Virus record (IMG/VR): IMGVR_UViG_3300036715_003906
Span: 124,001-188,000 of that record
Strand: one strand, 5' to 3'
Length of the DNA: 64,000 nucleotides
Shown: positions 1 to 64,000 of the stretch, piece after piece
Numbering within the stretch: the stretch's first letter is position 1
Layout of the letters: each line of letters starts with the position of its first letter
Translations under genes and position numbers: made by a program
The notes under the pieces: generated by a model
Told to the model about the DNA's origin: nothing
What the model saw: the letters and a program-made list of their open reading frames with translations, nothing else
Database searches by the model: none

Positions 1-162
1 CTTGCCCATCTTGAGCTGCTTCTTGGCCGACTCGTCGAGGTCGATGAAGCAGTCACGGATGCGCCGGATCGAGGTCTTGCCCCCCTCGGCCATCCGGGCC
101 GAGACGAGGTTCATGGTTCCGATATCGAGGCCCACGCCGGGCCGGTTGAGGTCCTTGCTCAT
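1..162 (-). CDS. Actin-like ATPase (MreB/MamK/FtsA superfamily), N-terminal part; runs off the left edge
   Basis: Not in the ORF track. Manual translation from ATG at 162 gives MSKDLNRPGVGLDIGTMNLVSARMAEGGKTSIRRIRDCFIDLD. GLDIGT matches the actin-fold phosphate-1 motif (DxGT). Confidence 0.65.
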   Translation of the reverse strand, partial: MSKDLNRPGVGLDIGTMNLVSARMAEGGKTSIRRIRDCFIDLDESAKKQLKMGK

Positions 163-171
163 ACCGGCCCC

Positions 172-849
172 CTACACCGATCCGGGCTCCATCCTTTGCC
201 GGAGCAGGTACGCCAGCTCCTCGTGCTTGTCCGCGATGCCTTGCAGCAGGTTGTCCAGGCCGGGCGTGAGCAGCCCCTTTTGCCGGAGCTGCCCGTACAC
301 GAGGTCGAGCAAGACAAGGAAGCGCAGGAGAGCCCGGAAGCTCACCGCCACCGGGTCCGGAGCCGCCTCTTGCTTGTGGGGGCCGAGGTAGGATTCGAGG
401 AAGACCCCCCGGGCATGGTGCTGCGGGAGTACCCCCACCAGCGCCGCCGACCCGAGGCCCACCGTCCGCTCTGCCAGGGCATCGACGAGGGCGTAGGTGT
501 CGTCGTAGAGGCGCTGGAATAGCTCATGGTCGGCATAGAAGGCCGGCCCCTTGCTCTGCCAGTGGCTCCCCAGGTGAACGTCCACCTCGGCCCGTAGGGC
601 CGCGAGGACCACGGCCAGCTCCGCCATCGGCACCCCGCCGAAGTCGGCGAGCAAGTGCGTGAGGATGATCTCCGCCTCGACCCCGGGCTGGGCCGCCATC
701 CGGTGGACAAAGGACCACAGCCGGTGGCGATGAGGCGCCGTGGAGGCGCTCTTCGTCCGGGCGATGCGGGGTGCGGGCTTCCCGGGGAGGTAAGGAGGAC
801 CGTCACGCAGTGCGTCGTACCCCAACTGATCCGTCCAGAGGTCAGGCAC
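172..849 (-). CDS. Ferritin-like / Dps-like protein
   Basis: HWQSKGPAFYADHELFQRLYDDTYALVDALAER resembles the Dps ferroxidase signature HW.vkG..F...H.lF..lY......D.lAER. Confidence 0.75.
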   Translation of the reverse strand: MPDLWTDQLGYDALRDGPPYLPGKPAPRIARTKSASTAPHRHRLWSFVHRMAAQPGVEAEIILTHLLADFGGVPMAELAVVLAALRAEVDVHLGSHWQSKGPAFYADHELFQRLYDDTYALVDALAERTVGLGSAALVGVLPQHHARGVFLESYLGPHKQEAAPDPVAVSFRALLRFLVLLDLVYGQLRQKGLLTPGLDNLLQGIADKHEELAYLLRQRMEPGSV

Positions 850-852
850 GAG

Positions 853-1386
853 TCACCCCCCCGTGCGAGCGGAGAGCTGGTCGGCGACGGCCCGGGCCTC
901 GTCCGCGAGGGCCTCGATGGACCGGATGACCGGCCGGGCGTAGTCCACCGCCCCGATCCCGTGCGACTGGGCCAGGGCCTCCGCCGACGCTCGCCGCACC
1001 CGCTCGACGTCCGCCACACGAGCCGTGATGACCCCGAGGGCCGGGTGGTTCGGGGTGCGGAGGAAGTCGCCCGCCACCGCCTCTGGATCGAGACCCAGAT
1101 CGGCGGCCTTCTTCGCCTTGCCCTTGCCCTTGTCGGCCTTCTCGGCCTTGGCGTCCTCCTTCAGCTCCTTGCCCACGTCCCCCATGCTGACCTTCTCGGG
1201 CTTGGCCGAGAAGGTCTTGCCCGTGTACGGGGAGCGGACGCTCACCATCTTCTTCGGGAGGTAGAAGTCCTGCTTCGTTTCCGGGCAGGTATAGAGCCAG
1301 AGGGACGTGGCCGCGGTCTTGTCGTCGGCGGTCTTCTCGACAAGGAACTGGGCGAGATCAGCGAGGTGGGCTTGGCGGGGGTGCAT
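853..1386 (-). CDS. Hypothetical protein (possible virion/head-associated)
   Basis: ORF with GGAGGAG RBS and GC3-biased codons; contains KTA/KAA motifs like the head-module proteins. Confidence 0.6.
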   Translation of the reverse strand: MHPRQAHLADLAQFLVEKTADDKTAATSLWLYTCPETKQDFYLPKKMVSVRSPYTGKTFSAKPEKVSMGDVGKELKEDAKAEKADKGKGKAKKAADLGLDPEAVAGDFLRTPNHPALGVITARVADVERVRRASAEALAQSHGIGAVDYARPVIRSIEALADEARAVADQLSARTGG

Positions 1387-1419
1387 GTCGTCTCCTCCAC
1401 ACCGGTGGGGAAAAGGACT

Positions 1420-2043
1420 TTACCGCCCCTGCTTGATTCGCCGCAGGGCCTCCCGGGCACTCTCCGTCCCCCCCTGCTGGGTCGACTCCGTGACCGTCAC
1501 CCGCCCGCCCTCGGGCTTCTCGAACGTGGGGAGAAAGATCGGGACGTCCGACGAGGACGACGAGCCACCCTGAACGTGGACGTGGGACGGGGCCGCCGGA
1601 ACGCCCACCGTGACGACCGCCGGCCGGGACTGGAGTTCCGTGAGGAGCGTGAGCATCTGGTCAAAGCGGGGGTCGGGGGCGGGGCCCTTGGACGCGACCA
1701 GGCCCTGGAGAATACGGATCTCCGCGTCCCGCTCACCCACCTGGGCCTGGGTCCGTGCCAGGTGCTCCCTCAGTCCCTCGACCTGGGCCTGGAGGTCAGC
1801 CTTCTCCCGCTCCAGCACCGCGAGCCGGTCCTGCACGTCCGTGTCCACGGGGGGCCCGCCCCCCTCCAGGGGCAGTCCCCGCCTCACCCGCGCAAGGAGA
1901 CTCTGGTTGACCGCCCGCCACAGGTCGCGGGAGGAGAGAGCCTTGTCCGTCGCTATCGCCACCACCTCACCCTCCGTGATGATCAGCGAAAGATCCGCGA
2001 TCGTGACCTCCCCGGGGACCAGCCCGACAAAATACTGGTTCAT
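1420..2043 (-). CDS. Hypothetical coiled-coil protein
   Basis: Start reassigned to MNQYFVG (ATG 2043, ATGA overlap with the upstream stop); central heptad-rich segment DRLAVLEREKADLQAQVEGLREHL. Confidence 0.6.
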   Translation of the reverse strand: MNQYFVGLVPGEVTIADLSLIITEGEVVAIATDKALSSRDLWRAVNQSLLARVRRGLPLEGGGPPVDTDVQDRLAVLEREKADLQAQVEGLREHLARTQAQVGERDAEIRILQGLVASKGPAPDPRFDQMLTLLTELQSRPAVVTVGVPAAPSHVHVQGGSSSSSDVPIFLPTFEKPEGGRVTVTESTQQGGTESAREALRRIKQGR

Positions 2044-2522
2044 CGCACGAGGGCCCGGCGTACCTGCTCGGCGATGGCCGGGCCGAGCTTGTCCTGAACG
2101 AACCGGTCGATCGCCTTGCGGGCCTGAGCGACGAAGTCCGTCGGGGCCCGGCCCGGGTGAATCCACTTGCCGCTGGCCATGCTCTTCGGCGTCGCCGACC
2201 GAAAGATCGTCTCCCCCGTCTCCGTCACGATCGGAATCGGCGTCTTCGACTTCGTCACCCACGTCATCGGCTGCCGGCGCACGCCGGAGGCCAAGGGGGC
2301 CCAGCCAGAATGGTGAACGACCACCCGGACCGAGTTCCTCGTCTGCTCGATCGTCAGCGCCTTCGCGAAGGCCACCTTCGCCCGGCGGGAGAAGGTCGTC
2401 TGCGTCATCGCCTGCTGCATCCGGCGCAGCATCTCGGACCGGATTTTTTGGAAAGGGTCGATGCCTCGAAGGGTCCACGACCCCGCACGGTACACCGTTC
2501 GGAGAGACGCTTGAGAGGCCAT
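2040..2522 (-). CDS. Putative virion morphogenesis / tail-completion protein
   Basis: Basic 160-aa ORF in the neck gene cluster with a C-terminal W.HPG motif; function inferred from position. Confidence 0.45.
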   Translation of the reverse strand: MASQASLRTVYRAGSWTLRGIDPFQKIRSEMLRRMQQAMTQTTFSRRAKVAFAKALTIEQTRNSVRVVVHHSGWAPLASGVRRQPMTWVTKSKTPIPIVTETGETIFRSATPKSMASGKWIHPGRAPTDFVAQARKAIDRFVQDKLGPAIAEQVRRALVR

Positions 2523-3871
2523 AAATACGTGTTGTTCTCCCAGGCCGGCGTCCGGCCCCGAAGCTCCCTCTCGTCGGGAATGGTGGCCTTGTCCGTGATG
2601 GGCGTCGGGCCGCCCTCCTCGGGCCCCTGGGGGAGCAGGGACACGGCCGCATACCGGCCCGGGTGAAGCATGGGAACCTTGGCCCGGATATCCCGCTCGT
2701 CCAGGTGCCCGATGGTGAAGTGCTGCTGCAAGACCATCCCCCGGTTGCTCGGGAAGCGGACCGGACCCACGCTGTACCGGTCGCCGTTCAGTTTAACAAG
2801 AAAATCACGCTGCGCGAGCAAGGGGGAGGGGCCCGTCCAGACCTCGTAGCTGTGCTCGATCGACCGGCCCGTCTCCTTCTGGGCGATCCGGCGCTCGGCG
2901 TCGTCCGGAGCAAGGATGGCCTCAAAGGGTCCCTCGTAGCCACCCATGATGCCCGTCCCGTAGCACCGGAGGCAGTCGCTGAGCGGCTGGTGAGGATGCT
3001 CGAACGGATAGCAAGGGCACGAGACCCCGACGTTCTTCTTGAGGAAGATCCGTACCCGCTCCCCGCCCTGCTCCAGAATCCAGCGGTTGCGCCGGATGGC
3101 CTCCCGCCACATCCAGTCGAGCTTCTCGACCTCGTAGCTGCTCGTGGCCGCGGCGTATTCGAGGGGGGTCTCGACGATGTTCCCCGCGCCGCAGTCCCCA
3201 CAGCCCGCCGGTACCCCGACCGTGGTGACCCGGTAGAAGACCCGCTGGGCGAGGTCCGTCTTGACGAGCTGCCGCAGCCGCCGGTAGGTCGCCGTGACCC
3301 GGCTCGTCAGGGACGGCACAGGGCCCCTCACGGCGGTCTGGTGGGCCGCATCGGGGAAGGCACGGGCATCTATCTCGATCTCGCCCGAGAAGCCCGCCAC
3401 GGCCCGCACAGGGGCCCGCACGCCATCGACCTCGACCCAGACGTCGAAGGGGTCATGGGCGAGGGTCCCCTGCGAACCCGAAACGACGATGGGGGGCTTC
3501 GACACCCGGACCACGAACCGGCGCCGCTCTTGTCCGGCCGCCGTGGCGTCAAACTGCGTGAAGGACGCACTGACGTCCTCCTCGGTCACTACCTCGATGT
3601 CCGTCCGGTCCTGCCAGCCCCGCACCCCGAGGGGGACGTCGGTCAGCCGGTGAAAGGGGCCGTACTCGGAGTCGAAGCTCCGGTAGACGTTGACCCCCAG
3701 GATCTGGAAACGGCTGTTCAGTGCGGGGTCCGAGGGGCTATCCCACCGGAGGTCGAAGCACCCGGGACTCCAGCCGCTCGTCAGAAAGAGGTTGAGAGGC
3801 GCCAGAGGCCACGGCGCCCGGGTCAGCTCCAGGGAGGGCGTGAACCTGTCGCGATTCGTGGCGTAGGGCAT
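2405..3871 (-). CDS. Putative neck / head-closure protein with an N-terminal FN3-like segment and a Zn-binding motif
   Basis: DLRWDSP...GVNVYRS (FN3-like); EAIRRNRWILEQGGE, CPC...CLRCYGTG..GGY. Likely true end near 2522 (in-frame TTA); the last ~40 codons overlap the next gene. Confidence 0.55.
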   Translation of the reverse strand: MPYATNRDRFTPSLELTRAPWPLAPLNLFLTSGWSPGCFDLRWDSPSDPALNSRFQILGVNVYRSFDSEYGPFHRLTDVPLGVRGWQDRTDIEVVTEEDVSASFTQFDATAAGQERRRFVVRVSKPPIVVSGSQGTLAHDPFDVWVEVDGVRAPVRAVAGFSGEIEIDARAFPDAAHQTAVRGPVPSLTSRVTATYRRLRQLVKTDLAQRVFYRVTTVGVPAGCGDCGAGNIVETPLEYAAATSSYEVEKLDWMWREAIRRNRWILEQGGERVRIFLKKNVGVSCPCYPFEHPHQPLSDCLRCYGTGIMGGYEGPFEAILAPDDAERRIAQKETGRSIEHSYEVWTGPSPLLAQRDFLVKLNGDRYSVGPVRFPSNRGMVLQQHFTIGHLDERDIRAKVPMLHPGRYAAVSLLPQGPEEGGPTPITDKATIPDERELRGRTPAWENNTYLWPLKRLSERCTVRGRGPFEASTLSKKSGPRCCAGCSRR

Positions 3872-3887
3872 ACCTCCCCACGAAGAA

Positions 3888-4151
3888 TCAGAGGATCCGG
3901 ATCACCCCTGTCTGCGGGTCGATCTCGAAGTTCGCGCCCGGGTGGAGACCCCGGGTAGACCGGACCGCCTCCATCAGACTGTCCTTCTTCTCCCGGGCAA
4001 CCGCCAGGGCACGGAGGAGCCGGGGCTTGGTCAACTCCATCTCGGCGAGCTGCTCGGCCAGGATCGTGAAGCCCGTGGCGGCGTCGTCGAGGGCCTTCAG
4101 CTCCGCCTCCGTGAGCGGGGTCGGGGGAGACGGGGGGGTGGGGTTACTCAT
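3888..4151 (-). CDS. Small hypothetical protein
   Basis: AAGGAG RBS before ATG 4151 (MSNPTPP...); helical, coding-like codon usage. Confidence 0.55.
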   Translation of the reverse strand: MSNPTPPSPPTPLTEAELKALDDAATGFTILAEQLAEMELTKPRLLRALAVAREKKDSLMEAVRSTRGLHPGANFEIDPQTGVIRIL

Positions 4152-4530
4152 GAGACTCCTTGGGGGTGGGGAACAGGGCGTCCTCGGAACCACGCGCCGG
4201 CCCCCCGTGGACGCTGACGCCGTGGGGATACCGTTTGCCAAGCACGCGCAGAAATCGTAGGAAGACGGGCACAGGAATACCCGCCCGCTCCAGGGATGCA
4301 ACCCTCTTGCGGTCCTCGTAGTCCTCGGGGCACTCGGGGGCGTGCTCGATCCGAAGGCTCCCGCACTCCTTGCACCGGCGACGCTTGATCGGTCCCGGAC
4401 GAGACACCCTCCAGATGGCCAGACCCCGAGGGTCAGGGCGGTCCTTCCAGGCCGCGCACTTCTTCCGGTGTCGGAGCATGGACGCGAGGGTGCGGGGGTC
4501 GTGCCCACACACGCAGGGATGCAGCCTCAT
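4144..4530 (-). CDS. Cys/His-rich hypothetical protein (possible Zn-binding)
   Basis: MRLHPCVCGH...KKC...CKECG...H..EC; start at ATG 4530 next to the upstream stop. Confidence 0.45.
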   Translation of the reverse strand: MRLHPCVCGHDPRTLASMLRHRKKCAAWKDRPDPRGLAIWRVSRPGPIKRRRCKECGSLRIEHAPECPEDYEDRKRVASLERAGIPVPVFLRFLRVLGKRYPHGVSVHGGPARGSEDALFPTPKESHE

Positions 4531-4532
4531 GA

Positions 4533-4835
4533 TCAGGCCGTGGGAACCATCCCCGCCGAGGGGGTCACGTCCACGAGGGCGTCGCCCAGCATCTCCTTGG
4601 CGAGGGCCATCGCGCCGTCGGCATCTTTCCGCAGGTGGGCCGCCAGGAAGGCACAGAGCTGCTTGTGGACCCCCGCGGGCTGCGGCAGATCCTCCGTCAC
4701 CATGATCCCGACCAGGTGCAGGAGGGAGAGGGCAGCGTACTTGACCCCCTCCCCGGTGCGGGGGATCTCGTTCTTGACGAGCACGTCCACGACCGCGTCG
4801 GACAGGTCGTCGATGATATCCGCCGTTTTTGTCAT
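4533..4835 (-). CDS. Hypothetical protein
   Basis: MTKTADIIDDLSDAVV...; coding-like codon usage, ATG 4835. Confidence 0.5.
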   Translation of the reverse strand: MTKTADIIDDLSDAVVDVLVKNEIPRTGEGVKYAALSLLHLVGIMVTEDLPQPAGVHKQLCAFLAAHLRKDADGAMALAKEMLGDALVDVTPSAGMVPTA

Positions 4836-4840
4836 GCCCG

Positions 4841-5088
4841 TCAGATACACCGACGGCGTCGACCTCACCGAAGGGAATCCCCCGCAAAAGATCGAGGGAA
4901 GGCAGACCCGGGGCCTCCACCCCCACCCCACGGAGCCGCGGGAAAGGGTCCTTCGCGTCCAGGACCCGCTCCAGCCGGGTCAGGAGACCCACGCGCGGGC
5001 CCTCCACGCTCACGAGAATCCGTGGGGTGGACAGGCTGCCGTCGGGACGATGGTCGGGGTATTCAAGGGCGATCTCGAGGCGCTTCAG
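4841..5088 (-). CDS. Possible small gene with a non-ATG (CTG) start or a damaged gene
   Basis: Coding-like run (L/M)KRLEIALEYPDHRPDG... begins at CTG 5088; there is no in-frame stop before the next gene. Confidence 0.25.
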
Positions 5089-5101
5089 GGCCCCGAGCCT
5101 A

Positions 5102-5725
5102 TCACAAACCGACGAACTGGCGGGGCGTGAGGACCCCGCCCCCGACGTAGGGACCGAAGGCCGAGCGGATGCCCGTGCCGTAGCGAGGCTGCTGGAGGCC
5201 GCGGATGATGTTGACCGTGGCCTTGGCCTTCTCGATTTGCTTGTCGAACTGCTCCTGGGCGCTTCCGGCCGCGGCCTCGTACTTGCTGGCCTTGTCGATG
5301 TCGAGCGATATACCCCCGATGGAATACGAGTTGTGGGCCAGAATGCCGTTGGTGAGAACGAAGTTCTCTGGCCCCGGCACACAGAGGTCGTACATCTCCC
5401 CCGTGTGAGGCACCTCCATGACAAGAGATACCGCCGTGGCACCCGTCGAGCCGTCCTTGACGGTGGTGACCAGCGACCCTGGCGTCAACTTCAACGTCGT
5501 GATGGGGGCGAAGGGGAGGGCTGCAAACAGACTGTGATCCTCGGTCGCCACCACGGAAGCCCCGGTCTCAAGCGTGACCTGAAGGGCTCGCTTATGCGGC
5601 ACCTGATGCTTCATCACGTCCTTGATGGGGAACCACCCTGAGTGCCCAGAAGCGTCCACCGCTTGGGTCGTGAGCAACCCTTGTCGGAAGGCGTCACGAA
5701 TATCACGTCGGGTTTGCTCATCCAT
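5102..5725 (-). CDS. Fractured neck/adaptor protein, piece 3: split-intein IntC-2 (132 aa) fused to a 75-aa C-extein
   Basis: GGAGG RBS. Intein block B (ATEDHSLF), block F (MYDLCVPGPENF) and block G (ILAHN/S) are followed by extein SYSIGGISLDIDK. No block A is present. Confidence 0.85.
   Translation of the reverse strand: MDEQTRRDIRDAFRQGLLTTQAVDASGHSGWFPIKDVMKHQVPHKRALQVTLETGASVVATEDHSLFAALPFAPITTLKLTPGSLVTTVKDGSTGATAVSLVMEVPHTGEMYDLCVPGPENFVLTNGILAHNSYSIGGISLDIDKASKYEAAAGSAQEQFDKQIEKAKATVNIIRGLQQPRYGTGIRSAFGPYVGGGVLTPRQFVGL
5330..5725 (-). mobile_element. Split intein 2, C-fragment (IntC-2)
   Basis: Ends His-Asn (Asn codon 5330-5332) with Ser+1; carries TxxH block B, so the split is atypical (short N, long C). 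Confidence 0.85.
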
Positions 5726-5850
5726 GACACGCCTCCAGAATTTCGGTCACAACCGCCGCAAGGTCACCCCTGATACGGTGTTCAGGCACACGAAGCACCC
5801 GCCAACCACGATTCAACAAGTAGGTTGTCTTTTGAAACGGCACCTTCAGG
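5718..5850 (-). pseudogene. Remnant of a Vsr/DUF559-like homing endonuclease (C-terminal ~40 codons, frameshifted)
   Basis: Alternative frame reads ...KD[+1 nt]YLLNRGWRVLRVPEHRIRGDLAAVVTEILEACHG*, matching the Vsr/DUF559 C-terminal GW.VLR..EH.I motif. It is AT-richer than the flanks and lies exactly between IntN-2 and IntC-2. Confidence 0.7.
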
Positions 5851-6619
5851 GAGTCTGTGGTTCGCCATCCCCATGCACGATAGCAAAAAGCTCTGCTATG
5901 GGCATGGAAACTCGTCGGCCATCTGGCAGCCCGACCGTGACTTCGGTTTCTGGGGCCACAGAAAATTCATCAGCAACCCAGTTGATCCGGAGGGCGTTGA
6001 GCGCCCAGAACATCGCCCCGGTGAGGAGGAGCGACTTCCAGGACGGGTACTGCGTGTAGAGCTGGTCGAGGCTCTGGAAGGGCGTCATCGGAGGGTAGAG
6101 CGAGATGGTGTTCATCGACTGCTCCAGGTACTCCTTCAGCTCCTCGTCGAGCCAGATGTACCCGAAGACGCGGTTGAACTGCCGGATCGTCTCCTCGTGA
6201 GCCGGGGGCCGAAAGTGGTAGTTCCTGTCGGGACTATTACTGACGACCATCCCCGAGCGATACAGCACGAAGTTGTGCCAATCTTCCGCCGTCAGGTCGT
6301 ACATATACTGCCGAGAGGGTAGTCGCTCGACCCCCAAAACAGAGACGGCAGATTCGACCCCGGCCACGGTACTACCGGTGGCAAGCTGTTCCGTTTCGAC
6401 CTTGCTTGTGGGGGTCACAAACACACGATGCCCCCCTGTGAGCACAGAAGACCCTTGTGGGGTAGTCACCCGAAGGATCGTCTCCGGGCCAACCTCCGCA
6501 CGGTGAACGTGAACGACCCTCTTCCACTCCGCTTGCCCGAGAGGAGAGAGGGACCGAACCTTCAACGTACCCCGCTTGAAGGCTGCTCGAAGCCGATTTT
6601 GCTGGTCAAGGGTCAACAT
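5846..6619 (-). CDS. Fractured neck/adaptor protein, piece 2: IntC-1 (128 aa) + 91-aa middle extein + IntN-2 (38 aa)
   Basis: GGAGAGAG RBS before ATG 6619. Block B (TGGHRVF), F (MYDLTAEDWHNF) and G (VVSN/S), then extein SPDRNYHFRPP...WVADEF, then block-A-like SVAPETEVTVGLPDGRRVSMPIAELF. The ORF track extends it in frame to 7162 through the endonuclease remnant. Confidence 0.85.
   Translation of the reverse strand: MLTLDQQNRLRAAFKRGTLKVRSLSPLGQAEWKRVVHVHRAEVGPETILRVTTPQGSSVLTGGHRVFVTPTSKVETEQLATGSTVAGVESAVSVLGVERLPSRQYMYDLTAEDWHNFVLYRSGMVVSNSPDRNYHFRPPAHEETIRQFNRVFGYIWLDEELKEYLEQSMNTISLYPPMTPFQSLDQLYTQYPSWKSLLLTGAMFWALNALRINWVADEFSVAPETEVTVGLPDGRRVSMPIAELFAIVHGDGEPQTP
5849..5962 (-). mobile_element. 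Split intein 2, N-fragment (IntN-2, Ser1, 38 aa)
   Basis: SVAPETEVTV...MPIAELF is a block A pattern with Ser at position 1; removing it joins DEF to SYSIGG of piece 3. Confidence 0.8.
6236..6619 (-). mobile_element. Split intein 1, C-fragment (IntC-1)
   Basis: Blocks B, F and G; ends Ser-Asn (Asn codon 6236-6238) with Ser+1. Confidence 0.85.
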
Positions 6620-7162
6620 GAACGTCTCTCTCCGTCCGGACGATGAAGTCCCACCCCATGCGGGTGGCCTAGGAAGAAGCTGCCTGAAGTCGTCGTTGTA
6701 CCTTGTCGTCAGCAGGCAGCCCGAGAACCCAACTAGCTTTGACCTCGATGAGCGCCAACGTACCCGAGAGGCCCTACCCTCTGGACGTTGAGCAGCAAGA
6801 CGAAGAACCTCACGCTCTTCGGCTGAACGAATACGTCCGCGATGGAAGTCGAACGCACCAGAAGCCCAAGCATCCCGCATTCGATCCGACAACCACGGTT
6901 TCGTCCTCCCCCTACCCGCTTGTCCCACAGCAACCGCATTTGCGGTCCGGTTCGCCCGTGATGCGGCATTCCCGGTCGCTTGAGTCAACCGTTGAATGGC
7001 GGCGAGGGATAGGCCCGTCATGGCCTTCCTCCGACCCCAAGTGGCCCCTGCTGCGTGAAGCTCAGTCACCACAGCGACCCGTTTTTCCTGCACCCCTGGA
7101 GGGGGTCGCCCTGATTTGCTGAAGGATACCCACGAAATTCCGTGTTTCGCCAGCAGGGACAC
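6606..7162 (-). pseudogene. Decayed TnsA-like / PD-(D/E)XK homing endonuclease
   Basis: A basic N-terminal DNA-binding-like part is in the ORF frame. Another frame (6773 to 6606) reads GTLALIEVKASWVL...DKVQRRLQAASS*ATRMGWDFIVRTERD, i.e. the IEVK...GW.F...TE.D motif with an internal TAG. The middle of the nuclease appears deleted. Lies between IntN-1 and IntC-1. Confidence 0.7.
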
Positions 7163-7166
7163 CCGA

Positions 7167-7664
7167 TCAGGGTGTGGGTTGCAGGGCTTCCCAGAGAGCC
7201 CGGATAGAAACTACCATTTTCTCTCCGTCCACGTCAAGCTCGACCTCTTCCTCTTCCCCGAGGCAGTTGTCCCGGAGGAGCGTCCGCAGCCGGTGGATGA
7301 GGTCCACTTCGTTCGGGGTGAAGAGGAGCGGGGCCTGCGAACCCGACACCACCTGATCGATGACCTCGAACTCCTGCACCACCTGCTGGAGCTGCCCCCC
7401 GACCAGCTCCCGGAAGGACCACCGCACGCGGTAGAGCCCGAGGTTGGCGTCGAGGGGGATCACGATGCTCGCGTAGTATTCCCCGAGGGCGGGGTTCGCC
7501 GGCACGCGGGCAGGGTTCCCCACCGGGGCCTCCAGACCCGTCGTCACGTCGGCGATGGCGTAGCTGATCTCGGCGGCATTGACCGGGAGGTCCGCCGCGT
7601 TGGCCAGGTAGATGTGCAGGTCCTGGCGGCCGAGCTGCTGCCCGCGGAAGAACGCGACGCCCAT
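7167..7664 (-). CDS. Fractured neck/adaptor protein, piece 1: 133-aa N-extein (Ig/BppU-like) + IntN-1 (32 aa)
   Basis: Ends ...LRTLLRDN/CLGEEEEVELDVDGEKMVVSIRALWEAL, an intein block A starting at Cys (codon 7263-7265) with no rest of the intein in this gene. Confidence 0.85.
   Translation of the reverse strand: MGVAFFRGQQLGRQDLHIYLANAADLPVNAAEISYAIADVTTGLEAPVGNPARVPANPALGEYYASIVIPLDANLGLYRVRWSFRELVGGQLQQVVQEFEVIDQVVSGSQAPLLFTPNEVDLIHRLRTLLRDNCLGEEEEVELDVDGEKMVVSIRALWEALQPTP
7170..7265 (-). mobile_element. Split intein 1, N-fragment (IntN-1, Cys1, 32 aa)
   Basis: Block A CL.....V......SI..LW pattern; 9 acidic versus 2 basic residues. Confidence 0.8.
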
Positions 7665-7667
7665 GGC

Positions 7668-8225
7668 TCAGTTCATCCAGGTGCTGTCGACGTGGTGCTC
7701 GCCCTTCAGCGTCTTGCTGATCTGGCGGACCCACGTCTCGACCTCCGCCGCGAACCCGAAGGTCTGCTCGGCCTGGAGTACCTTGCCGCGCGTGTCCTTC
7801 GGGCGGAAGTGGTCCACCTCGCTCGACGACCACTGTCGGAGGGCGTTCGACAGCATCGTGATCGCCCCCTCCCGTTGCGCCTTCTCCTCGCCACGGAAAC
7901 CCTTGCCGATAGCCGACCTGTACTCCTTGACGAGCTTCTCCCCCGCCGCCGCGGCCTTCTCCCCCAGGTCATGGATGTCCGCGTAGGCCACGTCAAACTG
8001 CTTCTGGACCTTGGCGCCGCCCTTGCCCTCCAGCTTCTTGCTGAGGTCGTTCACCTCGGCGAGCGCTTTCTTGAGGTCCTTGCCGCGTGCCTCGGACTCC
8101 TTGGCCGCGTGGTCGGCTGCCGCCGGCTTGACCTCGGACTTCCCACCCACGGGAGTCTTCTCCTTGGCTGTGAGGTCCAGGGCGATGAGGGTGCGAACCA
8201 GCAGACGATGCGCGATCAGGGTCAT
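7668..8225 (-). CDS. Hypothetical helical protein
   Basis: Start reassigned to MTLIAHRLL (ATG 8225); Lys/Ala/Glu-rich. Confidence 0.55.
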   Translation of the reverse strand: MTLIAHRLLVRTLIALDLTAKEKTPVGGKSEVKPAAADHAAKESEARGKDLKKALAEVNDLSKKLEGKGGAKVQKQFDVAYADIHDLGEKAAAAGEKLVKEYRSAIGKGFRGEEKAQREGAITMLSNALRQWSSSEVDHFRPKDTRGKVLQAEQTFGFAAEVETWVRQISKTLKGEHHVDSTWMN

Positions 8226-8248
8226 CCCCCGGAGTCCTGACAAGAACT

Positions 8249-10363
8249 CTAAGAACCCCAGCCGTAGACCCGGCAGCGCCCCACCGGGTGACAGCCGGCG
8301 CGGGCCACGGCATCCTGCACCCGGAAGAGCTGCTCCGCCGCCTCGACCCCGGAGCACGGGGTACGGCGCCAGGACCAGACCACGACCCAGGCCCCCGGCT
8401 GACCGCACTCCCCGACCACCCCCGCGACGTGGTAGCAGCCCAGATCATCCTGAACCGGGGCACGAACCGCAGGCCCGATGAGCTGGCGCGTGCCGTCCGC
8501 CCGGACCTGGTAGAGCGCGTAGGAGAGCCACACAGGGGCCACAGGAGCCCCCGTGGCGTCGGTGAGGCACAAGGCCAGGTCTCCCGGCCCGAAGATCCCG
8601 CCCCACCCGAAGGGAGGCCCGGGGCACACCGGGGGGAGAACAGGCTGAAGAGGCCGGACCACCTCGACGTTGGCGACAAGGACGCCCACCCCCACCAGGG
8701 CCTCGGGGAAGTACCCGTAGAAGAACCCGGCCCCCGCGGCGTGACCTGCAACGAAGTGGAGGACACGGGGAGCGCCGTCGAGGACACTGTCCCCCGTGAT
8801 CTGCCCCGACCCCAGGAGCGGGGGCATGGCCAGAATGCCCTCCCCGAACACGTACCCCGAGGACAGGTACAGCTCCGCCGATGTCTTGATAGCTGCGAAC
8901 CCGAAGGTCTCCGCACTGAACCCCCCCTGCCCCAGCACGATCCTCGTCGTGAACGGGACCCCCAGAGCGGCCTCGCTCGGAATCCCCACGGCCCCCGCGA
9001 TGATGTCGATGTGCGCCGCCGGAGTCCCGACCGCCTCCTCACTGGGAACCCCCACGGGCCCCAGCAAGAAGGCGAGCGTCTCCAGGCCGAAGGCTTCCGC
9101 GCGGAGAGCCCCCTGACCGAAGAAGGTCATGTCAAGACGCCCGAGGCCGAAGGCTTCCGCGCTCGTGACGCCCACAGGGAGCCCGACCCGGATGGCCAGA
9201 GGCACCCCGAACGCGGCTCCTCCGGGAATCCCCGAGGGGCCCACCACGAAGGCCGAGAACGACGACCCGAAGGTCTCCGCGCTGACCGCGCCCGTGCCCC
9301 GCACCATCAAGCGCTCGAAGCCGACCCCGAAGGCTTGCCCGCTCAGCACCCCCTGCCCGAGCGGCACGGTGACCTGAAGGGGAATCCCTACCGCAGCCGC
9401 ACTCCCGACCCCCGTCGCAACCAGGCCGAGACGGATGGCCCCGAGGCCGCTCGTGAAGGCCGAGGGGGCCCCCTGGCCAAAGACCGTGAGCTGCTCGGTC
9501 GCCTGCCCCGACGCAAAGGCCCCAGGGATACCCGTGGGGAGCAGGTTGGCCGAGACCAGGGGCGTCCCAAGGGCGAGCCCCGATGGCACCCCCGACCCCA
9601 GAAGGGTGAGGCGCTCCGTGGCTGCCCCAGAGACAAAGGTACTCGCGGCGCCTTGCCCAAGAGGGAACAGCCTCTGGGTAGCGACACCGAAGGCTTGCGC
9701 CGGTGTCGCCCCGGGCGGGGACAGGTCCCGGCCCACCACGGCCTGGCCCGAGGCAAAGGCGCTTCCGGCCCCCGACCCGAAGACGGTGAGCTGCTCCGTG
9801 GCCGCACCGGCGGTGACGGCGCTCGCCGTCCCTTGGCCGAGAGGGATGAACCTCTGGGTCGCTGCCCCGAAGGCTTGCGCCGACAGCACCCCGGAGGGGG
9901 AGGCCACACGAACCGCGGTCGCCTGGCCCGAGGCAAAGGCACTCCCGGCCCCCTGCCCCAGTGCGCTACAGACCTCGGTCGCCGTCCCGGAAACGAACCC
10001 CGAGAGGACCCCCTGGGGCCCGAGGGCGCGCACGACGGTCGGGGTGCCGGCCGCCTGGGCCGAGGGCACCCCCGTGCCGAGCACCGTGAGCCTCTCGGTT
10101 GCGGCCCCGAAGGCTCCCGCACTGGGGGCCCCGGAGACCCGAGCGAGTCGGGTCGCCGAGGGCTGCCCGAAGGCCCCTCCGCTCGGGACACCCGCCCCGA
10201 GGACCGTGAGCCTCTCGGTTGCGGTGCCGAACGACTCCCCGCCCGCGACCCCGACGGCAAGGGGGATCAGGGCCACCGCGGCCTGACCAAAGGCCACGGC
10301 CGCCGCCACGCCCCGGGCGGCGAACGTGGTCGCTTCCGACAGGTCGAAGAGTAGGCGGCTCAT
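8249..10363 (-). CDS. Gly/Ala-rich repetitive virion (fibre-like) protein with a C-terminal Ig-like, Cys-rich domain
   Basis: Many imperfect G(V/I)PS..AFG repeats. A possible internal start exists at 8827 (GGAGG RBS, MPPLLGSG). Confidence 0.6.
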   Translation of the reverse strand: MSRLLFDLSEATTFAARGVAAAVAFGQAAVALIPLAVGVAGGESFGTATERLTVLGAGVPSGGAFGQPSATRLARVSGAPSAGAFGAATERLTVLGTGVPSAQAAGTPTVVRALGPQGVLSGFVSGTATEVCSALGQGAGSAFASGQATAVRVASPSGVLSAQAFGAATQRFIPLGQGTASAVTAGAATEQLTVFGSGAGSAFASGQAVVGRDLSPPGATPAQAFGVATQRLFPLGQGAASTFVSGAATERLTLLGSGVPSGLALGTPLVSANLLPTGIPGAFASGQATEQLTVFGQGAPSAFTSGLGAIRLGLVATGVGSAAAVGIPLQVTVPLGQGVLSGQAFGVGFERLMVRGTGAVSAETFGSSFSAFVVGPSGIPGGAAFGVPLAIRVGLPVGVTSAEAFGLGRLDMTFFGQGALRAEAFGLETLAFLLGPVGVPSEEAVGTPAAHIDIIAGAVGIPSEAALGVPFTTRIVLGQGGFSAETFGFAAIKTSAELYLSSGYVFGEGILAMPPLLGSGQITGDSVLDGAPRVLHFVAGHAAGAGFFYGYFPEALVGVGVLVANVEVVRPLQPVLPPVCPGPPFGWGGIFGPGDLALCLTDATGAPVAPVWLSYALYQVRADGTRQLIGPAVRAPVQDDLGCYHVAGVVGECGQPGAWVVVWSWRRTPCSGVEAAEQLFRVQDAVARAGCHPVGRCRVYGWGS

Positions 10364-10379
10364 GCCCTACTCCCCGACC

Positions 10380-10901
10380 TCAGTAGTTCACCAGAACGAA
10401 GTAGTCGCCGGCCGTGGGCGTCGAAGTGAACGCGGTGTCGACGGTGATCACCTTGGTGACCCCGTTGTAGGCGATGGCCTTGCGCACCTGGCCAAAGAGG
10501 GTGCCGCTCGTGAAGAGCACGAGGACGTTGCGCCAGTAGTCGGCCGTCGTCTCGACCAGCGTGGTCGTGAACGCCGTGGGGATGTTCCCGACGTCCGAGA
10601 CGACGGTCCCCGTCGGATGACCGCCCGTGGACAAGGAGATGTCGTAGGGCTGGATATACGGCGTCTCGATCTTGAGCATGATCCACCCCGCGTCCATCTC
10701 CGCGGGGGTGAGCGTCACGTAGTAACGGCCGGACGCATTGATCTCGACAGGGAGGCTCGTCGTGTTGACGAAGCTCCCCCCATCCTTGCTGATCTGGACG
10801 TAGCCCGCCGACCAGACGAGGCCACTCTTGCGCGCCGGGGGGTTGGTGACGTCGATGGCCGGGAAGGGGATGTTCTGCTGGGTCGCTCGTCGAATGCTCA
10901 T
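10380..10901 (-). CDS. Putative virion structural protein (BppU/Ig-like N-terminus)
   Basis: Beta-rich: VQISKDGGSF...GRYYVTLTPAEM; structural gene neighbourhood. Confidence 0.55.
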   Translation of the reverse strand: MSIRRATQQNIPFPAIDVTNPPARKSGLVWSAGYVQISKDGGSFVNTTSLPVEINASGRYYVTLTPAEMDAGWIMLKIETPYIQPYDISLSTGGHPTGTVVSDVGNIPTAFTTTLVETTADYWRNVLVLFTSGTLFGQVRKAIAYNGVTKVITVDTAFTSTPTAGDYFVLVNY

Positions 10902-12073
10902 GACACGTACACCGCTCCCGGAAGGGTCAAGGGGCTCACCGTCTCGACGGTGAACACGATCTCCGCGTGCCAGACCTGGAACGTGCTGTCATCGATCAGG
11001 CCCTCGCGACCCCCGAGGATCGCCAGGCCCTCCCCGCACCGCAAGCTGATCGGGGCCAGACTGCCATCGTACAGGAGGTTACACTTGTCGGCCGCCAAGG
11101 GCGGCGTCAAGACCGAGTTGGCATCCTTCCCCCACGCAGCATACACCCGCTGACGAAGACGGCCCGAGCGCTGCTGAACGGCCACCGGAATCGTGACCCC
11201 GCCGTCCTGCTCCCATGTCAAGGGAAGGCCCTGGTTACGCCCGAGGAGGTCGGCGCGACCCGGACCGTAAGCGCAGTACACCCAAGGGGGCAGGACCGAC
11301 CGTGTGTCGTGTCCGATCGGGGCCACGGGAGTCAGACGAGGGGCTCCCGCCGCGTCCACCTTGCACAGACGGTACTGCGGCATGGTGGCCGTACCCGTGA
11401 CCCAGATGTCCAGGACGCGGACGGCCAACGTCACGCCGCTCCCCGTATTGTTCATCAGGGCCGCGAACGCCATGCCGTTGATCCGCGGGAAGTAGGACTC
11501 CCGCGTGCTGTACGTGTACGTAGCCCCGGTGGAGAGGTTGGTGACCTCCAGCGCGAAGAAGGAGGTGTGCCCGTACCCGAAGGTGGCGAGGACCACGGCC
11601 AGTCCTTCCCCGTCACGTAGAACGATCGACTCGACCACCGCCCCCATGCGGGCGCTGAACACACGTCCGAGGTCGAGGGGCGTCATCTTGGGGCCCCCGC
11701 CCGGGCGGGGGGCCACGGGAGTGGAGAGCGCCGTCGGGAGGAACATGGGGCAGTCGGTCCGGTTCCCCAGCGTGGACGTCTCGAGCACCGTGGTGGGCGT
11801 CGTCACAAAGGTGACTTGCGAGGGAAGGTTCGGAGCCGACGTGTCGTGCTTGGCGGGGGCCACGGCGGTCCCCCCGACCACGCTGGTCACGCGAGAGAGG
11901 CGGAACTTGGCCATCCCGGAGGGGTCCTGCCCCGTGTGCGGGAAGAGGGTCACCCGACGGACGTTGATCACCCCGTTGGGAGGGGCGCCCGTGTTGAAGA
12001 TCCCGACGACGCTGTCCTGCAAGATAGCAGAATAAGCAAAGGGCGTCCGCATGGTGTACGTCGCGAAGGTCAT
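10898..12073 (-). CDS. Putative virion structural protein with two internal repeats
   Basis: Two copies of a domain containing P(A/I)(K/G)HDT; homologous to 12617..13138. Confidence 0.55.
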   Translation of the reverse strand: MTFATYTMRTPFAYSAILQDSVVGIFNTGAPPNGVINVRRVTLFPHTGQDPSGMAKFRLSRVTSVVGGTAVAPAKHDTSAPNLPSQVTFVTTPTTVLETSTLGNRTDCPMFLPTALSTPVAPRPGGGPKMTPLDLGRVFSARMGAVVESIVLRDGEGLAVVLATFGYGHTSFFALEVTNLSTGATYTYSTRESYFPRINGMAFAALMNNTGSGVTLAVRVLDIWVTGTATMPQYRLCKVDAAGAPRLTPVAPIGHDTRSVLPPWVYCAYGPGRADLLGRNQGLPLTWEQDGGVTIPVAVQQRSGRLRQRVYAAWGKDANSVLTPPLAADKCNLLYDGSLAPISLRCGEGLAILGGREGLIDDSTFQVWHAEIVFTVETVSPLTLPGAVYVS

Positions 12074-12606
12074 CGATCGTCACCCACTTCCTCGACCGCG
12101 GCCTTCGTCGAGGCCGCCACCACCCGCGCCTTGAGGGCTTGCCCGCTGTCGAGGTGGGAGCGTGCCGTCTGCAAGGCCAGCAGGTAAAACATCTCCAGCT
12201 CCGCCGCCGACGACAGCTCGATGCTGGTGCCCTCCATGGACCCCCACCGCACCGGGTAGGTGAACAGGGGGTGATTCCGGCTGACATAGGCGCTCGTGAG
12301 CTGCTGCTGAGCACCGGGGGTCAAGCTGAACAGGGGGCCTTGCTCCGGGGGGAACCGGAAGCCCTCCGCGATCAGAGCATCGGTGCGCAGGTCGATGGCC
12401 GCCCTCTTGGCCTTCTTGGCATCCAGCACCTCGGCGGCCTCCTCCAGAGGGAGGATCTCGTGCTCCTCGACGCGCTCACAGATCCGTGCCCCGTCGGTCT
12501 GACGAAGCGCCCCAAACCACACGTAGAGAACCCCGTCGGAGTCGATCTGATCGATCACCCCGCTCCGTCCCTGTACCGTGATCGATCCGCCGCACTCCAA
12601 TCCCAT
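12070..12606 (-). CDS. DUF4376-like (tail-fibre-associated) protein
   Basis: C-terminal IDLRTDALIAEGF...FSL...Q...L...G..LK..V.AA.T...VE.V pattern resembles DUF4376; start reassigned to ATG 12606. Confidence 0.55.
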   Translation of the reverse strand: MGLECGGSITVQGRSGVIDQIDSDGVLYVWFGALRQTDGARICERVEEHEILPLEEAAEVLDAKKAKRAAIDLRTDALIAEGFRFPPEQGPLFSLTPGAQQQLTSAYVSRNHPLFTYPVRWGSMEGTSIELSSAAELEMFYLLALQTARSHLDSGQALKARVVAASTKAAVEEVGDDR

Positions 12607-12616
12607 GGGGCCACCC

Positions 12617-13138
12617 TCACGTCGCCGCGTCGGTGAACTCGATCTCGAAGTCGTTGGTGCCCACGATGGTGACCCCCGAGTGGAAGACCTGGAACCCGAA
12701 CCCAGCCCGGCACACGATGGGCTCGATGTTGGTGTCCCCGTACCCGGCGTTCCATACCTCGGCGAAGGGCACGAGCAGCTCCCACTCATCCTGCGTGTTC
12801 GACGAGACCGTGGGCTCGTCGTTCGACCAGAGGAAGCGGCGGAAGATGTCGGTCCCGGTCGTGGTCTGGCCCGTCCCCGCGGTCGTGTTGACGTCGAGGG
12901 CCGGGCTGCTGGTGTCGTGCTTGACGGGAGTCACCGCGCTACCCGCCGAAGCGGCCGTGAGGCGCCGGATCTGCATGGTAGTGAGCACGCCGGTGACCGC
13001 CGTGACACCGTTGTTGAACTGGTAGGCCCGGAAAACCCTGATGACGCGGGTCGCGCTGGCCCCGTTCATCACGTTGATCATGTCCTTGGTGGCCGCAAAA
13101 GCCACACCGCCCGACGTCGCACGCCACGTTGCCGCCAT
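12617..13138 (-). CDS. Putative virion structural protein
   Basis: GAGG RBS before ATG 13138; VTPVKHDTS motif shared with 10898..12073. Confidence 0.6.
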   Translation of the reverse strand: MAATWRATSGGVAFAATKDMINVMNGASATRVIRVFRAYQFNNGVTAVTGVLTTMQIRRLTAASAGSAVTPVKHDTSSPALDVNTTAGTGQTTTGTDIFRRFLWSNDEPTVSSNTQDEWELLVPFAEVWNAGYGDTNIEPIVCRAGFGFQVFHSGVTIVGTNDFEIEFTDAAT

Positions 13139-13141
13139 GGA

Positions 13142-13465
13142 TAACCTCGTTCCGATGCTGATGATCTTGCGGTCCTCGGCGGGCCGCGGGGCCGAGAAGA
13201 GGAGCATGTCACCCTTGCCATCCCCACGATCCCCGACGACCCGCTGCTCGACGATGCCCGCCCGGAGGCGCTCGAGGGCTCCCTTCAGCTCGTCCCTCTT
13301 GGGCCCGGGAGTCAAGGTGCGGTAGCGGTCCACCTGACGGGGCAGGGCCCAGGCAATGACCCGTTTCAAGGCGGGAGCGGACAGGGTGGCCGGGACGTCG
13401 ACCATCCAGCCATCTTCCGCGGACCAATGGAGGCGAAGGGCGCGCATCTGTTGGTCCGGGGTCAT
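13142..13465 (-). CDS. Hypothetical protein (no canonical stop; in frame with the next gene)
   Basis: MTPDQQMRALRLHWS...; reads through TTA at 13142-13144 into 13138. Confidence 0.4.
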
Positions 13466-13468
13466 AAA

Positions 13469-13810
13469 TAAATCCGGCCGGGAAGGCAAGGCAAGGCAAG
13501 GCAAAGGGATGGTCTGCCCCGCGAGGGCGTGAGTGCAGTTGCTCAGGTAGACCAGGTTGCCCCCCTGAACGAAGGAGTGGCAGACGCGCCGCTCGTTGGA
13601 CTCCCCCCAGGTGTACTGGACCCGGATCGAGGGGGAGAAGGTCGGGGCCTCCTCGTTGCCGTCGAAGGACCCCTGAGGGCCACCGGGCGTCGCCGAGTTG
13701 TCCACCTGGATGCTGGGGTCCATGTCACAGCCGGGGCAGAAAAAGGACCCGCCCAGGGGGGCGTCCTCGCCCTGGGCCGTGCGGTACGTCGTGCGGTGGA
13801 TAACAGCCCT
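13469..13810 (-). pseudogene. DUF6527-like small Zn-binding protein, apparently damaged
   Basis: CPGC...PTFSPSI...CHSFV..G...YL.NCTH.LAGQT resembles DUF6527. AGG sits where ATG is expected, Pro/Gly replace usually conserved His/Trp, and there is no canonical stop. Confidence 0.5.
13485..13504. repeat. Pentanucleotide simple sequence repeat (GGCAA)x4
   Basis: Four perfect copies at the 3' end of the DUF6527-like ORF. Confidence 0.85.
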
Positions 13811-13857
13811 ACCCCACCCGGGGGATAAGCCATTCCTCGGGGTGGGACGCGAGACGG

Positions 13858-14265
13858 TCAGAGCTTGAAGATCCGGTTGGCCCCGTTGTCCCACTGGATG
13901 GCAACGTTGCCGCCCGAGGGGGTGAAGGGCACGCCCGTCATGGTGTCGAGGTAGGCGATGAGCTGGGCCGTCGCGTCCGTGCCGGTGTGCTTGTAGATCA
14001 GGACCGCACTGACCGTCGACCCGGTCACGAGCGAGAAGGTGACGTCGTCGGCATCCGCCACGCCCGCGGTGGCCGTCTTGGTGGTGAGCGACCCGCTCAC
14101 GGACACCCGAGCACCCCCCGGGACGTCGGTGAGGAACTGATCGGTCGTCAGGTTGACGGTGTAGGCACCGACATTGATGAGGATGCACCGCACGTCGTCG
14201 GTGAGCCAGTTGAGGGTGCCGTTGAGGTAGCCCTCACGGCCCTTGTCATAAAGAGCGTTCGCCAT
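13858..14265 (-). CDS. Minor virion / tail-associated protein
   Basis: MANALYDKGRE...L...GVADADDVTF..V...A.LIAYLD...P.GGNV.IQWDNG.N.IFKL, a recurrent small phage structural family. Confidence 0.65.
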   Translation of the reverse strand: MANALYDKGREGYLNGTLNWLTDDVRCILINVGAYTVNLTTDQFLTDVPGGARVSVSGSLTTKTATAGVADADDVTFSLVTGSTVSAVLIYKHTGTDATAQLIAYLDTMTGVPFTPSGGNVAIQWDNGANRIFKL

Positions 14266-14267
14266 GG

Positions 14268-14654
14268 TCAGGTCTCCGTCACCACGAGTTGTCCGGCAGG
14301 GTACAAAATCTGATCGTTGAGCTGGATAGTGCGAGGGGCGTTCATCGGGGCGAAGTACAGCAGGTTACCCCCCGAGGCCGCATCGAAGAGGCCGAAGGCC
14401 ACCACGGTGCCCCAGGGAAACGTGGCCGGGGAGAAGGTCACCAGGGCCGCGTTGCTGCTCGTTCCGTTCACCGCGGGGTTCCACGTCGCCGCCTGCCGCA
14501 CATACCCCCCGCCCGAGACTTCCACCCCTCCGCTCCCCGGCGTGGGGATCGTCGTGAAGAGCCCCACGTAGATGCCCACGGGGGCCGTGAAGGCTACCCT
14601 CCGCAGCAAGAAGTCGAGGAGCGAAGTGCTCAGGTAGTAGGACTTGCTCGCCAT
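14268..14654 (-). CDS. Minor tail / 'tail fiber' family protein (paralog of 15612..15998)
   Basis: EVSGGGYVRQ...N...VTF..AT..WGTV...GLFDAASGGNLLY; TAATG overlap with the upstream stop gives ATG 14654. Confidence 0.7.
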   Translation of the reverse strand: MASKSYYLSTSLLDFLLRRVAFTAPVGIYVGLFTTIPTPGSGGVEVSGGGYVRQAATWNPAVNGTSSNAALVTFSPATFPWGTVVAFGLFDAASGGNLLYFAPMNAPRTIQLNDQILYPAGQLVVTET

Positions 14655-15259
14655 TAGCAGCCCTTGCCCACAAATGAAACCTTGACCCCGCCGCCCGGAG
14701 AGCAGCCCTCGTTGCCCTGGGCGACCACGTCGTAGTCCCGGGCGATCACCTGGAGCCCCGCGGGGTAGTTGACGAGGACCCGCCAGTACCCGGTGGCATT
14801 CGGACGCCACCGGAGGCTGTAGTACCCGGAAGCACCGGGGATCTCGCTCCAGTAGATGCGCCCCGACTGGACCTGGGCATCACTCACGGCCACGCCCGGG
14901 ACAAGAGCCCAGGGCTGCACCAGGTTGTTGAAGAAGACAAGGCACGTCACGTCCCCCGGGGTGAGCCCCGGGACGCGACGGAAGCCGTCCCCGGAGAAGA
15001 AGTCCGCCTGGTCGAGCAGCGTGGTGTTGTTGGGGGTCGAACGACCTTGGGTGGGCCCGCTCATGCCCCTGCTGCTCTGACCAGAGGATAACTCAGGTCG
15101 CCAGGGACCTTCCACCTGGGGGCCCACCTGCACCTTGCTCTCGTCGATGCGCAGGGGACGCGGCAGGGGAGCGGCAAAGCCCTCCTCGGGCTCGACCACG
15201 ATCGCGCACTCCAGCCAGACGGTCGGGCCCTCGGAAGCGGAGGACGGGGGACTGGCCAT
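14654..15259 (-). CDS. Ig-like virion protein (possibly two genes: 15089..15259 and 14654..15064)
   Basis: TGATG-coupled ATG 15259; second ATG 15064 (MSGPTQG) begins a beta-rich domain GYYSLRWRPNATGYWRV; in-frame TTA at 15089-15091. Confidence 0.5.
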   Translation of the reverse strand: MASPPSSASEGPTVWLECAIVVEPEEGFAAPLPRPLRIDESKVQVGPQVEGPWRPELSSGQSSRGMSGPTQGRSTPNNTTLLDQADFFSGDGFRRVPGLTPGDVTCLVFFNNLVQPWALVPGVAVSDAQVQSGRIYWSEIPGASGYYSLRWRPNATGYWRVLVNYPAGLQVIARDYDVVAQGNEGCSPGGGVKVSFVGKGC

Positions 15260-15585
15260 CACTCGAACCTCTGCCGGAAGGTGCGGACCGGCGTCCTGGC
15301 CGTGGTGCTGGCCGGGACCGGGGGGCTGGGGACCAGGCGAAGGGGGACCACGGCCGGAACCGGGAGGGGAACCGGGACGTTGGGCGGGGGCGTGTACGTG
15401 ACGTCCATCGCCGTGATGCTCAAGGCCGAGGCCCCCGTGATCGCGCACGTCACCGGCGTTCCCCGGGTGAAGCCCGGAGACACCGACGAAGACGCCACGA
15501 GGCTCGCCCCGAGCGCGTAGGAAAGGGACGGATTCGGCACAAGGCTCGAATCCGCCGTGAGGGTGGCGGTCAGGTCGACGTTCAG
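15259..15585 (-). CDS. Pro-rich hypothetical protein
   Basis: ORF track 15259..15540 (GTG). The AGGAGG RBS points to a CTG start at 15585. Confidence 0.4.
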   Translation of the reverse strand: MNVDLTATLTADSSLVPNPSLSYALGASLVASSSVSPGFTRGTPVTCAITGASALSITAMDVTYTPPPNVPVPLPVPAVVPLRLVPSPPVPASTTARTPVRTFRQRFE

Positions 15586-15611
15586 GGCATCCTCCTACGA
15601 CGTGCCGCGGG

Positions 15612-15998
15612 TCACTGCTCCGTGACGCTGAGGGCCCCGACGCCGAAGGCCGCCACATCGCCCGTCGTGACCGCCTTGGGCGTCCCGAGGGCTCCGTAGT
15701 AGAGCAGGTTGCCGCCAGTCGAGGCGTCGAAGATGCCCATGGCGGTGAGGGTGCCCCAGGCCCCCGAGGCCGTCGGGAACGTGACCACGTCCGTGTTGGC
15801 GCACACCCCGCTGCTGGCCGCCCCGAAGGTGATGGCCACCCGGGCATACGAGCCGCCGGAGACCTCGGTTCCACCGCCCGACTGGGTCGGGGCCGCCGTG
15901 AAGAGCGCGGCGTAGATGGTGGTCGGCGACGCCTGCGAGGCGTGCCGGAGGAAGTGGTCGGTGACCGCGGCGGCGAACGTGTAGGTCTTGGCGGGCAT
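15612..15998 (-). CDS. Minor tail / 'tail fiber' family protein
   Basis: TEVSGGSYARV...FPTASGAWGT....IFDASTGGNLLY; AAGGA RBS. Confidence 0.7.
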   Translation of the reverse strand: MPAKTYTFAAAVTDHFLRHASQASPTTIYAALFTAAPTQSGGGTEVSGGSYARVAITFGAASSGVCANTDVVTFPTASGAWGTLTAMGIFDASTGGNLLYYGALGTPKAVTTGDVAAFGVGALSVTEQ

Positions 15999-16122
15999 GG
16001 GGAGATCCTTCCTTGGGTAGCAGCCCCGTGCTGGGGCAGACGTACTCCACGGTGCATCGAAGGATCGATTACCCCCCCTACCACCCTCCCCCCACCGGAC
16101 AGGCCCCTCCCCGGGCCTCAGG

Positions 16123-16362
16123 TCAAGAGGTGTGGCAGACCGACTTGAGGTTCTTGATCGCGTGGGCGTAGTCGTTCGCCGGGACCTTGCCGGACCGGTT
16201 GAACCACGCCGTCTTCAGCTCCTCGATGTTGACAAGGGTGGCATCGAACACGAACTGCACGCGGCCTTCCGGGCCGCGATCCGCCCTCTTGTACGGCGCC
16301 CCCGCCACCTGGAGGTAGGCCGCAAAGTACAGGTCGGCGGTCAAGAACTCGTCGCGTTTCAT
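16123..16362 (-). CDS. DUF5659-like small protein
   Basis: T.DLYFAAYL...G......GR..F.F motif; GAAGGGA upstream. Confidence 0.6.
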   Translation of the reverse strand: MKRDEFLTADLYFAAYLQVAGAPYKRADRGPEGRVQFVFDATLVNIEELKTAWFNRSGKVPANDYAHAIKNLKSVCHTS

Positions 16363-16387
16363 CTGATTTTCCCTTCTGGGGCCCCGG

Positions 16388-17491
16388 TCAGACCAGGGTG
16401 AACACGTTGCTGGCGAGGGTGGTGTACCGGACCTGGACCGTGACCCCCGCCGCGACGCCCGCCGGCACGAGTCCCGCCGGGATGACGATCGAGGTGGCCG
16501 AGACCGTGCCCCCGAGCCGGATGATCGTCGACTGGTCGAGCGTCAGGGGCTCGGGGGACGTGAAGAACTTGACCCGGGTCGCGCGGACCTCGGCGTTCGG
16601 GGTCCCCTTGCTTGCCAGACCGACACCGGTGAGGGTCACCGCGCCCGCCCCGGGGGTGTTGACCTGGGCGTTCGAGAGGGTGGGGACGGGGGCCGTGAAG
16701 GCGGTCGTGCCGTCGTCCGCCAGGACCACCACCGCCGCGCCCGAGGAGATGGGCGGGAGACGGTTGACGTCCGGGTTGAACGGGGCCGAGCGGAGCTTGG
16801 CGAGGTGGCCGACCTCGAAGGACTTGATCGCCACGTCGGTCTCGACGAACCGGGGGGCCATCGCATCCTGGATGATGAGGAGCGAGGCCGCGATGAGACC
16901 CGGGCCGAGCTGGCCCCGGACCGTCACGTCGGACACGTCCACCGGCCCGCCCACCGGCACCGTGGCCGCGATCAGGGTGGCCGCCGAGGGGACCGCGAAG
17001 ATCTGGCCACCCGCGCCGAGGACGAGGGGGGTGTTGGCGGTCGAGCCGTTGCCGGTCGTGTCGTTCTGGATGCGCGCCCCGGTCCCGGTCGCCCGGGTGA
17101 GGAAGACCACCCGCAGGGGCTGCGTGGGGCTCACCGCCGCCACGAAGGGGGTCCCCGCGAGGACCGTATTGATGCCCGCCACGAGGGTCGTGGCGCTGGT
17201 GTAGGCCGCCGTGGGGATGAGGTAGGAGACGAAGCTGTCCGCCACCTGCTGCTTGAGCTTCAGCGTCTGGTTGCCGGCATTGATCGTGAGGGGGAACGTG
17301 ATGTCCCCGGTGCTCCCCATGGACGCCGAGACCAGACTCGCGAGCAGGGTCGTCAGGGAAGCGACACGGGGACGGTCGACGTACCGCGTCTGCCCCAGGG
17401 GCTCCAGAGCGGGGTCGAGCTGGCTCGTCGGTTCGAGGTCAGCCAGAAACACTTGCTGGGGGAGGTCCCCCCGGATGACGGCAACGCGCAT
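16388..17491 (-). CDS. Putative virion surface / decoration protein (C-terminal IPT/Ig-like domain)
   Basis: Thr/Gly/Ala-rich; C-terminal GG.VSATSIVIPA shared with 17512..18114; AGGAG RBS. Confidence 0.6.
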   Translation of the reverse strand: MRVAVIRGDLPQQVFLADLEPTSQLDPALEPLGQTRYVDRPRVASLTTLLASLVSASMGSTGDITFPLTINAGNQTLKLKQQVADSFVSYLIPTAAYTSATTLVAGINTVLAGTPFVAAVSPTQPLRVVFLTRATGTGARIQNDTTGNGSTANTPLVLGAGGQIFAVPSAATLIAATVPVGGPVDVSDVTVRGQLGPGLIAASLLIIQDAMAPRFVETDVAIKSFEVGHLAKLRSAPFNPDVNRLPPISSGAAVVVLADDGTTAFTAPVPTLSNAQVNTPGAGAVTLTGVGLASKGTPNAEVRATRVKFFTSPEPLTLDQSTIIRLGGTVSATSIVIPAGLVPAGVAAGVTVQVRYTTLASNVFTLV

Positions 17492-17511
17492 GGGATGCTC
17501 CTACTGGGGGT

Positions 17512-18114
17512 TCAGGACAGTGCCACGTTCGCCGACAGCTTGTCGTCAGCGAGAACCTGGGCCGAGGTCGTGGAGGTGGCGACCCCGGGGATCAGGGCCG
17601 CCGGGATGACGATCGAGGTGGCACTGAGGGTGCCGCCCCCCGTGGTGATCTGGGTCTGGGTCAGCGTGATCGGCCCGCCCGTTCCCGTCAGCAGGACCTT
17701 GGTGAGATTCGGGCTGAGGCTGACGAAGCCCGTCCCCGTCAGCATGAGGGCGCCCGCCGAGGGGGTGTCGAGGTCCGCGATCGTCAGCACCGGGGCTGCC
17801 AGGTCGGCCGCCGTGAAGCTCACGACACCGATGAGGCCCGCCGCCTGGAGCTTCGAGATCTTGCCCTTGCCCGCCGACAGCGTGACCCGTGCGGTCTCCG
17901 CGAGGTCGATGTACCCCGCGATGGTGGCGTCCGTGGGCTTCACCCGGGGGACGTAGCAAGACTGCTTCGTGCGGTTGGCGTAGCCATCCCGGACGTAAGC
18001 CTTGGGGTCCCCGGACGAGCCGAGACGGTGAGCGTTCTTGTTCGGCAGGCCGTCGTCAATGTCATCGACGAGGATGCCCCCGGCCATGGTCTGCTTGTGG
18101 ATGATCCTGAGCAT
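17512..18114 (-). CDS. Putative virion surface protein, paralog of 16388..17491
   Basis: GGAG RBS before ATG 18114; LTGTGF...GGTLSATSIVIPAALIPG. Confidence 0.6.
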   Translation of the reverse strand: MLRIIHKQTMAGGILVDDIDDGLPNKNAHRLGSSGDPKAYVRDGYANRTKQSCYVPRVKPTDATIAGYIDLAETARVTLSAGKGKISKLQAAGLIGVVSFTAADLAAPVLTIADLDTPSAGALMLTGTGFVSLSPNLTKVLLTGTGGPITLTQTQITTGGGTLSATSIVIPAALIPGVATSTTSAQVLADDKLSANVALS

Positions 18115-19037
18115 CGGGTTTCTCCTGGGGGGACAACGCCGCCCTCGTTCCGGGGGAGCCATAAGAAAAAACGCAAAGTGTCGCCCAGACGATGCGCGTC
18201 CTCGTACCCCTGCTGTGCCATCCGCTGAATCCCGTCAGGGTCGAAGCGGAGGGGGTCCTCGGCGAGAACCTGGCTCGGCATGAGGAGCCGGATCTTGACC
18301 CGCCGGTACTCCGGCCGCAGCTCGCAGAGATCGTTCTTGAGGCCCGCCACCGCAAGGTCCGCGATCTGGATCTGGGCCGATTGGATGTCGAGGGTCCGCA
18401 CGAGGAAGCCCGGGATGGCGTGGGCCAGCGACGGATCGAAGGGCTCCAGGTGGTCGGGGTTGTTGCAGAGGATGACGTCCACCTCATCGGCCCCGAGCCG
18501 GATCGCCTCCCCGAGCGGGGTGATGGATCGCAGCCCCCCATCACTCCAGAGCCGCCCCTCGATCTCGACCGGGGTCAACATCACCGGGTAGCTCGCGCTG
18601 GCGGTCACCCACTGGGTAAGGTTCTCCGACGTCTCCGTCGCCACCCGCACCTCGGCCGTATCCCAGGCAACGGCACTCACCCGGAGGCGCTTGCCCGAGG
18701 TCTGGATGGACGTGACGTTGAGGCCCCCCGAAAGCCAGTCCTGGAGAGGGGCGGAATCGTACACGGACCGCTCCCAGAGACCCGACGCGGCCCCGAAAGG
18801 GAACCACCGCCGCCAGACCTTCCTGTCCGAGACCTGCCGCCAGAGTCGGTCGAGGGACTGGAAGGCCCCCACCGCCAGCCCCGCGCCGAACTGGGCGAGG
18901 AAGGCAGCGTTGATCGCCCCGACCGAGATTCCGCAGAAGATGTCGTAGTCGATGCGATCCTCGCCGAGCCACTTCCCGAGGGCTCCGACCTGGTACGCAC
19001 CCTTCGACCCACCCCCGGAAAGGACAAGTGCTCTCAT
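17940..19037 (-). CDS. Patatin-like phospholipase
   Basis: GGGSKG (Gly-rich loop), GISVG (GxSxG nucleophile) and DGG motifs; start ATG 19037. Probable true end near 18162; the C-terminal run-on overlaps the next gene. Confidence 0.9.
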   Translation of the reverse strand: MRALVLSGGGSKGAYQVGALGKWLGEDRIDYDIFCGISVGAINAAFLAQFGAGLAVGAFQSLDRLWRQVSDRKVWRRWFPFGAASGLWERSVYDSAPLQDWLSGGLNVTSIQTSGKRLRVSAVAWDTAEVRVATETSENLTQWVTASASYPVMLTPVEIEGRLWSDGGLRSITPLGEAIRLGADEVDVILCNNPDHLEPFDPSLAHAIPGFLVRTLDIQSAQIQIADLAVAGLKNDLCELRPEYRRVKIRLLMPSQVLAEDPLRFDPDGIQRMAQQGYEDAHRLGDTLRFFLWLPRNEGGVVPPGETRCSGSSTSRPWPGASSSMTLTTACRTRTLTVSARPGTPRLTSGMATPTARSSLATSPG

Positions 19038-19690
19038 ACCCCCCGCGGGGGTATAAGTAAGCGCATGGCGTGGGTGAACGAAGCCGAGAAGGCGACTGTC
19101 CCGCCCGCACCCCGAACGAAGAGGCTCGACACCGTCCCGATGAAGGTCGTGTACTGGGCCCCCGGGGCGACGTAATACGGGTCGCCCCCCGCGTCCGTCC
19201 CCACCCACAGCCCGTTCGTGGCGCTCTGGTTGACGACCTGAAGATCACGGGCCAGCCGGGAGAGGTCGATCTGCGTCGAGTTCACCGGAGCCGCGCCCTG
19301 CGGCGCCGACCCGTTGACCGTGATGACCTGGTAGCCGTGGTACATCGAGTCAGGGAGCAACATGGTCACGGGCGACATAACCACCGCCCCGCCTCCCGCC
19401 GCCGTCACGTACTTGAGCTGGAGGTAGTTCACCACCGTGTCCGTGAGGCCGTGCTGAGCCGGGTCGAACACCACACGAATGCGGTCCCCCTGGTTCAGCA
19501 TGTCGAGCACGGCCGGGTTGATCGTGTCGTCCCGGAAGCCCGTCTGCCCGAAGGCGAAGAGCTGCAAGTGCGTGGTCGCGTCGAAGGACGCACCCCCGAA
19601 GATCTGGTAGCTCCCGGCCAGGGCGTTGGGGGTCACCAGGAAGTCGACGATCCCGGGCCGACGCCGGTTGCAGTACATCGAACGGGCCAT
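19034..19690 (-). CDS. Putative virion structural protein
   Basis: Beta-rich; C-terminal SSLFVRGAGGTVAFSASF; TGATG-coupled start. Confidence 0.55.
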   Translation of the reverse strand: MARSMYCNRRRPGIVDFLVTPNALAGSYQIFGGASFDATTHLQLFAFGQTGFRDDTINPAVLDMLNQGDRIRVVFDPAQHGLTDTVVNYLQLKYVTAAGGGAVVMSPVTMLLPDSMYHGYQVITVNGSAPQGAAPVNSTQIDLSRLARDLQVVNQSATNGLWVGTDAGGDPYYVAPGAQYTTFIGTVSSLFVRGAGGTVAFSASFTHAMRLLIPPRGV

Positions 19691-20145
19691 CAGCCCACCT
19701 TCTTCACAAGGGGATCATAGGTGGACGCCGACTCCTTGGCCGCCTGCATGGCGAGGCCGCTGTCCCCCGTCTCCGCCTTGACCTCCCGCACCGCGGTGTC
19801 GAAAGCGAGCGACCGAGCCTCCTCCCAGCTCTCCGTCCGCTGCCCGGCGAAGTTCGGCAGGAGCCGCGTCGTCGGCGCATGGTCCTTCTGGCGGCGCTCC
19901 ATGACCCCCTGCCGGGCCGCCCGGTACTTGTTCTCCCGGAGGCCCTTGCTCGTCCAGCCGCCGCTCTCTCCATCCCGGAGAATGAAGTTCACGCTCCCCG
20001 GGTCAAACACGAGGGTGACGGCCCCCTCGCAGTCGGCGCAAGCCAGGGTCGACGCCCCCAGCTTCACGGCGTCATAGTCGGTGAAGCTGAGCTTGACCTG
20101 GGCTTGCTTCTGGCACTTCTGGCAGGCAGTCGCGTACATCGGCAT
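19690..20145 (-). CDS. FmdB-family zinc-ribbon protein
   Basis: MPMY...CQKC...C.DC.G...V......F.L..G.SGGW, the FmdB Zn-ribbon pattern. Confidence 0.75.
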   Translation of the reverse strand: MPMYATACQKCQKQAQVKLSFTDYDAVKLGASTLACADCEGAVTLVFDPGSVNFILRDGESGGWTSKGLRENKYRAARQGVMERRQKDHAPTTRLLPNFAGQRTESWEEARSLAFDTAVREVKAETGDSGLAMQAAKESASTYDPLVKKVG

Positions 20146-20157
20146 GGGACTCGGACA

Positions 20158-20925
20158 CTACTCCGTCCGCCAGCCCTTGACCAGATCAAGCACGGCCGCG
20201 ACGTGCTTGCAGATCCGCTGCTCCCCGTGGGGGTCACGTTCCCGAGGAGAGGCCGCCGTGCCCCTCGGGGAGCCCTCCAGGTAGCCCTCGCGCCGGGCAT
20301 GGTGCTCCGGCCCCTGCCAGACCCACGCCGGGCAGGAGCAGGCCACCCGGAGGGGCACGTCCCGGAGGAGCCCCACCCCGTCCGCCCGAAGGCGCACCAG
20401 GCGGGCCGGGCCCGAGCTGCGGACCGAGAAGGTGAAGAGGCCAGGCTCCCGGGTCTTGACCGAGACACGGCAGGACCGCGCCTTGGCCTCGACGTGGGGG
20501 TCGCCCCCCCGGACGATGTCCCCGAGTGTCATCGCGACCAGGGGGCGCCGAGCGAGGAGGGTGCGCTCCGTCAGGTCGAGGGCGATCTTGGTGTGGCGAC
20601 GGTCCTCCCGGTAGGGGTACTTCGTCTTGCCCGTCCCGTCGTAGGGCCCCTCGCCGTTGTACCCGATCCCGTCGTGCTTGTCGGCGTTGTCCTCGCGGGT
20701 GTCGATCCGGCTCCGGTCTTTGAGGAGGTCGTCGGCGTCGTCCACCCGGTGGATGGACTCATCCTCGATGTCGGGCTCTCGCGGACCCTCGTCGGAGGGC
20801 TTGGCGAAGGTCTTGGACCCGGGGAGCCCCGAGTCCACCGGCAAGCCCTTGTCCGCTGGTCCGCCTCCCGGCAGTCCCGACTCCCCCACGACGCCGTAGG
20901 CCGGGCGGCTGACCAGCGGGCTCAT
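20158..20925 (-). CDS. SWIM zinc-finger protein
   Basis: CSCPAW.WQG.EHHA ... ICKHVAAVL (CxC...CxH). Confidence 0.7.
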   Translation of the reverse strand: MSPLVSRPAYGVVGESGLPGGGPADKGLPVDSGLPGSKTFAKPSDEGPREPDIEDESIHRVDDADDLLKDRSRIDTREDNADKHDGIGYNGEGPYDGTGKTKYPYREDRRHTKIALDLTERTLLARRPLVAMTLGDIVRGGDPHVEAKARSCRVSVKTREPGLFTFSVRSSGPARLVRLRADGVGLLRDVPLRVACSCPAWVWQGPEHHARREGYLEGSPRGTAASPRERDPHGEQRICKHVAAVLDLVKGWRTE

Positions 20926-20926
20926 G

Positions 20927-22279
20927 TCACTGCCCCGAGGTGCCCCAGGCCAGGCCCGCGCCCGCCGGGGTGGGGGTGGTCGACCCGGCCAGCTCCCGGG
21001 CGGTCTTCATGTCGACCCAGCCGCGGTCCCTGATCCAGAACCCGTGACCCCGGCTCGCCCCGTAGGTGGCGTCGATGCCGCGCCGGGCGAGGGCCATCCC
21101 GACCTCGCTGGCCTCCTTCTGGATGCTGGCCGCCTTGTACTGGTCCTTGACGACGTCCTTGTACTTGTCGTTCATGTTGTCCCAGGTCTCGGCGTCCGCG
21201 GGGGCCATGTGCTTCTTTGGGTCCGCCGGCTTCCCCGCGGGGAAGCGCGCCGAGAGGTCGAAGCCGTCCTCGCCCTCGTCCCCCTGGCCGATCTTGGCCT
21301 GGAGCTTCGCGACGGCCTTCTCGGCCTTCTTGTGGCTGGCGGTGAGGTCCTTGACCGCGTCCCCGAACGCCTTGGCCTCCGCCTTGATCCGGTCGTGCTC
21401 CATGAGGTCGTCGAGAACCTGCTCGGTCCCCCGGACCACCAGGGAGACCGGGCGGGTCATCTGGAGGATGTCGCGCTCGATGTCCTCGACCGCGTCCATG
21501 ATCGTCACCCCGATGCTGGCCGCCTTGTCCTTGACAACGTTCTTGTTCTTGTCGTGCATCTCGTCGATGCGCTTGGCCTCCTCGTCGGTGATCTTGGGGT
21601 TCTCCTTCTGGAACGCCTGCCCCGCGCCCGCCTCGATCTCGGCCTCGCTGAGCAAGGTGGCCGCCATGATCTTCCGCAGGTCCCCTGCCAGGAGGAGCCG
21701 CTGGGGCCGGGGGGTCCCGCGCAGGTAGTCGGCCATCTGCCGGAAGATGCCCGCGGCCGAAGCCGCCGCCCTCTTGGGACGGCCCCCTTCGAGGGCGGCG
21801 AGGATGCGAGCGAGCTTCTGGACGGGGATCGCCCCCGTGGCCTCCGTCTCGTCAGCGAGGATCTGGAGGTAGGCGGCGGCTTGGTGGGGGGTCATGGGGA
21901 CTCCTTGGTGGGATCGGCGGTTCAGGTAACGCATACGGATATCCTCGGCGACCGCTTCCAGCTCGTCGACCTTCTCGGGTTTGAGCCCTTGCTTGGTCTC
22001 CTCGTAGTCCAGCTTGGCCGCAGCCAGAGCCGCAGCGTCGAGGGCCTTGGACAACCGGAAGAGGGCATCGGGCACGCCCTGGAGCAAGTCCCCCGCCACC
22101 TCGAACACCTCGTCCTTGTGGCCGGACTTGTTGACGAGTTCGAGCCCGGACTGGACGTACCCCTGAAGCTGCTCGGCCCGGAGCCGAGCGTCGCCCAGCT
22201 CTTCGAGGAGGAAGATCAGAATCCCGGCCGCAGCTTCCTTGGACCAGCCCGCGTCAGCCGGGAGAGGATAGGACGTCAT
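20927..22279 (-). CDS. Hypothetical protein, probable internal head protein
   Basis: GGAGG RBS before ATG 22279; modular helical segments separated by KxA motifs. Confidence 0.55.
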   Translation of the reverse strand: MTSYPLPADAGWSKEAAAGILIFLLEELGDARLRAEQLQGYVQSGLELVNKSGHKDEVFEVAGDLLQGVPDALFRLSKALDAAALAAAKLDYEETKQGLKPEKVDELEAVAEDIRMRYLNRRSHQGVPMTPHQAAAYLQILADETEATGAIPVQKLARILAALEGGRPKRAAASAAGIFRQMADYLRGTPRPQRLLLAGDLRKIMAATLLSEAEIEAGAGQAFQKENPKITDEEAKRIDEMHDKNKNVVKDKAASIGVTIMDAVEDIERDILQMTRPVSLVVRGTEQVLDDLMEHDRIKAEAKAFGDAVKDLTASHKKAEKAVAKLQAKIGQGDEGEDGFDLSARFPAGKPADPKKHMAPADAETWDNMNDKYKDVVKDQYKAASIQKEASEVGMALARRGIDATYGASRGHGFWIRDRGWVDMKTARELAGSTTPTPAGAGLAWGTSGQ

Positions 22280-22311
22280 CACATCCTCCCCGGGCACAAG
22301 TAAACGAGCGA

Positions 22312-23454
22312 TCAGCCGAAGATCTCGGGGAACTCGTCCACGAGGGCGGCCTTGACCTCGTCCCCCTCGGCCGCGAACACGGCCCGGAGGATGTCGGGGC
22401 GGTCGTCGAAGTCCGCGTGGAGCCGCGCCATCTTCTTCTTGAGGGGCTGCGTGAAGTCGTAGAGGTCCGGGAAGTCCGGGCACACCGACTTCGCGATCTT
22501 CCGCCGGATGTCCTCCCCCGCCGGCTTCATGATCACGGCCGGCCGCGGGGCCTCCCGGTTCACGGTGCCCACGATGCGCGCCCCGTCCACATCCCCGACC
22601 CCATCCTTGAGGGGGGAAAGGTCCACGGGGGCGTCGAAGCCCGACCCGGTGCTGGTGTGCAGCGTGATCCCCTCGACCGTGTGGGTCGTGGGCCGCTGGA
22701 CACGGGCCACCTGGGTATGCGCCCGAACGGGCTCCCGGGACACCGTGGTCGCGTCGTACTGCGACCGGACAAAGGACTTCTTCGCCAGGTACTCCTCCCG
22801 CTCATCGGGGGACAGCCCGGCGAGGAACTCGTCCTCCGTCCGCCCCTGGCCGGGGTCGATGACGCCGCTCGTGGTGGCCTGGCGGATCGCATCGTAGGTC
22901 GACGAACCGGTCAGGGTCGTCCGCGCCTGCTTCGATGCCTCCCCCGAGAGCGTCTTGAGCTGCCGGACCGGCACCCCGTCTTGCATGTCCGCCCCACCCA
23001 CCGTGGGCATCTGCTGCCGGGCCACCCGGGGCGGGGTATTGCGCTCACGGGCCGCCGTGGCGTGGTCCTTGACCGAGGACATGACCTCCCGCTCGTCGTG
23101 CTGGGTCAGTGCCATCGTCATCCGGGACGCACCCCCGTTGGGCTGCATCGGGTTTCCCCCGTTCGTCGAGTGCCGGACCTGCACACCGGCCGAGGGCCGC
23201 AGCACCGCAGCGTTCTCGTCGTAGACCTCCTCGGGGACCAGCCAACCGGCCCGATACGCCCCGATGACCTCGGGGGCCGGGTGCACGGTCCCCCCGTACT
23301 CGACGGTCGAGCCGTCGAAGTATACGACCGACCCACGATGGATCGTGAGGCCGGTCTTGCCCAGGGAGAACGTGCGGGTGGCGGTGAGGGGCGTGTGTTT
23401 CCCACGCTCGAAATGAATCGTGTTCTGGATCGGGGTCGGGGTCGGGGTCGGCAT
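22312..23454 (-). CDS. Hypothetical protein
   Basis: AGGAG RBS; coding-like codon usage. Confidence 0.6.
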   Translation of the reverse strand: MPTPTPTPIQNTIHFERGKHTPLTATRTFSLGKTGLTIHRGSVVYFDGSTVEYGGTVHPAPEVIGAYRAGWLVPEEVYDENAAVLRPSAGVQVRHSTNGGNPMQPNGGASRMTMALTQHDEREVMSSVKDHATAARERNTPPRVARQQMPTVGGADMQDGVPVRQLKTLSGEASKQARTTLTGSSTYDAIRQATTSGVIDPGQGRTEDEFLAGLSPDEREEYLAKKSFVRSQYDATTVSREPVRAHTQVARVQRPTTHTVEGITLHTSTGSGFDAPVDLSPLKDGVGDVDGARIVGTVNREAPRPAVIMKPAGEDIRRKIAKSVCPDFPDLYDFTQPLKKKMARLHADFDDRPDILRAVFAAEGDEVKAALVDEFPEIFG

Positions 23455-23558
23455 CTGAATCTCCTGGGAAGGGCACGAGGAAGGCCCTAAACCCGGGAAA
23501 TAAAACAGAACATTATTGCCCGGTGGGGGGACAAGAAAAAGCGGTGTACCACAGGGGC

Positions 23559-24041
23559 ATGAGCCAGAGCTACAACCTCCAGCACCTGCAAGCCGTCGGA
23601 GCCGCCTACCTCGAATGTGTCGGGGGGAGCCATACCATCCCCAAGATCCGGGCGACCTTCGAGTACGATGCGAACGACATCGACATCCCCGTGTGGAAGC
23701 TCAAGGTATCGTGCCGCGCCCTCGACCGGATCACGGACGAGGGGAACCACATCCTCAAGGGCAAGAAGGTCTGGCAAGCGACGGGACGTACCGAAGGGGA
23801 GTGCATCCGGCGGGTCATCGCGGAGATGACGCGAGACATGGAGGCTCAGGCCCGCAAGGCAACCCATGTGGCGGACGTGTGGAGGTCCAAGGTGGAGGAC
23901 GTGAAGAAGAACCGCGACCTCACCCACCTCTGGACCAACCCCATCGCCGAAGTCGAAGCGGAGACGGAGCGCCACAGGAAAGACGACGACCACCTCCCCC
24001 AAGAGGCCCGCGTCATCCACTCCCGACGGAACCGCGTCTGA
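23559..24041 (+). CDS. Hypothetical protein (only plus-strand gene)
   Basis: GC3-biased codons in the plus frame; AT-rich divergent upstream region; its stop abuts the convergent gene's stop. Confidence 0.7.
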   Translation: MSQSYNLQHLQAVGAAYLECVGGSHTIPKIRATFEYDANDIDIPVWKLKVSCRALDRITDEGNHILKGKKVWQATGRTEGECIRRVIAEMTRDMEAQARKATHVADVWRSKVEDVKKNRDLTHLWTNPIAEVEAETERHRKDDDHLPQEARVIHSRRNRV

Positions 24042-24284
24042 TCAGGCCCGCTCGTGCATGGCCCGGAACCTCTGGCCGTTGCGGATGAGGAAGGTGTCCC
24101 CTACACGGAACTCGACGTAGACATCCGCGTGGTCGACGGTGATCGGATACCCCTTGATCATGTACGTCCCGGGGTTCTCGACGTAGGCCACATCCACGGT
24201 GGGCGGCTTGGGGCGCCAGGGGAGGACGGGGAGTGTGTCGTGCTCGATGACTTTTTTCCCAAAATAGCAGAAGGGCCGAGTCAC
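24042..24284 (-). CDS. Small hypothetical protein
   Basis: 80-aa ORF filling the gap after the capsid gene. Confidence 0.45.
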   Translation of the reverse strand: MTRPFCYFGKKVIEHDTLPVLPWRPKPPTVDVAYVENPGTYMIKGYPITVDHADVYVEFRVGDTFLIRNGQRFRAMHERA

Positions 24285-24313
24285 CGAAGGAACCCGGCCC
24301 TAAGCACGGCGCA

Positions 24314-24339
24314 CTGACCCACCCCCTCGCGGGGGTCAG
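24314..24339 (-). terminator. Stem-loop (GCGA tetraloop) just after the major capsid gene
   Basis: Minus strand CTGACCCCC-GCGA-GGGGGTGGGTCAG; no U-tract. Confidence 0.45.
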
Positions 24340-24343
24340 GGGA

Positions 24344-25222
24344 TCAGAAGCGCTGGACCACCATGCGGGTGAGCGCGCGGGGGTTGAAGGCGCCGATGCC
24401 GACGTTCTCGAAGCACGAGAAGCCGATCGTGCGGGCCTTGGGGTCGTCCGCCGAGAGGACGGTCAGCTCGGTCCGTACGGGGAAGCGGCCGAAGTTCTCG
24501 GGCTCGCCACACACGTAGACAAAGCCGACCGGGACGAGGCGCGAGATGATGATCTGCGCACCCCAGAGGACGGCCTGCAACCCCGTCTTCAGCAGGCTCG
24601 CCTGGGACTCGATGTCCAGGATATCACGCCCGAACTTGCGGATGTCCGCGTAGTCGACGGCGTTGAGGTAGATGCGGGCGACCCGGAGGTCGTGCCGCTC
24701 GATCTCGGCGAAGGCGTCGGCGAGGACGCTCGGCGAGATGGGGGCGATGACGGCGACGTCGGGGTTCGTCTGGCCGGGCAGGGTGTCGAAGCCCGACACC
24801 GCGATGCTGTCGAGGACAGCGAAGACTCGCTCGTCCTCCATGGCCTGGATCTGGGCCTTGGCGAGATCCTGGGCGCGCTCGATCAGGTCGAAGCGCCGCT
24901 CCTTGATCTGCGTGAGCGGGATCTCGGGGTTCGAGGCCAGCTCGAAGAGGGGGAAGATGACCCGCTTCGGCTTCTGGACGGCGAGGATGTTCTGTCCCTC
25001 CTCGCCGACCACATAAGCCGTGACATCGGGGTCCTTGTCGTAAATCGGGAGCGCCCCATCGGGCAGCTCCTCGACCAGAAACGTCTTCCTCCCGACGGCG
25101 GTGTAGTCGCGCCGGAGGCGCAACGGTTGGATCATCGAGGCCGCGAGCTTCGCGCGGCCCGCGGCGGTCTTGATGTACTCCGAGATGATCTGCTGCTTGA
25201 CTTCGTTGGAGACCGGGTTCAT
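24344..25222 (-). CDS. Major capsid protein (HK97-fold)
   Basis: 292 aa; last gene of the protease-scaffold-decoration-capsid order; strongest codon bias; GAGGAAG RBS; C-terminal IGFSCFENVGIGAFNP. Confidence 0.85.
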   Translation of the reverse strand: MNPVSNEVKQQIISEYIKTAAGRAKLAASMIQPLRLRRDYTAVGRKTFLVEELPDGALPIYDKDPDVTAYVVGEEGQNILAVQKPKRVIFPLFELASNPEIPLTQIKERRFDLIERAQDLAKAQIQAMEDERVFAVLDSIAVSGFDTLPGQTNPDVAVIAPISPSVLADAFAEIERHDLRVARIYLNAVDYADIRKFGRDILDIESQASLLKTGLQAVLWGAQIIISRLVPVGFVYVCGEPENFGRFPVRTELTVLSADDPKARTIGFSCFENVGIGAFNPRALTRMVVQRF

Positions 25223-25261
25223 GGGTCGTTCTTCCTCGTTGAAGGGGGGGTCCAGCGCCGC

Positions 25262-25888
25262 TCAGACCCGCAGGTCGAGGACCAGCAGGGGGAAGGTCGC
25301 GTCGGGGGCAACCTTGACGATGCCGATCAGGGTGACCTGCTGGATCGAGTTCTGGCCGACCACGTTGAACTCGTAGGCGTCGGCCAGGACGTTCGTCAGG
25401 AGGCCGTTGACCGAGGCGTAGAGCCGGTCGCCCGCGGCGAAGGTGACGGCCGTGCCGGGGGCGCTGATCTGCGTCTTGGTCTCGTAGATCGAGACGCCGA
25501 CGGTCGAGCCAGAGCCGCAGACGTAGGGCCCCTTGCCCGAGGCCACGCCGGGCGTGTTCTCGTAGGGGTTCCCGAGGGCGTCGTTGATCATGATACCGAG
25601 GGGGCGCTGGGCCGCCTGGTACACGCCGCCGGGAGCCGTGGGGCCGCCGTGGTAGCCGTTGCCGACGTCGGGCCGGGTGAAGGCGATCGAGCCGCCGAGG
25701 ACACCCGTCTTGGTGACGTTGGTGAGGGTACTGGACTTCTGCGAGGTGACAACCGGGGGGTTGGCCTGCGTGAAAGCGTCCGACGTCAGGTTACCCAGCG
25801 CATTGCGGGTAACGACGTGGAAGATCTGCACACGAGCCGAGGTCTCCCGGAAATCACCGCTCGCCTGTCCACCGATGGGGAATGCCAT
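25262..25888 (-). CDS. Capsid decoration / cement protein
   Basis: Immediately upstream of the MCP; PLGIMINDA.G..YEN..ASGKGPY motif, beta-rich. Confidence 0.65.
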   Translation of the reverse strand: MAFPIGGQASGDFRETSARVQIFHVVTRNALGNLTSDAFTQANPPVVTSQKSSTLTNVTKTGVLGGSIAFTRPDVGNGYHGGPTAPGGVYQAAQRPLGIMINDALGNPYENTPGVASGKGPYVCGSGSTVGVSIYETKTQISAPGTAVTFAAGDRLYASVNGLLTNVLADAYEFNVVGQNSIQQVTLIGIVKVAPDATFPLLVLDLRV

Positions 25889-25961
25889 GTTTGGTAACCT
25901 TGTGGGCTGAAAAGGGGGGTGATTCCGTTGTGATCTGATCTAGGCGCCCCAGGGGGACGAA

Positions 25962-25983
25962 GGGGGCGACCGAAGCGGCCCCC
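25962..25983 (-). terminator. UUCG-loop hairpin between the scaffold and decoration genes
   Basis: Minus strand GGGGGCCGC-TTCG-GTCGCCCCC with one mismatch. Confidence 0.35.
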
Positions 25984-25993
25984 TCGGGGAATC

Positions 25994-27325
25994 TCAGCGG
26001 AAGACCTGGCTCACGTCGGGGGCCGTGGCCCACAGCGACGAGAGGCGGTCATCCGTGGCAGACGACGCGGTCCGGGACATGCCCCCGACCTTGCGGACGC
26101 CCGCCGTGGGCTGCGTGCCGATGGTCCGGCCGGGCCGGCTGGCCTGCTTGCCCTGGCCCTGCTGCTGCTGGCCCTGGCCCTGCTCCGCCTGCTTCGCGCG
26201 CTGGGCGTCCTGGACCTCCTGCGTGGCGAAGATGGCGTTGAGGACGTCGTCCTCGAGGCCGAGCCCGCCGACCTCGCTGATGTCCATCGGCGCGGGCTCC
26301 ATCTCGATGTCCATCTCGGCCATCGGATCGGACTGCTCGGCCAGCATCTGGTCGAGCAGGTCCTGGTCGGCCTGCTGCATCTGCTGGCCCTGCTGCATCT
26401 GCTGGCCCTGCTGCATCTGCTGGCCCTGCTGCATCTGCTGACCCTGCTGCATCTGCTGACCCTGCATCTGCTGCTGGGCCATCTGCTGCTGCTGGGCCAT
26501 CTGCTGCTGCTGGGCCATCTGCTGCTGCTGGGCCACCTGGGCCTGCTGCTGCGACAGCATCTGCTGGTCGAGCGCCTTCTTGACGGCCGCCTGGACCATC
26601 TTCTCGACCTCGGGGAGCGCGATGAGCTGGGACGTGCCGCCCGGCGGAGCCGCCGGGCCACACGCTTCCTTGCCCTGGCCCTGCCGGCCCTGGTCCTGCT
26701 TCTGCTGACCCTGCTGGGCCTGCTTCTGCTGCTCGGTCTGCTGACCCTGGTCCTGCTGGGCCTGCTTGCCCTGCTGACCCTGGTCCTGCTGACCCTGCTG
26801 GGCCTGCTTGCCCTGCTGACCCTGGTCCTGCTGACCCTGCTGGGCCTGCTTCTGACCCTGGTCCTGCTGCTGGCCTTGGTCGTCGGCCAGACGGGTGTAG
26901 GTGGCCATGAGGTCGGCGTCGGGCATCTGCATGAGGGCCCACGCCTGTGCCTCGACGGCGTCCTCGCTGGCGGCCTTCTTGCCGGCCAGCATCAGGCGAG
27001 CCGTCTTCTCGGCCAGCGACGCGCGCCGGAGGATGAGGGCCTCCTCGGCCGCCTTGTCCGACGCGGTCTTCTCGGGGTGGTTGAACGTGTCGGTCCGCAT
27101 CTCCGGCATCCCGATCTCGTCGCGCGTGACCTGGCCGCCCTTGTACTCGGCCTCCCAGGAGCCCGCCGACGGGTGCGGGTCTTCCGCCCAGGTGGACGGG
27201 TTCCCGTTCATGTACTTGGACGTCGGGGGGTTGGGGTGGTCCTGGTTCATCTGGTAGGGGTCAGCCTGGCGGTTCATCGCCGCCTGCTTGATCTGCTTCG
27301 GGCTCCAGGTCGTACGAACTCGCAT
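25994..27325 (-). CDS. Capsid scaffolding protein, Gln-rich
   Basis: Sits between the protease and decoration/MCP genes; low-complexity acidic/Gln-rich with C-terminal LSSLWATAPDVSQVFR. Confidence 0.7.
   Translation of the reverse strand: MRVRTTWSPKQIKQAAMNRQADPYQMNQDHPNPPTSKYMNGNPSTWAEDPHPSAGSWEAEYKGGQVTRDEIGMPEMRTDTFNHPEKTASDKAAEEALILRRASLAEKTARLMLAGKKAASEDAVEAQAWALMQMPDADLMATYTRLADDQGQQQDQGQKQAQQGQQDQGQQGKQAQQGQQDQGQQGKQAQQDQGQQTEQQKQAQQGQQKQDQGRQGQGKEACGPAAPPGGTSQLIALPEVEKMVQAAVKKALDQQMLSQQQAQVAQQQQMAQQQQMAQQQQMAQQQMQGQQMQQGQQMQQGQQMQQGQQMQQGQQMQQADQDLLDQMLAEQSDPMAEMDIEMEPAPMDISEVGGLGLEDDVLNAIFATQEVQDAQRAKQAEQGQGQQQQGQGKQASRPGRTIGTQPTAGVRKVGGMSRTASSATDDRLSSLWATAPDVSQVFR
26371..26545. repeat. 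18-nt coding tandem repeats (QQGQQM x5; QQQQMA x3)
   Basis: CCTGCTGCATCTGCTG(G/A)C x5, then CATCTGCTGCTGCTGGGC x3. Confidence 0.85.
26701..26875. repeat. 42-nt coding tandem repeats (QQGQQDQGQQGKQA)
   Basis: Two perfect 42-nt units at 26761..26844 plus degenerate flanking copies. Confidence 0.75.
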
Positions 27326-27327
27326 GG

Positions 27328-30093
27328 TCAGGCTCCGTTCCTCGCCATTCGCGGCGTGAGAGATGGATTATTGGTGCCCAGAGCATAAAGCCGACCCTTG
27401 TCGAGAAGGGTCTCCTGCTCCGAGGGCGTCAGGTTACGTCCGATGAGGGTGCGACAGGCCGTGACAAAGGCCGTGTCGTCGGGGTACGACGTCACGGAAC
27501 CTGCCGCGAGGACAGCACGATAGAGGCGGCTCTCGCCCGCCTGCGTGATCCGCTTGCTCGACTCCAGGAAGCGAGCCACCGCCAGTACCTCGGGGCCCGT
27601 GAGGCACCCCGCGGAACGTACAGCTTGCCATCCACCGGACTTGTAATGGATGAGGCCGAGCAGGACGTTCAGGGTACGTCCATGATCACGCCCCGTGGCG
27701 ACATGGACACGGTGCGCGAGGAGGCGCCACGAGGGATACCGGAGCGCTTCCTTGAGGAGCGTATTGTTCCGGTTCTCGTTCGGCCGAGGTCCAGGTTCGG
27801 GCTTCATCTCCTCCCGGACCTTGTCGACCGCACGTTGACGCAGGGCGTCCGCCAGCTCGTCCACGGCCTTGCTGGCCGGGTCCCCGGTGGGGGCAGGAGC
27901 GGGCTTCTTGTCCATCCCGTCGTCGAACCCCTGGCCCTGCTGTCCGGGCTGCCCCTGCTGCCCCTGGGCCGCAGGGAAGGAGGCAGCCTTGCCCATGGCG
28001 CCGGTGAGCATGACCCGGGGCCCACCCGAGAAGGCGATGCTCATCTTGCGGCCGAGGTCAGCGACCTCCTCGGGGTTCAGGATGTCCCGGAGGACGGCAC
28101 CCTCGAAGGCGGGGTTGGCGACCCACGACGCCTCGATGAACTTGACCGACCCGGGCTCGGCCAGGACGTGCCCGCACAGCTCGGCGATCTTCCGCTTGCG
28201 ACCCAGGGCATCGACGAACTCGTTGCCCTTGAAGTAGTGGATATGGTTGCAGAGCTGGGTCTCGTCGTAGGCGACGTTGCCGCAGGCCGTGCAGATCGTG
28301 AACTCGACCTGGCAGTTGGAGACCCCGAAGCCATGCACCTGATACGAGTGGTCTTCCTCGACCTCGATGTCGTGGACGAAGCCCTCGTACACGAAGGACT
28401 CGATGCGGGTGATCGGGAAGATGACCTTGTCGTCGAGTGCCCGGAGATGCGGGTGCTTTTTGCGAGAACCCTCGCGTGGGGACTTGTCGGACACCCCCAT
28501 CAACATCGCCGAAGACGATTGAGGGAAGTAGATGTTGAAGGCCGCGAGCTTGCCCGTCTCGTCGTGACGAAGTGCCTGCCCGTTCACCACGGCCTCGGCG
28601 AAAGTCACCGTTCGGCCCCCAAACACGCAGTCTGCCCACACCGGGATGCCGCCTCGTACCGCCAGCGTATGAAGCTGGCACATGAGGTCGTAGGAGGTGG
28701 TCGTACCCACCGAGTGCCCGCCGCTGTGCTTGTGACCGTCCCCGTTGAGCCAAGCCCCAAGCAAATGCGCCTGGGATTCGACTGACCACTGCATGGCCTC
28801 GGGGCTCAGACGCTTTTGGTGGGAGTACTCACCCCCATGCTGCTTGAACCAAGCGGCGATGCCCTTCCCCGAGACGTGTACCGTTGCCGTGTTACGGTCT
28901 TCACGGTCCTGTACCCAAGGGGCACAACCGGGGAACTCCTCGCGAAGAAGCCCAACAACCTCTTCAACGAAGGTCTCCTTCTCAGCCAAGGAGAAGTTGA
29001 ACTGCACCTCGGACGGCACACCCTTGCTCTTGATGAAGCTGCCTTCGGCCAGGAAGTACCCGAGGAGCCGAGCCTTGGCGGACCCTGGGTCACCGATCAC
29101 ATCAGAGTCGAGCTTCGGGAAGACCACATAGTCCCCCACTCGCAATTCGTCGGCACGAACCTTCTCGACCTTGAGGCTCTGGATCTCCGTGAGCTTCTCC
29201 TGGCGAGCCTTGTATTCGTCGAGGGAGTAGCTGCCGTTCGGGTTGAGCACACGCTTGTCATGACCCCCCTTGAACCGCTTGGTCATCCGACGAACGGGGT
29301 CAGCATCCTTCGTCGAAAGAGCCTCCCCACACCCACACCCGCAAACAGACGCCGGGCGGAGGACGAAGAACGGGTGTGTGCCTGTGGCCTCGACGGCATC
29401 CGGCACCCCCTTGACCTTGATCCGTCGCATCTGCCAGCGACCACCACGGATCTGCTGGTTCAGCACCTCGCGAGCCCTGCCCTTGTGGGTCAGAACCATC
29501 GCACCGGGTCGAACCTCTTCGATGGGGAGACGAGTGCCGTCGGCCATCGTGACGGGAGTCCCCGGGAGGAAACAGCCCATGCTGAGGGTCTTCAGCTCCC
29601 GCCGCTGGATCGAGGAGATCAGGGGGCGGAACTTCCGGGCCGTCGCGATCAGGATGTCGATGTAGATCGAGTCCCCGATGTCCCGGCTGGCGGCGTCCAG
29701 GATCTTGCCCTTGCTCAGCTCGGGGATCTGGACGTGCTCGACGTAGTTCTCCCCGCCGATGAAGGTCTTGAAGCACGCGAGGAGCAGCTTGCGCTCCCAG
29801 CAGTCGTTGTTGTTGTTGACGTACTTGGACGTCGCGGGCGTCACCAGCCAGTCGGGGTAGCGCCGGTCGACCTCGAAGCCGTCCACCATCTGACGACCGA
29901 CCGGCTCCGGGGACACCTCCGTGTCCACCGAAGCGACGATCGTGCAGTGCGTGAGCATGAACTCACTGGGGTCGTACTGGTCGAGTACGATCCGGGAGGC
30001 TTGCTTGTTCCCGTGGACCCGGAGGTTCTCCCACCCGGCCGACGAGATGTCGGGCTTGACAATGGTCGCGTTGGCAAACTTACGGAAGGCCAT
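27328..30093 (-). CDS. Prohead (capsid maturation) protease with an intein
   Basis: Head-module position; after intein removal reads ...TLSMG-CQVEFTICTACGN...LCNH...FIEASWV.NPAF.GA. Confidence 0.8.
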   Translation of the reverse strand: MAFRKFANATIVKPDISSAGWENLRVHGNKQASRIVLDQYDPSEFMLTHCTIVASVDTEVSPEPVGRQMVDGFEVDRRYPDWLVTPATSKYVNNNNDCWERKLLLACFKTFIGGENYVEHVQIPELSKGKILDAASRDIGDSIYIDILIATARKFRPLISSIQRRELKTLSMGCFLPGTPVTMADGTRLPIEEVRPGAMVLTHKGRAREVLNQQIRGGRWQMRRIKVKGVPDAVEATGTHPFFVLRPASVCGCGCGEALSTKDADPVRRMTKRFKGGHDKRVLNPNGSYSLDEYKARQEKLTEIQSLKVEKVRADELRVGDYVVFPKLDSDVIGDPGSAKARLLGYFLAEGSFIKSKGVPSEVQFNFSLAEKETFVEEVVGLLREEFPGCAPWVQDREDRNTATVHVSGKGIAAWFKQHGGEYSHQKRLSPEAMQWSVESQAHLLGAWLNGDGHKHSGGHSVGTTTSYDLMCQLHTLAVRGGIPVWADCVFGGRTVTFAEAVVNGQALRHDETGKLAAFNIYFPQSSSAMLMGVSDKSPREGSRKKHPHLRALDDKVIFPITRIESFVYEGFVHDIEVEEDHSYQVHGFGVSNCQVEFTICTACGNVAYDETQLCNHIHYFKGNEFVDALGRKRKIAELCGHVLAEPGSVKFIEASWVANPAFEGAVLRDILNPEEVADLGRKMSIAFSGGPRVMLTGAMGKAASFPAAQGQQGQPGQQGQGFDDGMDKKPAPAPTGDPASKAVDELADALRQRAVDKVREEMKPEPGPRPNENRNNTLLKEALRYPSWRLLAHRVHVATGRDHGRTLNVLLGLIHYKSGGWQAVRSAGCLTGPEVLAVARFLESSKRITQAGESRLYRAVLAAGSVTSYPDDTAFVTACRTLIGRNLTPSEQETLLDKGRLYALGTNNPSLTPRMARNGA
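28315..29574 (-). mobile_element. Intein (420 aa) with LAGLIDADG homing endonuclease
   Basis: CFLPGTPV (block A), ATGTHPF (B), LLGYFLAEG and LLGAWLNGDG (C, E), VHDIEVEEDHSY (F), VSN/C (G). Confidence 0.92.
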
Positions 30094-30096
30094 GGT

Positions 30097-30807
30097 TCAC
30101 CACTCCACCGGCTCGCCGCCGGGTCCGAGGAGGTCCGTCGTCTTGATCAAGGTGAGGTCCTTCGGGCATCCCCACAGGCGCACCCTCGCCCCCTGGTCCA
30201 TCTTGTACGTGGTCTTCCGCATCCGGGTCCCGCACTTGGGGCACGAGGGCTTGCGGGCGTTGACCTCGTCCGAGGTGACCCGGTACTGCCGGTTCTGTGC
30301 CGCCCAGTAGGCCGCCGTCTTGTGGGCGTGGGTGCGGAGGCGCAGCTCGTCCAGGTTGGCGGCTGCCAGGTAGAACTTCGACACCTCGTCCTTGATCGCC
30401 TCGTCGTCGGCGCCGAGGGGGGTGTGCCTCGTCCACAGCTCGTCGTAAGCCATGACGTCCGAGGCGCCCTTGGCCCAGAGCCGGGCGAGGTCACGGTGGA
30501 AGCCCTGGGGGACCTCCACCGTGCGCCACAGCTTGGCCCCGGACGCCAGCCGGGTGTCGTAGCTCGAATAGCTCTGGTTCAGGGTGGGCGGCAGGTAGCG
30601 CTGGAGGTCGGGGTTGATCCGCACCACCTCGTCGGGGAGCACCCGCTCCACCCCGAAGGGCCACTGGACGTCCACATACCCGAGACCCCGCAGGACCTCC
30701 GTGACGCGGCCCACGAAGGGCGACAGGCCCCCGGGGTCCCCGGGCATGAACTTCTGGACGCTATCGCCCGGCGAGAAGTCCTTGGTGAGCTTCCAGTAGT
30801 CGATCAC
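30097..30807 (-). CDS. Hypothetical head-module protein with a C-terminal zinc ribbon
   Basis: N-terminal SH3-like (GRVTEV...VDVQWP); CPKCGTRM...GCPKD. Confidence 0.6.
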   Translation of the reverse strand: MIDYWKLTKDFSPGDSVQKFMPGDPGGLSPFVGRVTEVLRGLGYVDVQWPFGVERVLPDEVVRINPDLQRYLPPTLNQSYSSYDTRLASGAKLWRTVEVPQGFHRDLARLWAKGASDVMAYDELWTRHTPLGADDEAIKDEVSKFYLAAANLDELRLRTHAHKTAAYWAAQNRQYRVTSDEVNARKPSCPKCGTRMRKTTYKMDQGARVRLWGCPKDLTLIKTTDLLGPGGEPVEW

Positions 30808-30810
30808 GGT

Positions 30811-31248
30811 TCAGTGCCCCGGGGCGAGGTCGCGGCCCGACGTCGACTCGCCGTGAATCACGGCGCTCGACTGGTCGTCGCCGTAGAGGCGCATGTAGGG
30901 CTCGTCGGCCTCGGTCTGCACGGGAGCCATCGGGTTGCGGAACGTGCCCATGTAGGACTCGTTCTTGTCCTGCTGGATCACCTGCGCCCGGCGCTGGGCC
31001 AGATCGGAGGCGACCTTGGAGGCCGCGGTCTCCCCGACCACCTCGGCCACCTGACGGATCTGGAAGGACTCGGCCCCGAAGGCCCCGACCTCGATCTCGT
31101 CGGCCAGCTTGTCGAGCGTGGCCACCATGTCACGAGCGGCGGCTTCCGGGCAGCCCCACGCCTTGTAGTTGGCCTGGATGTACCCGGCCATCTTGTCGAG
31201 GCGGGGGAGCAGGGACTGGGCGTCTTCCTTTGCGATCTTGATCGGCAT
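30811..31248 (-). CDS. Hypothetical head-module protein
   Basis: AGGAA RBS before ATG 31248 (MPIKIAKED). Confidence 0.6.
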   Translation of the reverse strand: MPIKIAKEDAQSLLPRLDKMAGYIQANYKAWGCPEAAARDMVATLDKLADEIEVGAFGAESFQIRQVAEVVGETAASKVASDLAQRRAQVIQQDKNESYMGTFRNPMAPVQTEADEPYMRLYGDDQSSAVIHGESTSGRDLAPGH

Positions 31249-31283
31249 GATCGTGTTCCTTCGGTGCAAGTCGGGGGGAGGGT

Positions 31284-34200
31284 TCAGCCCTGCTTGATCC
31301 GCTTGAGGGCCGGCAGGAGGGCGGCGCGGATCGCGGGGTTCTCGTGGGCGACCTTGACGATCTCGGTCTTGAGGGCGATGTACGCCTGCTTGTCCTGGCC
31401 CTGGTCCTGGTCGCCCTTGCCCTCCGCCTTCTCCTCCATGTGCTTCTTGAGCGCCGGGGGCATCTCGCCACCCTGCTTCTGCTGACCCTGACCCTGCTGG
31501 TCTTGCTGGGCCTGCTCGTCCTCGGCGAACTTGTCCGCCAGCTCGATGAGGTCGTAGGCGAGGGCGGGCTGGTCGGAGGCGAACTTCTGGGCGAACGCGC
31601 GGAGACGGATGGAGGGCTTCATGGTCTTCTCCTGAACGGGGGGATAAGAGGATTCACTCGCTTCCCTGAGGGTCTGCAAGGTGCCGGGGTCCCGCACCTG
31701 TGCGAGCCGGGCGAGGAGCGTGTTGTAGATCGTCGGGTGAACCCCGACCGAGTAGCGACCCCCACCGGTCTCCCGGATGGCCAGGTCGAGCGCCGCACGG
31801 TAGCGGGCGTCCGGCACCATCCCCTCGGGGACGGGGGACAGCGGGGGCGACCGGAGCCGCTCCTTGGCGGCCGTCAGGATCGCCTGGAAGTCCGACTCGC
31901 CCATGTCCCGGGCGCGAGCCTGCTCCCAACCCTGGTAGGCGTAGGGGGGCTGAGACGGGTCCTCGGGGTAGGGGTCCACGCCCCAGTAGACCGCCGTCCG
32001 ATCGATGCGCGTCATCGTCACCCGCGGGGTACAAGAAGAAAGTGCAAGGGTCCGACCGAGAAGAAGACAGGCCGTCTTCGTCTTCGGCTCCTTCCCCTCC
32101 CCCCCGAGGCTCTTCACGAGGTCGTCGAAGAGGTCCTTCGAGTCCTTCTCGGCCTCCGCCTGGGACTTCGGGCGCCACTCGTACCGCGGGGGCTTGAGCG
32201 GCTTCGGGGGCTCGGCCGGGTCATCCTTCTTGTCCAGTTTCGCCTGGCGGATACGCTCCTCGAACGGCAAGGGCGGGTCCTTGCTCCGCTTCGCCGGGTC
32301 CCCGGCCTTCCACGCCTCCGCCTCCCGGTCGGCCTCCGCCTTGAGCTTCTGGCGCTTCTTCTCCCGGGCCTTCGTCTCCTGGGTCCAGCCCTTGTGCTGC
32401 TTCTTCCACGCCTTCTTGTCGGTGCGGTAGTCCTCGGCGTCGAGCGTGTCGAGGTAGGGTAGGAGCTTGTCCGCCTTCTTGGCGTTCATGCCCGCGAGGC
32501 GGTTGTAGATCCGAGTGCGGAAGAGCCGGCCCAGGTTCCTCTTCGGCACGTCCTCGGGCAGCTCCTTGTCCCGGCCGCGCAGAAAGCCCGTGGCCTCCGT
32601 GAGACGGCCGGCGATCTGCCCCGCGGGCATCCGCTCGTGGAACGCCTTGGATGAGGACGGGTCGAGGTACGTGTGGAGCGCGTCCTGGTACGACCGCCCC
32701 TGGAGGTAGGCCGCCGCCACCTCCCGCGTGGCCGGGTCCTTCACGTTGTCGAACAGGTGCTTCGCCTTGCCCGGAGACATCCCGTTGTCAGGGTCCGCCA
32801 TGGCCTTCGAGAAGACCTTGTCCGCGAGACCCTTCTCCCCGCCCAGCCGGGCCGTCACCATGGCCTGAGCGAGCGCCTTGGGGGCACCCATGCGCTTGTA
32901 GCTGTCGAAGACCTGCCGGCGCACGGCGAGGCTCATGGCCACCACCTTGTTGCGGTGGTCCTGCCATGCCTCCCCCTGCTCCTTGGGGGTGAGTTCCTTG
33001 TAGGGCTTCACGACGCCCTTGGCGTCCTTGCCCTGCGACGGGGGACCCACCTTGTCGGGGTCGGTCTGGAAGAATGCCTTGGACTTGTCGACGTAGTCGT
33101 CGAGGTCCGAGGGCCGCACCTCACGCCGCTTCGCCACGTCGAAGGCCGCCGCCACCGTCTCGGCGTCGTGCGGATGCAGGCCCGACTTGAGCAGCTTCCT
33201 GGCCTGGTGGGGCCCGAGGCGCTCGATGAGCACCCGCTGGGCCCGGGCCTTGTCCTCGGGTGTGGCTGGGGGGCGGGTCACCGCCGGCCGGTTCGGCTTG
33301 CCCTTGGGTGACTTGCCGTCCCCCCCTCCGGCATCTTCGTCCTCGGGCTCGGGCTTGGGCTTGGGCTTGGCCTCGGGCGGGGGCTTCGGGACCGCCAGGG
33401 CCTCGATGATGTCCGACACGGTCTCGATGCCCTGGATCTTGGCCCCCCCGAGGAGGGCCCCGGCCGGGACCTTGTCCGAGATGACCCGCAAGGGGTTCGT
33501 CGGGTCGTTCAGACCCTTGAACCGGGACTCCATGGCAGGGTCCCCCTTGAGCAAGTTGCGGATGTGCTCCCCGCGCTCGTACAGCTCCTTCGGGCTCGCC
33601 GACGGGGGCTTGTCCGGCTTCGCGTCATCCTTGGGGGAGGGCTTCTCGGGCTCCTCGGGCGGGGCGTCCTCGGGCCCCTCATCCTCGCCCTCGTCGCCCT
33701 CCTCGTCCTCGTCGATCGGCTCGTAAGCGCTCGGGGTCTCCTTGAGGGTGTCGGGCTTGATCCGCACCACCTTGCCGTCCTCCTTGCGCCGGACGGTGAC
33801 GAGGTCCTCCTCCCCCTCGTCGCCCTCCTCGTCCTCGTCGATCGGCTCGTAAGCGCTCGGGGTCTCCTTGAGGGTGTCGGGCTTGACCCGCACCACCTTG
33901 CCGTCCTCCTTGCGCCGGACGGTGACGAGGTCCTCCTCCCCCTCCTCGGCCGCCTGCCGCAGCCAGCGCCCCACCAGGGCCGCCTTGAGGTTGCGACGCT
34001 CCCGCACCCACCCCGGGGGCTTGACCTTGGGCTGCTTCTCGGGCTCGGGCGTCTTGGGCGTCTCCGGGGGCATGGGGGGACGAGGAGCCGCCTTGGGCTG
34101 GGGACGCGGGTCGGGCCACTTCGGGTGAGGGAGGGGGTCCTTGTGGCAGTGGGGCTTGTGGACGCGGGGGAGCTTGCGCGGGGGCCGGATGCCGTCATCC

Positions 34201-34544
34201 CGATGGGGCTCGTTGTCGGGGACCTTCTCGTAGAGGTCTGGGTCGTCCCGGAGCGTGTCGGGGTGGACGCGGGGGACCTCGTCCTTGGTCTTGTTGCGGA
34301 CGCGGACCCACTCCGCCGCCAGACGCTCCGCCATGGAGCCCGCGACCTTCTTGCGGTTCAGGCTCATGTCGGGGTCCGTCTTGGTGTCCTTGTCCCCGTC
34401 CGTGTCGGGGTCCCGCTCGGGCCGAATGTGCTCCCGCTTCGCGTCGTCACGGGGAGGCTTGACCTTGGGCGCTGGGCGCACCAGCCGCTCGGCCTCCGCC
34501 TCTTCCCGCTCGTGAGTGTCCTTGGTGGCCCCGATGTCGCGCAC
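31284..34544 (-). CDS. Large charged low-complexity head-module protein (possibly 2-3 fused genes; internal starts 32015 and 31622)
   Basis: GGAGG RBS + GTG 34544; Lys/Glu/Pro-rich; internal AGGAG-ATG at 31622. Confidence 0.6.
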   Translation of the reverse strand: MRDIGATKDTHEREEAEAERLVRPAPKVKPPRDDAKREHIRPERDPDTDGDKDTKTDPDMSLNRKKVAGSMAERLAAEWVRVRNKTKDEVPRVHPDTLRDDPDLYEKVPDNEPHRDDGIRPPRKLPRVHKPHCHKDPLPHPKWPDPRPQPKAAPRPPMPPETPKTPEPEKQPKVKPPGWVRERRNLKAALVGRWLRQAAEEGEEDLVTVRRKEDGKVVRVKPDTLKETPSAYEPIDEDEEGDEGEEDLVTVRRKEDGKVVRIKPDTLKETPSAYEPIDEDEEGDEGEDEGPEDAPPEEPEKPSPKDDAKPDKPPSASPKELYERGEHIRNLLKGDPAMESRFKGLNDPTNPLRVISDKVPAGALLGGAKIQGIETVSDIIEALAVPKPPPEAKPKPKPEPEDEDAGGGDGKSPKGKPNRPAVTRPPATPEDKARAQRVLIERLGPHQARKLLKSGLHPHDAETVAAAFDVAKRREVRPSDLDDYVDKSKAFFQTDPDKVGPPSQGKDAKGVVKPYKELTPKEQGEAWQDHRNKVVAMSLAVRRQVFDSYKRMGAPKALAQAMVTARLGGEKGLADKVFSKAMADPDNGMSPGKAKHLFDNVKDPATREVAAAYLQGRSYQDALHTYLDPSSSKAFHERMPAGQIAGRLTEATGFLRGRDKELPEDVPKRNLGRLFRTRIYNRLAGMNAKKADKLLPYLDTLDAEDYRTDKKAWKKQHKGWTQETKAREKKRQKLKAEADREAEAWKAGDPAKRSKDPPLPFEERIRQAKLDKKDDPAEPPKPLKPPRYEWRPKSQAEAEKDSKDLFDDLVKSLGGEGKEPKTKTACLLLGRTLALSSCTPRVTMTRIDRTAVYWGVDPYPEDPSQPPYAYQGWEQARARDMGESDFQAILTAAKERLRSPPLSPVPEGMVPDARYRAALDLAIRETGGGRYSVGVHPTIYNTLLARLAQVRDPGTLQTLREASESSYPPVQEKTMKPSIRLRAFAQKFASDQPALAYDLIELADKFAEDEQAQQDQQGQGQQKQGGEMPPALKKHMEEKAEGKGDQDQGQDKQAYIALKTEIVKVAHENPAIRAALLPALKRIKQG
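33688..33944. repeat. 126-nt tandem duplication (42 aa, EEDLVTVRRKEDGKVVR(V/I)KPDTLKETPSAYEPIDEDEEGDEG)
   Basis: Two copies differing at one position that I could find (33761 vs 33887). Confidence 0.9.
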
Positions 34545-34568
34545 ACCTCCGGCGGGGGGATAGAAGGG

Positions 34569-37500
34569 TTAGGCGCGGCGGGACTGGGGCGGGGGAAAGG
34601 GGACCGCCTTTGGCCGGGGCTTCGTCGAGGCAAAGCGGTTGCTGTCCTCCCCCTCGGCCGGCGGGGGGGTCAAGGTGAGACCGAGGCTCGTGGCGATCTT
34701 CTCCTTGACGTCCGACCCCTCGGCGAGCATCCGGCCCACTTCACCGTAGATGGCCCGCGTCACCTCGTTGAAGGTGGCGTCGTTGACGGTGAACATATCC
34801 TTTTCGAGCTTCTGCCGGGTGTCGTGCGGGTCGATGTTGAACATCTCCAGGATGACGTCGATCGAGACCGACCCCTTCTGGTACAGGTTGAACAGCGCGT
34901 CGAACGTGTCCTGGCTGTCCCGGAGCGGCAGGCGGGTGAAGCTGAGGGACGGGTAGAGGACCACTTCCTCGCCCCACTCGTCGAGTTCGATGAAGCCCTT
35001 GCGCCGGGCCACGGGCTTGAACAGGTACTCCTCGACGTACTCCTGCAAGATCTCCCGCAGAAACAGGTAGCGCTGGTTGATCACTTCGAGCTTGAGCCGG
35101 TCGCCCGAGTAGAGGGTCTCGCCCGAGAGAAGGCTCTCGGTCACGCCCAGGCCGGTGCGCAGGTGGCGCTCCGTGATCTCGTACTCCGAGGACAGGTCGA
35201 GGAGCCTGTCGCGGCTCCCCATCTCCTCCCAGTGCAGCTCGTAGTTGACGATGATCGAGTAGTCGGGGTCGACGAGGGCGTAGTCCACCTGATCGCGAAG
35301 GGCCTCGACGTCGTTTTCGCTGAGGTCGTCGGCCCAGATGATCCGCTTCGGGGTCATCGCCCGGCTGGCGATCTGGGTCTGCGCCTGGCGGAGCTTCTCC
35401 CGGTAGTACAGGGTGCGAAGGCAGTTGGAAGTACGCGAAAGTCCAGCGAAAAACGAGTGGTCTTCGTGGACGTTGAGGCTGTAGACCGGCCCCTCGTGCA
35501 TGGCCGTCGAGACCGATTGCACCCGGTAGAAGAGCTTCCCCTCGTGCTCGACGTGCCGTGACCCCGAGCGCCCGTCCTTCCACTCGTCAGGATCTTGCCG
35601 CTTGGCAAGGAAACCCGACTCGAAGAACGTCTTGACGGAAGGACCATGCGTAAAGTGAACGGAGTGCAAGGGCTTCGCCCAAGCCCTCTCTCCGTTCGCC
35701 TGCCTGACCCAACGTTCCTTCGTAGGCTTCGTCTTGGAGACCGGGATGCCGAGGGACGTGCAGAGCAAGAAAATCTGATCCATAAGCACATGGTTCGTAC
35801 CGTTGAACCGGACGCAGATGCTCCCGTCTTTCTTGCGGACGACATCCCCATCGGAGTCACAGAAACCTCGAAGGAGACCGAGCAAGAACCCCTTGTTGGC
35901 GTCGAAGACCCACGCGGGCAGGTGTTTGTCCTCGCTCGTGTGCCCGAAATTTGCGGCCATCCAACGCACGAGAGCGTCCTGGTAGCCGTCCATGTGGACC
36001 CCAGCCCCAGCATGGCTCTCCGACCACACGACCTTGAGCACGTCGAGCATCGGCTTGATCTGCTCTTGGATCGCCTTAACGGACGCGGGCTCGTTGGGGC
36101 CGTAGGTGAACCCGAGCGTACCGTAGTCGAGCCCCTCGTGCTTCGTGATGTGCCCGTCCCCGAGCCAGAAACCGAGGAAGTACCCGAAACCTGCAACCAG
36201 CGGGAGCACCCGCATGGGGAAGGTCTTGGTGTGGGCGGCGCTCGTCGGGGCTTTCAAGCCGGACTTGTTGGGCGGGAAGTTGAGGGTCTTGTCCTTGGCG
36301 ACCGTCACCCCGTACCCGAGCGACACGAGTTGGGACCGGATCTCCTTGAGCGTGACCGGATGAAGGCCGAAGCGTTCGCAGACTTCGGCCGAACGCATCG
36401 CCACGGGCTCCGTGAGCGTCGATGCCCATTCGAGGATGACGTTGAGGTCGTTGGTGCGACCGACCTTTCGAGGGTCCGTCTGTTCCTTCTCATACCTGAC
36501 CGTGAACGAGTGCGTCGTCCGGTCCACGACCTCCCAGCGAAGGTCTGAGGTACCTCCAGAGCGACGGGCACGGTAGTCGGCCTCGACCCCGTGCATGAAC
36601 TCCGCGAGATCGACGCCCCCAACCAACGAACCAGAAAGCGGGACCTGCGCGACCTGAAGGTAATCCCCAGCCCGGATGTCCTCCGCAGGAAGCTCGACCA
36701 CGGACCCGTCGCGAAGCACGGGGTACTTGTGGTCCTTCGTGCAGCCCACTGGCGGCTCGATCTTGGCGACGTGAAGAAGCGCGATCTCCTCCGCCACGGG
36801 ACGGACACCGACCTCGAACTCACGCCACGCCCCCGTGTGCGAAAGCACTCGATCCGTGTCGGGATCGAGATCCTCGATGTGGACTTGCCGAACCACCCCG
36901 TCCCGTTTCACGAGAACCGGGGTGCCTGCGATGTGGCAGCGGTCGAGGATGGACTGGCCCAGCTCGTCCCCCGCACCCTTCCGGGCCGAGAGCATGTGGA
37001 CGAAGGACCCCTCGTCCGGGTCGTCGCCGAGGGGGATCAGGTGCCCGTTCTCGATGTAGTCCCGGATCTCGGCAGGGATCTCCTCGACCATCTCCGACGC
37101 AATGGGGTCGCCCATCTTCGCCTGCTGGATGAGGGCCCGATCCCGGTCCGAGGGGATCAGCTCGACCCGCATCTTGTCCGAGAAGTCGAAGGTCGTGACC
37201 TTGACCTGGTCGATCGGGAAAATGATGATCCGGTCCCACCCCTTGTAGTGCTTCCGGTAGTAGGCGTCCTCCTCCTCCTCGCGGGTGTCCTTCTCCACCC
37301 TCTCGACGTCGTCGACCTCGCGGGCCCCGTGCTCGTCAACCACGCTGCGGCGGACCTTCTTGGGCTCGTAGCCGACGTCGTCAGGAAGCGGGACCTGGTG
37401 GTCCTCGGCGAAGATGGCGACGTTGCCGTCCAGCCAGTAGTGGCGGACGATGGTCGCCAGCCGCTGGAACAGCTTGACCTTCTTCGACATCTTCTGGAAG

Positions 37501-37943
37501 AAGGAGAGGATGTACTTGCCGTACTGCTCGGGGCTCGTGAAGCCCTCGGGGTGCGAGATGGGCTTCGGGGCCGCCAGTCGCACCTTCGACAACGGCAGCT
37601 CCGTGTGCAGGTCGATCGACTGCGCGACGATGGGCTCGGAGTTGTAGAAGTGCCGGTAGATCTCCCGCTTCTCGCGGAGAGACTGCGGCAGCTCCAGGAA
37701 GTCGGTCGAGAGCTGGGGGGAGAAGAAGGACCCGTTCTGGGCCAGACTCGTGTAGCCGCCCATGCCCCCGGCGTAGTTCGCCGTGCGGGTGTTCCCTGCC
37801 AGACCCTCGCGGCGAGCCCGACGCTCCAGGGGGGTCAGGGGCATCATCTGCACAGGGGACGCCACCCGGGGGTGGTTCCGACGCATGTGGGGGTCGAGGG
37901 CAGCCTGAACGGGCCGGGCCGAGGTGTAAGGGCGTGGGGGCAT
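34569..37943 (-). CDS. Portal protein with an intein
   Basis: Downstream of TerL; R...RHFY...PIV...IDL..ELPLS and YW..GN motifs; C-terminal L.F..L.L.D. GAGGAG RBS. Confidence 0.85.
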   Translation of the reverse strand: MPPRPYTSARPVQAALDPHMRRNHPRVASPVQMMPLTPLERRARREGLAGNTRTANYAGGMGGYTSLAQNGSFFSPQLSTDFLELPQSLREKREIYRHFYNSEPIVAQSIDLHTELPLSKVRLAAPKPISHPEGFTSPEQYGKYILSFFQKMSKKVKLFQRLATIVRHYWLDGNVAIFAEDHQVPLPDDVGYEPKKVRRSVVDEHGAREVDDVERVEKDTREEEEDAYYRKHYKGWDRIIIFPIDQVKVTTFDFSDKMRVELIPSDRDRALIQQAKMGDPIASEMVEEIPAEIRDYIENGHLIPLGDDPDEGSFVHMLSARKGAGDELGQSILDRCHIAGTPVLVKRDGVVRQVHIEDLDPDTDRVLSHTGAWREFEVGVRPVAEEIALLHVAKIEPPVGCTKDHKYPVLRDGSVVELPAEDIRAGDYLQVAQVPLSGSLVGGVDLAEFMHGVEADYRARRSGGTSDLRWEVVDRTTHSFTVRYEKEQTDPRKVGRTNDLNVILEWASTLTEPVAMRSAEVCERFGLHPVTLKEIRSQLVSLGYGVTVAKDKTLNFPPNKSGLKAPTSAAHTKTFPMRVLPLVAGFGYFLGFWLGDGHITKHEGLDYGTLGFTYGPNEPASVKAIQEQIKPMLDVLKVVWSESHAGAGVHMDGYQDALVRWMAANFGHTSEDKHLPAWVFDANKGFLLGLLRGFCDSDGDVVRKKDGSICVRFNGTNHVLMDQIFLLCTSLGIPVSKTKPTKERWVRQANGERAWAKPLHSVHFTHGPSVKTFFESGFLAKRQDPDEWKDGRSGSRHVEHEGKLFYRVQSVSTAMHEGPVYSLNVHEDHSFFAGLSRTSNCLRTLYYREKLRQAQTQIASRAMTPKRIIWADDLSENDVEALRDQVDYALVDPDYSIIVNYELHWEEMGSRDRLLDLSSEYEITERHLRTGLGVTESLLSGETLYSGDRLKLEVINQRYLFLREILQEYVEEYLFKPVARRKGFIELDEWGEEVVLYPSLSFTRLPLRDSQDTFDALFNLYQKGSVSIDVILEMFNIDPHDTRQKLEKDMFTVNDATFNEVTRAIYGEVGRMLAEGSDVKEKIATSLGLTLTPPPAEGEDSNRFASTKPRPKAVPFPPPQSRRA
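35424..36938 (-). mobile_element. Intein (505 aa) with LAGLIDADG homing endonuclease
   Basis: CHIAGTPV (A), CTKDHKY (B), FLGFWLGDG and LLRGFCDSDG (C, E), VYSLNVHEDHSF (F), TSN/C (G). Confidence 0.92.
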
Positions 37944-38361
37944 CGATCAGCTCCTCACCGTAAAGGCTCATAAGGTCATCAAATGGGGACGGACGGGCCA
38001 CCGCCCGCCTCTCCTCGGTCCGGGCCCGTCTTGCCGCCGCCTCGGCCTGGCGCTGGGCCTCCTCCTGGCGATACTCACGGCCCCGCACGAGGAGCCGGTC
38101 GTAGATAGCCGCCCGGCCGAGGGCCTGGTCCACCATCCCCCCGGTGCGGGACCAGGCGCTGGCGCACGCCAGGAGCTTCGGCCGGTCAGGCTCCTCCTCG
38201 GGGGTGAGGCCGTGGGGGCCCCCTTGAAGACGGGCCCGCTGAGCGAGGACTTGGCCCAGAGACGTGAGCCGCTGGGCATCGCGGCGGAGGCTGTCCCGGA
38301 GCTGGCGAATCTCGCCGAGCACCTCTTCCGCTGTCATCCGCGAAGGGTCTGGACCGGGCAT
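37381..38361 (-). CDS. Hypothetical helical protein (probable true end near 37927-37945)
   Basis: Coding-like only to about EELIDA; the remaining ~180 codons overlap the portal in another frame; in-frame TTA at 37927-37929. Confidence 0.5.
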   Translation of the reverse strand: MPGPDPSRMTAEEVLGEIRQLRDSLRRDAQRLTSLGQVLAQRARLQGGPHGLTPEEEPDRPKLLACASAWSRTGGMVDQALGRAAIYDRLLVRGREYRQEEAQRQAEAAARRARTEERRAVARPSPFDDLMSLYGEELIDAPTPLHLGPARSGCPRPPHASEPPPGGVPCADDAPDPPGASGSPRGSGREHPHGELRRGHGRLHESGPERVLLLPPALDRLPGAAAVSPREAGDLPALLQLRAHRRAVDRPAHGAAVVEGATGGPEAHLAPRGLHEPRAVRQVHPLLLPEDVEEGQAVPAAGDHRPPLLAGRQRRHLRRGPPGPAS

Positions 38362-38364
38362 GGG

Positions 38365-38883
38365 CTACATCGAGGTCTGGATGTGGAGGTAGTAAGCGTT
38401 CGCGGGCTTGGGAATCTGCGCCACGAACCCTGTGAAGAAGGCCGGCGCGAGGGGGTCTCCCGCGGGGGTCATCTCGTCCTCGTTGGTCCAGAGACCCCGG
38501 CGGCTCAGGTAGAGGACGTCGTTCGGCAAGTACGTGAGGGGCACAAGGGGTCCCGGGCCCGTGCGGCTCGTGTAGGTGTACCGCTCGTAGCTCGTCGTCC
38601 CGATCAGGCAGCCGCCCGAGAACATCGTGGCGTAGCGGTAGTGGGGCTGACTCCGGGTCATCGCCGTGAAGTCGTCCCCGGGCTCGTTGGACCCCCAGAT
38701 GAGGAAGCCCCCATAGAGCCCGGTCGAGTAGGTCACGACCCGCTCATCGAGCGGGCTGTCGGCCCACTGGACGCCCTGACCCCCCGCCCAGCCGCCCGTG
38801 ACCATGGCGTCCGCCACGACGACCGTCTGCCGGTCCCCGTAGAAGTAGAGGATGCAGTCCCGACCTCGCTGGATGTCCCTCAT
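38365..38883 (-). CDS. Hypothetical protein, paralog of 38880..39398
   Basis: RDCIL..GD..TV.V...GW.GGQGVQW...WGSNE..D.FT...T..YERYTY.SR. Confidence 0.7.
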   Translation of the reverse strand: MRDIQRGRDCILYFYGDRQTVVVADAMVTGGWAGGQGVQWADSPLDERVVTYSTGLYGGFLIWGSNEPGDDFTAMTRSQPHYRYATMFSGGCLIGTTSYERYTYTSRTGPGPLVPLTYLPNDVLYLSRRGLWTNEDEMTPAGDPLAPAFFTGFVAQIPKPANAYYLHIQTSM

Positions 38884-39398
38884 ATCGACACCTGGACGCT
38901 CAGGTACTGGGAGGTCGCCGCCGAGGGCGCCTGGGAGACGAAGCCCAGGTAGAACTGGTTGGGGGCCCGCGGGTCACCGCTGAGGGTCCATTCGTCCTCC
39001 TTCGTCCAGAAGCCCCGGAGGCTGAACACGAGCCGGTCGCTGGCCTTGTAGACCAGGGGGACCAGGGGCCCGGGACCGGTGCGGCTCGCGTAGGTGTACC
39101 GCTCGAAGGACCGCGTCGAGATGTGCCAGCCCCCCGCCCCGAGCACCAGGTAGCGGTAGGTGGGGAACTGCCCCGACATGGCCGTGAACTCGTCGCTCGA
39201 CTCGTTCGAGCCCCACAGGGCAAAGCCGCAGTAGTACCCGTCCGACCGCTTGACCGTGGGCAGGCCCCCCACGGACGTCGTCCACTGGATGCCGCTGCCC
39301 CCTTGCCACCCCTGCGCGGCGAAGTCGGCATCGACGGCGACCGTGTACGAGTCCCCTTTGACCAGGATGATGCAGTCCCGATGGCGGACGAGTTCCAT
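38880..39398 (-). CDS. Hypothetical protein, paralog of 38365..38883
   Basis: Start reassigned to MELVRHRDC (TGATG overlap); same motif set. Confidence 0.7.
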   Translation of the reverse strand: MELVRHRDCIILVKGDSYTVAVDADFAAQGWQGGSGIQWTTSVGGLPTVKRSDGYYCGFALWGSNESSDEFTAMSGQFPTYRYLVLGAGGWHISTRSFERYTYASRTGPGPLVPLVYKASDRLVFSLRGFWTKEDEWTLSGDPRAPNQFYLGFVSQAPSAATSQYLSVQVSI

Positions 39399-39646
39399 CA
39401 GACGAACTCCTCCTCCGTGGTCGGGCGACCGGGGATCTTGACCCAGGCCGTGACGATGTCCTTGAGCAAGCCGAGGTGCTTCGGGGACCCGGAGACGATG
39501 GCCTCCCACTCCCCACCGCGCTGGCGGAAGGCGAGACGGAGGGTGACGTAGTCCTTGGGCTCGATGACCAGGCCGCCGCCCGTCAAATGGTCAACGAGCT
39601 GGCGGAGCAGCTTGTTGGCGAAGACCTTGGGGACGTTCTCTTCCAC
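39398..39646 (-). CDS. Small hypothetical protein
   Basis: 82-aa ORF directly after TerL. Confidence 0.55.
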   Translation of the reverse strand: MEENVPKVFANKLLRQLVDHLTGGGLVIEPKDYVTLRLAFRQRGGEWEAIVSGSPKHLGLLKDIVTAWVKIPGRPTTEEEFV

Positions 39647-39649
39647 GGG

Positions 39650-41635
39650 TCAGAACCGGCCCCGGCCACCGCGGGGGGCCGTGCGCCGCTCCGTGAAGAC
39701 GCCGTGCTGACGAGCCCGGGCCACGTTGTAGCCCGTGAGGTTGACGGGCCCCGAGACCGAGGACCCCTGCCCCCCGAGGATGGACGGGCTGGTGCCGGCG
39801 ATCCGCTTCCCCCCGGAGAGCCGCTGGGACGAGAGCCAGAACGAGCGGATGAGGGCGTCCGAGGCGTCGTCGTGACAGCCGGCCGGGGCCTGCACCGTGA
39901 TGACGTTCCGGCTCACCTGCTCGGCTTGCAGCGCGAGAAGCTCTCCGATCAGCGGGCTCCGTTTGCCGGTCACGCCTTTGGGCCAGTCATAAAGACTCAA
40001 GCGCTTGTCGAGCATGAGCAGCTTGACCGACTGGAACATCTTGCTCGTGACGTCGCGGGTGAAGAACTCGCTCTTGAGCTGGGAGAGGCCGAGCTTCGTC
40101 AGGGACTGTTCGAGGGGGATGCCGTTCCACCGGTCGAAGAGCCCGTCGGCAAAGTAGAAGCGGCGGGACAGGGCGAAGATCCACTTCGCGATCTCGTCGA
40201 AGTCGAGCCGGTCCACGGTGGCCAGGGTCTGGGCGTAGGGGGTCGGGTAGTGCGTCCCGAGGTGGGGGTTGGTCTCCCGCCAGTCCTCCCCCGCCCGCCA
40301 CAGCTCGTGGTAGTCGAGGATGATCTTGTCCCCCTCGACGTGGGTGATCGCGACGCCCGTGCCGTCGCCGATGAGACCGACGTCGATCCCGAGGGCGTGG
40401 GGCTGCCGGGGGACGCCCATCTCCTTCGGCCGCAGGTTCGGGTCGATGCACTCGAGGAGGTCGACGTCCCGCTCGATCCAGCCGCGGATACGGTCGGAAA
40501 ACTGGGCCCCGTGCTCGACCATGAAGGTCGCGGGGTCGGAGTGGTAGCGCTGGCGGTAGTAGCTCGGGTCGACGGTCGGGTTGACCTCCCAGGTGGGCCC
40601 CTGGATCGCGAGCATGTTCTCGCTCCCCTCGGCCCGGCTCATCGCCTGGTGGTACAGCTCGTAGAACTTCCCCGACTTGTTGAGGGGGGAGCTGATGCAG
40701 ATGATCCGCGAGTCGACCGGCCCGATCGGGACCTGGCTGTCGTTCGGGTCCTTCGGGGAGAAGGCCGCCGTCGAGGGCGTGACCGCGCCGTACACCTCGG
40801 CCGCCGAGCTTTGGCCCGTGTCCTTGAAGTGGGCCATCTCGTCCATGATGACGACGACGTTACCCGAGCCGCGGAGACCCTTGGCGATGCAGGACTTGAA
40901 CGTGACCCGGAGCGTGGCCTTGCCGTTGAACGACGTGAACTTGCCGTTCTCGTGACGGCTCGTCGGCCCGTACTTCTCGATGTCGTTGGGCGTCCGAAAC
41001 TGGATGTGCGACTGCGTGTTGTTGGCGATGTACGGCTTGAAATACTCGCAGCGCGAGAGGTGGGTCGTCACCTCGTTGAAGAGGATGCCCGCCTGCTCCT
41101 TGTCCGTCGCGACGCTGATGATCTGGATACGGTTACCGTTCGGCAGCCCGTAGTACCCCTGCGGGTGGTTCAGGTTGAGGAGCCGGTAGACCTCGTAGCT
41201 GGCGAAGATGCCCGACAGGGTCGTCTTGCCGGCGCGGCGCCCGATGGCGAGGAGCAGCTCCCGTCGCTCATGGTCCTGCACCCCGATGTTGCACCGGCCC
41301 TCGTTGTACAAGAACTGGAGGTACTCGACCTCCGTGAACTCGTAGATGACCCGGGTGTTGAACATATCCGTCACGCGGATCGTCTTCACCCGGTCTTCGA
41401 GCGGCAGGTGGTAGTAGAGCTTGACGATGAAGCGCTGGACCGGGAAGAGGCGCATCCCAAGGCCCCAGCTCGACTCGATGTACTCCAGGACGTTGTAGAT
41501 GGCGGGGCGGGGCGGGACAGGAGCACCCTCCCCGGCGACCGGGGTGTCCCGGGCCGTCATGTCCCGCTTGGCCTCCTGGGCCGCGGTCCGCAGGAGATCC
41601 GTGAGGGACGGGCCCGTGGGCTTCTTGACGGCCAT
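39650..41635 (-). CDS. terL: Terminase large subunit
   Basis: Walker A IGRRAGKTT, ATDKEQA, Walker B VVIMDEMAH, ISSP coupling motif; RNase-H nuclease GIDVG and HDDASDA. Confidence 0.92.
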   Translation of the reverse strand: MAVKKPTGPSLTDLLRTAAQEAKRDMTARDTPVAGEGAPVPPRPAIYNVLEYIESSWGLGMRLFPVQRFIVKLYYHLPLEDRVKTIRVTDMFNTRVIYEFTEVEYLQFLYNEGRCNIGVQDHERRELLLAIGRRAGKTTLSGIFASYEVYRLLNLNHPQGYYGLPNGNRIQIISVATDKEQAGILFNEVTTHLSRCEYFKPYIANNTQSHIQFRTPNDIEKYGPTSRHENGKFTSFNGKATLRVTFKSCIAKGLRGSGNVVVIMDEMAHFKDTGQSSAAEVYGAVTPSTAAFSPKDPNDSQVPIGPVDSRIICISSPLNKSGKFYELYHQAMSRAEGSENMLAIQGPTWEVNPTVDPSYYRQRYHSDPATFMVEHGAQFSDRIRGWIERDVDLLECIDPNLRPKEMGVPRQPHALGIDVGLIGDGTGVAITHVEGDKIILDYHELWRAGEDWRETNPHLGTHYPTPYAQTLATVDRLDFDEIAKWIFALSRRFYFADGLFDRWNGIPLEQSLTKLGLSQLKSEFFTRDVTSKMFQSVKLLMLDKRLSLYDWPKGVTGKRSPLIGELLALQAEQVSRNVITVQAPAGCHDDASDALIRSFWLSSQRLSGGKRIAGTSPSILGGQGSSVSGPVNLTGYNVARARQHGVFTERRTAPRGGRGRF

Positions 41636-41638
41636 GGG

Positions 41639-42298
41639 TCAGCGCAGGGCGTCCTCGGCCCGGGCTTCCCATCCGTCGAGGCCGGTCAGGAGCTTGTTGA
41701 AGAAGAGGTCGAACTGCTGCGCGGGGAGGACCTCCTCGGCCACCTCCCGGATGACCCCGATCCAGATCTCGTAGACCTTGCGCATCTCGGCCCCGCGGAA
41801 GTCGATGGACTCCGCCCCGAGCCGCTTGATCTCCAGCTCCAGGTGCGCGACCCGGACCAGGGCATCGATCCGCCGGGACGAGAGCTGGGACGTGTCCTTG
41901 CCGTACTTCTCGTTCTCGGTCCGCTGGAACCGGAGGGCCGCGGCTTCCTTCGCCACCTCGGCCTTGATCGTCCGCAGGGACGATGCCGCGTCCATGCCCC
42001 GGGCAAGGGCCGCCTTCACGACCGGATCGTTCTGGATGTACCGGTCCTTCGCCGCCGACATGGCAGCGTGGTACTCCAGGTCGCTCGTCGTCGGCATCCG
42101 CTCGACCTTGCGAGGACGCCCCGGCTTACGGGCCACCTTGAGAGCGTGGCCCCCCTTGGACGCGCCGCCCACCGTCGGGGCCGCGTGAACCGGCAGGAGG
42201 AGACGGGACTCGTCCCCGGGTAGGACCTCGACCTCGTGTTCGACGCCCTCCTGCTCGGAAAGGATGTCGGTGTCGGGCGTGCTGGATTCGTTCTTCAT
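41639..42298 (-). CDS. Putative terminase small subunit
   Basis: Directly upstream of TerL; AT-hook-like RKPGRPRK plus a helical body. Confidence 0.55.
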   Translation of the reverse strand: MKNESSTPDTDILSEQEGVEHEVEVLPGDESRLLLPVHAAPTVGGASKGGHALKVARKPGRPRKVERMPTTSDLEYHAAMSAAKDRYIQNDPVVKAALARGMDAASSLRTIKAEVAKEAAALRFQRTENEKYGKDTSQLSSRRIDALVRVAHLELEIKRLGAESIDFRGAEMRKVYEIWIGVIREVAEEVLPAQQFDLFFNKLLTGLDGWEARAEDALR

Positions 42299-42308
42299 GG
42301 GGGTCTCC

Positions 42309-42692
42309 TCAGAGCTTGCGGCCCGCGGGGTCGGCCCCGCCTCCGCCCTCGGTCTGAATCAGGTACTGCGACAGGTTGCGCACCGCGTCGTATCCCTTGT
42401 CCTTGGGGATCTGGTTGCGAATCACCTTCGACAAGTCCTTGCCCGTCTCGGCCAGGTTGCGGACGCCCATCTGGTCGGGCGTCCCCGCAAAGACGTCCTC
42501 GGGACGAACGTCCCGACGACCGGGCGAGACCGTGTCCTTTCGCCGGTCTTCCACGCCTCGGGCGTGCTCCGCGACGATGTCGGGGTCGATGCCCCGGGGC
42601 TTGTTGACCGGGTGGGTCCGGCGCTGGGCCTCCTGGCGGGCCACGGCCGCCGCAAGGGCCCGGGCCGCCAGCCGCTGGGCAAGAGGGGTCAC
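42309..42692 (-). CDS. Hypothetical protein
   Basis: GTGA-coupled start; coding-like. Confidence 0.55.
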   Translation of the reverse strand: MTPLAQRLAARALAAAVARQEAQRRTHPVNKPRGIDPDIVAEHARGVEDRRKDTVSPGRRDVRPEDVFAGTPDQMGVRNLAETGKDLSKVIRNQIPKDKGYDAVRNLSQYLIQTEGGGGADPAGRKL

Positions 42693-44920
42693 AGCTCGAT
42701 CTCCTCGCCCCCGAAGGAGACGTCCACCTGCTCCGCGGTCCGCGTGGGGTCGACGTCCACCCTCATGCCCCGGGGACCGAGGCCGTACTCCGCCATGAGG
42801 GCCAGGCCGCTCTGGGCCACGACCCCCTCGACGGGGTTCTTGGTCGCCGCCCCCGAGGCCAGGATCTCACGCTGCAAGGAGGCCCGTGGGGCGGGGTAGG
42901 GCACCTCTGCCACGAGTTCCTTGCCGAGCACAGAGCACTGACCGAGCGACGACCGGTGAACACAGGTCGCGCACTTCGAGGCCGCCTTGACGTAAGGCAC
43001 CTGACGGGCCCGGTGAATCCGGGCCGCCTCCTTGCACCCCCGCCCGTAGTCCGCGTAGACCGTGGGGTCGATGAAATAGATCCCCTGGAGCCCCTGGTCC
43101 GTGATGGCCGCCCGGAGATCCTCCCGCGCCGCCCGGATGTCCCGGACGTCGTACTGGGCCGTCAGAACCCGCCCGAGGTCCGCGCCGTAGAGCCCCTCGT
43201 TCAAGGACCGCCGGGCCGTCGCCACGATGGCCTGCCGGGTCGGGAGACTGGTCGAGTGCCCGGTCCGGTCCCCGCCCACGAAGGCCGTGTCGATCGCGGT
43301 CCGAGCCGCCGCTTTACCCCCCGTCCCCCGGGCCGCGGACCGGAAGAGGGTCTGGAGGGCCTCGCGGGGCGTGCCCTGGGCCAGCCGCGTGTCCCAGGGG
43401 GCGATGCGGCCGGCCATCTTGTGCTCCATGAAGACCGTCTCGACCATCGCCAGGGTGGTGACGTCCGCCGCCGACCCGACCACCGGCTTGCCGTAAACCA
43501 GGCACCGGCTGAGCTTGTGGTAGATGCAGCCCGCGCACTTCGCCCCCGCCACCACCGCCTTGACCCCGGGGTTGTGGGTGGCGAGGAAGGACGCCCCCTC
43601 ATGGCAGTCGTCGAAGGACGCCTGCGTCGTGTAGAGGACGCCGTAGAGCCCCGCTTCCCGGAGGAGGGGCTGCCAGTGCGCCGCCGTGGCCTGGAGATCC
43701 ACGGGGCTCGCCACCTGGCGCATGATCTCGGACAGCTCGGCCTCGGGACGCCCCTTGAGCATCTCCCGCTGGAGGACCGCCACGATGGGTCGGGCACGGA
43801 TCTCGGAAGCCATGCGCTGGGTCGCCTCGTCCCGCTTCCGGGTGAGGTTCTCCGCTGCCATGAGCTGGCCGTGAACCGTCGTCTGGGACACCTCGGGGGC
43901 CGGGGGCGCCGCCTGGCCCTGACCCACGTAGACCGGACGGAGCACTTCCTGCCCCCCGGCGACCCGCTGACGCACGTCTTCGAGGGCCTCGGCCGTCGTG
44001 GCCGCCGCCGCCAGCCGGAAGGCCGCCTGAGCGTCGAGGACGGGGATGGACCCCGACCGGAGCGCCGCCGCGATCTCCCCCCGGAGGTGGTCCCGCGAGG
44101 CCGTGAGGTCGATGGGGGCCTCGAAAGCCGGCGCCTCCCCCGCCTGACGGATCAGACGCTGGACGTTCTCGACCGGCTTGAAGGAAGCCCGTACAGGCTC
44201 CACCGCCCCCGCGGGGGCGAGGAGGGCCAGACGGATGCGCTCCCGGGGAGCCGACTGGCTTGCCCGTACCTGGCGCCCCTTGGCCGCCTCCATCTGCTCG
44301 ACCTGCTCGGCCAGGGCATCGGTGTAGGGGACCTCGACGACCAGCTCCTTGTGGAAGACCGAGCACGTCTGGGTCCCGGTCGGGAGCTTGTGGGCATGGA
44401 GGCACCCCTCGCACGCCTCCTTGGCCCGGAGAAACCGGGCCGTGGCCGCGTGACGCTTGACGAAGGCCGCCGCCTTGGCGCCGCCCTGGTGGCACCCGGG
44501 GAAGTCCGCCGCGTCCACGAAGTAGGGCCCGAGGAGCCCACGCTCGGCCAGCACCGAACCGAGGGCCGTCCGGGCCGCACGAAGCTGGTTCGGGTCGAAC
44601 CGCTGGGTCAGGGCGTTCTTGATCTTGTCGAGGTCCGTGGTCTGGACGATCAGGAGACGAGCCACCTTCACGATGTCCGCCGGGGCACCCCGCAGGAGCC
44701 CGTGCTCCGGGGAGAGGTCCCCCATGGTCCGCGGGGCCCCTGCGCGGTTGGGGACGTAGGAAGAAGGGGGCTGGTCCTCGTGGGACCAGGCCGCGACGAG
44801 GTCCGGCACGACGTCGAGGTTCTGCTTGGGGAGGCGGTCGAGGTCGCGGTAATCCGCCTCGTCCACATCGAGCCAATCGAGCTTGGCGGGGGTCGTGCTG
44901 AGGAGGTTGCTGATGTCCAT
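42689..44920 (-). CDS. Hypothetical protein with three internal Cys-rich repeats
   Basis: Three copies of GL.G.....C ... C..C.(H/Y)...C.V..K..V. Confidence 0.65.
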   Translation of the reverse strand: MDISNLLSTTPAKLDWLDVDEADYRDLDRLPKQNLDVVPDLVAAWSHEDQPPSSYVPNRAGAPRTMGDLSPEHGLLRGAPADIVKVARLLIVQTTDLDKIKNALTQRFDPNQLRAARTALGSVLAERGLLGPYFVDAADFPGCHQGGAKAAAFVKRHAATARFLRAKEACEGCLHAHKLPTGTQTCSVFHKELVVEVPYTDALAEQVEQMEAAKGRQVRASQSAPRERIRLALLAPAGAVEPVRASFKPVENVQRLIRQAGEAPAFEAPIDLTASRDHLRGEIAAALRSGSIPVLDAQAAFRLAAAATTAEALEDVRQRVAGGQEVLRPVYVGQGQAAPPAPEVSQTTVHGQLMAAENLTRKRDEATQRMASEIRARPIVAVLQREMLKGRPEAELSEIMRQVASPVDLQATAAHWQPLLREAGLYGVLYTTQASFDDCHEGASFLATHNPGVKAVVAGAKCAGCIYHKLSRCLVYGKPVVGSAADVTTLAMVETVFMEHKMAGRIAPWDTRLAQGTPREALQTLFRSAARGTGGKAAARTAIDTAFVGGDRTGHSTSLPTRQAIVATARRSLNEGLYGADLGRVLTAQYDVRDIRAAREDLRAAITDQGLQGIYFIDPTVYADYGRGCKEAARIHRARQVPYVKAASKCATCVHRSSLGQCSVLGKELVAEVPYPAPRASLQREILASGAATKNPVEGVVAQSGLALMAEYGLGPRGMRVDVDPTRTAEQVDVSFGGEEIEL

Positions 44921-44922
44921 GG

Positions 44923-46263
44923 TTACTTCGGTCCCTCTCGCCGCTCGTAGATGGGGTCAGGCGTCATCTGCGGGGTCGTGTCATCCCACTGCACCATGGG
45001 ACCCTGGCGCTCGTAGGTGTAGCCCGAGCCAGGCGCGTCCAGGTCGATGTTCCGGGGGGCGTTTTCCTCCCCGGGGAGAGCCGAGTCGGCCCCCTTGTCG
45101 ATGTCGTTGTCCTTGAACCCCTCGTAGGAGTCGGCGCGGGCCACCGGCTTCTCCATGTCATTCGGCAAAAGGGCGTGCGCGCCCTTGCCCGGCAAAGACT
45201 TGTCGTGGATCGCCTCGTCCACCTTCTCGGTCGTCCCGTCGCCACCCCAGGGCGTGGTCGGCCCGCCCGGGTCATCGGGCAAACCGGACCGGGGTCCGTT
45301 GACCCCCCTGCCGCCCGAGGAGGGGTTGGCCGTCCCGTTGCCCCCGGCGCCCTGGCCGCGGGCCCCGTAGCCGAGACCGAAATCCCAGGCTTCCGTGGGC
45401 GTGTCATCGCTCCAGGCCCCGGGCGTCACGCTCTCGCCGAGCCGGGGGACCGTGGGGTCCTTGCCGTGGAAGATGTCCTCGGACCATCCGTCGTCCACCG
45501 GGGGCTCGTCCTGGTTGTAGGAGCCGCCCGGACCCGTCTGCTCCCCGCGGTCGAGGTGGTCGACGCGGGGCCCGCCGGGGAGGGTGCTGACGGGCAAGGT
45601 GGAGTTCGCGCGCCGCTCGTAGGAGTAGCCCGACGCCTGCTTGTCCTGGATGAAGGGCTTGTGCCCGGGCTCCTCGTTCACGCCGTCCGGCAGGTTGGAG
45701 TTGCCTTGCTCGACCTCGACCTTGAACCGGGGGTCCTTGAACTTCGGCCGGGACTCGATCGCGTCCATGTCCTCCTCGGCCTCGCCTTCGGGGTCGTCGA
45801 GGTTCTCCGAAGCGTCGTCGAGGAGCTTGACCACGTCGTCCGCATCCGCTTCGTCGAGGTCAGCCAGGCGGGGCTTCCAGTGCGGGGCGTTGATCTCGTC
45901 GTGGAGCGTGTCGCAGATGCTGCTGATATGGTCGCTGGCCTCGAACAGCAGGGACCGCACGTCCTTCACGCTCATCACGTAGCCCCGCCCGCCCACCCGG
46001 CCGTCGGGGCTGAACGAGGTGCTCTTGAGGCGGGAAAACTGCCGGTGTGCGGTGAGGACGTGACCCAGGGCAACCGAGAGGGCCCAGAGCGTCTTGACGA
46101 GCGGCTTGAGCGCCCGCGGGTCGTAGTCGTGCCCCTCGGGGATCTGCCTCTTGAGGGTGCTCTCCGCCTGCGGCCGGCCGGGAGCAGGCCGCGGCATCCC
46201 CTCGGCCGCGAGAAGGGACCGGTGCTGCCGCAGCCTATCGCGCGTCTTGCCCTGGACTCCCAT
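44923..46263 (-). CDS. Hypothetical protein (helical N-domain + long D/G/P-rich disordered tail)
   Basis: ORF with coding bias; KQAS/RRAN linkers. Confidence 0.6.
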   Translation of the reverse strand: MGVQGKTRDRLRQHRSLLAAEGMPRPAPGRPQAESTLKRQIPEGHDYDPRALKPLVKTLWALSVALGHVLTAHRQFSRLKSTSFSPDGRVGGRGYVMSVKDVRSLLFEASDHISSICDTLHDEINAPHWKPRLADLDEADADDVVKLLDDASENLDDPEGEAEEDMDAIESRPKFKDPRFKVEVEQGNSNLPDGVNEEPGHKPFIQDKQASGYSYERRANSTLPVSTLPGGPRVDHLDRGEQTGPGGSYNQDEPPVDDGWSEDIFHGKDPTVPRLGESVTPGAWSDDTPTEAWDFGLGYGARGQGAGGNGTANPSSGGRGVNGPRSGLPDDPGGPTTPWGGDGTTEKVDEAIHDKSLPGKGAHALLPNDMEKPVARADSYEGFKDNDIDKGADSALPGEENAPRNIDLDAPGSGYTYERQGPMVQWDDTTPQMTPDPIYERREGPK

Positions 46264-46268
46264 GATGT

Positions 46269-46532
46269 TCAGCCCTTGATCGGGGTCCCGGCGTCGTCGA
46301 ACAGGCGCTCGATGAACATGGAATCCCCCTCCTTGCGGAGTGCCCAGAGATCCCGGTCGCTCTTGTGGATGAGGGTGTCGCGGCTGAGCCGCTGGAAGCC
46401 CTGGAGCTGACTCACGGACGCCACCCGGACCCGTGCCGGCCGGGGCACCTTGGCCGATGCCTCGCGGGTGAAGAGCGCATCCATTCCCGTGGCGCCGCTG
46501 GTCTCGAAGTCGTCGAACTTGAAATCGCTCAT
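46269..46532 (-). CDS. Small hypothetical protein
   Basis: 87 aa; TLIHKSDRDLWAL...IERLFDD.G.P.KG. Confidence 0.6.
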   Translation of the reverse strand: MSDFKFDDFETSGATGMDALFTREASAKVPRPARVRVASVSQLQGFQRLSRDTLIHKSDRDLWALRKEGDSMFIERLFDDAGTPIKG

Positions 46533-46533
46533 G

Positions 46534-47427
46534 TCACATCACCGTGAACGTCACGTTCACGTCCTGGTAGGAGTTGTCGCTGTACCCGCTGACACGGATG
46601 ACCTCCGTGTACGTCCCGACAAGGGTGCCATCGGGGGGCTGCACGCGCACCGTGATCACCTGCACCTGACCGCTCGGCAAGGACCCACTGGACGGGGTGA
46701 AGCTCACCAGCCAGGGCGAGCACCCGGTGAGCTTCTGGACCCGGTAGCTGAGCACGGCCCCCGAGGGACCCGTGTTCTGGATCTGGAAGGTCTGGTCGGG
46801 GACCACGGCGAAGGGGCCCGACAGAGGACGCGAAGCCAGGAAAAGAAGCGATGTGGGCAGGAGCTGGATGTGCGCCTTCGGCCGCACCACCACGGTCACC
46901 GGGACCATGAGAGGGCCGTTGGTCGCCCCCGGCGCCTGGACCGCCACCGTCGCGGAGTAGGGACTCGCGGCGGCAACGAGCGTCAGGCTCGTGGCGCTCA
47001 CCTGCACCGTCCCCGAGGTCCCCGCCGGCAGACCCTCGAGGAGAGCGGGGTCTGTCACCAGCCAGGGCGCCGACGTCGTGAAGGTGGGCGCGAGGACCGA
47101 GCCGTAGACCCCGTCGTTCGACACGAGGAGGGCGACGCTGTCCCCGAAGCCACGTCCCTCGTCGAGCGTGAGGGTCAGGCTCCCCGGGGTGACGGCGATG
47201 TGCGGGGCAAAAGCCGACGCCATGTCCGTGACCTGCTGGGCCATCGCCTGCACGATCTCCCCCGGAAGCGGGATGCTGTCCCGCAGGATGCCGTAAGGGG
47301 AGAGGATGTCCCGGATGTCGAACCGTGGCGCACCACGGGACACGTCCATCCGCACCGTCCACGACCAGCGTCCCTGGGGGGTCTGGAGGCTGGCGGAGTA
47401 GTCCTGGTGGTCGGTTCTGACAGGCAT
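46534..47427 (-). CDS. BACON/Ig-like repeat virion protein
   Basis: Two ...PWL...P..G.L..G.S..V.V beta-sandwich repeats. Confidence 0.6.
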   Translation of the reverse strand: MPVRTDHQDYSASLQTPQGRWSWTVRMDVSRGAPRFDIRDILSPYGILRDSIPLPGEIVQAMAQQVTDMASAFAPHIAVTPGSLTLTLDEGRGFGDSVALLVSNDGVYGSVLAPTFTTSAPWLVTDPALLEGLPAGTSGTVQVSATSLTLVAAASPYSATVAVQAPGATNGPLMVPVTVVVRPKAHIQLLPTSLLFLASRPLSGPFAVVPDQTFQIQNTGPSGAVLSYRVQKLTGCSPWLVSFTPSSGSLPSGQVQVITVRVQPPDGTLVGTYTEVIRVSGYSDNSYQDVNVTFTVM

Positions 47428-47430
47428 CGC

Positions 47431-48123
47431 TCATAGGCGAGCCTGCATAAGTAAAGAACAGCAATCAAGGCCGCGATCGGCCCATTGCGGGAGCTTCACC
47501 TCCCGCAATATATTGAAGTTCTCGCTGATCGCGAAGAAGACCCGGTAGTAGCGCTGGAGAGGCCCCTCCAGCCCCTCCTCGTCGAGCTGCTCCTTCTCCC
47601 GGTCCGCCATCCCCCGTAGGGCCCCGAGGGCCGTGAAGAACCGGTGACGCACCCTCCCCTGCGTCTGGTTCAAGTTCTTGGCCACCTCGCTCTGGCACGT
47701 CGTCTCCCAGATCCCGAGCAGGATCGCGACGTCGATGTCGGGGAAGCCCGCCCGGGCAAGGTCCTCCCGCATCTCGTCCGGATCCACCTGTGGGATCGAC
47801 AGGAGGAACTTGAGCCGCTGGAGCCCCCGGTCGAGGCGGTAGCTCACCGCCGCCTGCGTGATCCCGAAGATGGCCGCGATCTCGGCCTGCTTCTTCCGCA
47901 AGAGGAAGTAGAGGTGGATGAGGTCCGCTTCCCGCTCCGGGATGCGATCGAGCAGGGGCTTGATCTCCTCCTCGTAGCTCGCCGCCTCCAGGAAGGCCCC
48001 AACCTCCGGATCTGCCTCGACGAGCCCCTCCTCCGCCGCCTCCATGAGCCCGTCGGCTAGCAGGTCCCGCGAGGCCAGATGTGCTGGATCAATCGGCGCG
48101 ATGTACTTGGAGCCTCGGGGCAT
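47431..48123 (-). CDS. Sigma-70 region-4-like transcription factor with two HTH domains
   Basis: IPEREADLIHLYF....QAEIAAIFGITQAAVSYRL.R and a second HTH QSEVAKNLNQTQGRVRHRF; no region 2 visible. Confidence 0.75.
   Translation of the reverse strand: MPRGSKYIAPIDPAHLASRDLLADGLMEAAEEGLVEADPEVGAFLEAASYEEEIKPLLDRIPEREADLIHLYFLLRKKQAEIAAIFGITQAAVSYRLDRGLQRLKFLLSIPQVDPDEMREDLARAGFPDIDVAILLGIWETTCQSEVAKNLNQTQGRVRHRFFTALGALRGMADREKEQLDEEGLEGPLQRYYRVFFAISENFNILREVKLPQWADRGLDCCSLLMQARL
47446..47456 (-). promoter_or_regulatory. Best copy of a recurrent T-rich motif (CTTTACTTATG), candidate late promoter
   Basis: Related copies at 19051, 22295, 18160, 37969, 27384, 31643, 34559, 23498 and 15086, each upstream of a structural-gene start. 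Confidence 0.5.
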
Positions 48124-48129
48124 AACACC

Positions 48130-49758
48130 TCAGAACAGGGGAAGCTGGAAGAAGGTCTGGAGGATGCGATCGTGCCGCATCTGGATCTCATCGAGCGCCC
48201 CGAGAACCTTGGCCCGGTCCTGCTGGGGGGGGGTGACCTCCAGCGCGATCGTGGAGATCAGCTCCATGAGCCGCAGGTTGAGCCGAACCTGCCCCTGGGA
48301 TGCCTTCAAGGAAGCATACAGGGCCTTGCTCACCCCGCCAAGGGTCGAACGGTAAACCCCGTCCACGGAGCCGTAAAGCGCGATCAGCTTGGCCGCGGTC
48401 TTCGCCCCACACCCGGGGACCCCAGGAATCTCGTCGCTCTTGTCCCCGGCGAGGGCGCGGTAGGAGACCATCTGGGCCGGCGTGACCCCGTAGACCTCCT
48501 GCACCTTCGCGGGCGTGAACGTGAGGGGGGTGGGGCCCGGGACGAGCACCGTCACCCGCTCGGACACGAGCTGGAGCATGTCGCGATCGGACGAGATCAC
48601 GAGGCAGGGGGCCTCCGTCTCCGCCACCAGCGTCGCGAGGACATCATCGGCCTCCTCGGCGTGGTGCATGGCCTGGGTCACCCCGAGGTCCGGGAGGAAC
48701 TTCTGGAGCCACGTCACCTCCCGGAACACCCCGAGCGATCCCCGGCTCGCCTTGTACCCAGGGAAGAGGGCCCGGCGCCGCCTGCTCGATCCGTCCCACA
48801 CCACCGTGAAGTGCGCCTCGGGCCAGGTCTTCTTCCAGGACGTGAGGGAGTTGAGGAAGCCCACGATGGCCCCCGTGGACCGGCCATTCTTGTCCGTCAG
48901 CTTGTCGAGCCCGGGGGCAGTCGCACAGCGGCACGCCAGGTTGTGGCCATCGATCAGGGCATGCAGTGGGGGGGTCACGGCATCAATCTCCCGTTCCAGG
49001 GTCGCGAGGCGGTCCGCGAGGTCACTCAACCTCGACCAGTGGAAGTACACCTGCTCCAAATCCCGCACCGGAAGATCGGTCTCGAGGGCCACGAAGATCT
49101 GCGCGAGGGGGGTGCCCTTCTCGAACCACCGCCGGAACTTCTCGTACCGGGCGTGGGCCCCCCGGAGAAGCTCGGGCTGGGGCAAGGGAGCGCGGAGGAT
49201 CTCGGACCCCCGCAGGACATCCCGGAGAAGGGGCGTCATGCGGTCCACGAAGGGCGGGGGCGCCACCTTCTCGACCAGCCGCAGAAAGGACCGGGGGAGC
49301 GTGACCAGGGCCTCCTTCGACCGCAGCTTGATATGCACCTGGACCTCGGCCCCGAGGTCCGCGATGACGGACGCCCGCAGGTTCCGGTACGGGCCCGAGG
49401 TCACGTCCACCATGTCCCCCGACTCGATCCCCTGGTCCTCCACCGCCCGGATCTGGGCCCGGAAGCGATCGATCTCGGCGTCGCTCACGAGGGCGAGCTT
49501 CCCCGGGGAGACGATGACGGGCCCCTCGACGTACTTCGTGTCGTTCAGCCGCCGGTAGCGCTCATCGGGGTAGTCCCGGCGCACGAAGACGTACCCTTCG
49601 AGGAGCCATGTCACGACCCGGTCCGTCCCCGACTGGGTCACCGACGCCGGCAAGAAGACCTCGGCGTCGCGCAGGTAGTGCCGGATGCTGGCCCGGATGA
49701 TCTCCGGAGCCTCCCCCTCGGCCCGAGGGCTCAGATTCAGGACCACCCACGAGGCCAT
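48130..49758 (-). CDS. Fusion: NusG/RfaH-like (NGN+KOW) domain + PolA-type 5'-3' exonuclease (FEN)
   Basis: N-terminal W.VL...F.P...L.GYVFV and GDMVDVTSGPY.N (KOW). C-terminal LIDGHN, VVWDG, R..LFPGYKA.R, EADD, SSDRDMLQL, GDKSDEIPGVPGCGAKTA (H3TH). Start ATG 49758 (TGATG overlap). Confidence 0.85.
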   Translation of the reverse strand: MASWVVLNLSPRAEGEAPEIIRASIRHYLRDAEVFLPASVTQSGTDRVVTWLLEGYVFVRRDYPDERYRRLNDTKYVEGPVIVSPGKLALVSDAEIDRFRAQIRAVEDQGIESGDMVDVTSGPYRNLRASVIADLGAEVQVHIKLRSKEALVTLPRSFLRLVEKVAPPPFVDRMTPLLRDVLRGSEILRAPLPQPELLRGAHARYEKFRRWFEKGTPLAQIFVALETDLPVRDLEQVYFHWSRLSDLADRLATLEREIDAVTPPLHALIDGHNLACRCATAPGLDKLTDKNGRSTGAIVGFLNSLTSWKKTWPEAHFTVVWDGSSRRRRALFPGYKASRGSLGVFREVTWLQKFLPDLGVTQAMHHAEEADDVLATLVAETEAPCLVISSDRDMLQLVSERVTVLVPGPTPLTFTPAKVQEVYGVTPAQMVSYRALAGDKSDEIPGVPGCGAKTAAKLIALYGSVDGVYRSTLGGVSKALYASLKASQGQVRLNLRLMELISTIALEVTPPQQDRAKVLGALDEIQMRHDRILQTFFQLPLF

Positions 49759-51236
49759 CAGCGGTTCCGCCAGAACTGGGCAAAGGCCGCCTGCCACGCC
49801 GCCGGGGACAGCACCTCGGTATCCTCGGCCGGCCCGAAGCGGAGGGCCTGCGGAGGAGCCGTCGCCCCCCGCGGGAGAACCTGGGAGATGACCTTGTGAT
49901 CGAACTCCGTGAGGGCGAGGTCGTCCTGCCCGAGCGGACCCACGCCGTCCGCCCGGACATCGGGCCCCTGTGCTCGTGGTTGCGGACGGGAGGGATCCGG
50001 CCGAGCTGCTGGAGGGGGGGCCAGAGGCGCCACGGGAACCGGAGCCGGGGGCGCCACGGGAACCGGAGCCGGGGGCGCCACGGGAACCGGAGCCGGGGGC
50101 GCGGGCGGGGGAGACGGGGCCGGCGACGCCACGGGGGCCGGGAGGGCGGCCTGGGGCGCCTGGGGCACCGCCACGACCTGCACGGGAGCCGGGACGCCCG
50201 ACGGGCTACCGCCCCCCAGGGCGAGGACATCGCAGAGGAGCGAGGACCTTGTCGGCTGGGGACGGGCGAGGAAGAACTCGGCGAGGCGGAGGGTGGTGAG
50301 CCCGAAGAGGGCGTAGACCTGCTCACCCTTGGGCCTGTCCAGGAAAGCAAAGTCAGAGGTCATCTTGTGCGCCTGACGATAGCTGTTCATGGCCGCCTCC
50401 GCGAGTCCCGCCGCGATCGCCTCGGGGGGAGCCTGCTCCGCGGCCTTCTCGACCAGGTCGAGGGCCCGGGGCAGGTCGCCGAGGGAGAGGAGGATGTCGT
50501 AGTAGGTCGTGACGAGCTGGAGGGAGAGATGCTCCCGGACCGTGTCGAGGTCGATCTTTCCGAGCTGCGCCAGCATCTCCAGGTGCTTGAGGATGTCGCG
50601 GACGTGACCCCCAGCGTGGTCGATGACCGTGAGGACCGCGTCCTCCTCGTAGTCTGCCCCCTCGGCGTCGAGGACGTAGCGCATCCGGGCGTAGAGGGCG
50701 TCCCGGGGCACCCGACGGATCGCGTACTCCTCGCACCGGGACCGGATCGTCCCCTTGATCTTGGCGGGCTCCGTGGTGCAGAAGATGCCCACCATGCGGC
50801 GCTCTTCGAGGGGCTTGAGGAGCACATCCTGTGCCCCGATCCCCATCCGCTGGGCCTCGTCGAAGAGGTAGACCCTCCGCGTGGACCCGAGCACCGTGAA
50901 GGGCAGATCATCGACGATGCCGCGGATCACATCGACGGTGCCATGGGAGGCCGCGTCGAGTTCGTGGAAGGCCCCGGGCTGCTCGTTGAGCACGGCCAGG
51001 CAGTTGTTGCACTCGTTGCAGGGCTCAGGGTTTGCCCGGTCGAGCTGAAGGCAGAGAGCCGCCCGGGCCAGGATGCGCCCGAAGGTCGTCTTCCCCTGCC
51101 CGTGGCCCCCCGAGAAGAGGTAGCTCGTGTCGAGAGCCGTGCCCTCGGCGAGCCGCCTCTGGACCAGCGTCACGGCCCCCTCTTGTCCAAGGATGTCCGC
51201 GAACTTGAGAGGGCGGTAACGCTGATCCCACGCCAT
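49758..51236 (-). CDS. dnaX: DNA polymerase III clamp loader gamma/tau
   Basis: YRP..F.DI.GQ, Walker A GHGQGKTT, PCNECNNC Zn motif, ELDAAS, DEA, LLKPLEE, TIRSRC. Confidence 0.9.
   Translation of the reverse strand: MAWDQRYRPLKFADILGQEGAVTLVQRRLAEGTALDTSYLFSGGHGQGKTTFGRILARAALCLQLDRANPEPCNECNNCLAVLNEQPGAFHELDAASHGTVDVIRGIVDDLPFTVLGSTRRVYLFDEAQRMGIGAQDVLLKPLEERRMVGIFCTTEPAKIKGTIRSRCEEYAIRRVPRDALYARMRYVLDAEGADYEEDAVLTVIDHAGGHVRDILKHLEMLAQLGKIDLDTVREHLSLQLVTTYYDILLSLGDLPRALDLVEKAAEQAPPEAIAAGLAEAAMNSYRQAHKMTSDFAFLDRPKGEQVYALFGLTTLRLAEFFLARPQPTRSSLLCDVLALGGGSPSGVPAPVQVVAVPQAPQAALPAPVASPAPSPPPAPPAPVPVAPPAPVPVAPPAPVPVAPLAPPPAARPDPSRPQPRAQGPDVRADGVGPLGQDDLALTEFDHKVISQVLPRGATAPPQALRFGPAEDTEVLSPAAWQAAFAQFWRNR
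50026..50097. repeat. 24-nt coding tandem repeat x3 (PAPVPVAP) in the DnaX linker
   Basis: GGCGCCACGGGAACCGGAGCCGGG x3, perfect. Confidence 0.9.
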
Positions 51237-51724
51237 CAGACGTCCCCGGAGCCCTGCGTCGTCATCGCGACCGTCGTGGCCGTCGTAGCCACATCGGTCT
51301 CGATCATCTTCGAGACCGTGACGAAGTCGTTGAGGCCCTCCTGCCAGACGCCGTGCCGCCGCAGGATCGACGTGAACTCCTGCACGTCAGGGGACCGGAC
51401 AGCGTACTTCATCTCCCCCGTCTTCTCGTCCTCCTCCCCGCCGCAGTGCTCCAGCAGGTGATCGAGGGCCGCCTGCCGGCCCTCGCCATCAAGTTCGTTG
51501 AAGTGGTCGAGGGCGACCGTGATGATGAAGTCGCAGTCGAGGAGGAACTTGAGGTCGTCCCCGCACTTCTTGACCTTCCCGAACACGGGCCGGCCATTCT
51601 TGACCGCGCCCTTGTCGACCCACAGGTAGCGGATCTTGGCCTCCGCCAGATGCGGGTGGAACGTCGAGATGAGCGACGAGGCCAGGGTTTGGACGGTCTC
51701 GGCGTCGCTATAGATCTTTGCCAT
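51236..51724 (-). CDS. Putative phage metallopeptidase-family protein
   Basis: H.HL..AKI.YL...GK.KK...DF.I.V...F......Q.A.LDHLLEHC...R.PDVQEF..I.RRHG; start ATG 51724 with GGAAG. Confidence 0.65.
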   Translation of the reverse strand: MAKIYSDAETVQTLASSLISTFHPHLAEAKIRYLWVDKGAVKNGRPVFGKVKKCGDDLKFLLDCDFIITVALDHFNELDGEGRQAALDHLLEHCGGEEDEKTGEMKYAVRSPDVQEFTSILRRHGVWQEGLNDFVTVSKMIETDVATTATTVAMTTQGSGDV

Positions 51725-52433
51725 TGGCTTCCTTGACGGTGTGGTGGACGAAATCCCGCAGGGGGTCGTCCCCCCATGCTTCCCAAAGCTCCCCCGGGTC
51801 CTTGATCGGTCGGTCCTTGCCGAACGGCTGAACCCGCGGGTAGGTGACGATACGGACGTCGAAATCACGGCCGTAGGTCTGACGGAAAGATTCCGCTGCC
51901 TGCCGGCCGGTCGAGTCCATATCGTAGCCGATGTACACCGTCCCCACGAGCCGACGCAACTGCCGGAGCATCGCGTCCGTGATCCGCACGGACAGGACCG
52001 GCAAGGTCGCGGGGAAGTGCCGGGCCAAGGGGAGGCAGTCGAAGACGCCCTCGACAAGCCACACGGCCCGGGTCTCCCACATGCCCGCCGCCGCCTGGGC
52101 GAGTCCGAAGGTCACCGCCTCCGCCTCCTTCCCGTGGAAGAACTCCCGATACCTCCCCCCGGGGGCCAGTGACCGAAACTGAAACCCGAACACCTCCCCG
52201 AGCACGTTCGTCAGGGGGAAGACCAGGACGTTATCGATCGACCCCCCGTCCTTCAGCCACTCGTAAAAGGGGGCGGCCCCGAGGACCGGAAGGGCCGGGA
52301 CCTCCCCCCGGAGAACCCCGATGCGGAAGAGGTCGATCTGCTCGTCGGTGACTCCGCGCCCGGTGAGGTAGTCGCAGGCGTCGTCGTCGAGCTGGTCGTG
52401 AGCGAAGGAGACGATGGTATCGAGGTAGGACAC
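51708..52433 (-). CDS. DNA primase (DnaG-type core, TOPRIM; no N-terminal Zn finger)
   Basis: YL..RG.......F.IG, LVFPL.N..G.V.GF..R, WLVEG.FD, YD.D..G. Confidence 0.85.
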   Translation of the reverse strand: MSYLDTIVSFAHDQLDDDACDYLTGRGVTDEQIDLFRIGVLRGEVPALPVLGAAPFYEWLKDGGSIDNVLVFPLTNVLGEVFGFQFRSLAPGGRYREFFHGKEAEAVTFGLAQAAAGMWETRAVWLVEGVFDCLPLARHFPATLPVLSVRITDAMLRQLRRLVGTVYIGYDMDSTGRQAAESFRQTYGRDFDVRIVTYPRVQPFGKDRPIKDPGELWEAWGDDPLRDFVHHTVKEANGKDL

Positions 52434-52972
52434 GGGACCGCCAGGAGGGTTCGGCCGACACGCTGGATCACCATGCCCACCGCGTCGCCCACCCGGGAGT
52501 ACACCCCCACAAGGGAAGGCAGGGCCCCGACGAAAGCCAGGCCGTCGGGAAGGTCCCCCGCCAGGAGCCCCAGGCTCCCGATGCGCGTCACCACCCCCTG
52601 CGTCCTCATCCGCTCCCGGGCCTCCTCCACCGTGACCCCCGTGGGGAGCCCGGACCAGGGCACCAGGACAAAGCGGGCGGCCGGGATGAGGGTGGCGGCA
52701 GCCTCCACCGACGCGGCCTCAGCCCCCTGAATGCGGAGCGCCCCGTGAAGCGCCCCGAGGAAGACTCCCTCCCTGTCCGGAACAACCCGTGTGAAAGCGT
52801 ACCGGACCGTCCCATCCCTCCCGGCCCGCGTGGGGAGGAAGTCCCCACGCATGTTGGTCACGAGGAAACCGGGCCCCGCCTCCGCGTCCGTCTGGCACTC
52901 GGCCATGAGGGGGACCTTGCCCTGGCCGCAGGGGGTCAGGGTGAAGAGCCGGTCAAGGAGCCTGTCCGCCAC
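52253..52972 (-). CDS. Hypothetical protein (probable true end near 52430)
   Basis: GTG start 52972 (MADRLLDRL); runs ~60 codons into the primase gene. Confidence 0.45.
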   Translation of the reverse strand: MADRLLDRLFTLTPCGQGKVPLMAECQTDAEAGPGFLVTNMRGDFLPTRAGRDGTVRYAFTRVVPDREGVFLGALHGALRIQGAEAASVEAAATLIPAARFVLVPWSGLPTGVTVEEARERMRTQGVVTRIGSLGLLAGDLPDGLAFVGALPSLVGVYSRVGDAVGMVIQRVGRTLLAVPCPTSIPSSPSLTTSSTTTPATTSPGAESPTSRSTSSASGFSGGRSRPFRSSGPPPFTSG

Positions 52973-53513
52973 GGGGCACCTCGGGGAGCAGCTTGGACGG
53001 GTCGAAGGGCGGGAGCTTGGGCTCCAGGGGCGGGGGGAAGAAGCGGAGCCACCACCGGCGCCACCAGGGGATGCGCGCCTCGGGCAAGGCGGCCCCGTCC
53101 CCGAGGGCCCAGACAAGGTGAGCCACGTTGGGCATCTCGGCCTCCAGCCACCCGGGCTCCTGGACCTGGGCCACGAAGATCTGGGCGGCGAGCAGGGGCG
53201 TCTCCGTGGTCTCGAAGACCGGGCACCGCTGGGCGTCGAGGGGCTCGTCGCAGATGTCCCCGCTCCACTCTTCCGGATCGTCCGACCCGTACATGCACAG
53301 GCCCACGTCCTGGACGACCGGGAGGTGGCGCCGGTCGAGGCGGTTGAATCCCGGGTTGCTCTCCCCGCCCACCTGCCGGCGGGGGTCCAGGGGCTGCCGG
53401 TGGTTGTGGACGCACCGGTGAGGGAGCCGGCGCGTGGACGCCTCCACCCTCCTGTCCAGCTCCTCCTTGAGCAAGACGTCAATGCGCTCCCGGATCTCCT
53501 CGTCGCTCCTCAT
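52953..53513 (-). CDS. Hypothetical Cys-containing protein
   Basis: ATGA-coupled start 53513; C.HN...C.YG......CD....A..C. Confidence 0.55.
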   Translation of the reverse strand: MRSDEEIRERIDVLLKEELDRRVEASTRRLPHRCVHNHRQPLDPRRQVGGESNPGFNRLDRRHLPVVQDVGLCMYGSDDPEEWSGDICDEPLDAQRCPVFETTETPLLAAQIFVAQVQEPGWLEAEMPNVAHLVWALGDGAALPEARIPWWRRWWLRFFPPPLEPKLPPFDPSKLLPEVPRGGQAP

Positions 53514-54181
53514 GAGGCACCCCGTAGCCTGCGGAGCGCCAAATGCCAAGCTCCGTCCTCGGTCCCCTCGGTCGACGCCGCGTAGGCGTGGTCCGTGTGG
53601 TCGAGGAGCGCCTGCTTGTGGGTGACGAGCAGGATCATCACCCCCGTGCTCTTCGCCAGGTGCTGGAGAAACCGGCCCGTCGCGTCCAGGTACTCATCGC
53701 TCACCGCCCCGAGGGTCTCGTCGAGGAGGAGCAGCGGGAACCGCCCGAGCCGCAGCAGGGTGAGCAGGCGCAGGGTGAGCGAGGCCAGGCTGCACGGCCC
53801 TCCCCCGAAGGCTTGCAAGGGCTCGTCCCGGATCACGATGCCGCCCTCCTCCCCTTGCCGGAAGAAGAAGTCGATGCTGAGCCGCCCGCGCTTCTCCCCG
53901 ACCTCGGCCTCGAAGGCCAGGCGCTGGTCAGGGAAAATGGTGGTCAGCCCCTCGCTGACCAGCCCCTCGATCACCTTCACCTGATCCAAGACCAGCCGGT
54001 CGAGGAGCAGGCGATACAGCTCCCCCACCTTGGTGAGCACCTCGACCCGGTGGTCAAGGGCCCGGACTTCCTCCCGGCTCTCGCGGAGCTGGCGGACCGT
54101 CTGGTCTCGCGCGGCCCCCAATCTAGCCGCACGCTGCCGCAAAACGGACAGACGAGAGGTGCGGTCCCAGGCGGTGGTCAT
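53510..54181 (-). CDS. SbcC/Rad50-type ABC ATPase, C-terminal half
   Basis: Coiled coil, then signature-like FGGG, Walker B LLLLDE and H-loop LVTH; no Walker A. ATGA-coupled start 54181. Confidence 0.85.
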   Translation of the reverse strand: MTTAWDRTSRLSVLRQRAARLGAARDQTVRQLRESREEVRALDHRVEVLTKVGELYRLLLDRLVLDQVKVIEGLVSEGLTTIFPDQRLAFEAEVGEKRGRLSIDFFFRQGEEGGIVIRDEPLQAFGGGPCSLASLTLRLLTLLRLGRFPLLLLDETLGAVSDEYLDATGRFLQHLAKSTGVMILLVTHKQALLDHTDHAYAASTEGTEDGAWHLALRRLRGAS

Positions 54182-55416
54182 TCCATCGACGGAAGAAATC
54201 GTGTCACTCGGCATCGAGAAGCCCCTTCGGGCAAGATCTCTACACCGGAACCCCCGACAATCTTACCCTCGGGGGACAGCACGAACTCGTCCACGGTCCG
54301 CAGCATCACCAGGCCCCGCGGCCGGGCCTCGCTCGGGGCTACCATGTAGGCCCGCACTTCCAGCTCGTTCCCCCGAATCCCCGTGAAGAGTTCGAGCAGG
54401 TGGTCGAGGTTGAACGACGCCGACCAGGCCGCGTGGTCCGTGCCCATCTCGACGGGGACCGGGAAGGAGGTGACCTTCTCCGTCCCCCCCGCGGCCCCGA
54501 AAGTCATCTGCTTGCCCTCGGCGTCGTACTGGACCCGAACCTTGGTCCGCTTGTCCATCTCGCTGCGGACGTACTTGAGGGCGTGCAGGACGGGGGACGC
54601 CGCCACCTTCGCCACCCACACGTCCTGGTCGAGACTGTAGTAGCTGAACGCCTCGTGCTTCTTCGCCGAGTGGGCCCAGCCGAGCACGCGCCCCTGCTCA
54701 TCGGAGAGGAAGGTCATCGAGGCGCCGTCCCGTACCGTGACCGTCTGGCCCGCTTTGCCGAGGAAGGCCAGGACCATGGACAGGTGCTGGCTGTGGACGT
54801 GGAGACCCTTGTCGTAGAGCGCGTCCGACCGGAAGAACATGGCCAGCGTCCCGTTGGCGGCGTAGACGTACCCGTTGGCCTTCTCGCCCGGGGTGACCTT
54901 GCCGTCGAAGAGCTGTACCCCACGGAGCGCCTCGTTGACGATCTTGTCCCCCGGCTCGGGGAGGAAGGCCCGCGCCTGGGAGAACGCTTCCCGGAGGAGC
55001 GCCGCAGGGAAGGTCCGCTCCCCCACGGCCGCGTCAAGGTCGCGGTCCAGCGGCGCCAGGAGACGGGGGTCGAAGGTCGACCGCTCCGCCCCCGCCCCCG
55101 TGCCGGTCGAGTAGGCGACCCGGTGGGCCTCCCCCTCGGCCGTCGCCGTGAGCGTCACCATCTCGTCGCCGAGGTAGCCGAAGGAGGAGGTGTGCTTCGC
55201 CGGGTAGATGAAGCTCCCCTCCCCCTCCACATCGGTGATGGGCACCGACGCCCGGGCCGCGTGGGTGTTGTCCCGCGAGTAGACGTGAAGCGTCTCCCCC
55301 CGGACCACGAAGAGATACCCCGCGCCCCCCTGCCCCACCGGGCGAGGAGGAACGATGGCCACCGACGCGAGAGCCCCCACAAGGGCCGCCGCCTGCACCA
55401 CGAACTTGATCATCAT
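54178..55416 (-). CDS. DNA polymerase III beta sliding clamp-like protein
   Basis: ~410 aa, three repeated beta-alpha domains; C-terminal SFNLDHLLE.F..I.....V pattern; next to DnaX and primase. Confidence 0.7.
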   Translation of the reverse strand: MMIKFVVQAAALVGALASVAIVPPRPVGQGGAGYLFVVRGETLHVYSRDNTHAARASVPITDVEGEGSFIYPAKHTSSFGYLGDEMVTLTATAEGEAHRVAYSTGTGAGAERSTFDPRLLAPLDRDLDAAVGERTFPAALLREAFSQARAFLPEPGDKIVNEALRGVQLFDGKVTPGEKANGYVYAANGTLAMFFRSDALYDKGLHVHSQHLSMVLAFLGKAGQTVTVRDGASMTFLSDEQGRVLGWAHSAKKHEAFSYYSLDQDVWVAKVAASPVLHALKYVRSEMDKRTKVRVQYDAEGKQMTFGAAGGTEKVTSFPVPVEMGTDHAAWSASFNLDHLLELFTGIRGNELEVRAYMVAPSEARPRGLVMLRTVDEFVLSPEGKIVGGSGVEILPEGASRCRVTRFLPSME

Positions 55417-55418
55417 GC

Positions 55419-55691
55419 TCAGCTTTCCTGGAAGAACGCGAGCGCCGCCTCGGCCCCCGTGAGGTCCTTCTCGTAGGTATCGAGAAGAGACACCAGTTCC
55501 CCCTTCGCCTTGTCCCGCTCCGCGATCAACGTCCGCGGGTCCAGGCCCTCCTTGCGGATCTCGTCGAGCAGCTCTTCAAGCTGCTTCTTCTTTGCCGCGA
55601 GCTGGCCGTTCACCGACGCCTTCGCCTCCCGGACGCTGTCCGTCCGTCGGGTCACGTCATCCACTCGCCGCCTCAGATCATCGTCCGTCAT
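55419..55691 (-). CDS. Small coiled-coil protein
   Basis: 90 aa, heptad-rich. Confidence 0.6.
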   Translation of the reverse strand: MTDDDLRRRVDDVTRRTDSVREAKASVNGQLAAKKKQLEELLDEIRKEGLDPRTLIAERDKAKGELVSLLDTYEKDLTGAEAALAFFQES

Positions 55692-56593
55692 GGTTCCTCG
55701 TTCCCAAGTGCCAGCATCATGCTCGCGTCGTCCATGTCAGGCGACGGGCCGAGGAGGCCACGACCCTCCGGGCACACCGCCGCGTAGGAACAGAGCTTAC
55801 ACCCCCAGCGATCGGGTTTGGCAGCAAAGTGCTCCATGAGCAGGGGGAGCTGCCCCCGGGACGTCAGCCGCTCCATGCTGTTCCAGTGGACCGTAATCGC
55901 GTCCATCGTCTGGAGGACCTCGTCCCACAGCTCCCGGATCTTCTCGGGGTCCACGTCAATCCAGTCCATCGCCGCCTCGGGCTCCGACCGCCAGAACACG
56001 AAGCCCAGCCGGTCAGGGAGCCGCCCGTGGTGCTTCTCGTACAGCATCGCGTACCAGAGGAGCTGGACAGGGTCGACGTACTTCTCCCGCCACTTGCTCC
56101 CCTTGCCTTCGAGGAGGAGGTTGTCGCTGTCCGGAGCGATGCGGGTCAGGATGAAGTCGGCTCGCCCCCCGATCATGTGCTCCCGGTACGCAATGTCGAG
56201 CTTCACCTCGGCCTGGGCATCCTTGCCGAGCAGCCGGTAGCGGCGAATGATCCCCACCCCCCGGGGGATCGCCTCCAGGATGTCCGCGAGGAGCGTCTCC
56301 CGGCTCTTGTAGTTCGATCGGGGGTCGGTGAACGTCACGCTCCCCGACCGCTCCTCCCGCGCGATGGCCTGGTCGAGAACCCCCGGCGCCCGCGCCTGCA
56401 TCTGGGCCACAATCCCGTGGGTGAGCCAGAGCTTCTCGGCGTAAAAGATCTCGAACAAGAGCCCGACCACCGTGCCGAACAGGCTGTTGACCTTGTTCTC
56501 CCTCTCCGGATTCTCCGTCTTGGCCAGATACCGGTGGTAATACGCCCGAGGACAGCTCTTGTAGAGCTTGTAGCCGCTGTAGGACAGGTACAT
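55688..56593 (-). CDS. PD-(D/E)XK nuclease (RecB/AddB-like)
   Basis: LSYSGYKLYKSCP..Y, GRADF, LEGK, QL.WYA, C-terminal C.LC.YA.VC. Confidence 0.8.
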   Translation of the reverse strand: MYLSYSGYKLYKSCPRAYYHRYLAKTENPERENKVNSLFGTVVGLLFEIFYAEKLWLTHGIVAQMQARAPGVLDQAIAREERSGSVTFTDPRSNYKSRETLLADILEAIPRGVGIIRRYRLLGKDAQAEVKLDIAYREHMIGGRADFILTRIAPDSDNLLLEGKGSKWREKYVDPVQLLWYAMLYEKHHGRLPDRLGFVFWRSEPEAAMDWIDVDPEKIRELWDEVLQTMDAITVHWNSMERLTSRGQLPLLMEHFAAKPDRWGCKLCSYAAVCPEGRGLLGPSPDMDDASMMLALGNEEP

Positions 56594-56596
56594 TTT

Positions 56597-57577
56597 TCAT
56601 CCGATCCCAGCACCTGCACGTTCGAGGTACTCCTTCGCTACGTCCCGCACCTCTGCCGCGAAGTCAAGCTGACCGAGGGTCGTGAGAATGTTCTTGCTGG
56701 GGTCGGCCGCCATGGTGGCCTGCAAGGTCGCGACGAAGGACTCGATGGCCTGCGCCCCATCGTCCGCCTTCTGCTTCTTCTCCATGTCGAAGACGTCGCC
56801 CGGGGGAGCCACGATGAGGGGCAGGGAGACCACGGCGATCCCCGACGGCGTGACCTCGAGGAGCGCCCCTCGCGGGACCCGTTCCAGGTTCTCCCGGATG
56901 AGCGCCCCCCGGGAGAGGGCCCCCTGGTTGACGAAGCTCTTGCCCCCCAGTTCCACGATCCCCTGGTCCTTGTGCCAGTGCCCGAAGCACCACACGTCCG
57001 GGCCGTCCGGGGTGACGAGGTCCGCATACCGGAAGACGGGCTCGTTGAAGAACTCCTCGACAGCCGGCGGGGGGGCCTGACCGGCGAGCTGGTGGACGAT
57101 GGCCACCAGGAAGTCGTCCCCCGGCTTCCTCTGGATGGCCTTCAGCTCCTCGACCGTGCGGAAGGGGCTGTACGGCATCCCCACCACGCGCACCCGGAGC
57201 GGGCCGTCCTCGAAGACGGTCTCCCGCAGGTGCTCGAACACGCCCGCCCCGTACAGCACCCCGAGCGGCTGGTTCGGGATGGTGTCGAGGTTGTTGTAGG
57301 CCATGTCGTGGTTGCCCTCGACGCACCAGACCGGGCAGGGGTAGGCCGCGTGCAGCCGGGCCGTCTTCTCCACCAGGTGGTGCGGGTTCCGCGTCGCCGC
57401 CTTCTGGTGGAAGTAGTCACCCCCGTCGAGGACCGCCTGGGCCTCATGCAGCCGGGCGAACTCCCCGATCTGCCGCAGGTTGTCCCAGATCTCCGCCGGG
57501 TAGTCCCCCTTCCAGCTCGCAGGGCTCTTGTCGGAAGCGTGGACGTCAGTCCGGTGGATGAGGGCGATTCGGGGCAT
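56597..57577 (-). CDS. SbcD/Mre11-like metallophosphoesterase
   Basis: TDVH, DGGDYFH, GNHD, GHWH motifs; start MPRIALIH 57577. Confidence 0.85.
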   Translation of the reverse strand: MPRIALIHRTDVHASDKSPASWKGDYPAEIWDNLRQIGEFARLHEAQAVLDGGDYFHQKAATRNPHHLVEKTARLHAAYPCPVWCVEGNHDMAYNNLDTIPNQPLGVLYGAGVFEHLRETVFEDGPLRVRVVGMPYSPFRTVEELKAIQRKPGDDFLVAIVHQLAGQAPPPAVEEFFNEPVFRYADLVTPDGPDVWCFGHWHKDQGIVELGGKSFVNQGALSRGALIRENLERVPRGALLEVTPSGIAVVSLPLIVAPPGDVFDMEKKQKADDGAQAIESFVATLQATMAADPSKNILTTLGQLDFAAEVRDVAKEYLERAGAGIG

Positions 57578-58784
57578 GGGTTCCGTGGGGCCCGTGCAAA
57601 GGACGGGCGCACTTCGAACATACACCGAGCGCGTCCGCCTCCGCCTGAACCTTCACCCCCTCCGCCTCCAGCCGGACCATGTCGGCCTCCAGGGCCCGCA
57701 CTTCGGCCACCAGGCCCCCGAGCTTGGACCCGAGGTCACGGAGCCGTCTGTAGCGCCCCCAGGCCCCCTGGATGGGGGTGGCGTCGAGGGCGGGGAGACT
57801 CGCCATCCGGTCGAGCCGCTGAAAGGACGCCCGGTGCCCGAGCATCCGGGTCACCCACCCCGAGATCCGCTGGTAGCGCCCCCACGCATCCCGGAGGGGA
57901 GCCCGGTCCGGGACCTGGTTCATCTCGGCCGGCAGGAGCCTCTTGACCGCCCGGAGCGAGGCGTTCAGCCGCTGATCGAGGTGCCCGATCCGGTCGAACC
58001 GAGCCCACGCCGCCCGGAGGGGCCGGGAGTCCATGTCAGGCACCCGCTCGACGGGAAGGAGCCGACCCAGATCCCGCTCGGTCCGGGTCAGGCCGTCCGC
58101 CCACCGATCCAGCCGCTCGATCTGCCCCCGCTTGCGGGCCAGGGTCTCCCCCACCTGCCCGAGACGCTCCACCTGAGCGAGCGCCCCGTCGAGGCCCACA
58201 AAGCCCGCCTCACGGGCTTCGAGCTTGAGGACGTCACTCGCCCGCACCTTCCGGGTCGCAGCCGCTTCCCGCTTGTCCTTCTCGGCGAGACGGATCGCCA
58301 CGTTGATCCGGTCGAGGTTGGCCACGTCGGCGAGCACGTCCGCCACGACCCCCCCAGTCTGGTCGAGGAGGAAGATCGGCTTCGTCTGGGGCGCCGCCTG
58401 GAGCAGCACGGACCCCGTGCCCACCGTGACCGGGGAGAAGGCCGGGGTGAGAAAGTCCGGCGTGCCTCGGTCCGCCCGGTCGTAGATCTGCCCGTTGTAG
58501 GTATAGCGATTGATCGCGTCACCCTTCTCCCAGAGCAGGTCGAAACCCTCCCGGCGGAGGTGAACGGAAGCGAAGCACTTGCAGCTCTTCGCCGACTTCA
58601 CCCGCCGGGGGCAGGTGGGGGCATGGCGGACGAAGTTGGTCCCGCTGGCGCCGGAGAGCGCCGCCGTGATCGCCCGGACCACCGCGCTCTTGCCGATGTT
58701 CGAGCGACCCACGAGGGCCGTGTAGCCGTCGAGCCGCAACCGGATGTGTTTGATGCTCTGGAAGTTGCGGATCTCGACGTCCAT
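57546..58784 (-). CDS. SbcC/Rad50-type ABC ATPase, N-terminal half ending in a CxxC zinc hook
   Basis: I.NFQSI, Walker A GRSNIGKS, Q-loop, coiled coil, CSKC near the C-terminus; no Walker B. Confidence 0.85.
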   Translation of the reverse strand: MDVEIRNFQSIKHIRLRLDGYTALVGRSNIGKSAVVRAITAALSGASGTNFVRHAPTCPRRVKSAKSCKCFASVHLRREGFDLLWEKGDAINRYTYNGQIYDRADRGTPDFLTPAFSPVTVGTGSVLLQAAPQTKPIFLLDQTGGVVADVLADVANLDRINVAIRLAEKDKREAAATRKVRASDVLKLEAREAGFVGLDGALAQVERLGQVGETLARKRGQIERLDRWADGLTRTERDLGRLLPVERVPDMDSRPLRAAWARFDRIGHLDQRLNASLRAVKRLLPAEMNQVPDRAPLRDAWGRYQRISGWVTRMLGHRASFQRLDRMASLPALDATPIQGAWGRYRRLRDLGSKLGGLVAEVRALEADMVRLEAEGVKVQAEADALGVCSKCARPLHGPHGTHAPNRPHPPD

Positions 58785-58787
58785 GAC

Positions 58788-60053
58788 TCAGTCTCCTTCG
58801 GGGCTCTCGCTACCCAGGTCCGTTTCGTCGAGGACCTCTTCCGCCACCTCGATCAGCTCCTGCTCTTCGACACCGGTGTCGGCCATGTCGTCGAGGGGGA
58901 CGGGCATGGCACCCGACAGGATAGCCTTTTGGACCTCCCCGATCAGGTTCGCGTAAACCTGGGGGTTCTGGATCATGTAGGCCCGGAACTTGTCGCGGCC
59001 GATGATCTTGACCTGGTCGAACTCGTAGCTGGACCCGCCGCGCTTGACGATCTTGTTGGCCACAGCGGCCTCAATCACAGAGAAGATGTCGTCGACCCCC
59101 GTGCCGTAGCGGATAAAGATCTCGCCCTCCTGCCCGGCCTTCCCATCGAGCTTGTCCTTGATCACCTTGACCTTGGTCACGATACCGAAGGGGGTATCGC
59201 GCTTCTTGTTGGTGATCGGGTCGAGGCGCGAGTCCTTCTCCGTCTTGACCCGCTGGATGTGGAGCCGGACGGAGCAGTAGAACTTGAGGGCCTTGCCACC
59301 GGTGGAGCTGGCGGCCGGCGGGGCATAGGAGGGGCCGGTCGAGATGGTGGCCCGCTCCTGGTTCAAGAGGATGAGCGCCGTCCCGGGGGCATCCTCGTCG
59401 CGCTCCTCGCCTCTCTTCGGGTACATCGCGAGCCAGTTGGCCACCTTGGGTAGCGTCTGGGCCAGCTTGCTCGCGACGACACCGACCTTGATCGCGTCGT
59501 CGATCGACTTGGCCATCTCGGCCGCGGGGACCATGGCCGCGACGGAGTCGACGACCACGACGTCCACCCCGGCGCAGATCATGACGAAGACCATCTTGAA
59601 CCCCTGCTCCAGCGTGTCGGGGGCGAAGATGTCGAAGGTCTCGTCGAACTTGACGCCGATGGCCTTGGCGTACCGGTAGTCGAGGGCGTGCTCGAAATCG
59701 AGGAAGGCCGCCGACCCGCCCGCGTTCTGGACGGTCTTGACCGCCTCCAGGGCGAGGGTCGTCTTGCCGCTCGCCTCCGGCCCGTAGATCTCCGTGATCC
59801 GGCGACGGGGGTAGCCCGGGCACACGGGCCTTCCGTCCGGACCAATCGTGCCCCCGACCAGGTTGTTGACGATGATGCTGCCCGACCCGATGAACGGGTG
59901 CTGCCCCGTCCCGACTTGGACAGGCTTCTGCCCATCGCACGCCTTGGCGATGCTGCTCCGGGCCAGAGCCAGCTTCTTGGCCGACTCGGCTTTCACCTTG
60001 GCGTAGGCCGTGGCCGCCGTATCCTTGCTGTCCTTGCTCTTCTTCGTCGCCAT
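58788..60053 (-). CDS. recA: RecA-family recombinase
   Basis: EIYGPEASGKTTLAL, FLDFEHALD, PDT.EQ, VVDSVAAMVP, NQ.R, GGKALKFY.SVRL. Confidence 0.93.
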   Translation of the reverse strand: MATKKSKDSKDTAATAYAKVKAESAKKLALARSSIAKACDGQKPVQVGTGQHPFIGSGSIIVNNLVGGTIGPDGRPVCPGYPRRRITEIYGPEASGKTTLALEAVKTVQNAGGSAAFLDFEHALDYRYAKAIGVKFDETFDIFAPDTLEQGFKMVFVMICAGVDVVVVDSVAAMVPAAEMAKSIDDAIKVGVVASKLAQTLPKVANWLAMYPKRGEERDEDAPGTALILLNQERATISTGPSYAPPAASSTGGKALKFYCSVRLHIQRVKTEKDSRLDPITNKKRDTPFGIVTKVKVIKDKLDGKAGQEGEIFIRYGTGVDDIFSVIEAAVANKIVKRGGSSYEFDQVKIIGRDKFRAYMIQNPQVYANLIGEVQKAILSGAMPVPLDDMADTGVEEQELIEVAEEVLDETDLGSESPEGD

Positions 60054-60071
60054 TCGTTGGGTACTCTCTGC

Positions 60072-60716
60072 TCAGGGAAGTTGTGAAAATCGAAAAAACC
60101 GCTGGTTTTCCTTGTACACCGCGCCCTGCATGACCGTCTGACCCGCCTTCGCCCCCCGCTGAAAGGTGTGGACCTTCACGAAGGCTTGCGTCTCGGCCGG
60201 GGTCAGCTCCCGCTCCGTGATCACCCCGGCCAAAAACTCCCAGAACCGGGCCGCCGAGCGGGCGACAAGGTAGGCGTCCGCCTCGTTGTGGTTCAGGCGC
60301 CCCGTGAGCCCCGTGTCGAAGCGCACGGTCTCCACCATGTCGCTCTTGTGCATCGGACCAGGGCGGGCCTTCGGGTCCCCCTTGGCGAGCATCTTGACCG
60401 ACGTCGGGTCAAAGAAGACAACGTCCTTGCGGTGACGCCGGATAGCCTCGTTCACGTACAGGAAGAGGCCGTAGAGGCCCTCACTCCAGAGGGCCCCGAA
60501 CGGTGGGCTTTCCACCCCCACCGCTTCCACCTCGGGGTGCGCGGCGATGATCTGGGATACGCTCTCCCGAAGGAAGACGTACCGGTCAATGAAGATCTCG
60601 CTCGCCCTGGTAACGAAAATCCCCCGGGCCACGATCCGCGCTACCCCCTCGGCCTGGCTGTTGTGAATGCACCAACCGAACCCAGTGAGAGACGGATCGA
60701 GCCCGAGGGTAATCAT
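60072..60716 (-). CDS. ruvC: RuvC-like Holliday junction resolvase
   Basis: LGLDPSLTGFGW, VGVE, P..VK, HNEADA. Confidence 0.8.
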   Translation of the reverse strand: MITLGLDPSLTGFGWCIHNSQAEGVARIVARGIFVTRASEIFIDRYVFLRESVSQIIAAHPEVEAVGVESPPFGALWSEGLYGLFLYVNEAIRRHRKDVVFFDPTSVKMLAKGDPKARPGPMHKSDMVETVRFDTGLTGRLNHNEADAYLVARSAARFWEFLAGVITERELTPAETQAFVKVHTFQRGAKAGQTVMQGAVYKENQRFFRFSQLP

Positions 60717-60739
60717 ACCTCCCCCGGGACACCGAAACC

Positions 60740-61639
60740 TTACACGCGGTCGAGCATGTCGTTGAAGTCGGGGACCGCGCCGCGGGCCATCGAGACGTCA
60801 GACACCCCGCTCGGACCGTCGAGGCCGAGCTTCTCCCGGAGCTGCGCCGTGGACATCTCCTTGAACGGCAGGAGCTTGTCCCACATGGGCAGGGCCGCCT
60901 CCAGCACCTGCCGGCGGAACTTCTCGTTCCGCTGCCAGATGGCCTGGCCGACGAAGGAGACGCCGACTTGCTGGTACTGCGGCTCCTTGCACTCGATCTT
61001 GATGTCCTGGGTCGAGAGGCTCAGATTGTTCTCCCGGAGGCCGGCGTTGGACTTCCAGATGTCCTCGAAGGTCCGCTTCGAGAAGCGCCAGGGGACCAGC
61101 CGCCAGTCGGTCAGGATGCGGTTCTTCTCGCTCTCGCCGATCTCGCCCTTGGCGTTCGTCGGGTAGATGAGGAGGAGCGTCGAGAAGCCCTGCTTCGGCT
61201 CCTCCAGGGACTTCCACACCTTGTCCGCCTCGACGCCCTCCTTGGTCCGACCCGAGGCGTCGAGCTTGCTCGTGATGTACCCGAGGGGCGCCTGGTAGTG
61301 GTACATGAACTGCTTGAACTTGCAGTCCGCGATGTCGATCATGTCCACGTTGTCGAGCTGACCGACCGTCTTGTTGAGCTGCGCCGCCCGGGCCTCGATG
61401 GCCTTGCGGCCGATCATCTTGAGCTGCTCGGGAGCGAGCACCTCGCCGGCCTTCTTGGCCGCCGCCCGGACACGGATGACCGCGTTCAGGTCGTAGCGGC
61501 TGAAGTACACGAAGGACGCCCGCACGACCTGGCCCTTCGTGAACTTGAGCCACTCGTCGTGCTTGCGGGTGAACTTCTCGCTCCCCTCGTCCAGCGCGAC
61601 ATCGTTCTCGTTCTCTTGGCCGTAATCGATCTCTTCCAT
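60740..61639 (-). CDS. Putative single-stranded DNA-binding protein
   Basis: Next to RecA/RuvC; aromatic-rich core, acidic tail DFNDMLDRV; AGGAAAG RBS. Confidence 0.5.
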   Translation of the reverse strand: MEEIDYGQENENDVALDEGSEKFTRKHDEWLKFTKGQVVRASFVYFSRYDLNAVIRVRAAAKKAGEVLAPEQLKMIGRKAIEARAAQLNKTVGQLDNVDMIDIADCKFKQFMYHYQAPLGYITSKLDASGRTKEGVEADKVWKSLEEPKQGFSTLLLIYPTNAKGEIGESEKNRILTDWRLVPWRFSKRTFEDIWKSNAGLRENNLSLSTQDIKIECKEPQYQQVGVSFVGQAIWQRNEKFRRQVLEAALPMWDKLLPFKEMSTAQLREKLGLDGPSGVSDVSMARGAVPDFNDMLDRV

Positions 61640-61770
61640 GGTGTCTTTCCTTGCAGGATGCCCCGCCCCTCAAAAGCACAGTCAGTGCGGGAGGAACGGA
61701 GGGCACAGACCCCTCTGAAACGGTCATGGGCGGGATTGCCCTGAGCCGTCATCGTGGGGTCGATGACGTA

Positions 61771-61780
61771 CTATACACCG
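61771..61780 (-). promoter_or_regulatory. CGGTGTATAG, candidate early/middle promoter element upstream of the SSB-like gene
   Basis: Lies in the 154-nt intergenic gap; CGGTGTA recurs upstream of other starts. Confidence 0.4.
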
Positions 61781-61793
61781 GGTCAGTGCCCGT

Positions 61794-62522
61794 TCACAGG
61801 TCGTCAAAGATGTCGTTGAAATCTTCGGGGATCTCGAGGAACTTCTCGATCGCGGCGGTTCCGGGGTCCGGTCCGGACGGCGTCTCAGGGGTCTCGGGCT
61901 CCTCGGGGGCCGAGGGGCTCTCCGTGTCGACCAGGGGGCTCTCGGCCGCCTGCTTGGCGCGCTCCTCGGCCATCCAGGAGTCGAGCTGAGCAACGTCCAC
62001 GCCGGCATCCGCGCCCCCCTCGGTCGCCATGGTCCGCTCGTCCCCGTACATGGCTCCGGTGCGGATCTCGGCGTCGATGATGGACCGTTGGAGCTTGATC
62101 TCGCCCATGGTCGCCGTGAGCTGCTTGTGCTGGTGCCGGACGATCTTGTCGACGTACTTGAGGTCCTGGGCCTCTGTCTTGAGACTCTCGACGGTCTGCC
62201 GCCGGGCCGCCAGCATCACGGACACGGTCGACTTGCGGTCCTCGATGTTCGGGAGCCTCCGTACCCGCTCATCGTTCGCGAGCAAGTTGTCGGACTCCAC
62301 CTGGTAGGCGACCTCGGCCAGCCGCAAGGCGGACGCGACCCGGTGGTCCTCCCGGTGGATCTCCCGCATGACCCGGTCGAGGTCGTTCAGGTAGTTGCGG
62401 CAGGTCGCGATGAGGGTCTGGAGGTAGGTCGTCCCCCGGCTACGGGGGTCGGGGTCTAGCTGGATGACCTTCCTCTCCAGCAGGTCGTAGATCTCGGCGA
62501 TCCGTTCGGTGGTCAGGGGCAT
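61794..62522 (-). CDS. Coiled-coil protein, possible UvsY-like recombination mediator
   Basis: Helical, with acidic C-terminus EDFNDIFDDL; recombination cluster. Confidence 0.4.
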   Translation of the reverse strand: MPLTTERIAEIYDLLERKVIQLDPDPRSRGTTYLQTLIATCRNYLNDLDRVMREIHREDHRVASALRLAEVAYQVESDNLLANDERVRRLPNIEDRKSTVSVMLAARRQTVESLKTEAQDLKYVDKIVRHQHKQLTATMGEIKLQRSIIDAEIRTGAMYGDERTMATEGGADAGVDVAQLDSWMAEERAKQAAESPLVDTESPSAPEEPETPETPSGPDPGTAAIEKFLEIPEDFNDIFDDL

Positions 62523-62553
62523 GGAAGCCTCGGCGATGGGGGAAAAGACAGCG

Positions 62554-64000
62554 TCATACCGGGTCGACTACACCGGCGAGGGCCCGCGTGAGGGCCCAGC
62601 AGAAGCCCGTGTACCGGTAGAACACCCGGTCGTTTTCCACGGCTTTCTGCAAGGCCCCAGGCTCCCCGAGGACCCAGACCTTGTGACGGGCACGCGTGAT
62701 GGCCGTGTAGAGCAGGTTGCGCTGGAGCATCCGGCCGTGGGCCCGGACCACGGGGAAGATCACGGTGTCGAACTCCGACCCCTGGCTCTTGTGGACCGTG
62801 ATGGCATAGGCCAGCCGGAGCTTCTCCGGAGCCTCGTCCCGGGGGATGTCGACGACCGTGTCCATGCCCCCCTTGGCCCCGTGGATGCGAACCTTGAGGT
62901 TCTTGGCGGTGACGTCCACGAGCTTGCCCATGTCCCCGTTGTAGAGCGACAGCTCGTAGTCGTTCTTGATCACCATGATCCGGTCCCCGACCCTCATGTG
63001 CAGGCCCCCCGCCTTCCACGAGGGCTGGTTGCGGTCCGGGTTGAGCGCCTCCCGGAGCCGCTCGTTCAGGTTCGTCACGCCCGTCGTGCCGTCGTACTTC
63101 GGGGAGAGCACCTGGAAGTTGGCGTCCCGCGCCTTGAGCCGAAGGGCCATCTCCACGATGAGATCCGCGATCACGTCCTCACGGGCCGGGACGAACTGGA
63201 AGTCGGACGCCGCCGGCTGGTTCAGGTCGAGGAGCGCCCCCCGGTGAATCTGGTGGGAAGCCCGCACGATGGCGCTGCTCTCGGCCTGCCGGAAGATCTG
63301 CGTCAGACGAACGTGAGGGATGCCCTCGCAGTCCATCAGCTCCCGGAGGACGTTCCCCGGGCCCACGCTAGGGAGCTGGGCGTCGTCCCCGACGAGGACG
63401 AGGAAAGCCCCCGGCGTCAGGGCGTCGAGGAGCCGGTGGAAAAGCTCCATGTCGACCATCGACATCTCGTCCACGATGACCGCCCGGGCCGAGAACTTGT
63501 TGTGGGCGTCGTAAACCCAGGCCGACCCGTCATAGCCGAGGGTCCGATGAATCGTGGCCGCCGCGTGCCCCGTGAGACCCGCCAGACGCTTCGCAGCGAT
63601 GCCCGTCGGGGCCATGAGGCTCACCGGCACCCCGAGGCGCTTGAAGAGGGCACAGAGCGCCCGCACGAGGGTCGTCTTGCCCGTCCCCGGGAGACCCGTG
63701 AGGACCAGGACCCGTCCCTCGATGAGCTTCCGCACCCCGTCCTGCTGGGCCTCGGAAAGCTGGAGCCGGTTCTGCTGCTGGTACGATTCGAGGAACTCCT
63801 CGACGGACACGTCCGCCACGACCTTCTCGGCCTGAATGAACAGCGCCAGGATCCTGGCGCTGTCCCGCTCGAAACGCCAGTACCGGGGCAGGTAGATACC
63901 CGAGACCGGGTCGTGCTTCACGACCCCCGACGCCGTCATCTTGTCGAGCACCTGCTGGACGTCCTCGGCCAGGGTCTCGCCGAAGGGGTCGATCGTCTCC
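62554..64000 (-). CDS. RecD2-like SF1B helicase (5' end outside the window)
   Basis: GLPGTGKTT, MAPTGIAAKRL, TIHR, VDEMSM, VGD.AQLPSVGPG, LTQIFRQ, LAYAITVHKSQGSE. Confidence 0.92.
   Translation of the reverse strand, partial: ETIDPFGETLAEDVQQVLDKMTASGVVKHDPVSGIYLPRYWRFERDSARILALFIQAEKVVADVSVEEFLESYQQQNRLQLSEAQQDGVRKLIEGRVLVLTGLPGTGKTTLVRALCALFKRLGVPVSLMAPTGIAAKRLAGLTGHAAATIHRTLGYDGSAWVYDAHNKFSARAVIVDEMSMVDMELFHRLLDALTPGAFLVLVGDDAQLPSVGPGNVLRELMDCEGIPHVRLTQIFRQAESSAIVRASHQIHRGALLDLNQPAASDFQFVPAREDVIADLIVEMALRLKARDANFQVLSPKYDGTTGVTNLNERLREALNPDRNQPSWKAGGLHMRVGDRIMVIKNDYELSLYNGDMGKLVDVTAKNLKVRIHGAKGGMDTVVDIPRDEAPEKLRLAYAITVHKSQGSEFDTVIFPVVRAHGRMLQRNLLYTAITRARHKVWVLGEPGALQKAVENDRVFYRYTGFCWALTRALAGVVDPV

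What the first reader, a model, noticed from the sequence alone, without database searches (positions are those of the whole stretch)
5330..5962. Naturally split intein with Ser at both position 1 and +1 and a 38-residue IntN
Seen: IntN-2 starts SVAPETEV and has no Cys; IntC-2 ends HN/S and has a single Cys, in block F (YDLCVP). Known: Cys-independent split inteins are rare and valued for oxidising conditions (e.g. Aes123 PolB1), and short IntN fragments are chemically synthesisable. Inference: a candidate redox-tolerant labelling tool.
Basis: partly seen in the sequence, partly recalled or inferred. Interest (0 to 1): 0.65.

Follow-up and report, generated by a model that had tools for sequence, protein, structure and literature searches.

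The report
Cysteine-independent short-IntN split intein, huge phage
A structural gene of a huge phage is cut into three pieces by two split inteins, and the second one is a genuine, conserved, naturally split intein that uses serine instead of cysteine and has only a 38-residue N-part, a type of which protein chemists so far know a single natural example.

Summary
On the minus strand, IntN-2 (38 aa, 5849-5962, starts with Ser, no Cys) ends ORF-B. IntC-2 (132 aa, 5330-5725, ends HN, one Cys) starts ORF-C and is followed by Ser+1.

The host is a roughly 300-aa virion-module protein, annotated head-tail connector in phage Tunturi_5, in a 251-kb IMG/VR record.

This is one member of a large unreported family. 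The site exists as an empty allele, as a contiguous mini-intein and as a split form. All intein-bearing alleles examined have Ser1, and +1 is Ser or Thr, never Cys. Block B T/H, block F Asp, the terminal HN and the Ser1-specific NX-motif His are invariant or nearly so. The block-F Cys is Ser in two thirds of relatives.

Relatives carry an intact 313-aa Vsr/DUF559-like homing endonuclease gene between the halves. Here it is reduced to a 150-bp remnant. The predicted IntN/IntC complex scores 0.91, against 0.02 for the best of 3 controls.

Verdict: a real, very probably active, atypically split class-1 oxyester intein in a "fractured gene". It is a new member of a known kind. Splicing itself is untested.

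The parts
7266..7664 (-). N-extein (133 aa) of the fractured connector-like gene (ORF-A 7167..7664)
   Evidence: 67% identical to residues 1-133 of the intein-free homologue P0135; coordinates.
7170..7265 (-). IntN-1 (32 aa, starts CLGEEEEV), the short N-part of the first, Cys1 split intein
   Evidence: The junction ...LLRDN|C is fixed by the intein-free alleles ...LLRDN-NPDRNYHF (A1 consensus) and by Tunturi_5.
6620..7162 (-). Remnant (181 codons) of the free-standing endonuclease gene of intein-1, in frame with IntC-1
   Evidence: 42% identity (E 8e-29) to the N-terminal 120 aa of a 347-aa ORF of LR745208.1. That ORF carries a TnsA-like nuclease domain (PF08722, E 1e-9) which is missing here.
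6236..6619 (-). IntC-1 (128 aa, MLTLDQQ...VVSN), followed by Ser+1
   Evidence: Pfam Intein_splicing E 1.6e-5; 32% identical to IntC-2; GGAG-rich stretch upstream of its ATG.
5963..6235 (-). Middle extein (91 aa, SPDRNYHF...WVADEF)
   Evidence: 81% identical to residues 129-226 of P0135; tblastn hits to LR745208.1 and to the Tunturi_5 head-tail connector.
5849..5962 (-). IntN-2 (38 aa, block A/N1, Ser1 codon at 5960-5962, no Cys); stop codon at 5846-5848
   Evidence: Ser1 is present in all 20 split and all 14 contiguous relatives. Residues 1-30 make the predicted contacts.
5718..5868 (-). Remnant of the Vsr/DUF559-like homing endonuclease gene. About 13 codons of the 5' end (from the ATG at 5866-5868) are joined near 5831/5832 to the last ~37 codons in another frame. 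The stop at 5718-5720 overlaps the IntC-2 start (ATGGATGA).
   Evidence: Pfam DUF559 E 8.9e-4 for the 41-codon ORF. Both ends align to the intact 313-aa gene of relative L007 (2067-3008), which implies an internal deletion of about 790 bp. The intact gene also lies between the halves in L009 and on the P0008 contig.
5732..5736 (-). GGAGG ribosome-binding site six bases upstream of the IntC-2 ATG
   Evidence: Read directly from the sequence.
5330..5725 (-). IntC-2 (132 aa). Key residues and codons: NX-motif K39-H40 (H40 codon 5606-5608), block B T61/H64 (5543-5545, 5534-5536), block F D113 (5387-5389), non-conserved C115 (5381-5383), H131-N132 (5330-5335).
   Evidence: invariant H40, D63, H64, D113, H131, N132. 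Profile against solved inteins, E 2e-15.
5105..5329 (-). C-extein (75 aa, SYSIGG...), Ser+1 codon at 5327-5329; stop at 5102-5104
   Evidence: 77% identical to residues 213-299 of P0135. Position +1 is Ser in 108 and Thr in 13 of 121 sequences.

Best explanation
This is a functional, naturally and atypically split class-1 intein that uses oxyester chemistry (Ser1/Ser+1). It sits in a 'fractured' virion gene of a huge phage.

The gene is expressed as three polypeptides:
- ORF-A: N-extein plus IntN-1.
- ORF-B: IntC-1, middle extein and IntN-2.
- ORF-C: IntC-2 plus C-extein.

The proposed steps are as follows.
1. The 38-residue IntN-2 tail of ORF-B, which supplies only motif N1 (block A), docks onto the 132-residue IntC-2. 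IntC-2 carries motifs NX, N3 (block B), F and G, so docking completes the HINT fold.
2. Ser1 attacks the Phe(-1) carbonyl in an N-to-O acyl shift, helped by T61/H64 and by the Ser1-specific NX histidine H40.
3. Ser+1 takes over the acyl group by transesterification.
4. Asn132 cyclises, helped by H131, which releases the intein.
5. An O-to-N shift leaves ...WVADEF-SYSIGG....

Together with the first split intein (Cys1/Ser+1), this rebuilds a 299-aa protein equivalent to the intein-free alleles.

The split arose when a free-standing Vsr/DUF559-like homing endonuclease gene inserted between motifs N1 and NX. In this phage that gene has since been deleted down to a remnant.

Shown here: the anatomy, the junctions, the conservation, the endonuclease remnant and the predicted docking. 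Inferred: the chemistry and the in vivo splicing.
For: Junctions:
- Intein-free alleles read DEF|(D/S/N/G)YSIGG.
- The predicted ligation product DEF-SYSIGG exists as a natural contiguous protein in 12 alleles.

Three allele states occur at one site among the best 120 N-side hits:
- 85 empty alleles.
- 14 contiguous mini-inteins of 159-191 aa.
- 20 split forms with IntN of 31-43 aa.
- All 34 intein-bearing alleles start with Ser.

C side:
- 567 hits at E <= 1e-3.
- In 121 aligned sequences (38-81% identical over the intein in the 60 of them re-aligned), H40, D63, H64, D113, H131 and N132 are invariant and T61 is present in 119.
- Position +1 is Ser in 108 and Thr in 13.

NX motif:
- H40 is invariant and is preceded by R/K in 82 of 121 sequences.
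- It aligns with the RH of the Ser1 Mja TFIIB intein.
- It matches the signature Pasch et al. describe for Ser1 inteins (PMC10189870).
- In the Cys1 intein-1 of the same gene this position is Ala.

Selection:
- dN/dS against relative L007 is 0.19 for IntN-2 and 0.15 for IntC-2, against 0.25-0.33 for the exteins.

Docking:
- Complex prediction scores 0.91, with the best of 3 controls at 0.02. That mark was reached by 51 of 78 solved complexes and 2 of 108 mismatched pairs.
- The runs agree in at least 97% of contacts, and the partner's pLDDT is at least 83.

Expression signals and copy number:
- IntC-2 has its own GGAGG and ATG, and its start overlaps the stop of the endonuclease remnant.
- No second copy of the host gene is found in the 251-kb record.
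Against: - No biochemical or proteomic evidence of splicing exists, and no RNA run holds the locus.
- dS is near saturation (0.9-1.8), so the dN/dS values are rough.
- The record is only about 53% complete by CheckV, so an intact second copy elsewhere cannot be excluded.
- The complex model may score high because inteins are well represented among solved structures. It shows likeness, not binding.
- Pfam's intein model matches below its gathering score (32 bits against 35.8).
- Block F position 13 is Glu rather than the usual His. The Mja TFIIB Ser1 intein also has ENF there.
Confidence: 0.82

Rival explanations
1. The locus is a dead relic. The split halves no longer splice, and the fractured gene is a pseudogene whose function is supplied by another copy or is dispensable.
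For: Both associated endonuclease genes are decayed. The record is about 53% complete, so another copy could lie outside it.
Against: All catalytic residues are intact, and they are invariant across relatives as little as 38% identical over the intein. dN/dS of the intein halves is 0.15-0.19. All three ORFs are open, with start signals. Hundreds of phages keep the same split arrangement. Decay of the endonuclease gene after fixation is the expected course of the homing cycle and says nothing about splicing.
Confidence: 0.07
2. The halves associate but do not ligate. The three polypeptides are held together non-covalently by the intein halves and work as a complex.
For: The predicted association is strong. 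Nothing here measures peptide-bond formation.
Against: Association alone would not need Ser1, H40, T61/H64, D113, H131, N132 and Ser/Thr+1 to be invariant or nearly so. About 170 aa of intein would remain lodged at a site that is among the most conserved of the host protein.
Confidence: 0.05
3. The block-F Cys is the real nucleophile, as in class 3 inteins, and Ser1 is incidental.
For: It is the only Cys in the intein and lies in block F.
Against: - It sits at F:6, not F:4. F:4 is an invariant Asp, as in class 1 inteins.
- The position is Ser in 81, Cys in 37, Ala in 2 and Glu in 1 of 121 sequences.
- Ser1 is present in 34 of 34 intein-bearing alleles.
- G:5 is an invariant Ala, not the Thr of the class 3 WCT triplet. 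The WCT definition is from my own knowledge of Tori et al. 2010 and was not re-read here.
Confidence: 0.02
4. The split is an assembly or sequencing artefact in what is really a contiguous mini-intein.
For: Contiguous alleles of the same intein exist (P0009, P0134 and others). IntN-2 and IntC-2 happen to lie in the same frame across the 120-nt spacer.
Against: The spacer holds three in-frame stops and recognisable 5' and 3' ends of the endonuclease gene. Contigs of three runs from three studies bridge it with zero differences. Relatives show the same stop, endonuclease gene and restart layout.
Confidence: 0.02

Closest known systems
PolB16 OarG split intein (Pasch et al. 2023, PMC10189870; PDB 8cpn/8cpo)
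   Same: Naturally and atypically split, with Ser1 and Ser+1, class-1 motifs, the NX-motif histidine, and non-essential Cys residues only at non-conserved positions (one of its two is also in block F). [quoted passage not shown]
   Different: - The host gene is a PolB-type DNA polymerase from a sheep-gut metagenome, whereas here it is a virion-module protein of a huge phage from mats and sediments.
- IntN/IntC are 15/168 aa there and 38/132 aa here.
- The sequence relation is only distant: family profile E 1e-3, against 2e-15 to 1e-14 for the CDC21-1, PI-PkoII and TFIIB inteins.
- Its block-B His is dispensable, whereas here H64 is invariant.
Fractured genes with free-standing Vsr-like homing endonuclease genes (Dassa et al. 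2009, PMC2677866)
   Same: [quoted passage not shown] That paper's 'Terminase' locus is likewise split after motif N1, with a 122-aa C part.
   Different: - Those loci are DNA synthesis and repair enzymes with Cys1 inteins, mostly split at the canonical site (IntN 88-105 aa).
- Here the host is a structural gene.
- The gene is fractured twice.
- The second intein is Ser1/Ser+1.
- In this genome both endonuclease genes have decayed.
Cys1 atypically split inteins (AceL-TerL, GOS-TerL, the VidaL inteins, the consensus 'Cat' intein; PDB 6dsl)
   Same: Short IntN (15-37 aa in nature) that carries only motif N1, and a long IntC. They are found in phage-like metagenomic DNA.
   Different: They depend on a catalytic Cys at position 1 or +1 (from my own recollection of Thiel 2014 and Bachmann 2015, not re-read here). 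The sequence relation is weak: CatC scores E 5.7e-3 against the family profile.
Aes123 PolB1-derived CL/CLm and LCGC14 cysteine-less split inteins
   Same: Ser1 with Ser+1 (CL also accepts Thr+1), the NX motif, and use under oxidising conditions.
   Different: They are canonically split in nature (IntN 115-120 aa). The short 26-aa IntN of CL is an artificial split. Their hosts are PolB genes.
Ser1 archaeal mini- and maxi-inteins (Mja TFIIB, PI-PkoII)
   Same: They are among the best sequence matches to solved structures, E 1e-14 and 6e-15. TFIIB shows the same RH/KH NX motif and ENF in block F.
   Different: They are contiguous cis-splicing inteins of archaeal informational genes, and they are not split.

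Membership tests
Class 1 intein (HINT domain) | Nucleophile at intein position 1 within a block A/N1 motif | tested here: met
   S-V-A-P-E-T-E-V fits the pattern C/S-hydrophobic-x-x-x-T-x-V. Ser1 is present in 34 of 34 intein-bearing alleles.
Class 1 intein (HINT domain) | Block B/N3 TxxH | tested here: met
   The motif is T61-E-D-H64. T is present in 119 of 121 sequences and H in 121 of 121.
Class 1 intein (HINT domain) | Block F Asp (F:4), and block G ending His-Asn followed by Cys/Ser/Thr at +1 | tested here: met
   D113, H131 and N132 are invariant. Position +1 is Ser in 108 and Thr in 13 sequences.
Class 1 intein (HINT domain) | Insertion is precisely delimited when compared with intein-free homologues | tested here: met
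   85 empty alleles, plus LR745208.1 and Tunturi_5 gp319.
Class 1 intein (HINT domain) | Autocatalytic protein splicing | not testable with these tools
   This needs an in vitro or in vivo assay.
Naturally split (trans-splicing) intein | The halves are encoded by separate ORFs, with a stop after IntN and an independent start for IntC | tested here: met
   TGA at 5846-5848; GGAGG plus ATG at 5723-5736; three in-frame stops in the spacer. The layout is confirmed in contigs of 3 runs.
Naturally split (trans-splicing) intein | The halves associate into one HINT fold | tested here: met
   In silico only. Complex prediction scores 0.91 against 0.02 for the best of 3 controls. That mark was reached by 51 of 78 solved and 2 of 108 mismatched pairs.
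Atypically split intein | The split lies between motif N1 and the remaining motifs, giving a short IntN (15-37 aa in published natural examples) | tested here: met
   IntN-2 carries only N1, and IntC-2 carries NX, N3, F and G. The length of 38 aa is one over the published range, and relatives have 31-43 aa.
Cysteine-independent (Ser1/Ser+1) inteins | NX-motif histidine preceded by Arg or Lys | tested here: met
   The motif is K39-H40. H is present in 121 of 121 sequences, and the preceding residue is R/K in 82 and Q in 35. It aligns to the RH of the Mja TFIIB intein.
Cysteine-independent (Ser1/Ser+1) inteins | No Cys at all in the intein (strictly cysteine-less) | tested here: not met
   There is one Cys (C115, F:6). 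The position is Ser in 81 of 121 relatives, so it is probably replaceable. 16 of 121 IntC and 10 of 20 IntN relatives are Cys-free.
Fractured gene (Dassa 2009) | A free-standing homing endonuclease gene lies between the intein halves | tested here: inconclusive
   Only a remnant of about 150 bp is present here. An intact 313-317-aa DUF559/Vsr-like ORF is present in relatives. This is an ex-member that has lost its endonuclease.
Class 3 intein | Cys at F:4 as nucleophile with the Trp/Cys/Thr triplet, and no need for a position-1 nucleophile | tested here: not met
   F:4 is an invariant Asp, the Cys is at F:6 and is not conserved, and G:5 is Ala.
PolB16 OarG intein allele | Same host gene and insertion point, and close sequence similarity | tested here: not met
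   The host and the site differ, and the family profile scores only E 1e-3 against 8cpn.

The most novel reading that the evidence does not exclude
This locus samples a large natural reservoir of atypically split Ser1/Ser(Thr)+1 inteins, with well over a hundred 90%-identity clusters. They must act within the time window of virion assembly. Some members may therefore be fast, fully cysteine-free, semi-synthesis-ready split inteins with a synthetic IntN of about 30 aa, which the field currently says it lacks.

In addition, the gene is naturally assembled from three pieces by two related (32% identical) atypically split inteins, one Cys1/Ser+1 and one Ser1/Ser+1. These two must be orthogonal in vivo. 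If so, the locus is a ready-made natural pair for three-segment ligation.
Probability: 0.3. Interest if true: 0.75.

Novelty: new member of a known kind. Interest (0 to 1): 0.6.

Why it matters
Cysteine-independent split inteins work under oxidising conditions and leave thiol chemistry free for labelling. A short IntN can be made by peptide synthesis.

A 2026 paper from the leading laboratory states that only one natural intein combines both traits (PolB16 OarG, which is slow and prone to side reactions). [quoted passage not shown]

This locus, and the family it reveals, supplies many such candidates, some with no cysteine at all, along with natural contiguous and empty alleles for comparison.

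Biologically, it extends the fractured-gene arrangement from replication enzymes to a virion-module gene of huge phages. It also shows within one family four stages of the homing cycle: the empty site, the mini-intein, the split form with an endonuclease gene, and the split form with a decayed endonuclease gene.

Tried and rejected
- **Family scans of the extein:** Pfam and PHROGs scans of the extein pieces and of the intein-free homologue P0135 gave no family.
- **Fold of the host protein:** An AlphaFold2 model of P0135 (mean pLDDT 70) gave no informative PDB match. There were only generic beta-sandwich hits and one weak portal-adaptor hit at rank 22. In BFVD it matched only uncharacterised phage proteins, the best named being Bacillus phage G gp165. 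The 'head-tail connector' label therefore rests on the Tunturi_5 annotation alone.
- **Closest relative:** DNA of the P0008 contig (81% identical) could not be fetched. dN/dS therefore used the more distant L007 and is near saturation.
- **RNA evidence:** No RNA run holds the locus.
- **Literature:** Searches for a prior description of this intein family or host found none in the held library. This does not prove that no description exists.
- **Class 3 mechanism:** Considered and rejected.
- **Read-through of the spacer:** Considered and rejected, because the spacer has three in-frame stops.
- **Assembly artefact:** Considered and rejected.
- **Steps not taken:** All pieces were searched separately by reference. 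The large HMMER search was not used because relatives were plentiful.
Full report
**1. What is in the sequence**

The window is bases 124001-188000 of a 251,474-bp IMG/VR virus record. GC is about 67%, and CheckV estimates about 53% completeness.

On the minus strand, three consecutive ORFs carry one gene in pieces:

- ORF-A (7167..7664) is a 133-aa N-extein followed by a 32-aa IntN-1 that starts with Cys.
- ORF-B (5846..7162) has four parts in order:
  - 181 codons of unrelated sequence;
  - IntC-1 (128 aa, ends VVSN);
  - a 91-aa middle extein (SPDRNYHF...WVADEF);
  - IntN-2 (38 aa, 5849-5962, SVAPETEV..., no Cys), then a TGA stop.
- ORF-C (5102..5725) comes after a 120-nt spacer. It starts with its own ATG, six bases after a GGAGG. 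It has two parts:
  - IntC-2 (132 aa, 5330-5725, ends ILAHN; its only Cys is residue 115, in YDLCVP);
  - a 75-aa C-extein that begins with Ser (5327-5329).

**2. Are the junctions right?**

Intein-free relatives settle this.

- Tunturiibacter phage Tunturi_5 gp319, annotated 'head-tail connector protein', is contiguous across both sites.
- The uncultured 485-kb phage LR745208.1 has intein-1 but reads ...VHEEF|DYSIGGISL... at site 2.
- Among the best 120 database relatives of the middle extein, 85 are empty alleles reading W(I/V)ADEF followed by D (67), S (12), N (4) or G (2), then YSIGG.

The insertion is therefore exactly S1...N132 with Ser+1. The predicted ligation product (...DEF-SYSIGG...) occurs as a natural uninterrupted protein.

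The three extein pieces together cover the 299-aa empty allele P0135 from residue 1 to 299, at 67-81% identity. The record holds no second copy. The pieces were searched one by one, by reference.

**3. It is one of a large family**

The C piece has 567 relatives at E <= 1e-3. Of the best 120, nearly all are 204-237-aa proteins that start within five residues of our Met1, that is, split C pieces.

On the N side, among the best 120 hits:

- 20 are split N pieces, with IntN of 31-43 aa.
- 14 carry a contiguous mini-intein of 159-191 aa at the same site.

All 34 intein-bearing alleles start with Ser.

In 121 aligned C pieces (38-81% identical over the intein in the 60 re-aligned), the pattern is as follows:

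- H40, D63, H64, D113, H131 and N132 are invariant.
- T61 is present in 119.
- Position +1 is Ser (108) or Thr (13), never Cys.
- That Cys sits at F:6, while F:4 is the class-1 Asp. This, together with Ala at G:5, excludes a class-3 mechanism.

dN/dS against relative L007 is 0.19 for IntN-2 and 0.15 for IntC-2, against 0.25-0.33 for the exteins. dS is near saturation.

**4. Signature of oxyester inteins**

Pasch et al. (PMC10189870) describe an 'NX' histidine. It is preceded by Arg or Lys and is conserved only in Ser1/Ser(Thr)+1 inteins.

- IntC-2 has K39-H40. The His is invariant in the family.
- It aligns with the RH of the Ser1 Mja TFIIB intein.
- In the related Cys1 intein-1 of the same gene (32% identical, E 2e-14), the aligned residue is Ala.
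- A profile of the family matches solved inteins. The best matches are CDC21-1 (2e-15), PI-PkoII (6e-15) and Mja TFIIB (1e-14).
- PolB16 (1e-3) and the consensus atypical intein CatC (5.7e-3) are only distant matches.

**5. Do the halves fit?**

Complex prediction with IntC-2 and IntN-2 scored 0.91, and the best of 3 controls scored 0.02.

- That mark was reached by 51 of 78 solved complexes and 2 of 108 mismatched pairs.
- The runs agree in at least 97% of contacts, and the partner's pLDDT is at least 83.
- The contacts use IntN residues 1-30 and, on IntC, residues 36-40, H64, 110-114 and 122-126.
- The last eight IntN residues are not used, which fits the 31-35-aa IntN of most relatives.

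This supports docking but does not prove it. Inteins are well represented among solved structures.

**6. How the gene was split**

In relatives L007 and L009, and on the contig of the closest relative P0008, a 313-317-aa free-standing ORF lies between IntN-2 and IntC-2. It has a DUF559/Vsr-like nuclease domain, and its stop overlaps the IntC start.

In the window, only its first ~13 codons (ATG at 5866-5868) and its last ~37 codons survive.

- The two ends are joined near 5831/5832, in different frames.
- This implies a deletion of about 790 bp.
- Contigs of three runs from three studies (microbial mat and sediment metagenomes) bridge this spacer with zero differences.

Intein-1 has the same history with a different nuclease. 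LR745208.1 has a 347-aa TnsA-like ORF there. The window keeps only a homologue of its N-terminal 120 aa, fused in frame to IntC-1.

This is the 'fractured gene' arrangement of Dassa et al. 2009 (PMC2677866). The differences here are that the host is a structural gene, that it is fractured twice, and that both endonuclease genes have decayed.

**7. Comparison with what is known, and novelty**

Humberg et al. 2026 (PMC13014065) state three relevant points:

- Natural atypically split inteins have IntN of 15-37 aa.
[quoted passage not shown] The present intein is of that kind but is not a relative of PolB16. The host, the insertion site and the sequence family all differ.

I found no description of this family in the held literature. 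I rate it a new member, in effect a new allele family, of a known kind. It has practical interest for protein semi-synthesis.

It is not strictly cysteine-less, because of C115. The family shows that this position tolerates Ser, and 16 of 121 IntC and 10 of 20 IntN relatives have no Cys at all.

**8. Limits**

- Splicing itself is inferred.
- The function of the host protein rests on one deposited annotation. Pfam, PHROGs and fold searches gave nothing specific.
- The genome is incomplete.

Noticed in passing
window 6236-7265 (-): The first intein of the same gene is also atypically split. IntN-1 is 32 aa with Cys1, and IntC-1 is 128 aa ending Ser-Asn (no penultimate His) with Ser+1. It is 32% identical to intein-2. 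The two must avoid cross-splicing, since a cross-reaction would skip the middle extein.
   Followed up: partly
window 6620-7162 (-): 181 codons homologous to the N-terminal part of a TnsA-like free-standing endonuclease of LR745208.1 lie in frame upstream of IntC-1, with no stop between. It is unclear whether IntC-1 is made with this extension or from its internal ATG at 6617-6619, which has a GGAG-rich stretch upstream.
   Followed up: partly
window 27328-30093 (-) and 34569-37943 (-): Two further, apparently contiguous inteins lie in large ORFs. One has a Hint/Hom_end_hint match at about residues 174-588 of a 921-aa ORF. The other has a LAGLIDADG-containing intein match at about residues 399-833 of a 1124-aa ORF. 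The host proteins have no Pfam family.
   Followed up: no
window 6189-6223 and 6232/7350 (reads of runs X1, X2, X4): Contigs in the same metagenomes run from the conserved PDRNYHF region into sequence that encodes ...LLRDN-NPDR.... One contig joins 6232 to 7350. Related phages with an empty intein-1 site therefore co-occur with this one, which gives a population in which homing could operate.
   Followed up: partly
window 5726-5845 (-): IntN-2 and IntC-2 are in the same reading frame across the 120-nt spacer, separated by three in-frame stops. This is probably coincidence after the endonuclease deletion.
   Followed up: yes
window 8249-10363 (-): A 704-aa ORF two genes upstream (a small unannotated ORF lies between) is built of degenerate Gly/Ala/Ser-rich repeats (PHROG 'minor tail protein', E 1e-19). 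Its C-terminal part is weakly similar (27% identity, E 2e-6) to the N-terminal beta-sandwich domain of the connector-like protein.
   Followed up: no
model of P0135, equivalent to window sites 7265/7266 and 5962/5963: Both inteins sit in the most conserved sequence blocks of the host protein (RDN-NPDRNYHFRPP and WIADEF-DYSIGG). These are also the segments AlphaFold2 predicts with the lowest confidence in the monomer, so they may be oligomer-interface loops.
   Followed up: no
L006 3124-4557; L007 3663-5141; L009 2501-3859: In relatives the gene just downstream of the connector-like gene is a 450-490-aa DUF7487 protein. In LR745208.1 it appears to have a Vsr-like C-terminus. It may be another mobile nuclease at this locus.
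   Followed up: no

What the first reader, a model, noticed from the sequence alone, without database searches (positions are those of the whole stretch)
5102..7664. A virion neck protein fractured into three genes and rebuilt by two different atypically split inteins
Seen: gene 1 ends with a 32-aa Cys1 IntN. Gene 2 is IntC (128 aa, ...VSN/S) + 91-aa extein + a 38-aa Ser1 IntN. Gene 3 is IntC (132 aa, ...AHN/S) + 75-aa extein. Two trans-splicing events give a seamless 299-aa protein (...LRTLLRDN-SPDRNYHFRPP...WVADEF-SYSIGGISLDID...). Both IntC carry block B, so both splits are of the atypical short-N/long-C type. Known: fractured genes with split inteins and intervening endonucleases (Dassa et al. 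2009) and atypical split inteins such as AceL-TerL are described mainly in replication enzymes and terminase. I am not aware of a doubly fractured virion structural protein, but cannot search. Inference: neck/adaptor identity comes from gene neighbourhood; virion assembly would depend on three-way protein trans-splicing.
Basis: partly seen in the sequence, partly recalled or inferred. Interest (0 to 1): 0.95.

Follow-up and report, generated by a model that had tools for sequence, protein, structure and literature searches.

The report
Phage gene split by two inteins
A conserved 299-residue virion protein of a giant phage is encoded here as three separate genes carrying the matching halves of two different split inteins, so it probably has to be ligated from three pieces after translation; each ingredient is known, but I found no published natural two-intein, three-piece case.

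Summary
On the minus strand, gene 1 (7167-7664) is extein 1 plus a 32-aa Cys1 IntN. Gene 2 (5846-6619) is a 128-aa IntC, a 91-aa extein and a 38-aa Ser1 IntN. Gene 3 (5102-5725) is a 132-aa IntC plus a 75-aa extein.

The three exteins joined in silico give 299 aa. This aligns end to end without gaps to contiguous 299-aa homologues (75-77% identity, E about 1e-178).

Contigs assembled from four separate sequencing runs (four samples and studies) match the window without indels wherever they cover it, and between them they cross both fracture points, so this is not an assembly error.

Relatives carry them intact: a TnsA-like one at site a and a Vsr/DUF559-like one at site b.

The protein family shows every stage: empty sites, contiguous mini-inteins, single splits and double splits. 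Three of 51 IMG/VR loci are double splits, counting the window's own contig.

Catalytic residues are invariant and the intein pieces are under purifying selection.

The head-tail connector identity is plausible but only weakly supported. Splicing itself is inferred, not shown.

Verdict: a new variant of the known "fractured gene" kind. No published natural two-split-intein protein was found.

The parts
7167..7664 (-). Gene 1 (165 aa, TGA stop): extein 1 (7266-7664, 133 aa) plus IntN-a (7170-7265, 32 aa, Cys1, net charge -7)
   Evidence: Extein 1 has 175 relatives at E<=1e-3. All site-a inteins in homologues start with Cys directly after ..LRD(N).
6620..7189 (-). Pseudogene of homing endonuclease HEG-a (TnsA-like PD-(D/E)xK type). 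The N-terminal ~190 codons are fused in frame to gene 2. A ~330-nt internal deletion removes the nuclease core. The last ~47 codons (6624-6764) lie in another frame.
   Evidence: tblastn with the intact 311-321-aa HEGs of L003, L004 and L005: aa 5-191 at 7189-6656 (50% identity, E 3e-57) and aa 257-303 at 6764-6624 in another frame. DNA comparison with L002. Intact relatives hit Pfam PF08722 above the gathering score. The frame is open from 7201.
5846..6619 (-). Gene 2 (257 aa from ATG 6619, TGA stop): IntC-a (6236-6619, 128 aa, ends VVSN), extein 2 (5963-6235, 91 aa, +1 Ser), IntN-b (5849-5962, 38 aa, Ser1)
   Evidence: GGAG-type Shine-Dalgarno sequence upstream of ATG 6619. Homologous IntC-a genes start at the same position. 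Pfam Intein_splicing E 1.6e-5. MJ0781 chain 2jmz alignment.
5721..5868 (-). Remnant of homing endonuclease HEG-b (Vsr/DUF559-like). Only the first 16 codons (5821-5868, overlapping the end of gene 2) and the last 38 codons (5721-5834, overlapping the start of gene 3) survive. About 785 nt are deleted, with the junction near 5831/5832.
   Evidence: Pfam DUF559 E 9e-4 on the 41-aa ORF 5718-5843. tblastn with the intact L002 HEG-b: aa 276-313 at 84% identity, aa 1-16 at 69%. DNA comparison with L009 and L002. Intact relatives score 32.2 bits against DUF559 (gathering score 20.6).
5102..5725 (-). Gene 3 (207 aa, TGA stop): IntC-b (5330-5725, 132 aa, ends LAHN) plus extein 3 (5105-5329, 75 aa, +1 Ser)
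   Evidence: GGAGG Shine-Dalgarno sequence before ATG 5725. Pfam Intein_splicing E 1.3e-7. Pho RadA intein alignment E 1.8e-6.

Best explanation
The locus is a doubly 'fractured' gene in a huge phage (IMG/VR contig of 251 kb). A conserved 299-aa virion protein, probably a head-tail connector/adaptor, was invaded at two very conserved sites by two related but distinct class 1 mini-inteins: site a at RDN|NPDRNY and site b at DEF|DYSIGG.

Each intein was then broken about 32-38 residues from its N-terminus by a free-standing homing endonuclease gene: TnsA-like at site a, Vsr/DUF559-like at site b. In this phage both endonuclease genes have since decayed by internal deletions, but the split state remains.

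The three genes are most likely co-transcribed and translated separately. The predicted steps are:
1. The acidic 32-aa IntN-a docks onto the basic N-terminal part of IntC-a, and IntN-b docks onto IntC-b, completing two HINT folds.
2. Two trans-splicing reactions take place (Cys1...Asn/Ser+1 at site a, Ser1...His-Asn/Ser+1 at site b).
3. Extein 1, extein 2 and extein 3 are joined into the 299-aa protein and four intein fragments are released.

Shown: the anatomy, the homology, the conservation and the reproducibility of the sequence. Inferred: expression as three polypeptides, orthogonality of the two inteins, the splicing itself, and the virion role.
For: 1. The joined exteins match contiguous 299-aa homologues over the full length with no gaps, at 75-77% identity. 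There were 454 hits for extein 2 alone.

2. The family shows all states at the same two sites. Among 270 fetched proteins: intein-free 116, split at a, split at b, double split (P0026, P0037, P0061), contiguous a (e.g. P0097), contiguous b (P0028, P0117, P0133). Among 51 IMG/VR loci: 30 empty, 11 split at a only, 3 split at b only, 3 double split (L010 = this contig, L040, L050), 2 contiguous b only, 2 split a plus contiguous b.

3. Related double-split loci L002, L004 and L005 carry full-length endonuclease genes (311-321 aa) between the pieces; HEG-b is cut by the contig end in L004. These genes overlap the downstream IntC gene, as in Dassa 2009 (PMC2677866).

4. Catalytic residues never vary. 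Every site-a intein has Cys1 and ends N|S. Every site-b intein has Ser1 and ends HN|S or HN|T. Intein-free alleles mostly have N (site a) or D (site b) at the +1 position.

5. pN is far below pS in all four intein pieces against L002 (dN/dS about 0.15-0.2), similar to the exteins.

6. Contigs of four runs from different samples agree with the window without indels across both breaks.

7. IntN-a has net charge -7, against +6 for the first 45 residues of IntC-a.

8. IntC-a and IntC-b are only 32% identical, and the IntN pieces show no detectable similarity.

9. Context is a morphogenesis module: terminase 39650-41635, portal 34569-37943, major head protein 24344-25222.
Against: - There is no protein-level or RNA evidence; read laying used DNA contigs only.
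- Intein a has Ser rather than His before the terminal Asn, so it lacks one common catalytic helper. This holds in all site-a alleles with the VSN ending.
- dS is saturated, so the dN/dS values are rough.
- IntN-b and IntC-b show little charge complementarity (-4 versus +1).
- The connector assignment is weak. The family has no Pfam hit, no PDB sequence hit at E<=10, and the best solved-structure match to an adaptor complex (8gtd_M) has E 4.6e-3 and TM 0.26-0.39. BppU-like baseplate proteins match the N-terminal beta-sandwich about equally well.
- Only 64 kb of the 251-kb genome was checked for a second, unbroken copy. None was found in the window.
Confidence: 0.8

Rival explanations
1. The gene is a decaying relic. 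The inteins no longer splice, and the three polypeptides are either non-functional or assemble non-covalently, using the intein halves only as docking modules, as described for a fragmented phage RNR (PMC3045599, seen by title and abstract only).
For: Both endonuclease genes are already pseudogenes. Intein a lacks the penultimate His. No expression or protein data exist.
Against: Cys1/Ser1, TxxH, the block F Asp, the terminal Asn and the +1 Ser are all intact here and in every diverged allele. pN is far below pS in the intein pieces. The extein is a highly conserved single-copy gene (in this window and in each locus read) of a large phage family, and there is no second copy in the window. The double-split layout persists in lineages with only 54-70% extein 2 identity. 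Docking without splicing would not require the +1 Ser or the terminal Asn.
Confidence: 0.1
2. Intein a is made as one cis-splicing precursor. A programmed +1 frameshift or readthrough at the gene 1 stop would fuse gene 1 to the 438-aa ORF, because the endonuclease remnant is in frame with IntC-a.
For: Only 4 nt separate the gene 1 stop (7167-7169) from GTG 7162. The downstream frame is open from 7201 through to the end of gene 2.
Against: No slippery site or stimulatory structure was looked for or noticed. Relatives with intact HEG-a have three clearly separate, overlapping genes in different frames. The in-frame fusion results from a ~330-nt deletion specific to this lineage. ATG 6619 has its own Shine-Dalgarno sequence. 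Site b cannot be read through, because stops occur in all frames between gene 2 and gene 3.
Confidence: 0.04
3. The breaks are sequencing or assembly artefacts of two contiguous inteins.
For: The source is a metagenome-assembled contig. The frames change at both breaks.
Against: Contigs assembled independently from four runs in four samples and studies are identical across both breaks, with no indels. Dozens of related loci have the same split points with whole endonuclease genes in between.
Confidence: 0.01

Closest known systems
Fractured genes (Dassa, London, Stoddard, Schueler-Furman & Pietrokovski 2009, NAR; PMC2677866)
   Same: [quoted passage not shown] The Vsr-like endonuclease family is shared (here at site b). 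The endonuclease 3' end overlaps the downstream IntC gene. That paper also notes one terminase intein 'fractured at an unusual point' with a 122-aa IntC.
   Different: The 26 described loci are DNA synthesis/repair enzymes and terminase, each with a single fracture. Here the host is a small structural protein broken twice. Both splits are of the unusual N-proximal type. One endonuclease is TnsA-like rather than GIY-YIG or Vsr-like. In this window both endonuclease genes have decayed.
Natural atypically split inteins AceL-TerL, GOS-TerL and Cat-TerL (as tabulated in PMC11766414)
   Same: A very short IntN (25-37 aa) and a long IntC (104-115 aa) that carries block B. GOS-TerL also uses Ser1. The origin is phage or metagenomic.
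   Different: Those sit in the large terminase subunit and have Cys at +1. Here the sizes are 32/128 aa (Cys1/Ser+1) and 38/132 aa (Ser1/Ser+1) in a different host protein. Sequence relatedness to the TerL inteins was not tested, because I had no tool-derived sequences of them.
Engineered tandem / three-segment protein trans-splicing (e.g. PMC7210297, PMC12707363)
   Same: Three polypeptides are joined by two orthogonal split inteins. The middle piece carries an IntC at its N-terminus and an IntN at its C-terminus.
   Different: Those are laboratory designs. Here the layout is natural, recurs in diverged phages and is presumably obligatory for the protein's function.
Inteins in phage structural proteins (actinobacteriophage minor capsid proteins; bioRxiv 10.1101/2025.01.02.630785)
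   Same: Inteins with non-canonical endonucleases (including Vsr-like) sit in a non-enzymatic virion protein.
   Different: Those are contiguous inteins with out-of-frame or antisense endonucleases. They are not double splits.

Membership tests
Class 1 intein (HINT splicing domain) | Nucleophile (Cys/Ser/Thr) as first intein residue | tested here: met
   Cys1 in IntN-a and Ser1 in IntN-b. Both are invariant in all alleles.
Class 1 intein (HINT splicing domain) | Block B TxxH | tested here: met
   TGGH in IntC-a and TEDH in IntC-b. These align with block B of the MJ0781 chain 2jmz and the Pho RadA intein.
Class 1 intein (HINT splicing domain) | Block F Asp, terminal Asn, and Ser/Thr/Cys at +1 of the C-extein | tested here: met
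   YDL in both inteins, with endings ..VVSN|S and ..LAHN|S. In homologues every intein-bearing allele has N|S or N|T. The penultimate His is present in intein b and replaced by Ser in intein a.
Class 1 intein (HINT splicing domain) | Match to a curated intein model at its threshold | tested here: inconclusive
   Pfam PF14890 scores 25.2 and 32.0 bits against a gathering score of 35.8, covering only blocks F-G. PDB intein hits have E 1.8e-6 (intein b) and 0.005 (intein a).
Class 1 intein (HINT splicing domain) | Protein splicing activity | not testable with these tools
   Needs expression of the three ORFs.
Fractured gene (Dassa et al. 2009) | A conserved gene split into separate ORFs, each ending or starting with a split-intein half | tested here: met
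   It occurs twice in one gene.
Fractured gene (Dassa et al. 2009) | Free-standing homing endonuclease gene between the halves | tested here: met
   Intact in relatives L002-L005, L009, L040 and L050. In the window only deletion remnants are present. Dassa et al. also list one locus without the endonuclease.
Atypically (N-proximally) split natural intein, AceL-TerL type | IntN of about 25-40 aa lacking block B, and IntC over 100 aa carrying blocks B, F and G | tested here: met
   32/128 aa and 38/132 aa. IntC-b residue 45 aligns to residue 78 of the 168-aa Pho RadA intein, which places the split near intein residue 35.
Atypically (N-proximally) split natural intein, AceL-TerL type | Sequence homology to the TerL atypical inteins | not tested
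   No tool-derived AceL-TerL or GOS-TerL sequence was available.
Phage head-tail connector / adaptor protein | Significant similarity to a characterised connector | tested here: inconclusive
   phrog_17327 'head-tail connector' is matched by 32 of 38 members, but the best E is 1.2e-4. Tunturi_5 gp319 (30% identity, E 6e-30) is annotated as a connector by Phold only. No PDB sequence hit. Best adaptor-complex fold match is 8gtd_M at E 4.6e-3. Atlas leads are Mu gp36, T4 gp13, gp6-like and the SU10 adaptor, at 0.82-0.88.
Phage head-tail connector / adaptor protein | Gene lies between head and tail genes | tested here: inconclusive
   It lies downstream of terminase, portal and major head protein in the window. 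In Tunturi_5 the homologue lies just upstream of the tail terminator and sheath genes. The tail genes of this phage lie outside the window or were not recognised.
Phage head-tail connector / adaptor protein | Presence at the portal-tail junction of the virion | not testable with these tools
   Needs virion proteomics or cryo-EM.

The most novel reading that the evidence does not exclude
An essential virion protein of a lineage of huge phages is obligatorily assembled by natural three-piece protein trans-splicing. It uses two mutually orthogonal, atypically split inteins with 32- and 38-residue N-fragments, one of them using Ser at both splice junctions. This state has persisted after loss of the endonucleases that created it. 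Virion assembly would then depend on two protein-ligation reactions and might be gated by them. The locus would also supply two new short-IntN split inteins of the kind sought for protein labelling.
Probability: 0.65. Interest if true: 0.75.

Novelty: new variant of a known kind. Interest (0 to 1): 0.64.

Why it matters
All the components are known: split inteins, fractured genes with free-standing endonucleases, and N-proximal 'atypical' split sites. What I could not find in the literature is one small structural protein cut twice and dependent on two different atypical split inteins.

If the splicing is real, three things follow:
1. It is a natural counterpart of engineered tandem trans-splicing, and it implies the two inteins are orthogonal inside an infected cell.
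2. It adds two members to the very short list of natural short-IntN split inteins, which are valued for labelling with synthetic peptides. One has Ser/Ser junction nucleophiles.
3. The protein family captures the whole intein/endonuclease life cycle at two sites of one gene: empty site, mini-intein, split with live endonuclease, and split with dead endonuclease. That makes it a good system for studying how split inteins arise and why they persist.

Tried and rejected
- PHROGs and Pfam on the three extein pieces and on the whole family gave nothing significant.
- A profile of the family against all PDB sequences gave no hit at E<=10.
- The first AlphaFold model (38 sequences, pLDDT 66.8; three rows were by mistake IntC-bearing proteins) and a better one (110 contiguous homologues, pLDDT 79.0) were searched against the PDB. 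Only the N-terminal beta-sandwich matched generic Ig-like, complement MG-domain and BppU-type folds, and one portal-adaptor chain matched weakly. The connector assignment could therefore not be firmed up.
- BFVD hits were uncharacterised phage proteins plus Bacillus phage G gp165.
I left that row out and did not send it elsewhere.
- A family-specific IntC HMM run over the six-frame translation of the window found no further copies, but it was contaminated by two intein-free sequences, so its hit on gene 1 is an artefact.
- The promoter/terminator scan of 4800-8000 found no promoter-like sites and one unconvincing terminator-like site.
- dN/dS is only indicative because dS is saturated.
- Seven literature searches found no natural protein with two split inteins and no description of this family. 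The library holds open-access papers only.
- The assembly-error explanation was considered and rejected.
Full report
**1. What is in the sequence**

On the minus strand of 5102-7664 there are three consecutive genes.

- Gene 1 (7167-7664, 165 aa) is a 133-aa N-terminal extein ending LLRDN, followed by 32 residues that start with Cys.
- Gene 2 is read from ATG 6619 (5846-6619, 257 aa). It is a 128-aa segment ending VVSN, then 91 residues running from SPDRNY to ADEF, then 38 residues that start with Ser.
- Gene 3 (5102-5725, 207 aa) is a 132-aa segment ending LAHN, then 75 residues that start SYSIGG.

Both long segments contain block B (TGGH, TEDH), block F (YDL) and block G.

- They hit Pfam Intein_splicing at E 1.6e-5 and 1.3e-7. 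Only the C-terminal blocks match, so the scores stay below the gathering threshold.
- IntC-b aligns to residues 78-166 of the 168-aa Pho RadA mini-intein (E 1.8e-6).
- IntC-a aligns to residues 69-167 of the 186-aa MJ0781 chain 2jmz, which from my own knowledge is the Mja KlbA intein (E 0.005).

The break therefore lies about 32-38 residues into inteins of about 160-170 aa. That is the 'atypical' N-proximal position, not the canonical one near residue 100.

G+C falls from about 69% to about 59% across 5200-7300. This fits horizontally acquired inserts.

**2. Is it real?**

Logan contigs from four runs, belonging to four different samples and studies, were laid on 4900-7900. They match without any indel.

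- Records cross the gene 1 stop / next ORF start: X3 7013-7263, X4 7153-7347, X2 6905-7198.
- Records cross the gene 2 stop / gene 3 start: X1 5068-6184, X3 5638-5892, X2 5753-5903.

The assembly-error rival is rejected.

The same samples also hold an intein-free allele of a relative. A loose end at 6223 translates to ..LLRDNNPDR, and X2 has a joint between 6232 and 7350. This is expected if the inteins are mobile within the population.

**3. Do contiguous homologues span both junctions?**

Yes. A search with extein 2 gave 454 hits, many of them 297-299 aa long. The joined exteins (299 aa) align 1-299 to 1-299 with zero gaps to P0008, P0003, P0005, P0006 and P0007, at 75-77% identity and E about 1e-170 to 1e-178.

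Intein-free proteins read RDN-NPDRNY at site a and DEF-DYSIGG at site b. Intein-bearing alleles have Ser (rarely Thr) at +1 instead.

**4. The family shows every stage**

Among the 270 proteins fetched:

| State | Examples or count |
|---|---|
| Intein-free | 116 |
| Split at a only | ext1-IntN-a; IntC-a-ext2-ext3 |
| Split at b only | ext1-ext2-IntN-b, e.g. P0002 |
| Double-split middle pieces | P0026, P0037, P0061 |
| Contiguous intein a | P0097, P0122 |
| Contiguous intein b | P0028, P0117, P0133 |
| Both contiguous | P0175 |

An independent census of 51 IMG/VR viral loci gave:

| State | Loci |
|---|---|
| Empty at both sites | 30 |
| Split at a only | 11 |
| Split at b only | 3 |
| Doubly split | 3 |
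| Contiguous b only | 2 |
| Split a plus contiguous b | 2 |

The three doubly split loci are L010 (this contig, IMGVR_UViG_3300036715_003906, 251,474 bp), L040 and L050. L040 and L050 have only 63% and 54% extein 2 identity to the window, so the double fracture is not a one-off.

**5. The endonucleases**

In L002/L003, L004 and L005 the three genes are separated by full-length ORFs.

- Between gene 1 and gene 2 lies a 311-321-aa protein whose C-terminus matches Tn7_TnsA-like_N (PF08722; 27.8 and 31.1 bits against a gathering score of 26.5).
- Between gene 2 and gene 3 lies a 313-319-aa protein matching DUF559/Vsr (up to 32.2 bits against 20.6). In L004 this ORF is cut by the contig end.

Both overlap the downstream IntC gene. 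This is the 'fractured gene' layout of Dassa et al. 2009, who also introduced the Vsr-like endonuclease family.

In the window both are dead.

- **HEG-a.** It retains residues about 5-191 (7189-6656; 50% identity; E 3e-57). These are now in frame with gene 2, which is why ORF listing reports a 438-aa ORF from GTG 7162. A deletion of about 330 nt removed the nuclease core. The last ~47 codons sit in another frame (6764-6624).
- **HEG-b.** It retains only its first 16 and last 38 codons (5868-5821 and 5834-5721). About 785 nt are deleted at 5831/5832 relative to L009 and L002.

Other loci (L017, L034, L055) show similar endonuclease loss with the split kept. The close relative L009 (P0002) has site a empty, with Ser still at +1, and site b split with a live endonuclease.

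**6. Are the inteins likely active?**

- All site-a inteins start with Cys and end N|S. All site-b inteins start with Ser and end HN|S or HN|T.
- Against L002, pN is far below pS in IntN-a, IntC-a, IntN-b and IntC-b. dN/dS is about 0.15-0.20, like the exteins, though dS is saturated.
- IntN-a is strongly acidic (net -7) and the first 45 residues of IntC-a are basic (+6). Such opposite charges between the two halves were described for other split inteins by Dassa et al.; the pair at site b is less polarised.
- The two IntC pieces share 32% identity (E 2e-14), and the IntN pieces show no detectable similarity. The two inteins are related but different, so orthogonality is plausible although untested.
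- ATG 6619 and ATG 5725 have GGAG / GGAGG Shine-Dalgarno sequences. GTG 7162 has none.
- No promoter or convincing terminator lies inside the locus, so co-transcription is likely.
- No second copy of the gene exists in the window.

**7. What is the protein?**

The window is a morphogenesis region of a huge phage.

- Large terminase lies at 39650-41635.
- Portal, carrying a LAGLIDADG intein, lies at 34569-37943.
- Major head protein lies at 24344-25222 (E 3e-50).
- A repeat-rich 'minor tail protein'-like ORF lies at 8249-10363, just upstream of the target.

tblastn against annotated phages finds four records:

- Tunturiibacter jumbo phage Tunturi_5 gp319, annotated 'head-tail connector protein' (30% identity, 93% coverage), which lies upstream of the tail terminator and sheath genes.
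- A 485-kb uncultured phage.
- Bacillus phage G gp165, present as two records.

The Tunturi annotation came from Phold, which is structure-based and not experimental.

- 32 of 38 family members weakly match phrog_17327 'head-tail connector' (best E 1.2e-4).
- ESM-Atlas leads include Mu gp36, T4 gp13, gp6-like connectors and the SU10 adaptor, at scores of 0.82-0.88.
- The better AlphaFold model (pLDDT 79) has an N-terminal beta-sandwich (residues 1-102), a helical domain (117-261) with a beta-hairpin, and a disordered C-terminal tail.
- PDB fold search gives nothing below E 1e-3. A portal-adaptor complex chain (8gtd_M, E 4.6e-3) and BppU-like baseplate proteins are equally weak.

I therefore rate 'virion structural protein' as very likely and 'head-tail connector' as about 55-60%.

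Both intein sites sit in the most conserved motifs of the family. Site a is the loop after helix 117-130, and site b is the start of the hairpin 225-234. This is typical of homing targets.

**8. Comparison with what is known**

- The arrangement is that of Dassa's fractured genes. Those 26 loci are DNA-metabolism enzymes and terminase, each broken once.
- The split position is that of the natural atypical inteins AceL-TerL (25/104 aa), GOS-TerL (37/115 aa, Ser1) and Cat-TerL (30/104 aa), all in terminase.
- Inteins in non-enzymatic virion proteins have been reported in actinobacteriophage minor capsid proteins, but as contiguous inteins.
- Three-piece ligation with two orthogonal split inteins is an established engineering scheme.
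- I found no report of a natural protein carrying two split inteins, and none of this family. This absence is limited to the open-access library.

**9. Verdict**

- The neck label is tentative.
- It is a new variant of a known kind. It is interesting to intein and phage specialists and potentially useful as a source of two short-IntN split inteins, but it is not a new principle.
- Experimental splicing data are the missing piece.

Noticed in passing
window 34569-37943 (-): The 1124-aa ORF is the portal protein (phrog_16240, E 1.6e-19). It carries a contiguous intein with a LAGLIDADG endonuclease domain (Pfam LAGLIDADG_3 and Intein_splicing). This is a second virion gene of the phage invaded by an intein.
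   Followed up: partly
window 27328-30093 (-): This 921-aa ORF of unknown function has intein N-terminal motifs (Hom_end_hint / Hint_2 at aa 174-229) and weak Intein_splicing matches. It is probably a third intein-bearing gene in the window.
   Followed up: no
window 8285-8620 (-), C-terminus of ORF 8249-10363: The C-terminal ~110 residues of the upstream 704-aa repeat-rich 'minor tail protein'-like ORF are homologous to the N-terminal beta-sandwich of extein 1 (28% identity, E 6e-8). The same domain is duplicated or embedded in much larger proteins elsewhere, for example P0126 and the 5362-aa P0150.
   Followed up: no
L009:2146-4469 (relative, P0002): The closest relative found by extein 2 identity (88%) has no intein at site a but keeps Ser at the +1 position (RDN-SPDR), whereas most empty alleles have Asn. 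This may be the footprint of a precise intein loss. Site b is split with an intact Vsr-like endonuclease gene.
   Followed up: partly
window 6171-6232 and 7350-7747 (runs X1, X2, X4): Contigs from the same metagenomes carry an intein-free allele of a related phage (..LLRDNNPDR..). Empty and occupied alleles therefore co-occur in the community.
   Followed up: partly
L005:3090-4025, L003:3085-4023, L004:3058-4023: The site-a endonuclease combines an N-terminal HTH-like region (weak HTH_7 match in the L004 copy, E 0.052), which may bind DNA, with a C-terminal TnsA-like PD-(D/E)xK nuclease domain. That type is not among the endonucleases listed for fractured genes by Dassa et al. (GIY-YIG, Vsr-like).
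   Followed up: partly
L001:7256-7642 and 8855-9238; L004:163-546; L005:698-1081: In relatives, genes just upstream of the 299-aa gene encode PF23140 'podophage GP4 fiber I protein gp80' domains (E about 1e-38). This suggests fibres or whiskers encoded next to the connector-like gene. L001 also encodes a Volactin-family protein.
   Followed up: no
window 49758-51236 (-) and 12617-14188 (-): The first is a DNA polymerase III delta'-like clamp-loader subunit (PF13177, E 4e-22). The second is a DUF6527-containing 523-aa protein. Both fit a large phage that has its own replication genes.
   Followed up: no

Follow-up and report, generated by a model that had tools for sequence, protein, structure and literature searches.

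A phage structural gene in a 64,000-nt stretch of DNA (positions 124,001 to 188,000 of IMG/VR virus record IMGVR_UViG_3300036715_003906; the window hereafter) is divided into three consecutive genes by two split inteins. We consider it probable that this is a doubly fractured head-to-tail adaptor gene whose pieces are joined by cognate intein pairs into one product of ~299 aa. The anatomy of the gene is established with high confidence. The record comprises 251 kb at ~67% G+C, and its completeness is ~53%.

The three genes, all on the minus strand, tile a single host protein of ~299 aa (coordinates refer to the window). Gene 1 (7167-7664, 165 aa) encodes the N-extein in its residues 1-133 (7266-7664), an Ig-like β-sandwich plus the first helix that ends in LLRDN, followed by the 32-aa intein fragment IntN-1 (7170-7265), which begins with Cys1 (CLGEEEE...) and runs to the stop codon at 7167-7169. 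Gene 2 (5846-6619, 257 aa) starts with IntC-1 (6236-6619, 128 aa), which has its own ATG with a GGAG Shine-Dalgarno-like motif upstream, contains block B (LTGGH) and block F (MYDLT..WHNF) and ends in VVSN. It continues with the 91-aa middle extein (5963-6235, SPDRNYHF...ADEF) and closes with IntN-2 (5849-5962, 38 aa; Ser1, SVAPETEV...; stop codon 5846-5848). Gene 3 (5102-5725, 207 aa) consists of IntC-2 (5330-5725, 132 aa) and the C-extein (5105-5329; Ser+1, SYSIGG...; stop codon 5102-5104), which supplies 75 host-protein residues. IntC-2 has its own ATG with GGAGG 6 nt upstream; its motifs are an [RK]H NX-type VMKH, block B ATEDH, block F MYDLCVPGPENF and the end ILAHN. Frames, start codons and Shine-Dalgarno-like motifs are intact in all three pieces.

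The intein boundaries were set by intein-free homologs (P0122, P0135 and others). These read LLRDN/NPDRNYHF across site 1 and ADEF/xYSIGG across site 2 (the slash marks the junction), from which the insertion points follow as N/S for intein 1 and F/S for intein 2. The preliminary description of this DNA had already read IntC-1, a 91-aa extein and IntN-2 from one polypeptide at 5846-6619, and both the order and the coordinates are confirmed. Intein 1 uses Cys1/Ser+1 as nucleophiles and intein 2 Ser1/Ser+1. The Pfam family Intein_splicing matches the C-terminal blocks of both IntC fragments with E-values of 1.6e-5 and 1.3e-7, both below Pfam's own cut-off, and IntC-1 and IntC-2 match each other with an E-value of 1.9e-9 and 34% identity. 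As block B (TxxH) lies inside each IntC, both inteins are split near the N-terminus; they are naturally split at an atypical N-terminal site, with IntN and IntC on separate genes.

Both inteins carry class 1 motifs, namely block B (LTGGH in intein 1, ATEDH in intein 2), the block F Asp (MYDLT, MYDLC) and the terminal Asn (..SN, ..HN); the penultimate His is absent from intein 1. The T, H, D and terminal N, as well as the Ser1 of IntN-2, are invariant across 28 middle genes. We ruled out that intein 2, with its Cys in MYDLC, is a class 3 intein, as it has the block F Asp and a conserved Ser1. Across relatives, family 1 (the inteins of site 1) is marked by C-[VLI]-G-x-E-E, DLWEAL, LTGGHRVF, MYDLT..WHNF and mostly a VSN end, and family 2 by S-[VLI]-x-G-[DE]-T, ELYxI, [RK]H, T-x-DHSLF, YDL[SC]VPGPENF and an AHN end. 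A His occupies the NX column in 29/29 family-2 rows, in most of them preceded by R or K, and Cys1 inteins of family 1 have Ala, Asn or another non-His residue there. The [RK]H of family 2, which lies between blocks A and B, appears to be the counterpart of the NX motif, which has been reported as a feature confined to Ser1 inteins (PMC10189870).

Structural alignments of the gene 2 AlphaFold model with solved inteins start at about residue 23 of the latter (Z 8-11.9, 104-122 residues aligned), and the VidaL structure is among the matches. IntC-1 is assigned to the HINT fold by this model, and IntC-2 is presumed to share it, being 31% identical to IntC-1 and having the same blocks. The related N-terminal helix of the two IntC fragments that the preliminary description had pointed out is real, as it spans residues 4-15 in the gene 2 model and its AFxxGxL motif is kept in both IntC families. 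IntN-2 is folded in the model with a pLDDT of ~95, which would fit docking into the vacant IntC-1 slot, a single-chain model being without a measure of partner specificity.

By its predicted fold the host protein is a phage head-to-tail adaptor (neck) protein. When gene 1 was the query of a full HMMER search, homologs of ~300 aa were retrieved in which both sites are intein-free (P0122, P0135, P0143 and others), and the window pieces tile P0122 at residues 1-130, 127-223 and 214-295 with nothing missing. The AlphaFold model of P0122 (pLDDT 79) comprises an N-terminal Ig-like sandwich and a helical C-terminal part. Its residues 113-276 match the adaptors of a dozen phage portal-tail structures (Z 9-11.3, most of the target chain covered), whose fold comprises a helical core, a β-hairpin and a C-terminal tail; Z is 8-11.3 for the adaptors of Pa223, KHP30, A4, GP4, T4 gp13/14, SU10, PhiM1 and P1. 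This fold was recognised solely by a structure search other than Foldseek; Foldseek against the PDB mostly matched the N-terminal Ig-like domain, the BFVD matches were all phage proteins without characterisation, e.g. gp165 of Bacillus phage G, and Pfam and PHROGs gave nothing usable for the extein pieces and P0122. The sole cultured-phage relative in GenBank phage records is annotated as a head-tail connector protein. Upstream of the adaptor gene lies a tail-protein-like gene, and the portal gene is ~27 kb away.

Site 1 is a conserved loop following the first helix of the host protein, and site 2 lies at the end of a long helix, ahead of the β-hairpin. The middle extein between them is the best-conserved part of the protein, holding 17 of the 33 columns that do not vary in the alignment of middle genes, and in the model it forms the helical core of the adaptor-like fold, with its N-terminal ~25 residues predicted to be flexible. 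The adaptor is probably essential for virion assembly. There is no second copy of its gene in the 251-kb record; a second, intact copy may lie in the missing part of the genome.

Adjacent to the adaptor gene, 8249-10363 (minus strand) encodes a repeat-rich protein of 704 aa that matches the PHROG minor tail protein (E 1e-19); it ends in a domain that shares 28-29% identity with the adaptor's N-terminal Ig-like domain, and the same upstream paralog is found in many relatives. Further inteins are present in the window. A 1124-aa portal protein (34569-37943, minus strand; PHROG portal, E 1.6e-19) contains a contiguous intein with a LAGLIDADG endonuclease domain, and the same structural module probably holds a fourth intein in a 921-aa protein (27328-30093, minus strand) with Hint/intein matches at about residues 173-588.

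The gaps between the three genes contain what is left of two homing endonuclease (HE) genes. Genes 1 and 2 are separated by 547 nt that are open in the frame of gene 2, and this stretch shows 57% identity with residues 14-166 of a protein of 312 aa encoded at the same place in a relative (L003/L004). This protein, HE-1, carries the nuclease motif PD...EVK in its C-terminal part and gave a weak TnsA-like match in Pfam. Its remnant in the window, from a PD-(D/E)xK, TnsA-like homing endonuclease (6620-7189, minus strand), retains residues ~5-191, the DNA-binding part, now in frame with IntC-1; of the nuclease domain a frameshifted scrap with the EVK motif remains at 6672-6764, and the rest is deleted. 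Genes 2 and 3 lie 120 nt apart, and all that survives there of HE-2, a DUF559/Vsr-like homing endonuclease of 313 aa, is its last 38 residues (5721-5834, minus strand), which share 84% identity with residues 276-313 encoded by the intact L003 gene. L003 has full-length endonuclease genes in both gaps, and intact endonuclease genes of ~312 aa occur in L003, L011, L014 and L015. The window locus has the arrangement of a fractured gene, in which the gene for a free-standing homing endonuclease sits between split intein halves (Dassa et al. 2009, PMC2677866), realised twice in one gene with both endonuclease genes decayed. Five other loci have lost the endonuclease and kept the intein (L020, L035, L007, L012, L018), and this combination is the expected late stage of a homing cycle. 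With endonuclease remnants in both gaps, the layout is a by-product of two homing-endonuclease invasions and was not selected for three-fragment ligation, contrary to one of the two possibilities offered by the preliminary description.

Joining of the pieces by read-through or frameshifting was ruled out, since the gaps measure 547 and 120 nt and contain endonuclease remnants, and the IntC halves have their own starts. Because the HE-1 remnant has no stop before IntC-1, an ORF of 438 aa that opens with GTG at 7162 (5846-7162, minus strand) fuses ~181 residues of the HE-1 DNA-binding region to IntC-1, the extein and IntN-2. The ATG at 6619 has its own GGAG motif and coincides with a conserved Met of the relatives, and judging from these start signals both the 438-aa fusion and the 257-aa gene 2 product might be made. 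A scan of 4900-8500 found no sigma-70 promoter and one minus-strand terminator-like site, which lies inside gene 2, is weak and is within the number expected by chance.

Contigs without a mismatch from three metagenome samples (microbial mat, sediment) span the four junctions, i.e. the gene 1 stop, the gene 2 start and stop and the gene 3 start, although the best-matching sample may be the window's own assembly source and is hence not independent support. At 6189-6223 contigs from the same metagenomes (runs X1, X2, X4) diverge at site 1 into ILLRDNNPDR, by their sequence a co-occurring relative whose site 1 is intein-free.

A database search with gene 2 gave 461 relatives, and among the best 120 protein clusters 30 have the IntC-1/extein/IntN-2 layout. 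A scan of IMG/VR yielded 67 loci of related huge phages, mostly on contigs of 100-530 kb, and each locus was annotated by means of the nine pieces. Each site occurs in three states: empty, with a contiguous mini-intein, or with a split intein. In the 57 non-redundant loci both sites are split in seven (window, L003, L011, L014, L015, L020, L035), site 1 only in 16 and site 2 only in 14, and both are empty in 11; double splits were not avoided in this set (Fisher p 0.58). HE-1 matches were all at site 1 and HE-2 matches all at site 2. The full-length endonuclease is kept at 13/23 split sites 1 and 19/21 split sites 2, with partial or no genes at the others; in L020 both endonucleases are lost, leaving short gaps that resemble the second gap of the window. 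The nearest three-piece relatives are 60-70% identical in protein, an identity at which synonymous sites would be saturated.

One locus has the pieces in permuted order. In L063 (2934-4381) the gene for IntC-2 and the C-extein is upstream of the gene for ExtN-ExtM-IntN-2, and an endonuclease is absent between them. Such an order makes sense only with trans-splicing, the pieces being joined after translation. Site 1 of L063 is empty and retains Ser+1 (LLRDNSPDR), possibly the footprint of a lost intein. At this site intein-free proteins mostly read LRDN-N-PDRNY, whereas intein-bearing alleles and some empty ones (P0057, L063) read LRDN-S-PDRNY; since Ser is needed at +1 for splicing and most intein-free proteins have N, Ser+1 would mark present or past occupancy. 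Other arrangements also occur. HE-2 is fused in frame to IntC-2 in L067 (3868-5448) and L070 (4443-6002), and in their relative L066 (3617-5146) the intein is contiguous, its split-site loop being extended by a helical insert of ~50 aa; these three forms look like intermediates between bifunctional and split inteins. P0153 (441 aa) has a family-2-like Ser1 intein at a third site, NPDRNY/TFRPP, five residues past site 1, and also ends in a split IntN-2.

In a tree of 57 reconstituted inteins, calculated with the split-site columns removed, families 1 and 2 form two clades (SH-aLRT 100 each), and neither family was found at the other's site. Contiguous and split forms are interspersed, requiring at least three changes in family 1 and at least eight in family 2, of which well-supported branches alone force just one and three, respectively. 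Near-identical site 2 inteins are contiguous in one locus and split with a full endonuclease in another (L023 vs L035, L006 vs L038). Together with the interspersion these pairs indicate that splitting and re-joining are recent and repeated. The contiguous intein of L023 retains the Met of the IntC start (..EERMMDN..), which hints that this form arose through deletion of the endonuclease gene.

We propose the following course for the window locus. Two homologous, anciently diverged class 1 mini-inteins at the fixed sites LLRDN/S and ADEF/S would each have been split at the same loop, just past the first helix, by its own kind of free-standing homing endonuclease gene. Decay of both endonuclease genes would have left three genes, each with its own ribosome-binding site, for the polypeptides ExtN-IntN1, IntC1-ExtM-IntN2 and IntC2-ExtC. 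IntN-1 would pair with IntC-1 and IntN-2 with IntC-2, and splicing would begin with an acyl shift, N-S at Cys1 of intein 1 and N-O at Ser1 of intein 2, followed by transesterification onto Ser+1, cyclisation of the terminal Asn and an O-N shift. The product would be a single adaptor of ~299 aa with the junctions LLRDN-SPDRNYHFR and ADEF-SYSIGGISLDIDK.

Tandem ligation would require that the two halves within gene 2 do not react with each other. In split-intein circular ligation of peptides and proteins (SICLOPPS) the target is placed between IntC and IntN in one polypeptide. Gene 2 has the same order; however, the halves in SICLOPPS are cognate and cyclisation is intended, whereas those of gene 2 stem from two inteins and cyclisation would be a side reaction. 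With a cross-reactive pair the middle piece would be cyclised intramolecularly and assembly starved. The reasoning of the preliminary description that in this topology the inteins must discriminate or make by-products is thus sound. Cross-talk is a real question, since charge permits the IntN-2/IntC-1 pairing and cross-reaction is most frequent among split inteins with a short IntN (PMC3443213; PMC7090010).

The charge counts of the preliminary description are right (nine D/E and two K/R in IntN-1, six D/E and two R in IntN-2), and the trend is family-wide, with mean net charges of -6.9 for IntN-1, -4.7 for IntN-2, -6.4 for IntC-2 and +3.0 for the first 45 residues of IntC-1. In the window the net charges are -7 for IntN-1, -4 for IntN-2, -4 for IntC-2 and +4 for IntC-1 (+6 in its first 45 residues). 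On these values IntN-1 and IntC-1 would make a classic complementary charge pair. As a specificity determinant, which it had been suggested to be, charge explains one half of the discrimination only: pairing of the acidic IntN-1 with the acidic IntC-2 (-7 vs -4), which would skip the middle piece, is disfavoured, but IntN-2 on the basic IntC-1 (-4 vs +4) appears electrostatically permissive for cyclisation.

The reading that competes best with orthogonal pairs is that the inteins cross-react appreciably, IntN-2/IntC-1 cyclising the 91-aa piece and/or IntN-1/IntC-2 joining ExtN to ExtC, to give alternative products that are possibly useful. We regard this as unlikely. The topology allows it, as do the basic IntC-1 and acidic IntN-2 and the published precedent in short-IntN inteins; fold, split site and AFxxGxL helix are common to both inteins, IntN-2 is confidently folded in the gene 2 model, and with the flexible ~25 N-terminal residues of the middle extein a steric block is not obvious. 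Cyclisation would, however, drain a probably essential structural protein, yet the layout recurs in diverged phages and is not avoided. Moreover, the families do not mix between sites, and conserved IntN residues differ between them (GEE in family 1 vs GDT in family 2, W vs Y/H in the helix). Finally, no other part of the host protein is as well conserved as the middle extein, and protein-level alternative splicing, the second branch offered by the preliminary description, is unlikely for a piece with this share of the invariant columns that forms the adaptor's helical core.

The comparative evidence favours the branch of an orthogonal pair, because there are two site-bound clades, a recurrent double split, invariant catalytic residues and a single gene copy. 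In addition, identity between the families is low (21-38% between co-resident IntN halves, 25-34% between co-resident IntC halves), and split inteins at ~35% identity are strictly orthogonal elsewhere (PMC12707363). From this we infer, with moderate confidence, that the two intein pairs are orthogonal, and that both splicing reactions run, with cyclisation or skipping of the middle piece being minor. It would be surprising if discrimination were so incomplete that a measurable share of the gene 2 product is diverted from tandem ligation into intramolecular IntN-2/IntC-1 splicing; if it were, infected cells would contain a natural backbone-cyclised protein of 91 residues or an ExtN-ExtC isoform that lacks the middle.

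That the locus is a decaying, non-functional gene of a phage that is defective or has another adaptor gene is very unlikely. Both homing endonuclease genes are wrecked and the record is about half complete, but the three pieces have intact frames, starts and Shine-Dalgarno-like motifs, all catalytic residues are in place, the homolog is tiled without missing parts and the identical sequence is found in three samples. The loss of the endonucleases, as set out above, is what a late homing cycle leaves and recurs in the same five loci. Highly improbable is an adaptor that is a three-chain complex without peptide-bond formation, with the intein halves serving as non-covalent docking domains only: a fragmented ribonucleotide reductase is reported to assemble through interaction domains that derive from a mobile element (PMC3045599), but Cys1/Ser1, TxxH, the block F Asp, the terminal Asn and Ser+1 are conserved in both families, a constraint not expected if the chemistry were dispensable, and near-identical inteins are contiguous, where splicing is obligatory (L023/L035, L006/L038).

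Fractured genes, atypically split inteins, Ser1 inteins and engineered tandem trans-splicing are already known. The window locus agrees with the described fractured genes (PMC2677866) in the order N-part plus IntN, endonuclease, IntC plus C-part on one strand, in its phage/metagenomic setting, and in HE-2, which is of the Vsr-like/DUF559 kind introduced in that paper. It differs from them in that the gene is fractured twice, into three pieces, that the split site is the atypical N-terminal loop and not the canonical endonuclease insertion site, that the host is a structural protein and not an enzyme of DNA metabolism, that the endonuclease of site 1 is a PD-(D/E)xK, TnsA-like protein, and that both endonucleases are decayed. 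With the atypically split short-IntN inteins AceL-TerL, GOS-TerL, VidaL and PolB16 OarG (PMC10189870) the inteins share a short IntN (32 and 38 aa here, 15-25 aa there) and a long IntC with block B, and intein 2 further resembles PolB16 in having Ser1/Ser+1 and the [RK]H NX motif. The host gene and the intein families are different, two such inteins are co-resident in one gene, and almost the same intein is found in nature both contiguous and split. In engineered tandem trans-splicing for three-segment labelling (PMC12707363) the middle fragment likewise consists of the IntC of pair A, a segment and the IntN of pair B, and mutual orthogonality is required; the engineered pairs are unrelated or distantly related and were assayed for orthogonality, whereas the pair in the window is natural, homologous and presumably orthogonal. 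In the full-text literature searched, which included Dassa et al. and had most subscription journals outside its scope, we found neither a natural gene with two split inteins nor two homologous short-IntN split inteins that reside together, each accompanied by an endonuclease family of its own.

The locus would be a natural counterpart of the chemists' three-fragment ligation, with two split inteins acting on one middle fragment. Both IntN fragments are short and thus synthesis-friendly, and one of the inteins has serine-only nucleophiles, which are rare and sought-after. If the pair is orthogonal despite the shared ancestry, fold, split site and helix, comparison of the families should reveal determinants of partner specificity in short-IntN inteins. 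At its two sites the family displays empty positions, contiguous mini-inteins, endonuclease-split inteins, endonuclease-IntC fusions, decayed endonucleases with a fixed split and a permuted gene order, and together these stages provide direct comparative evidence on the fractured-gene model.
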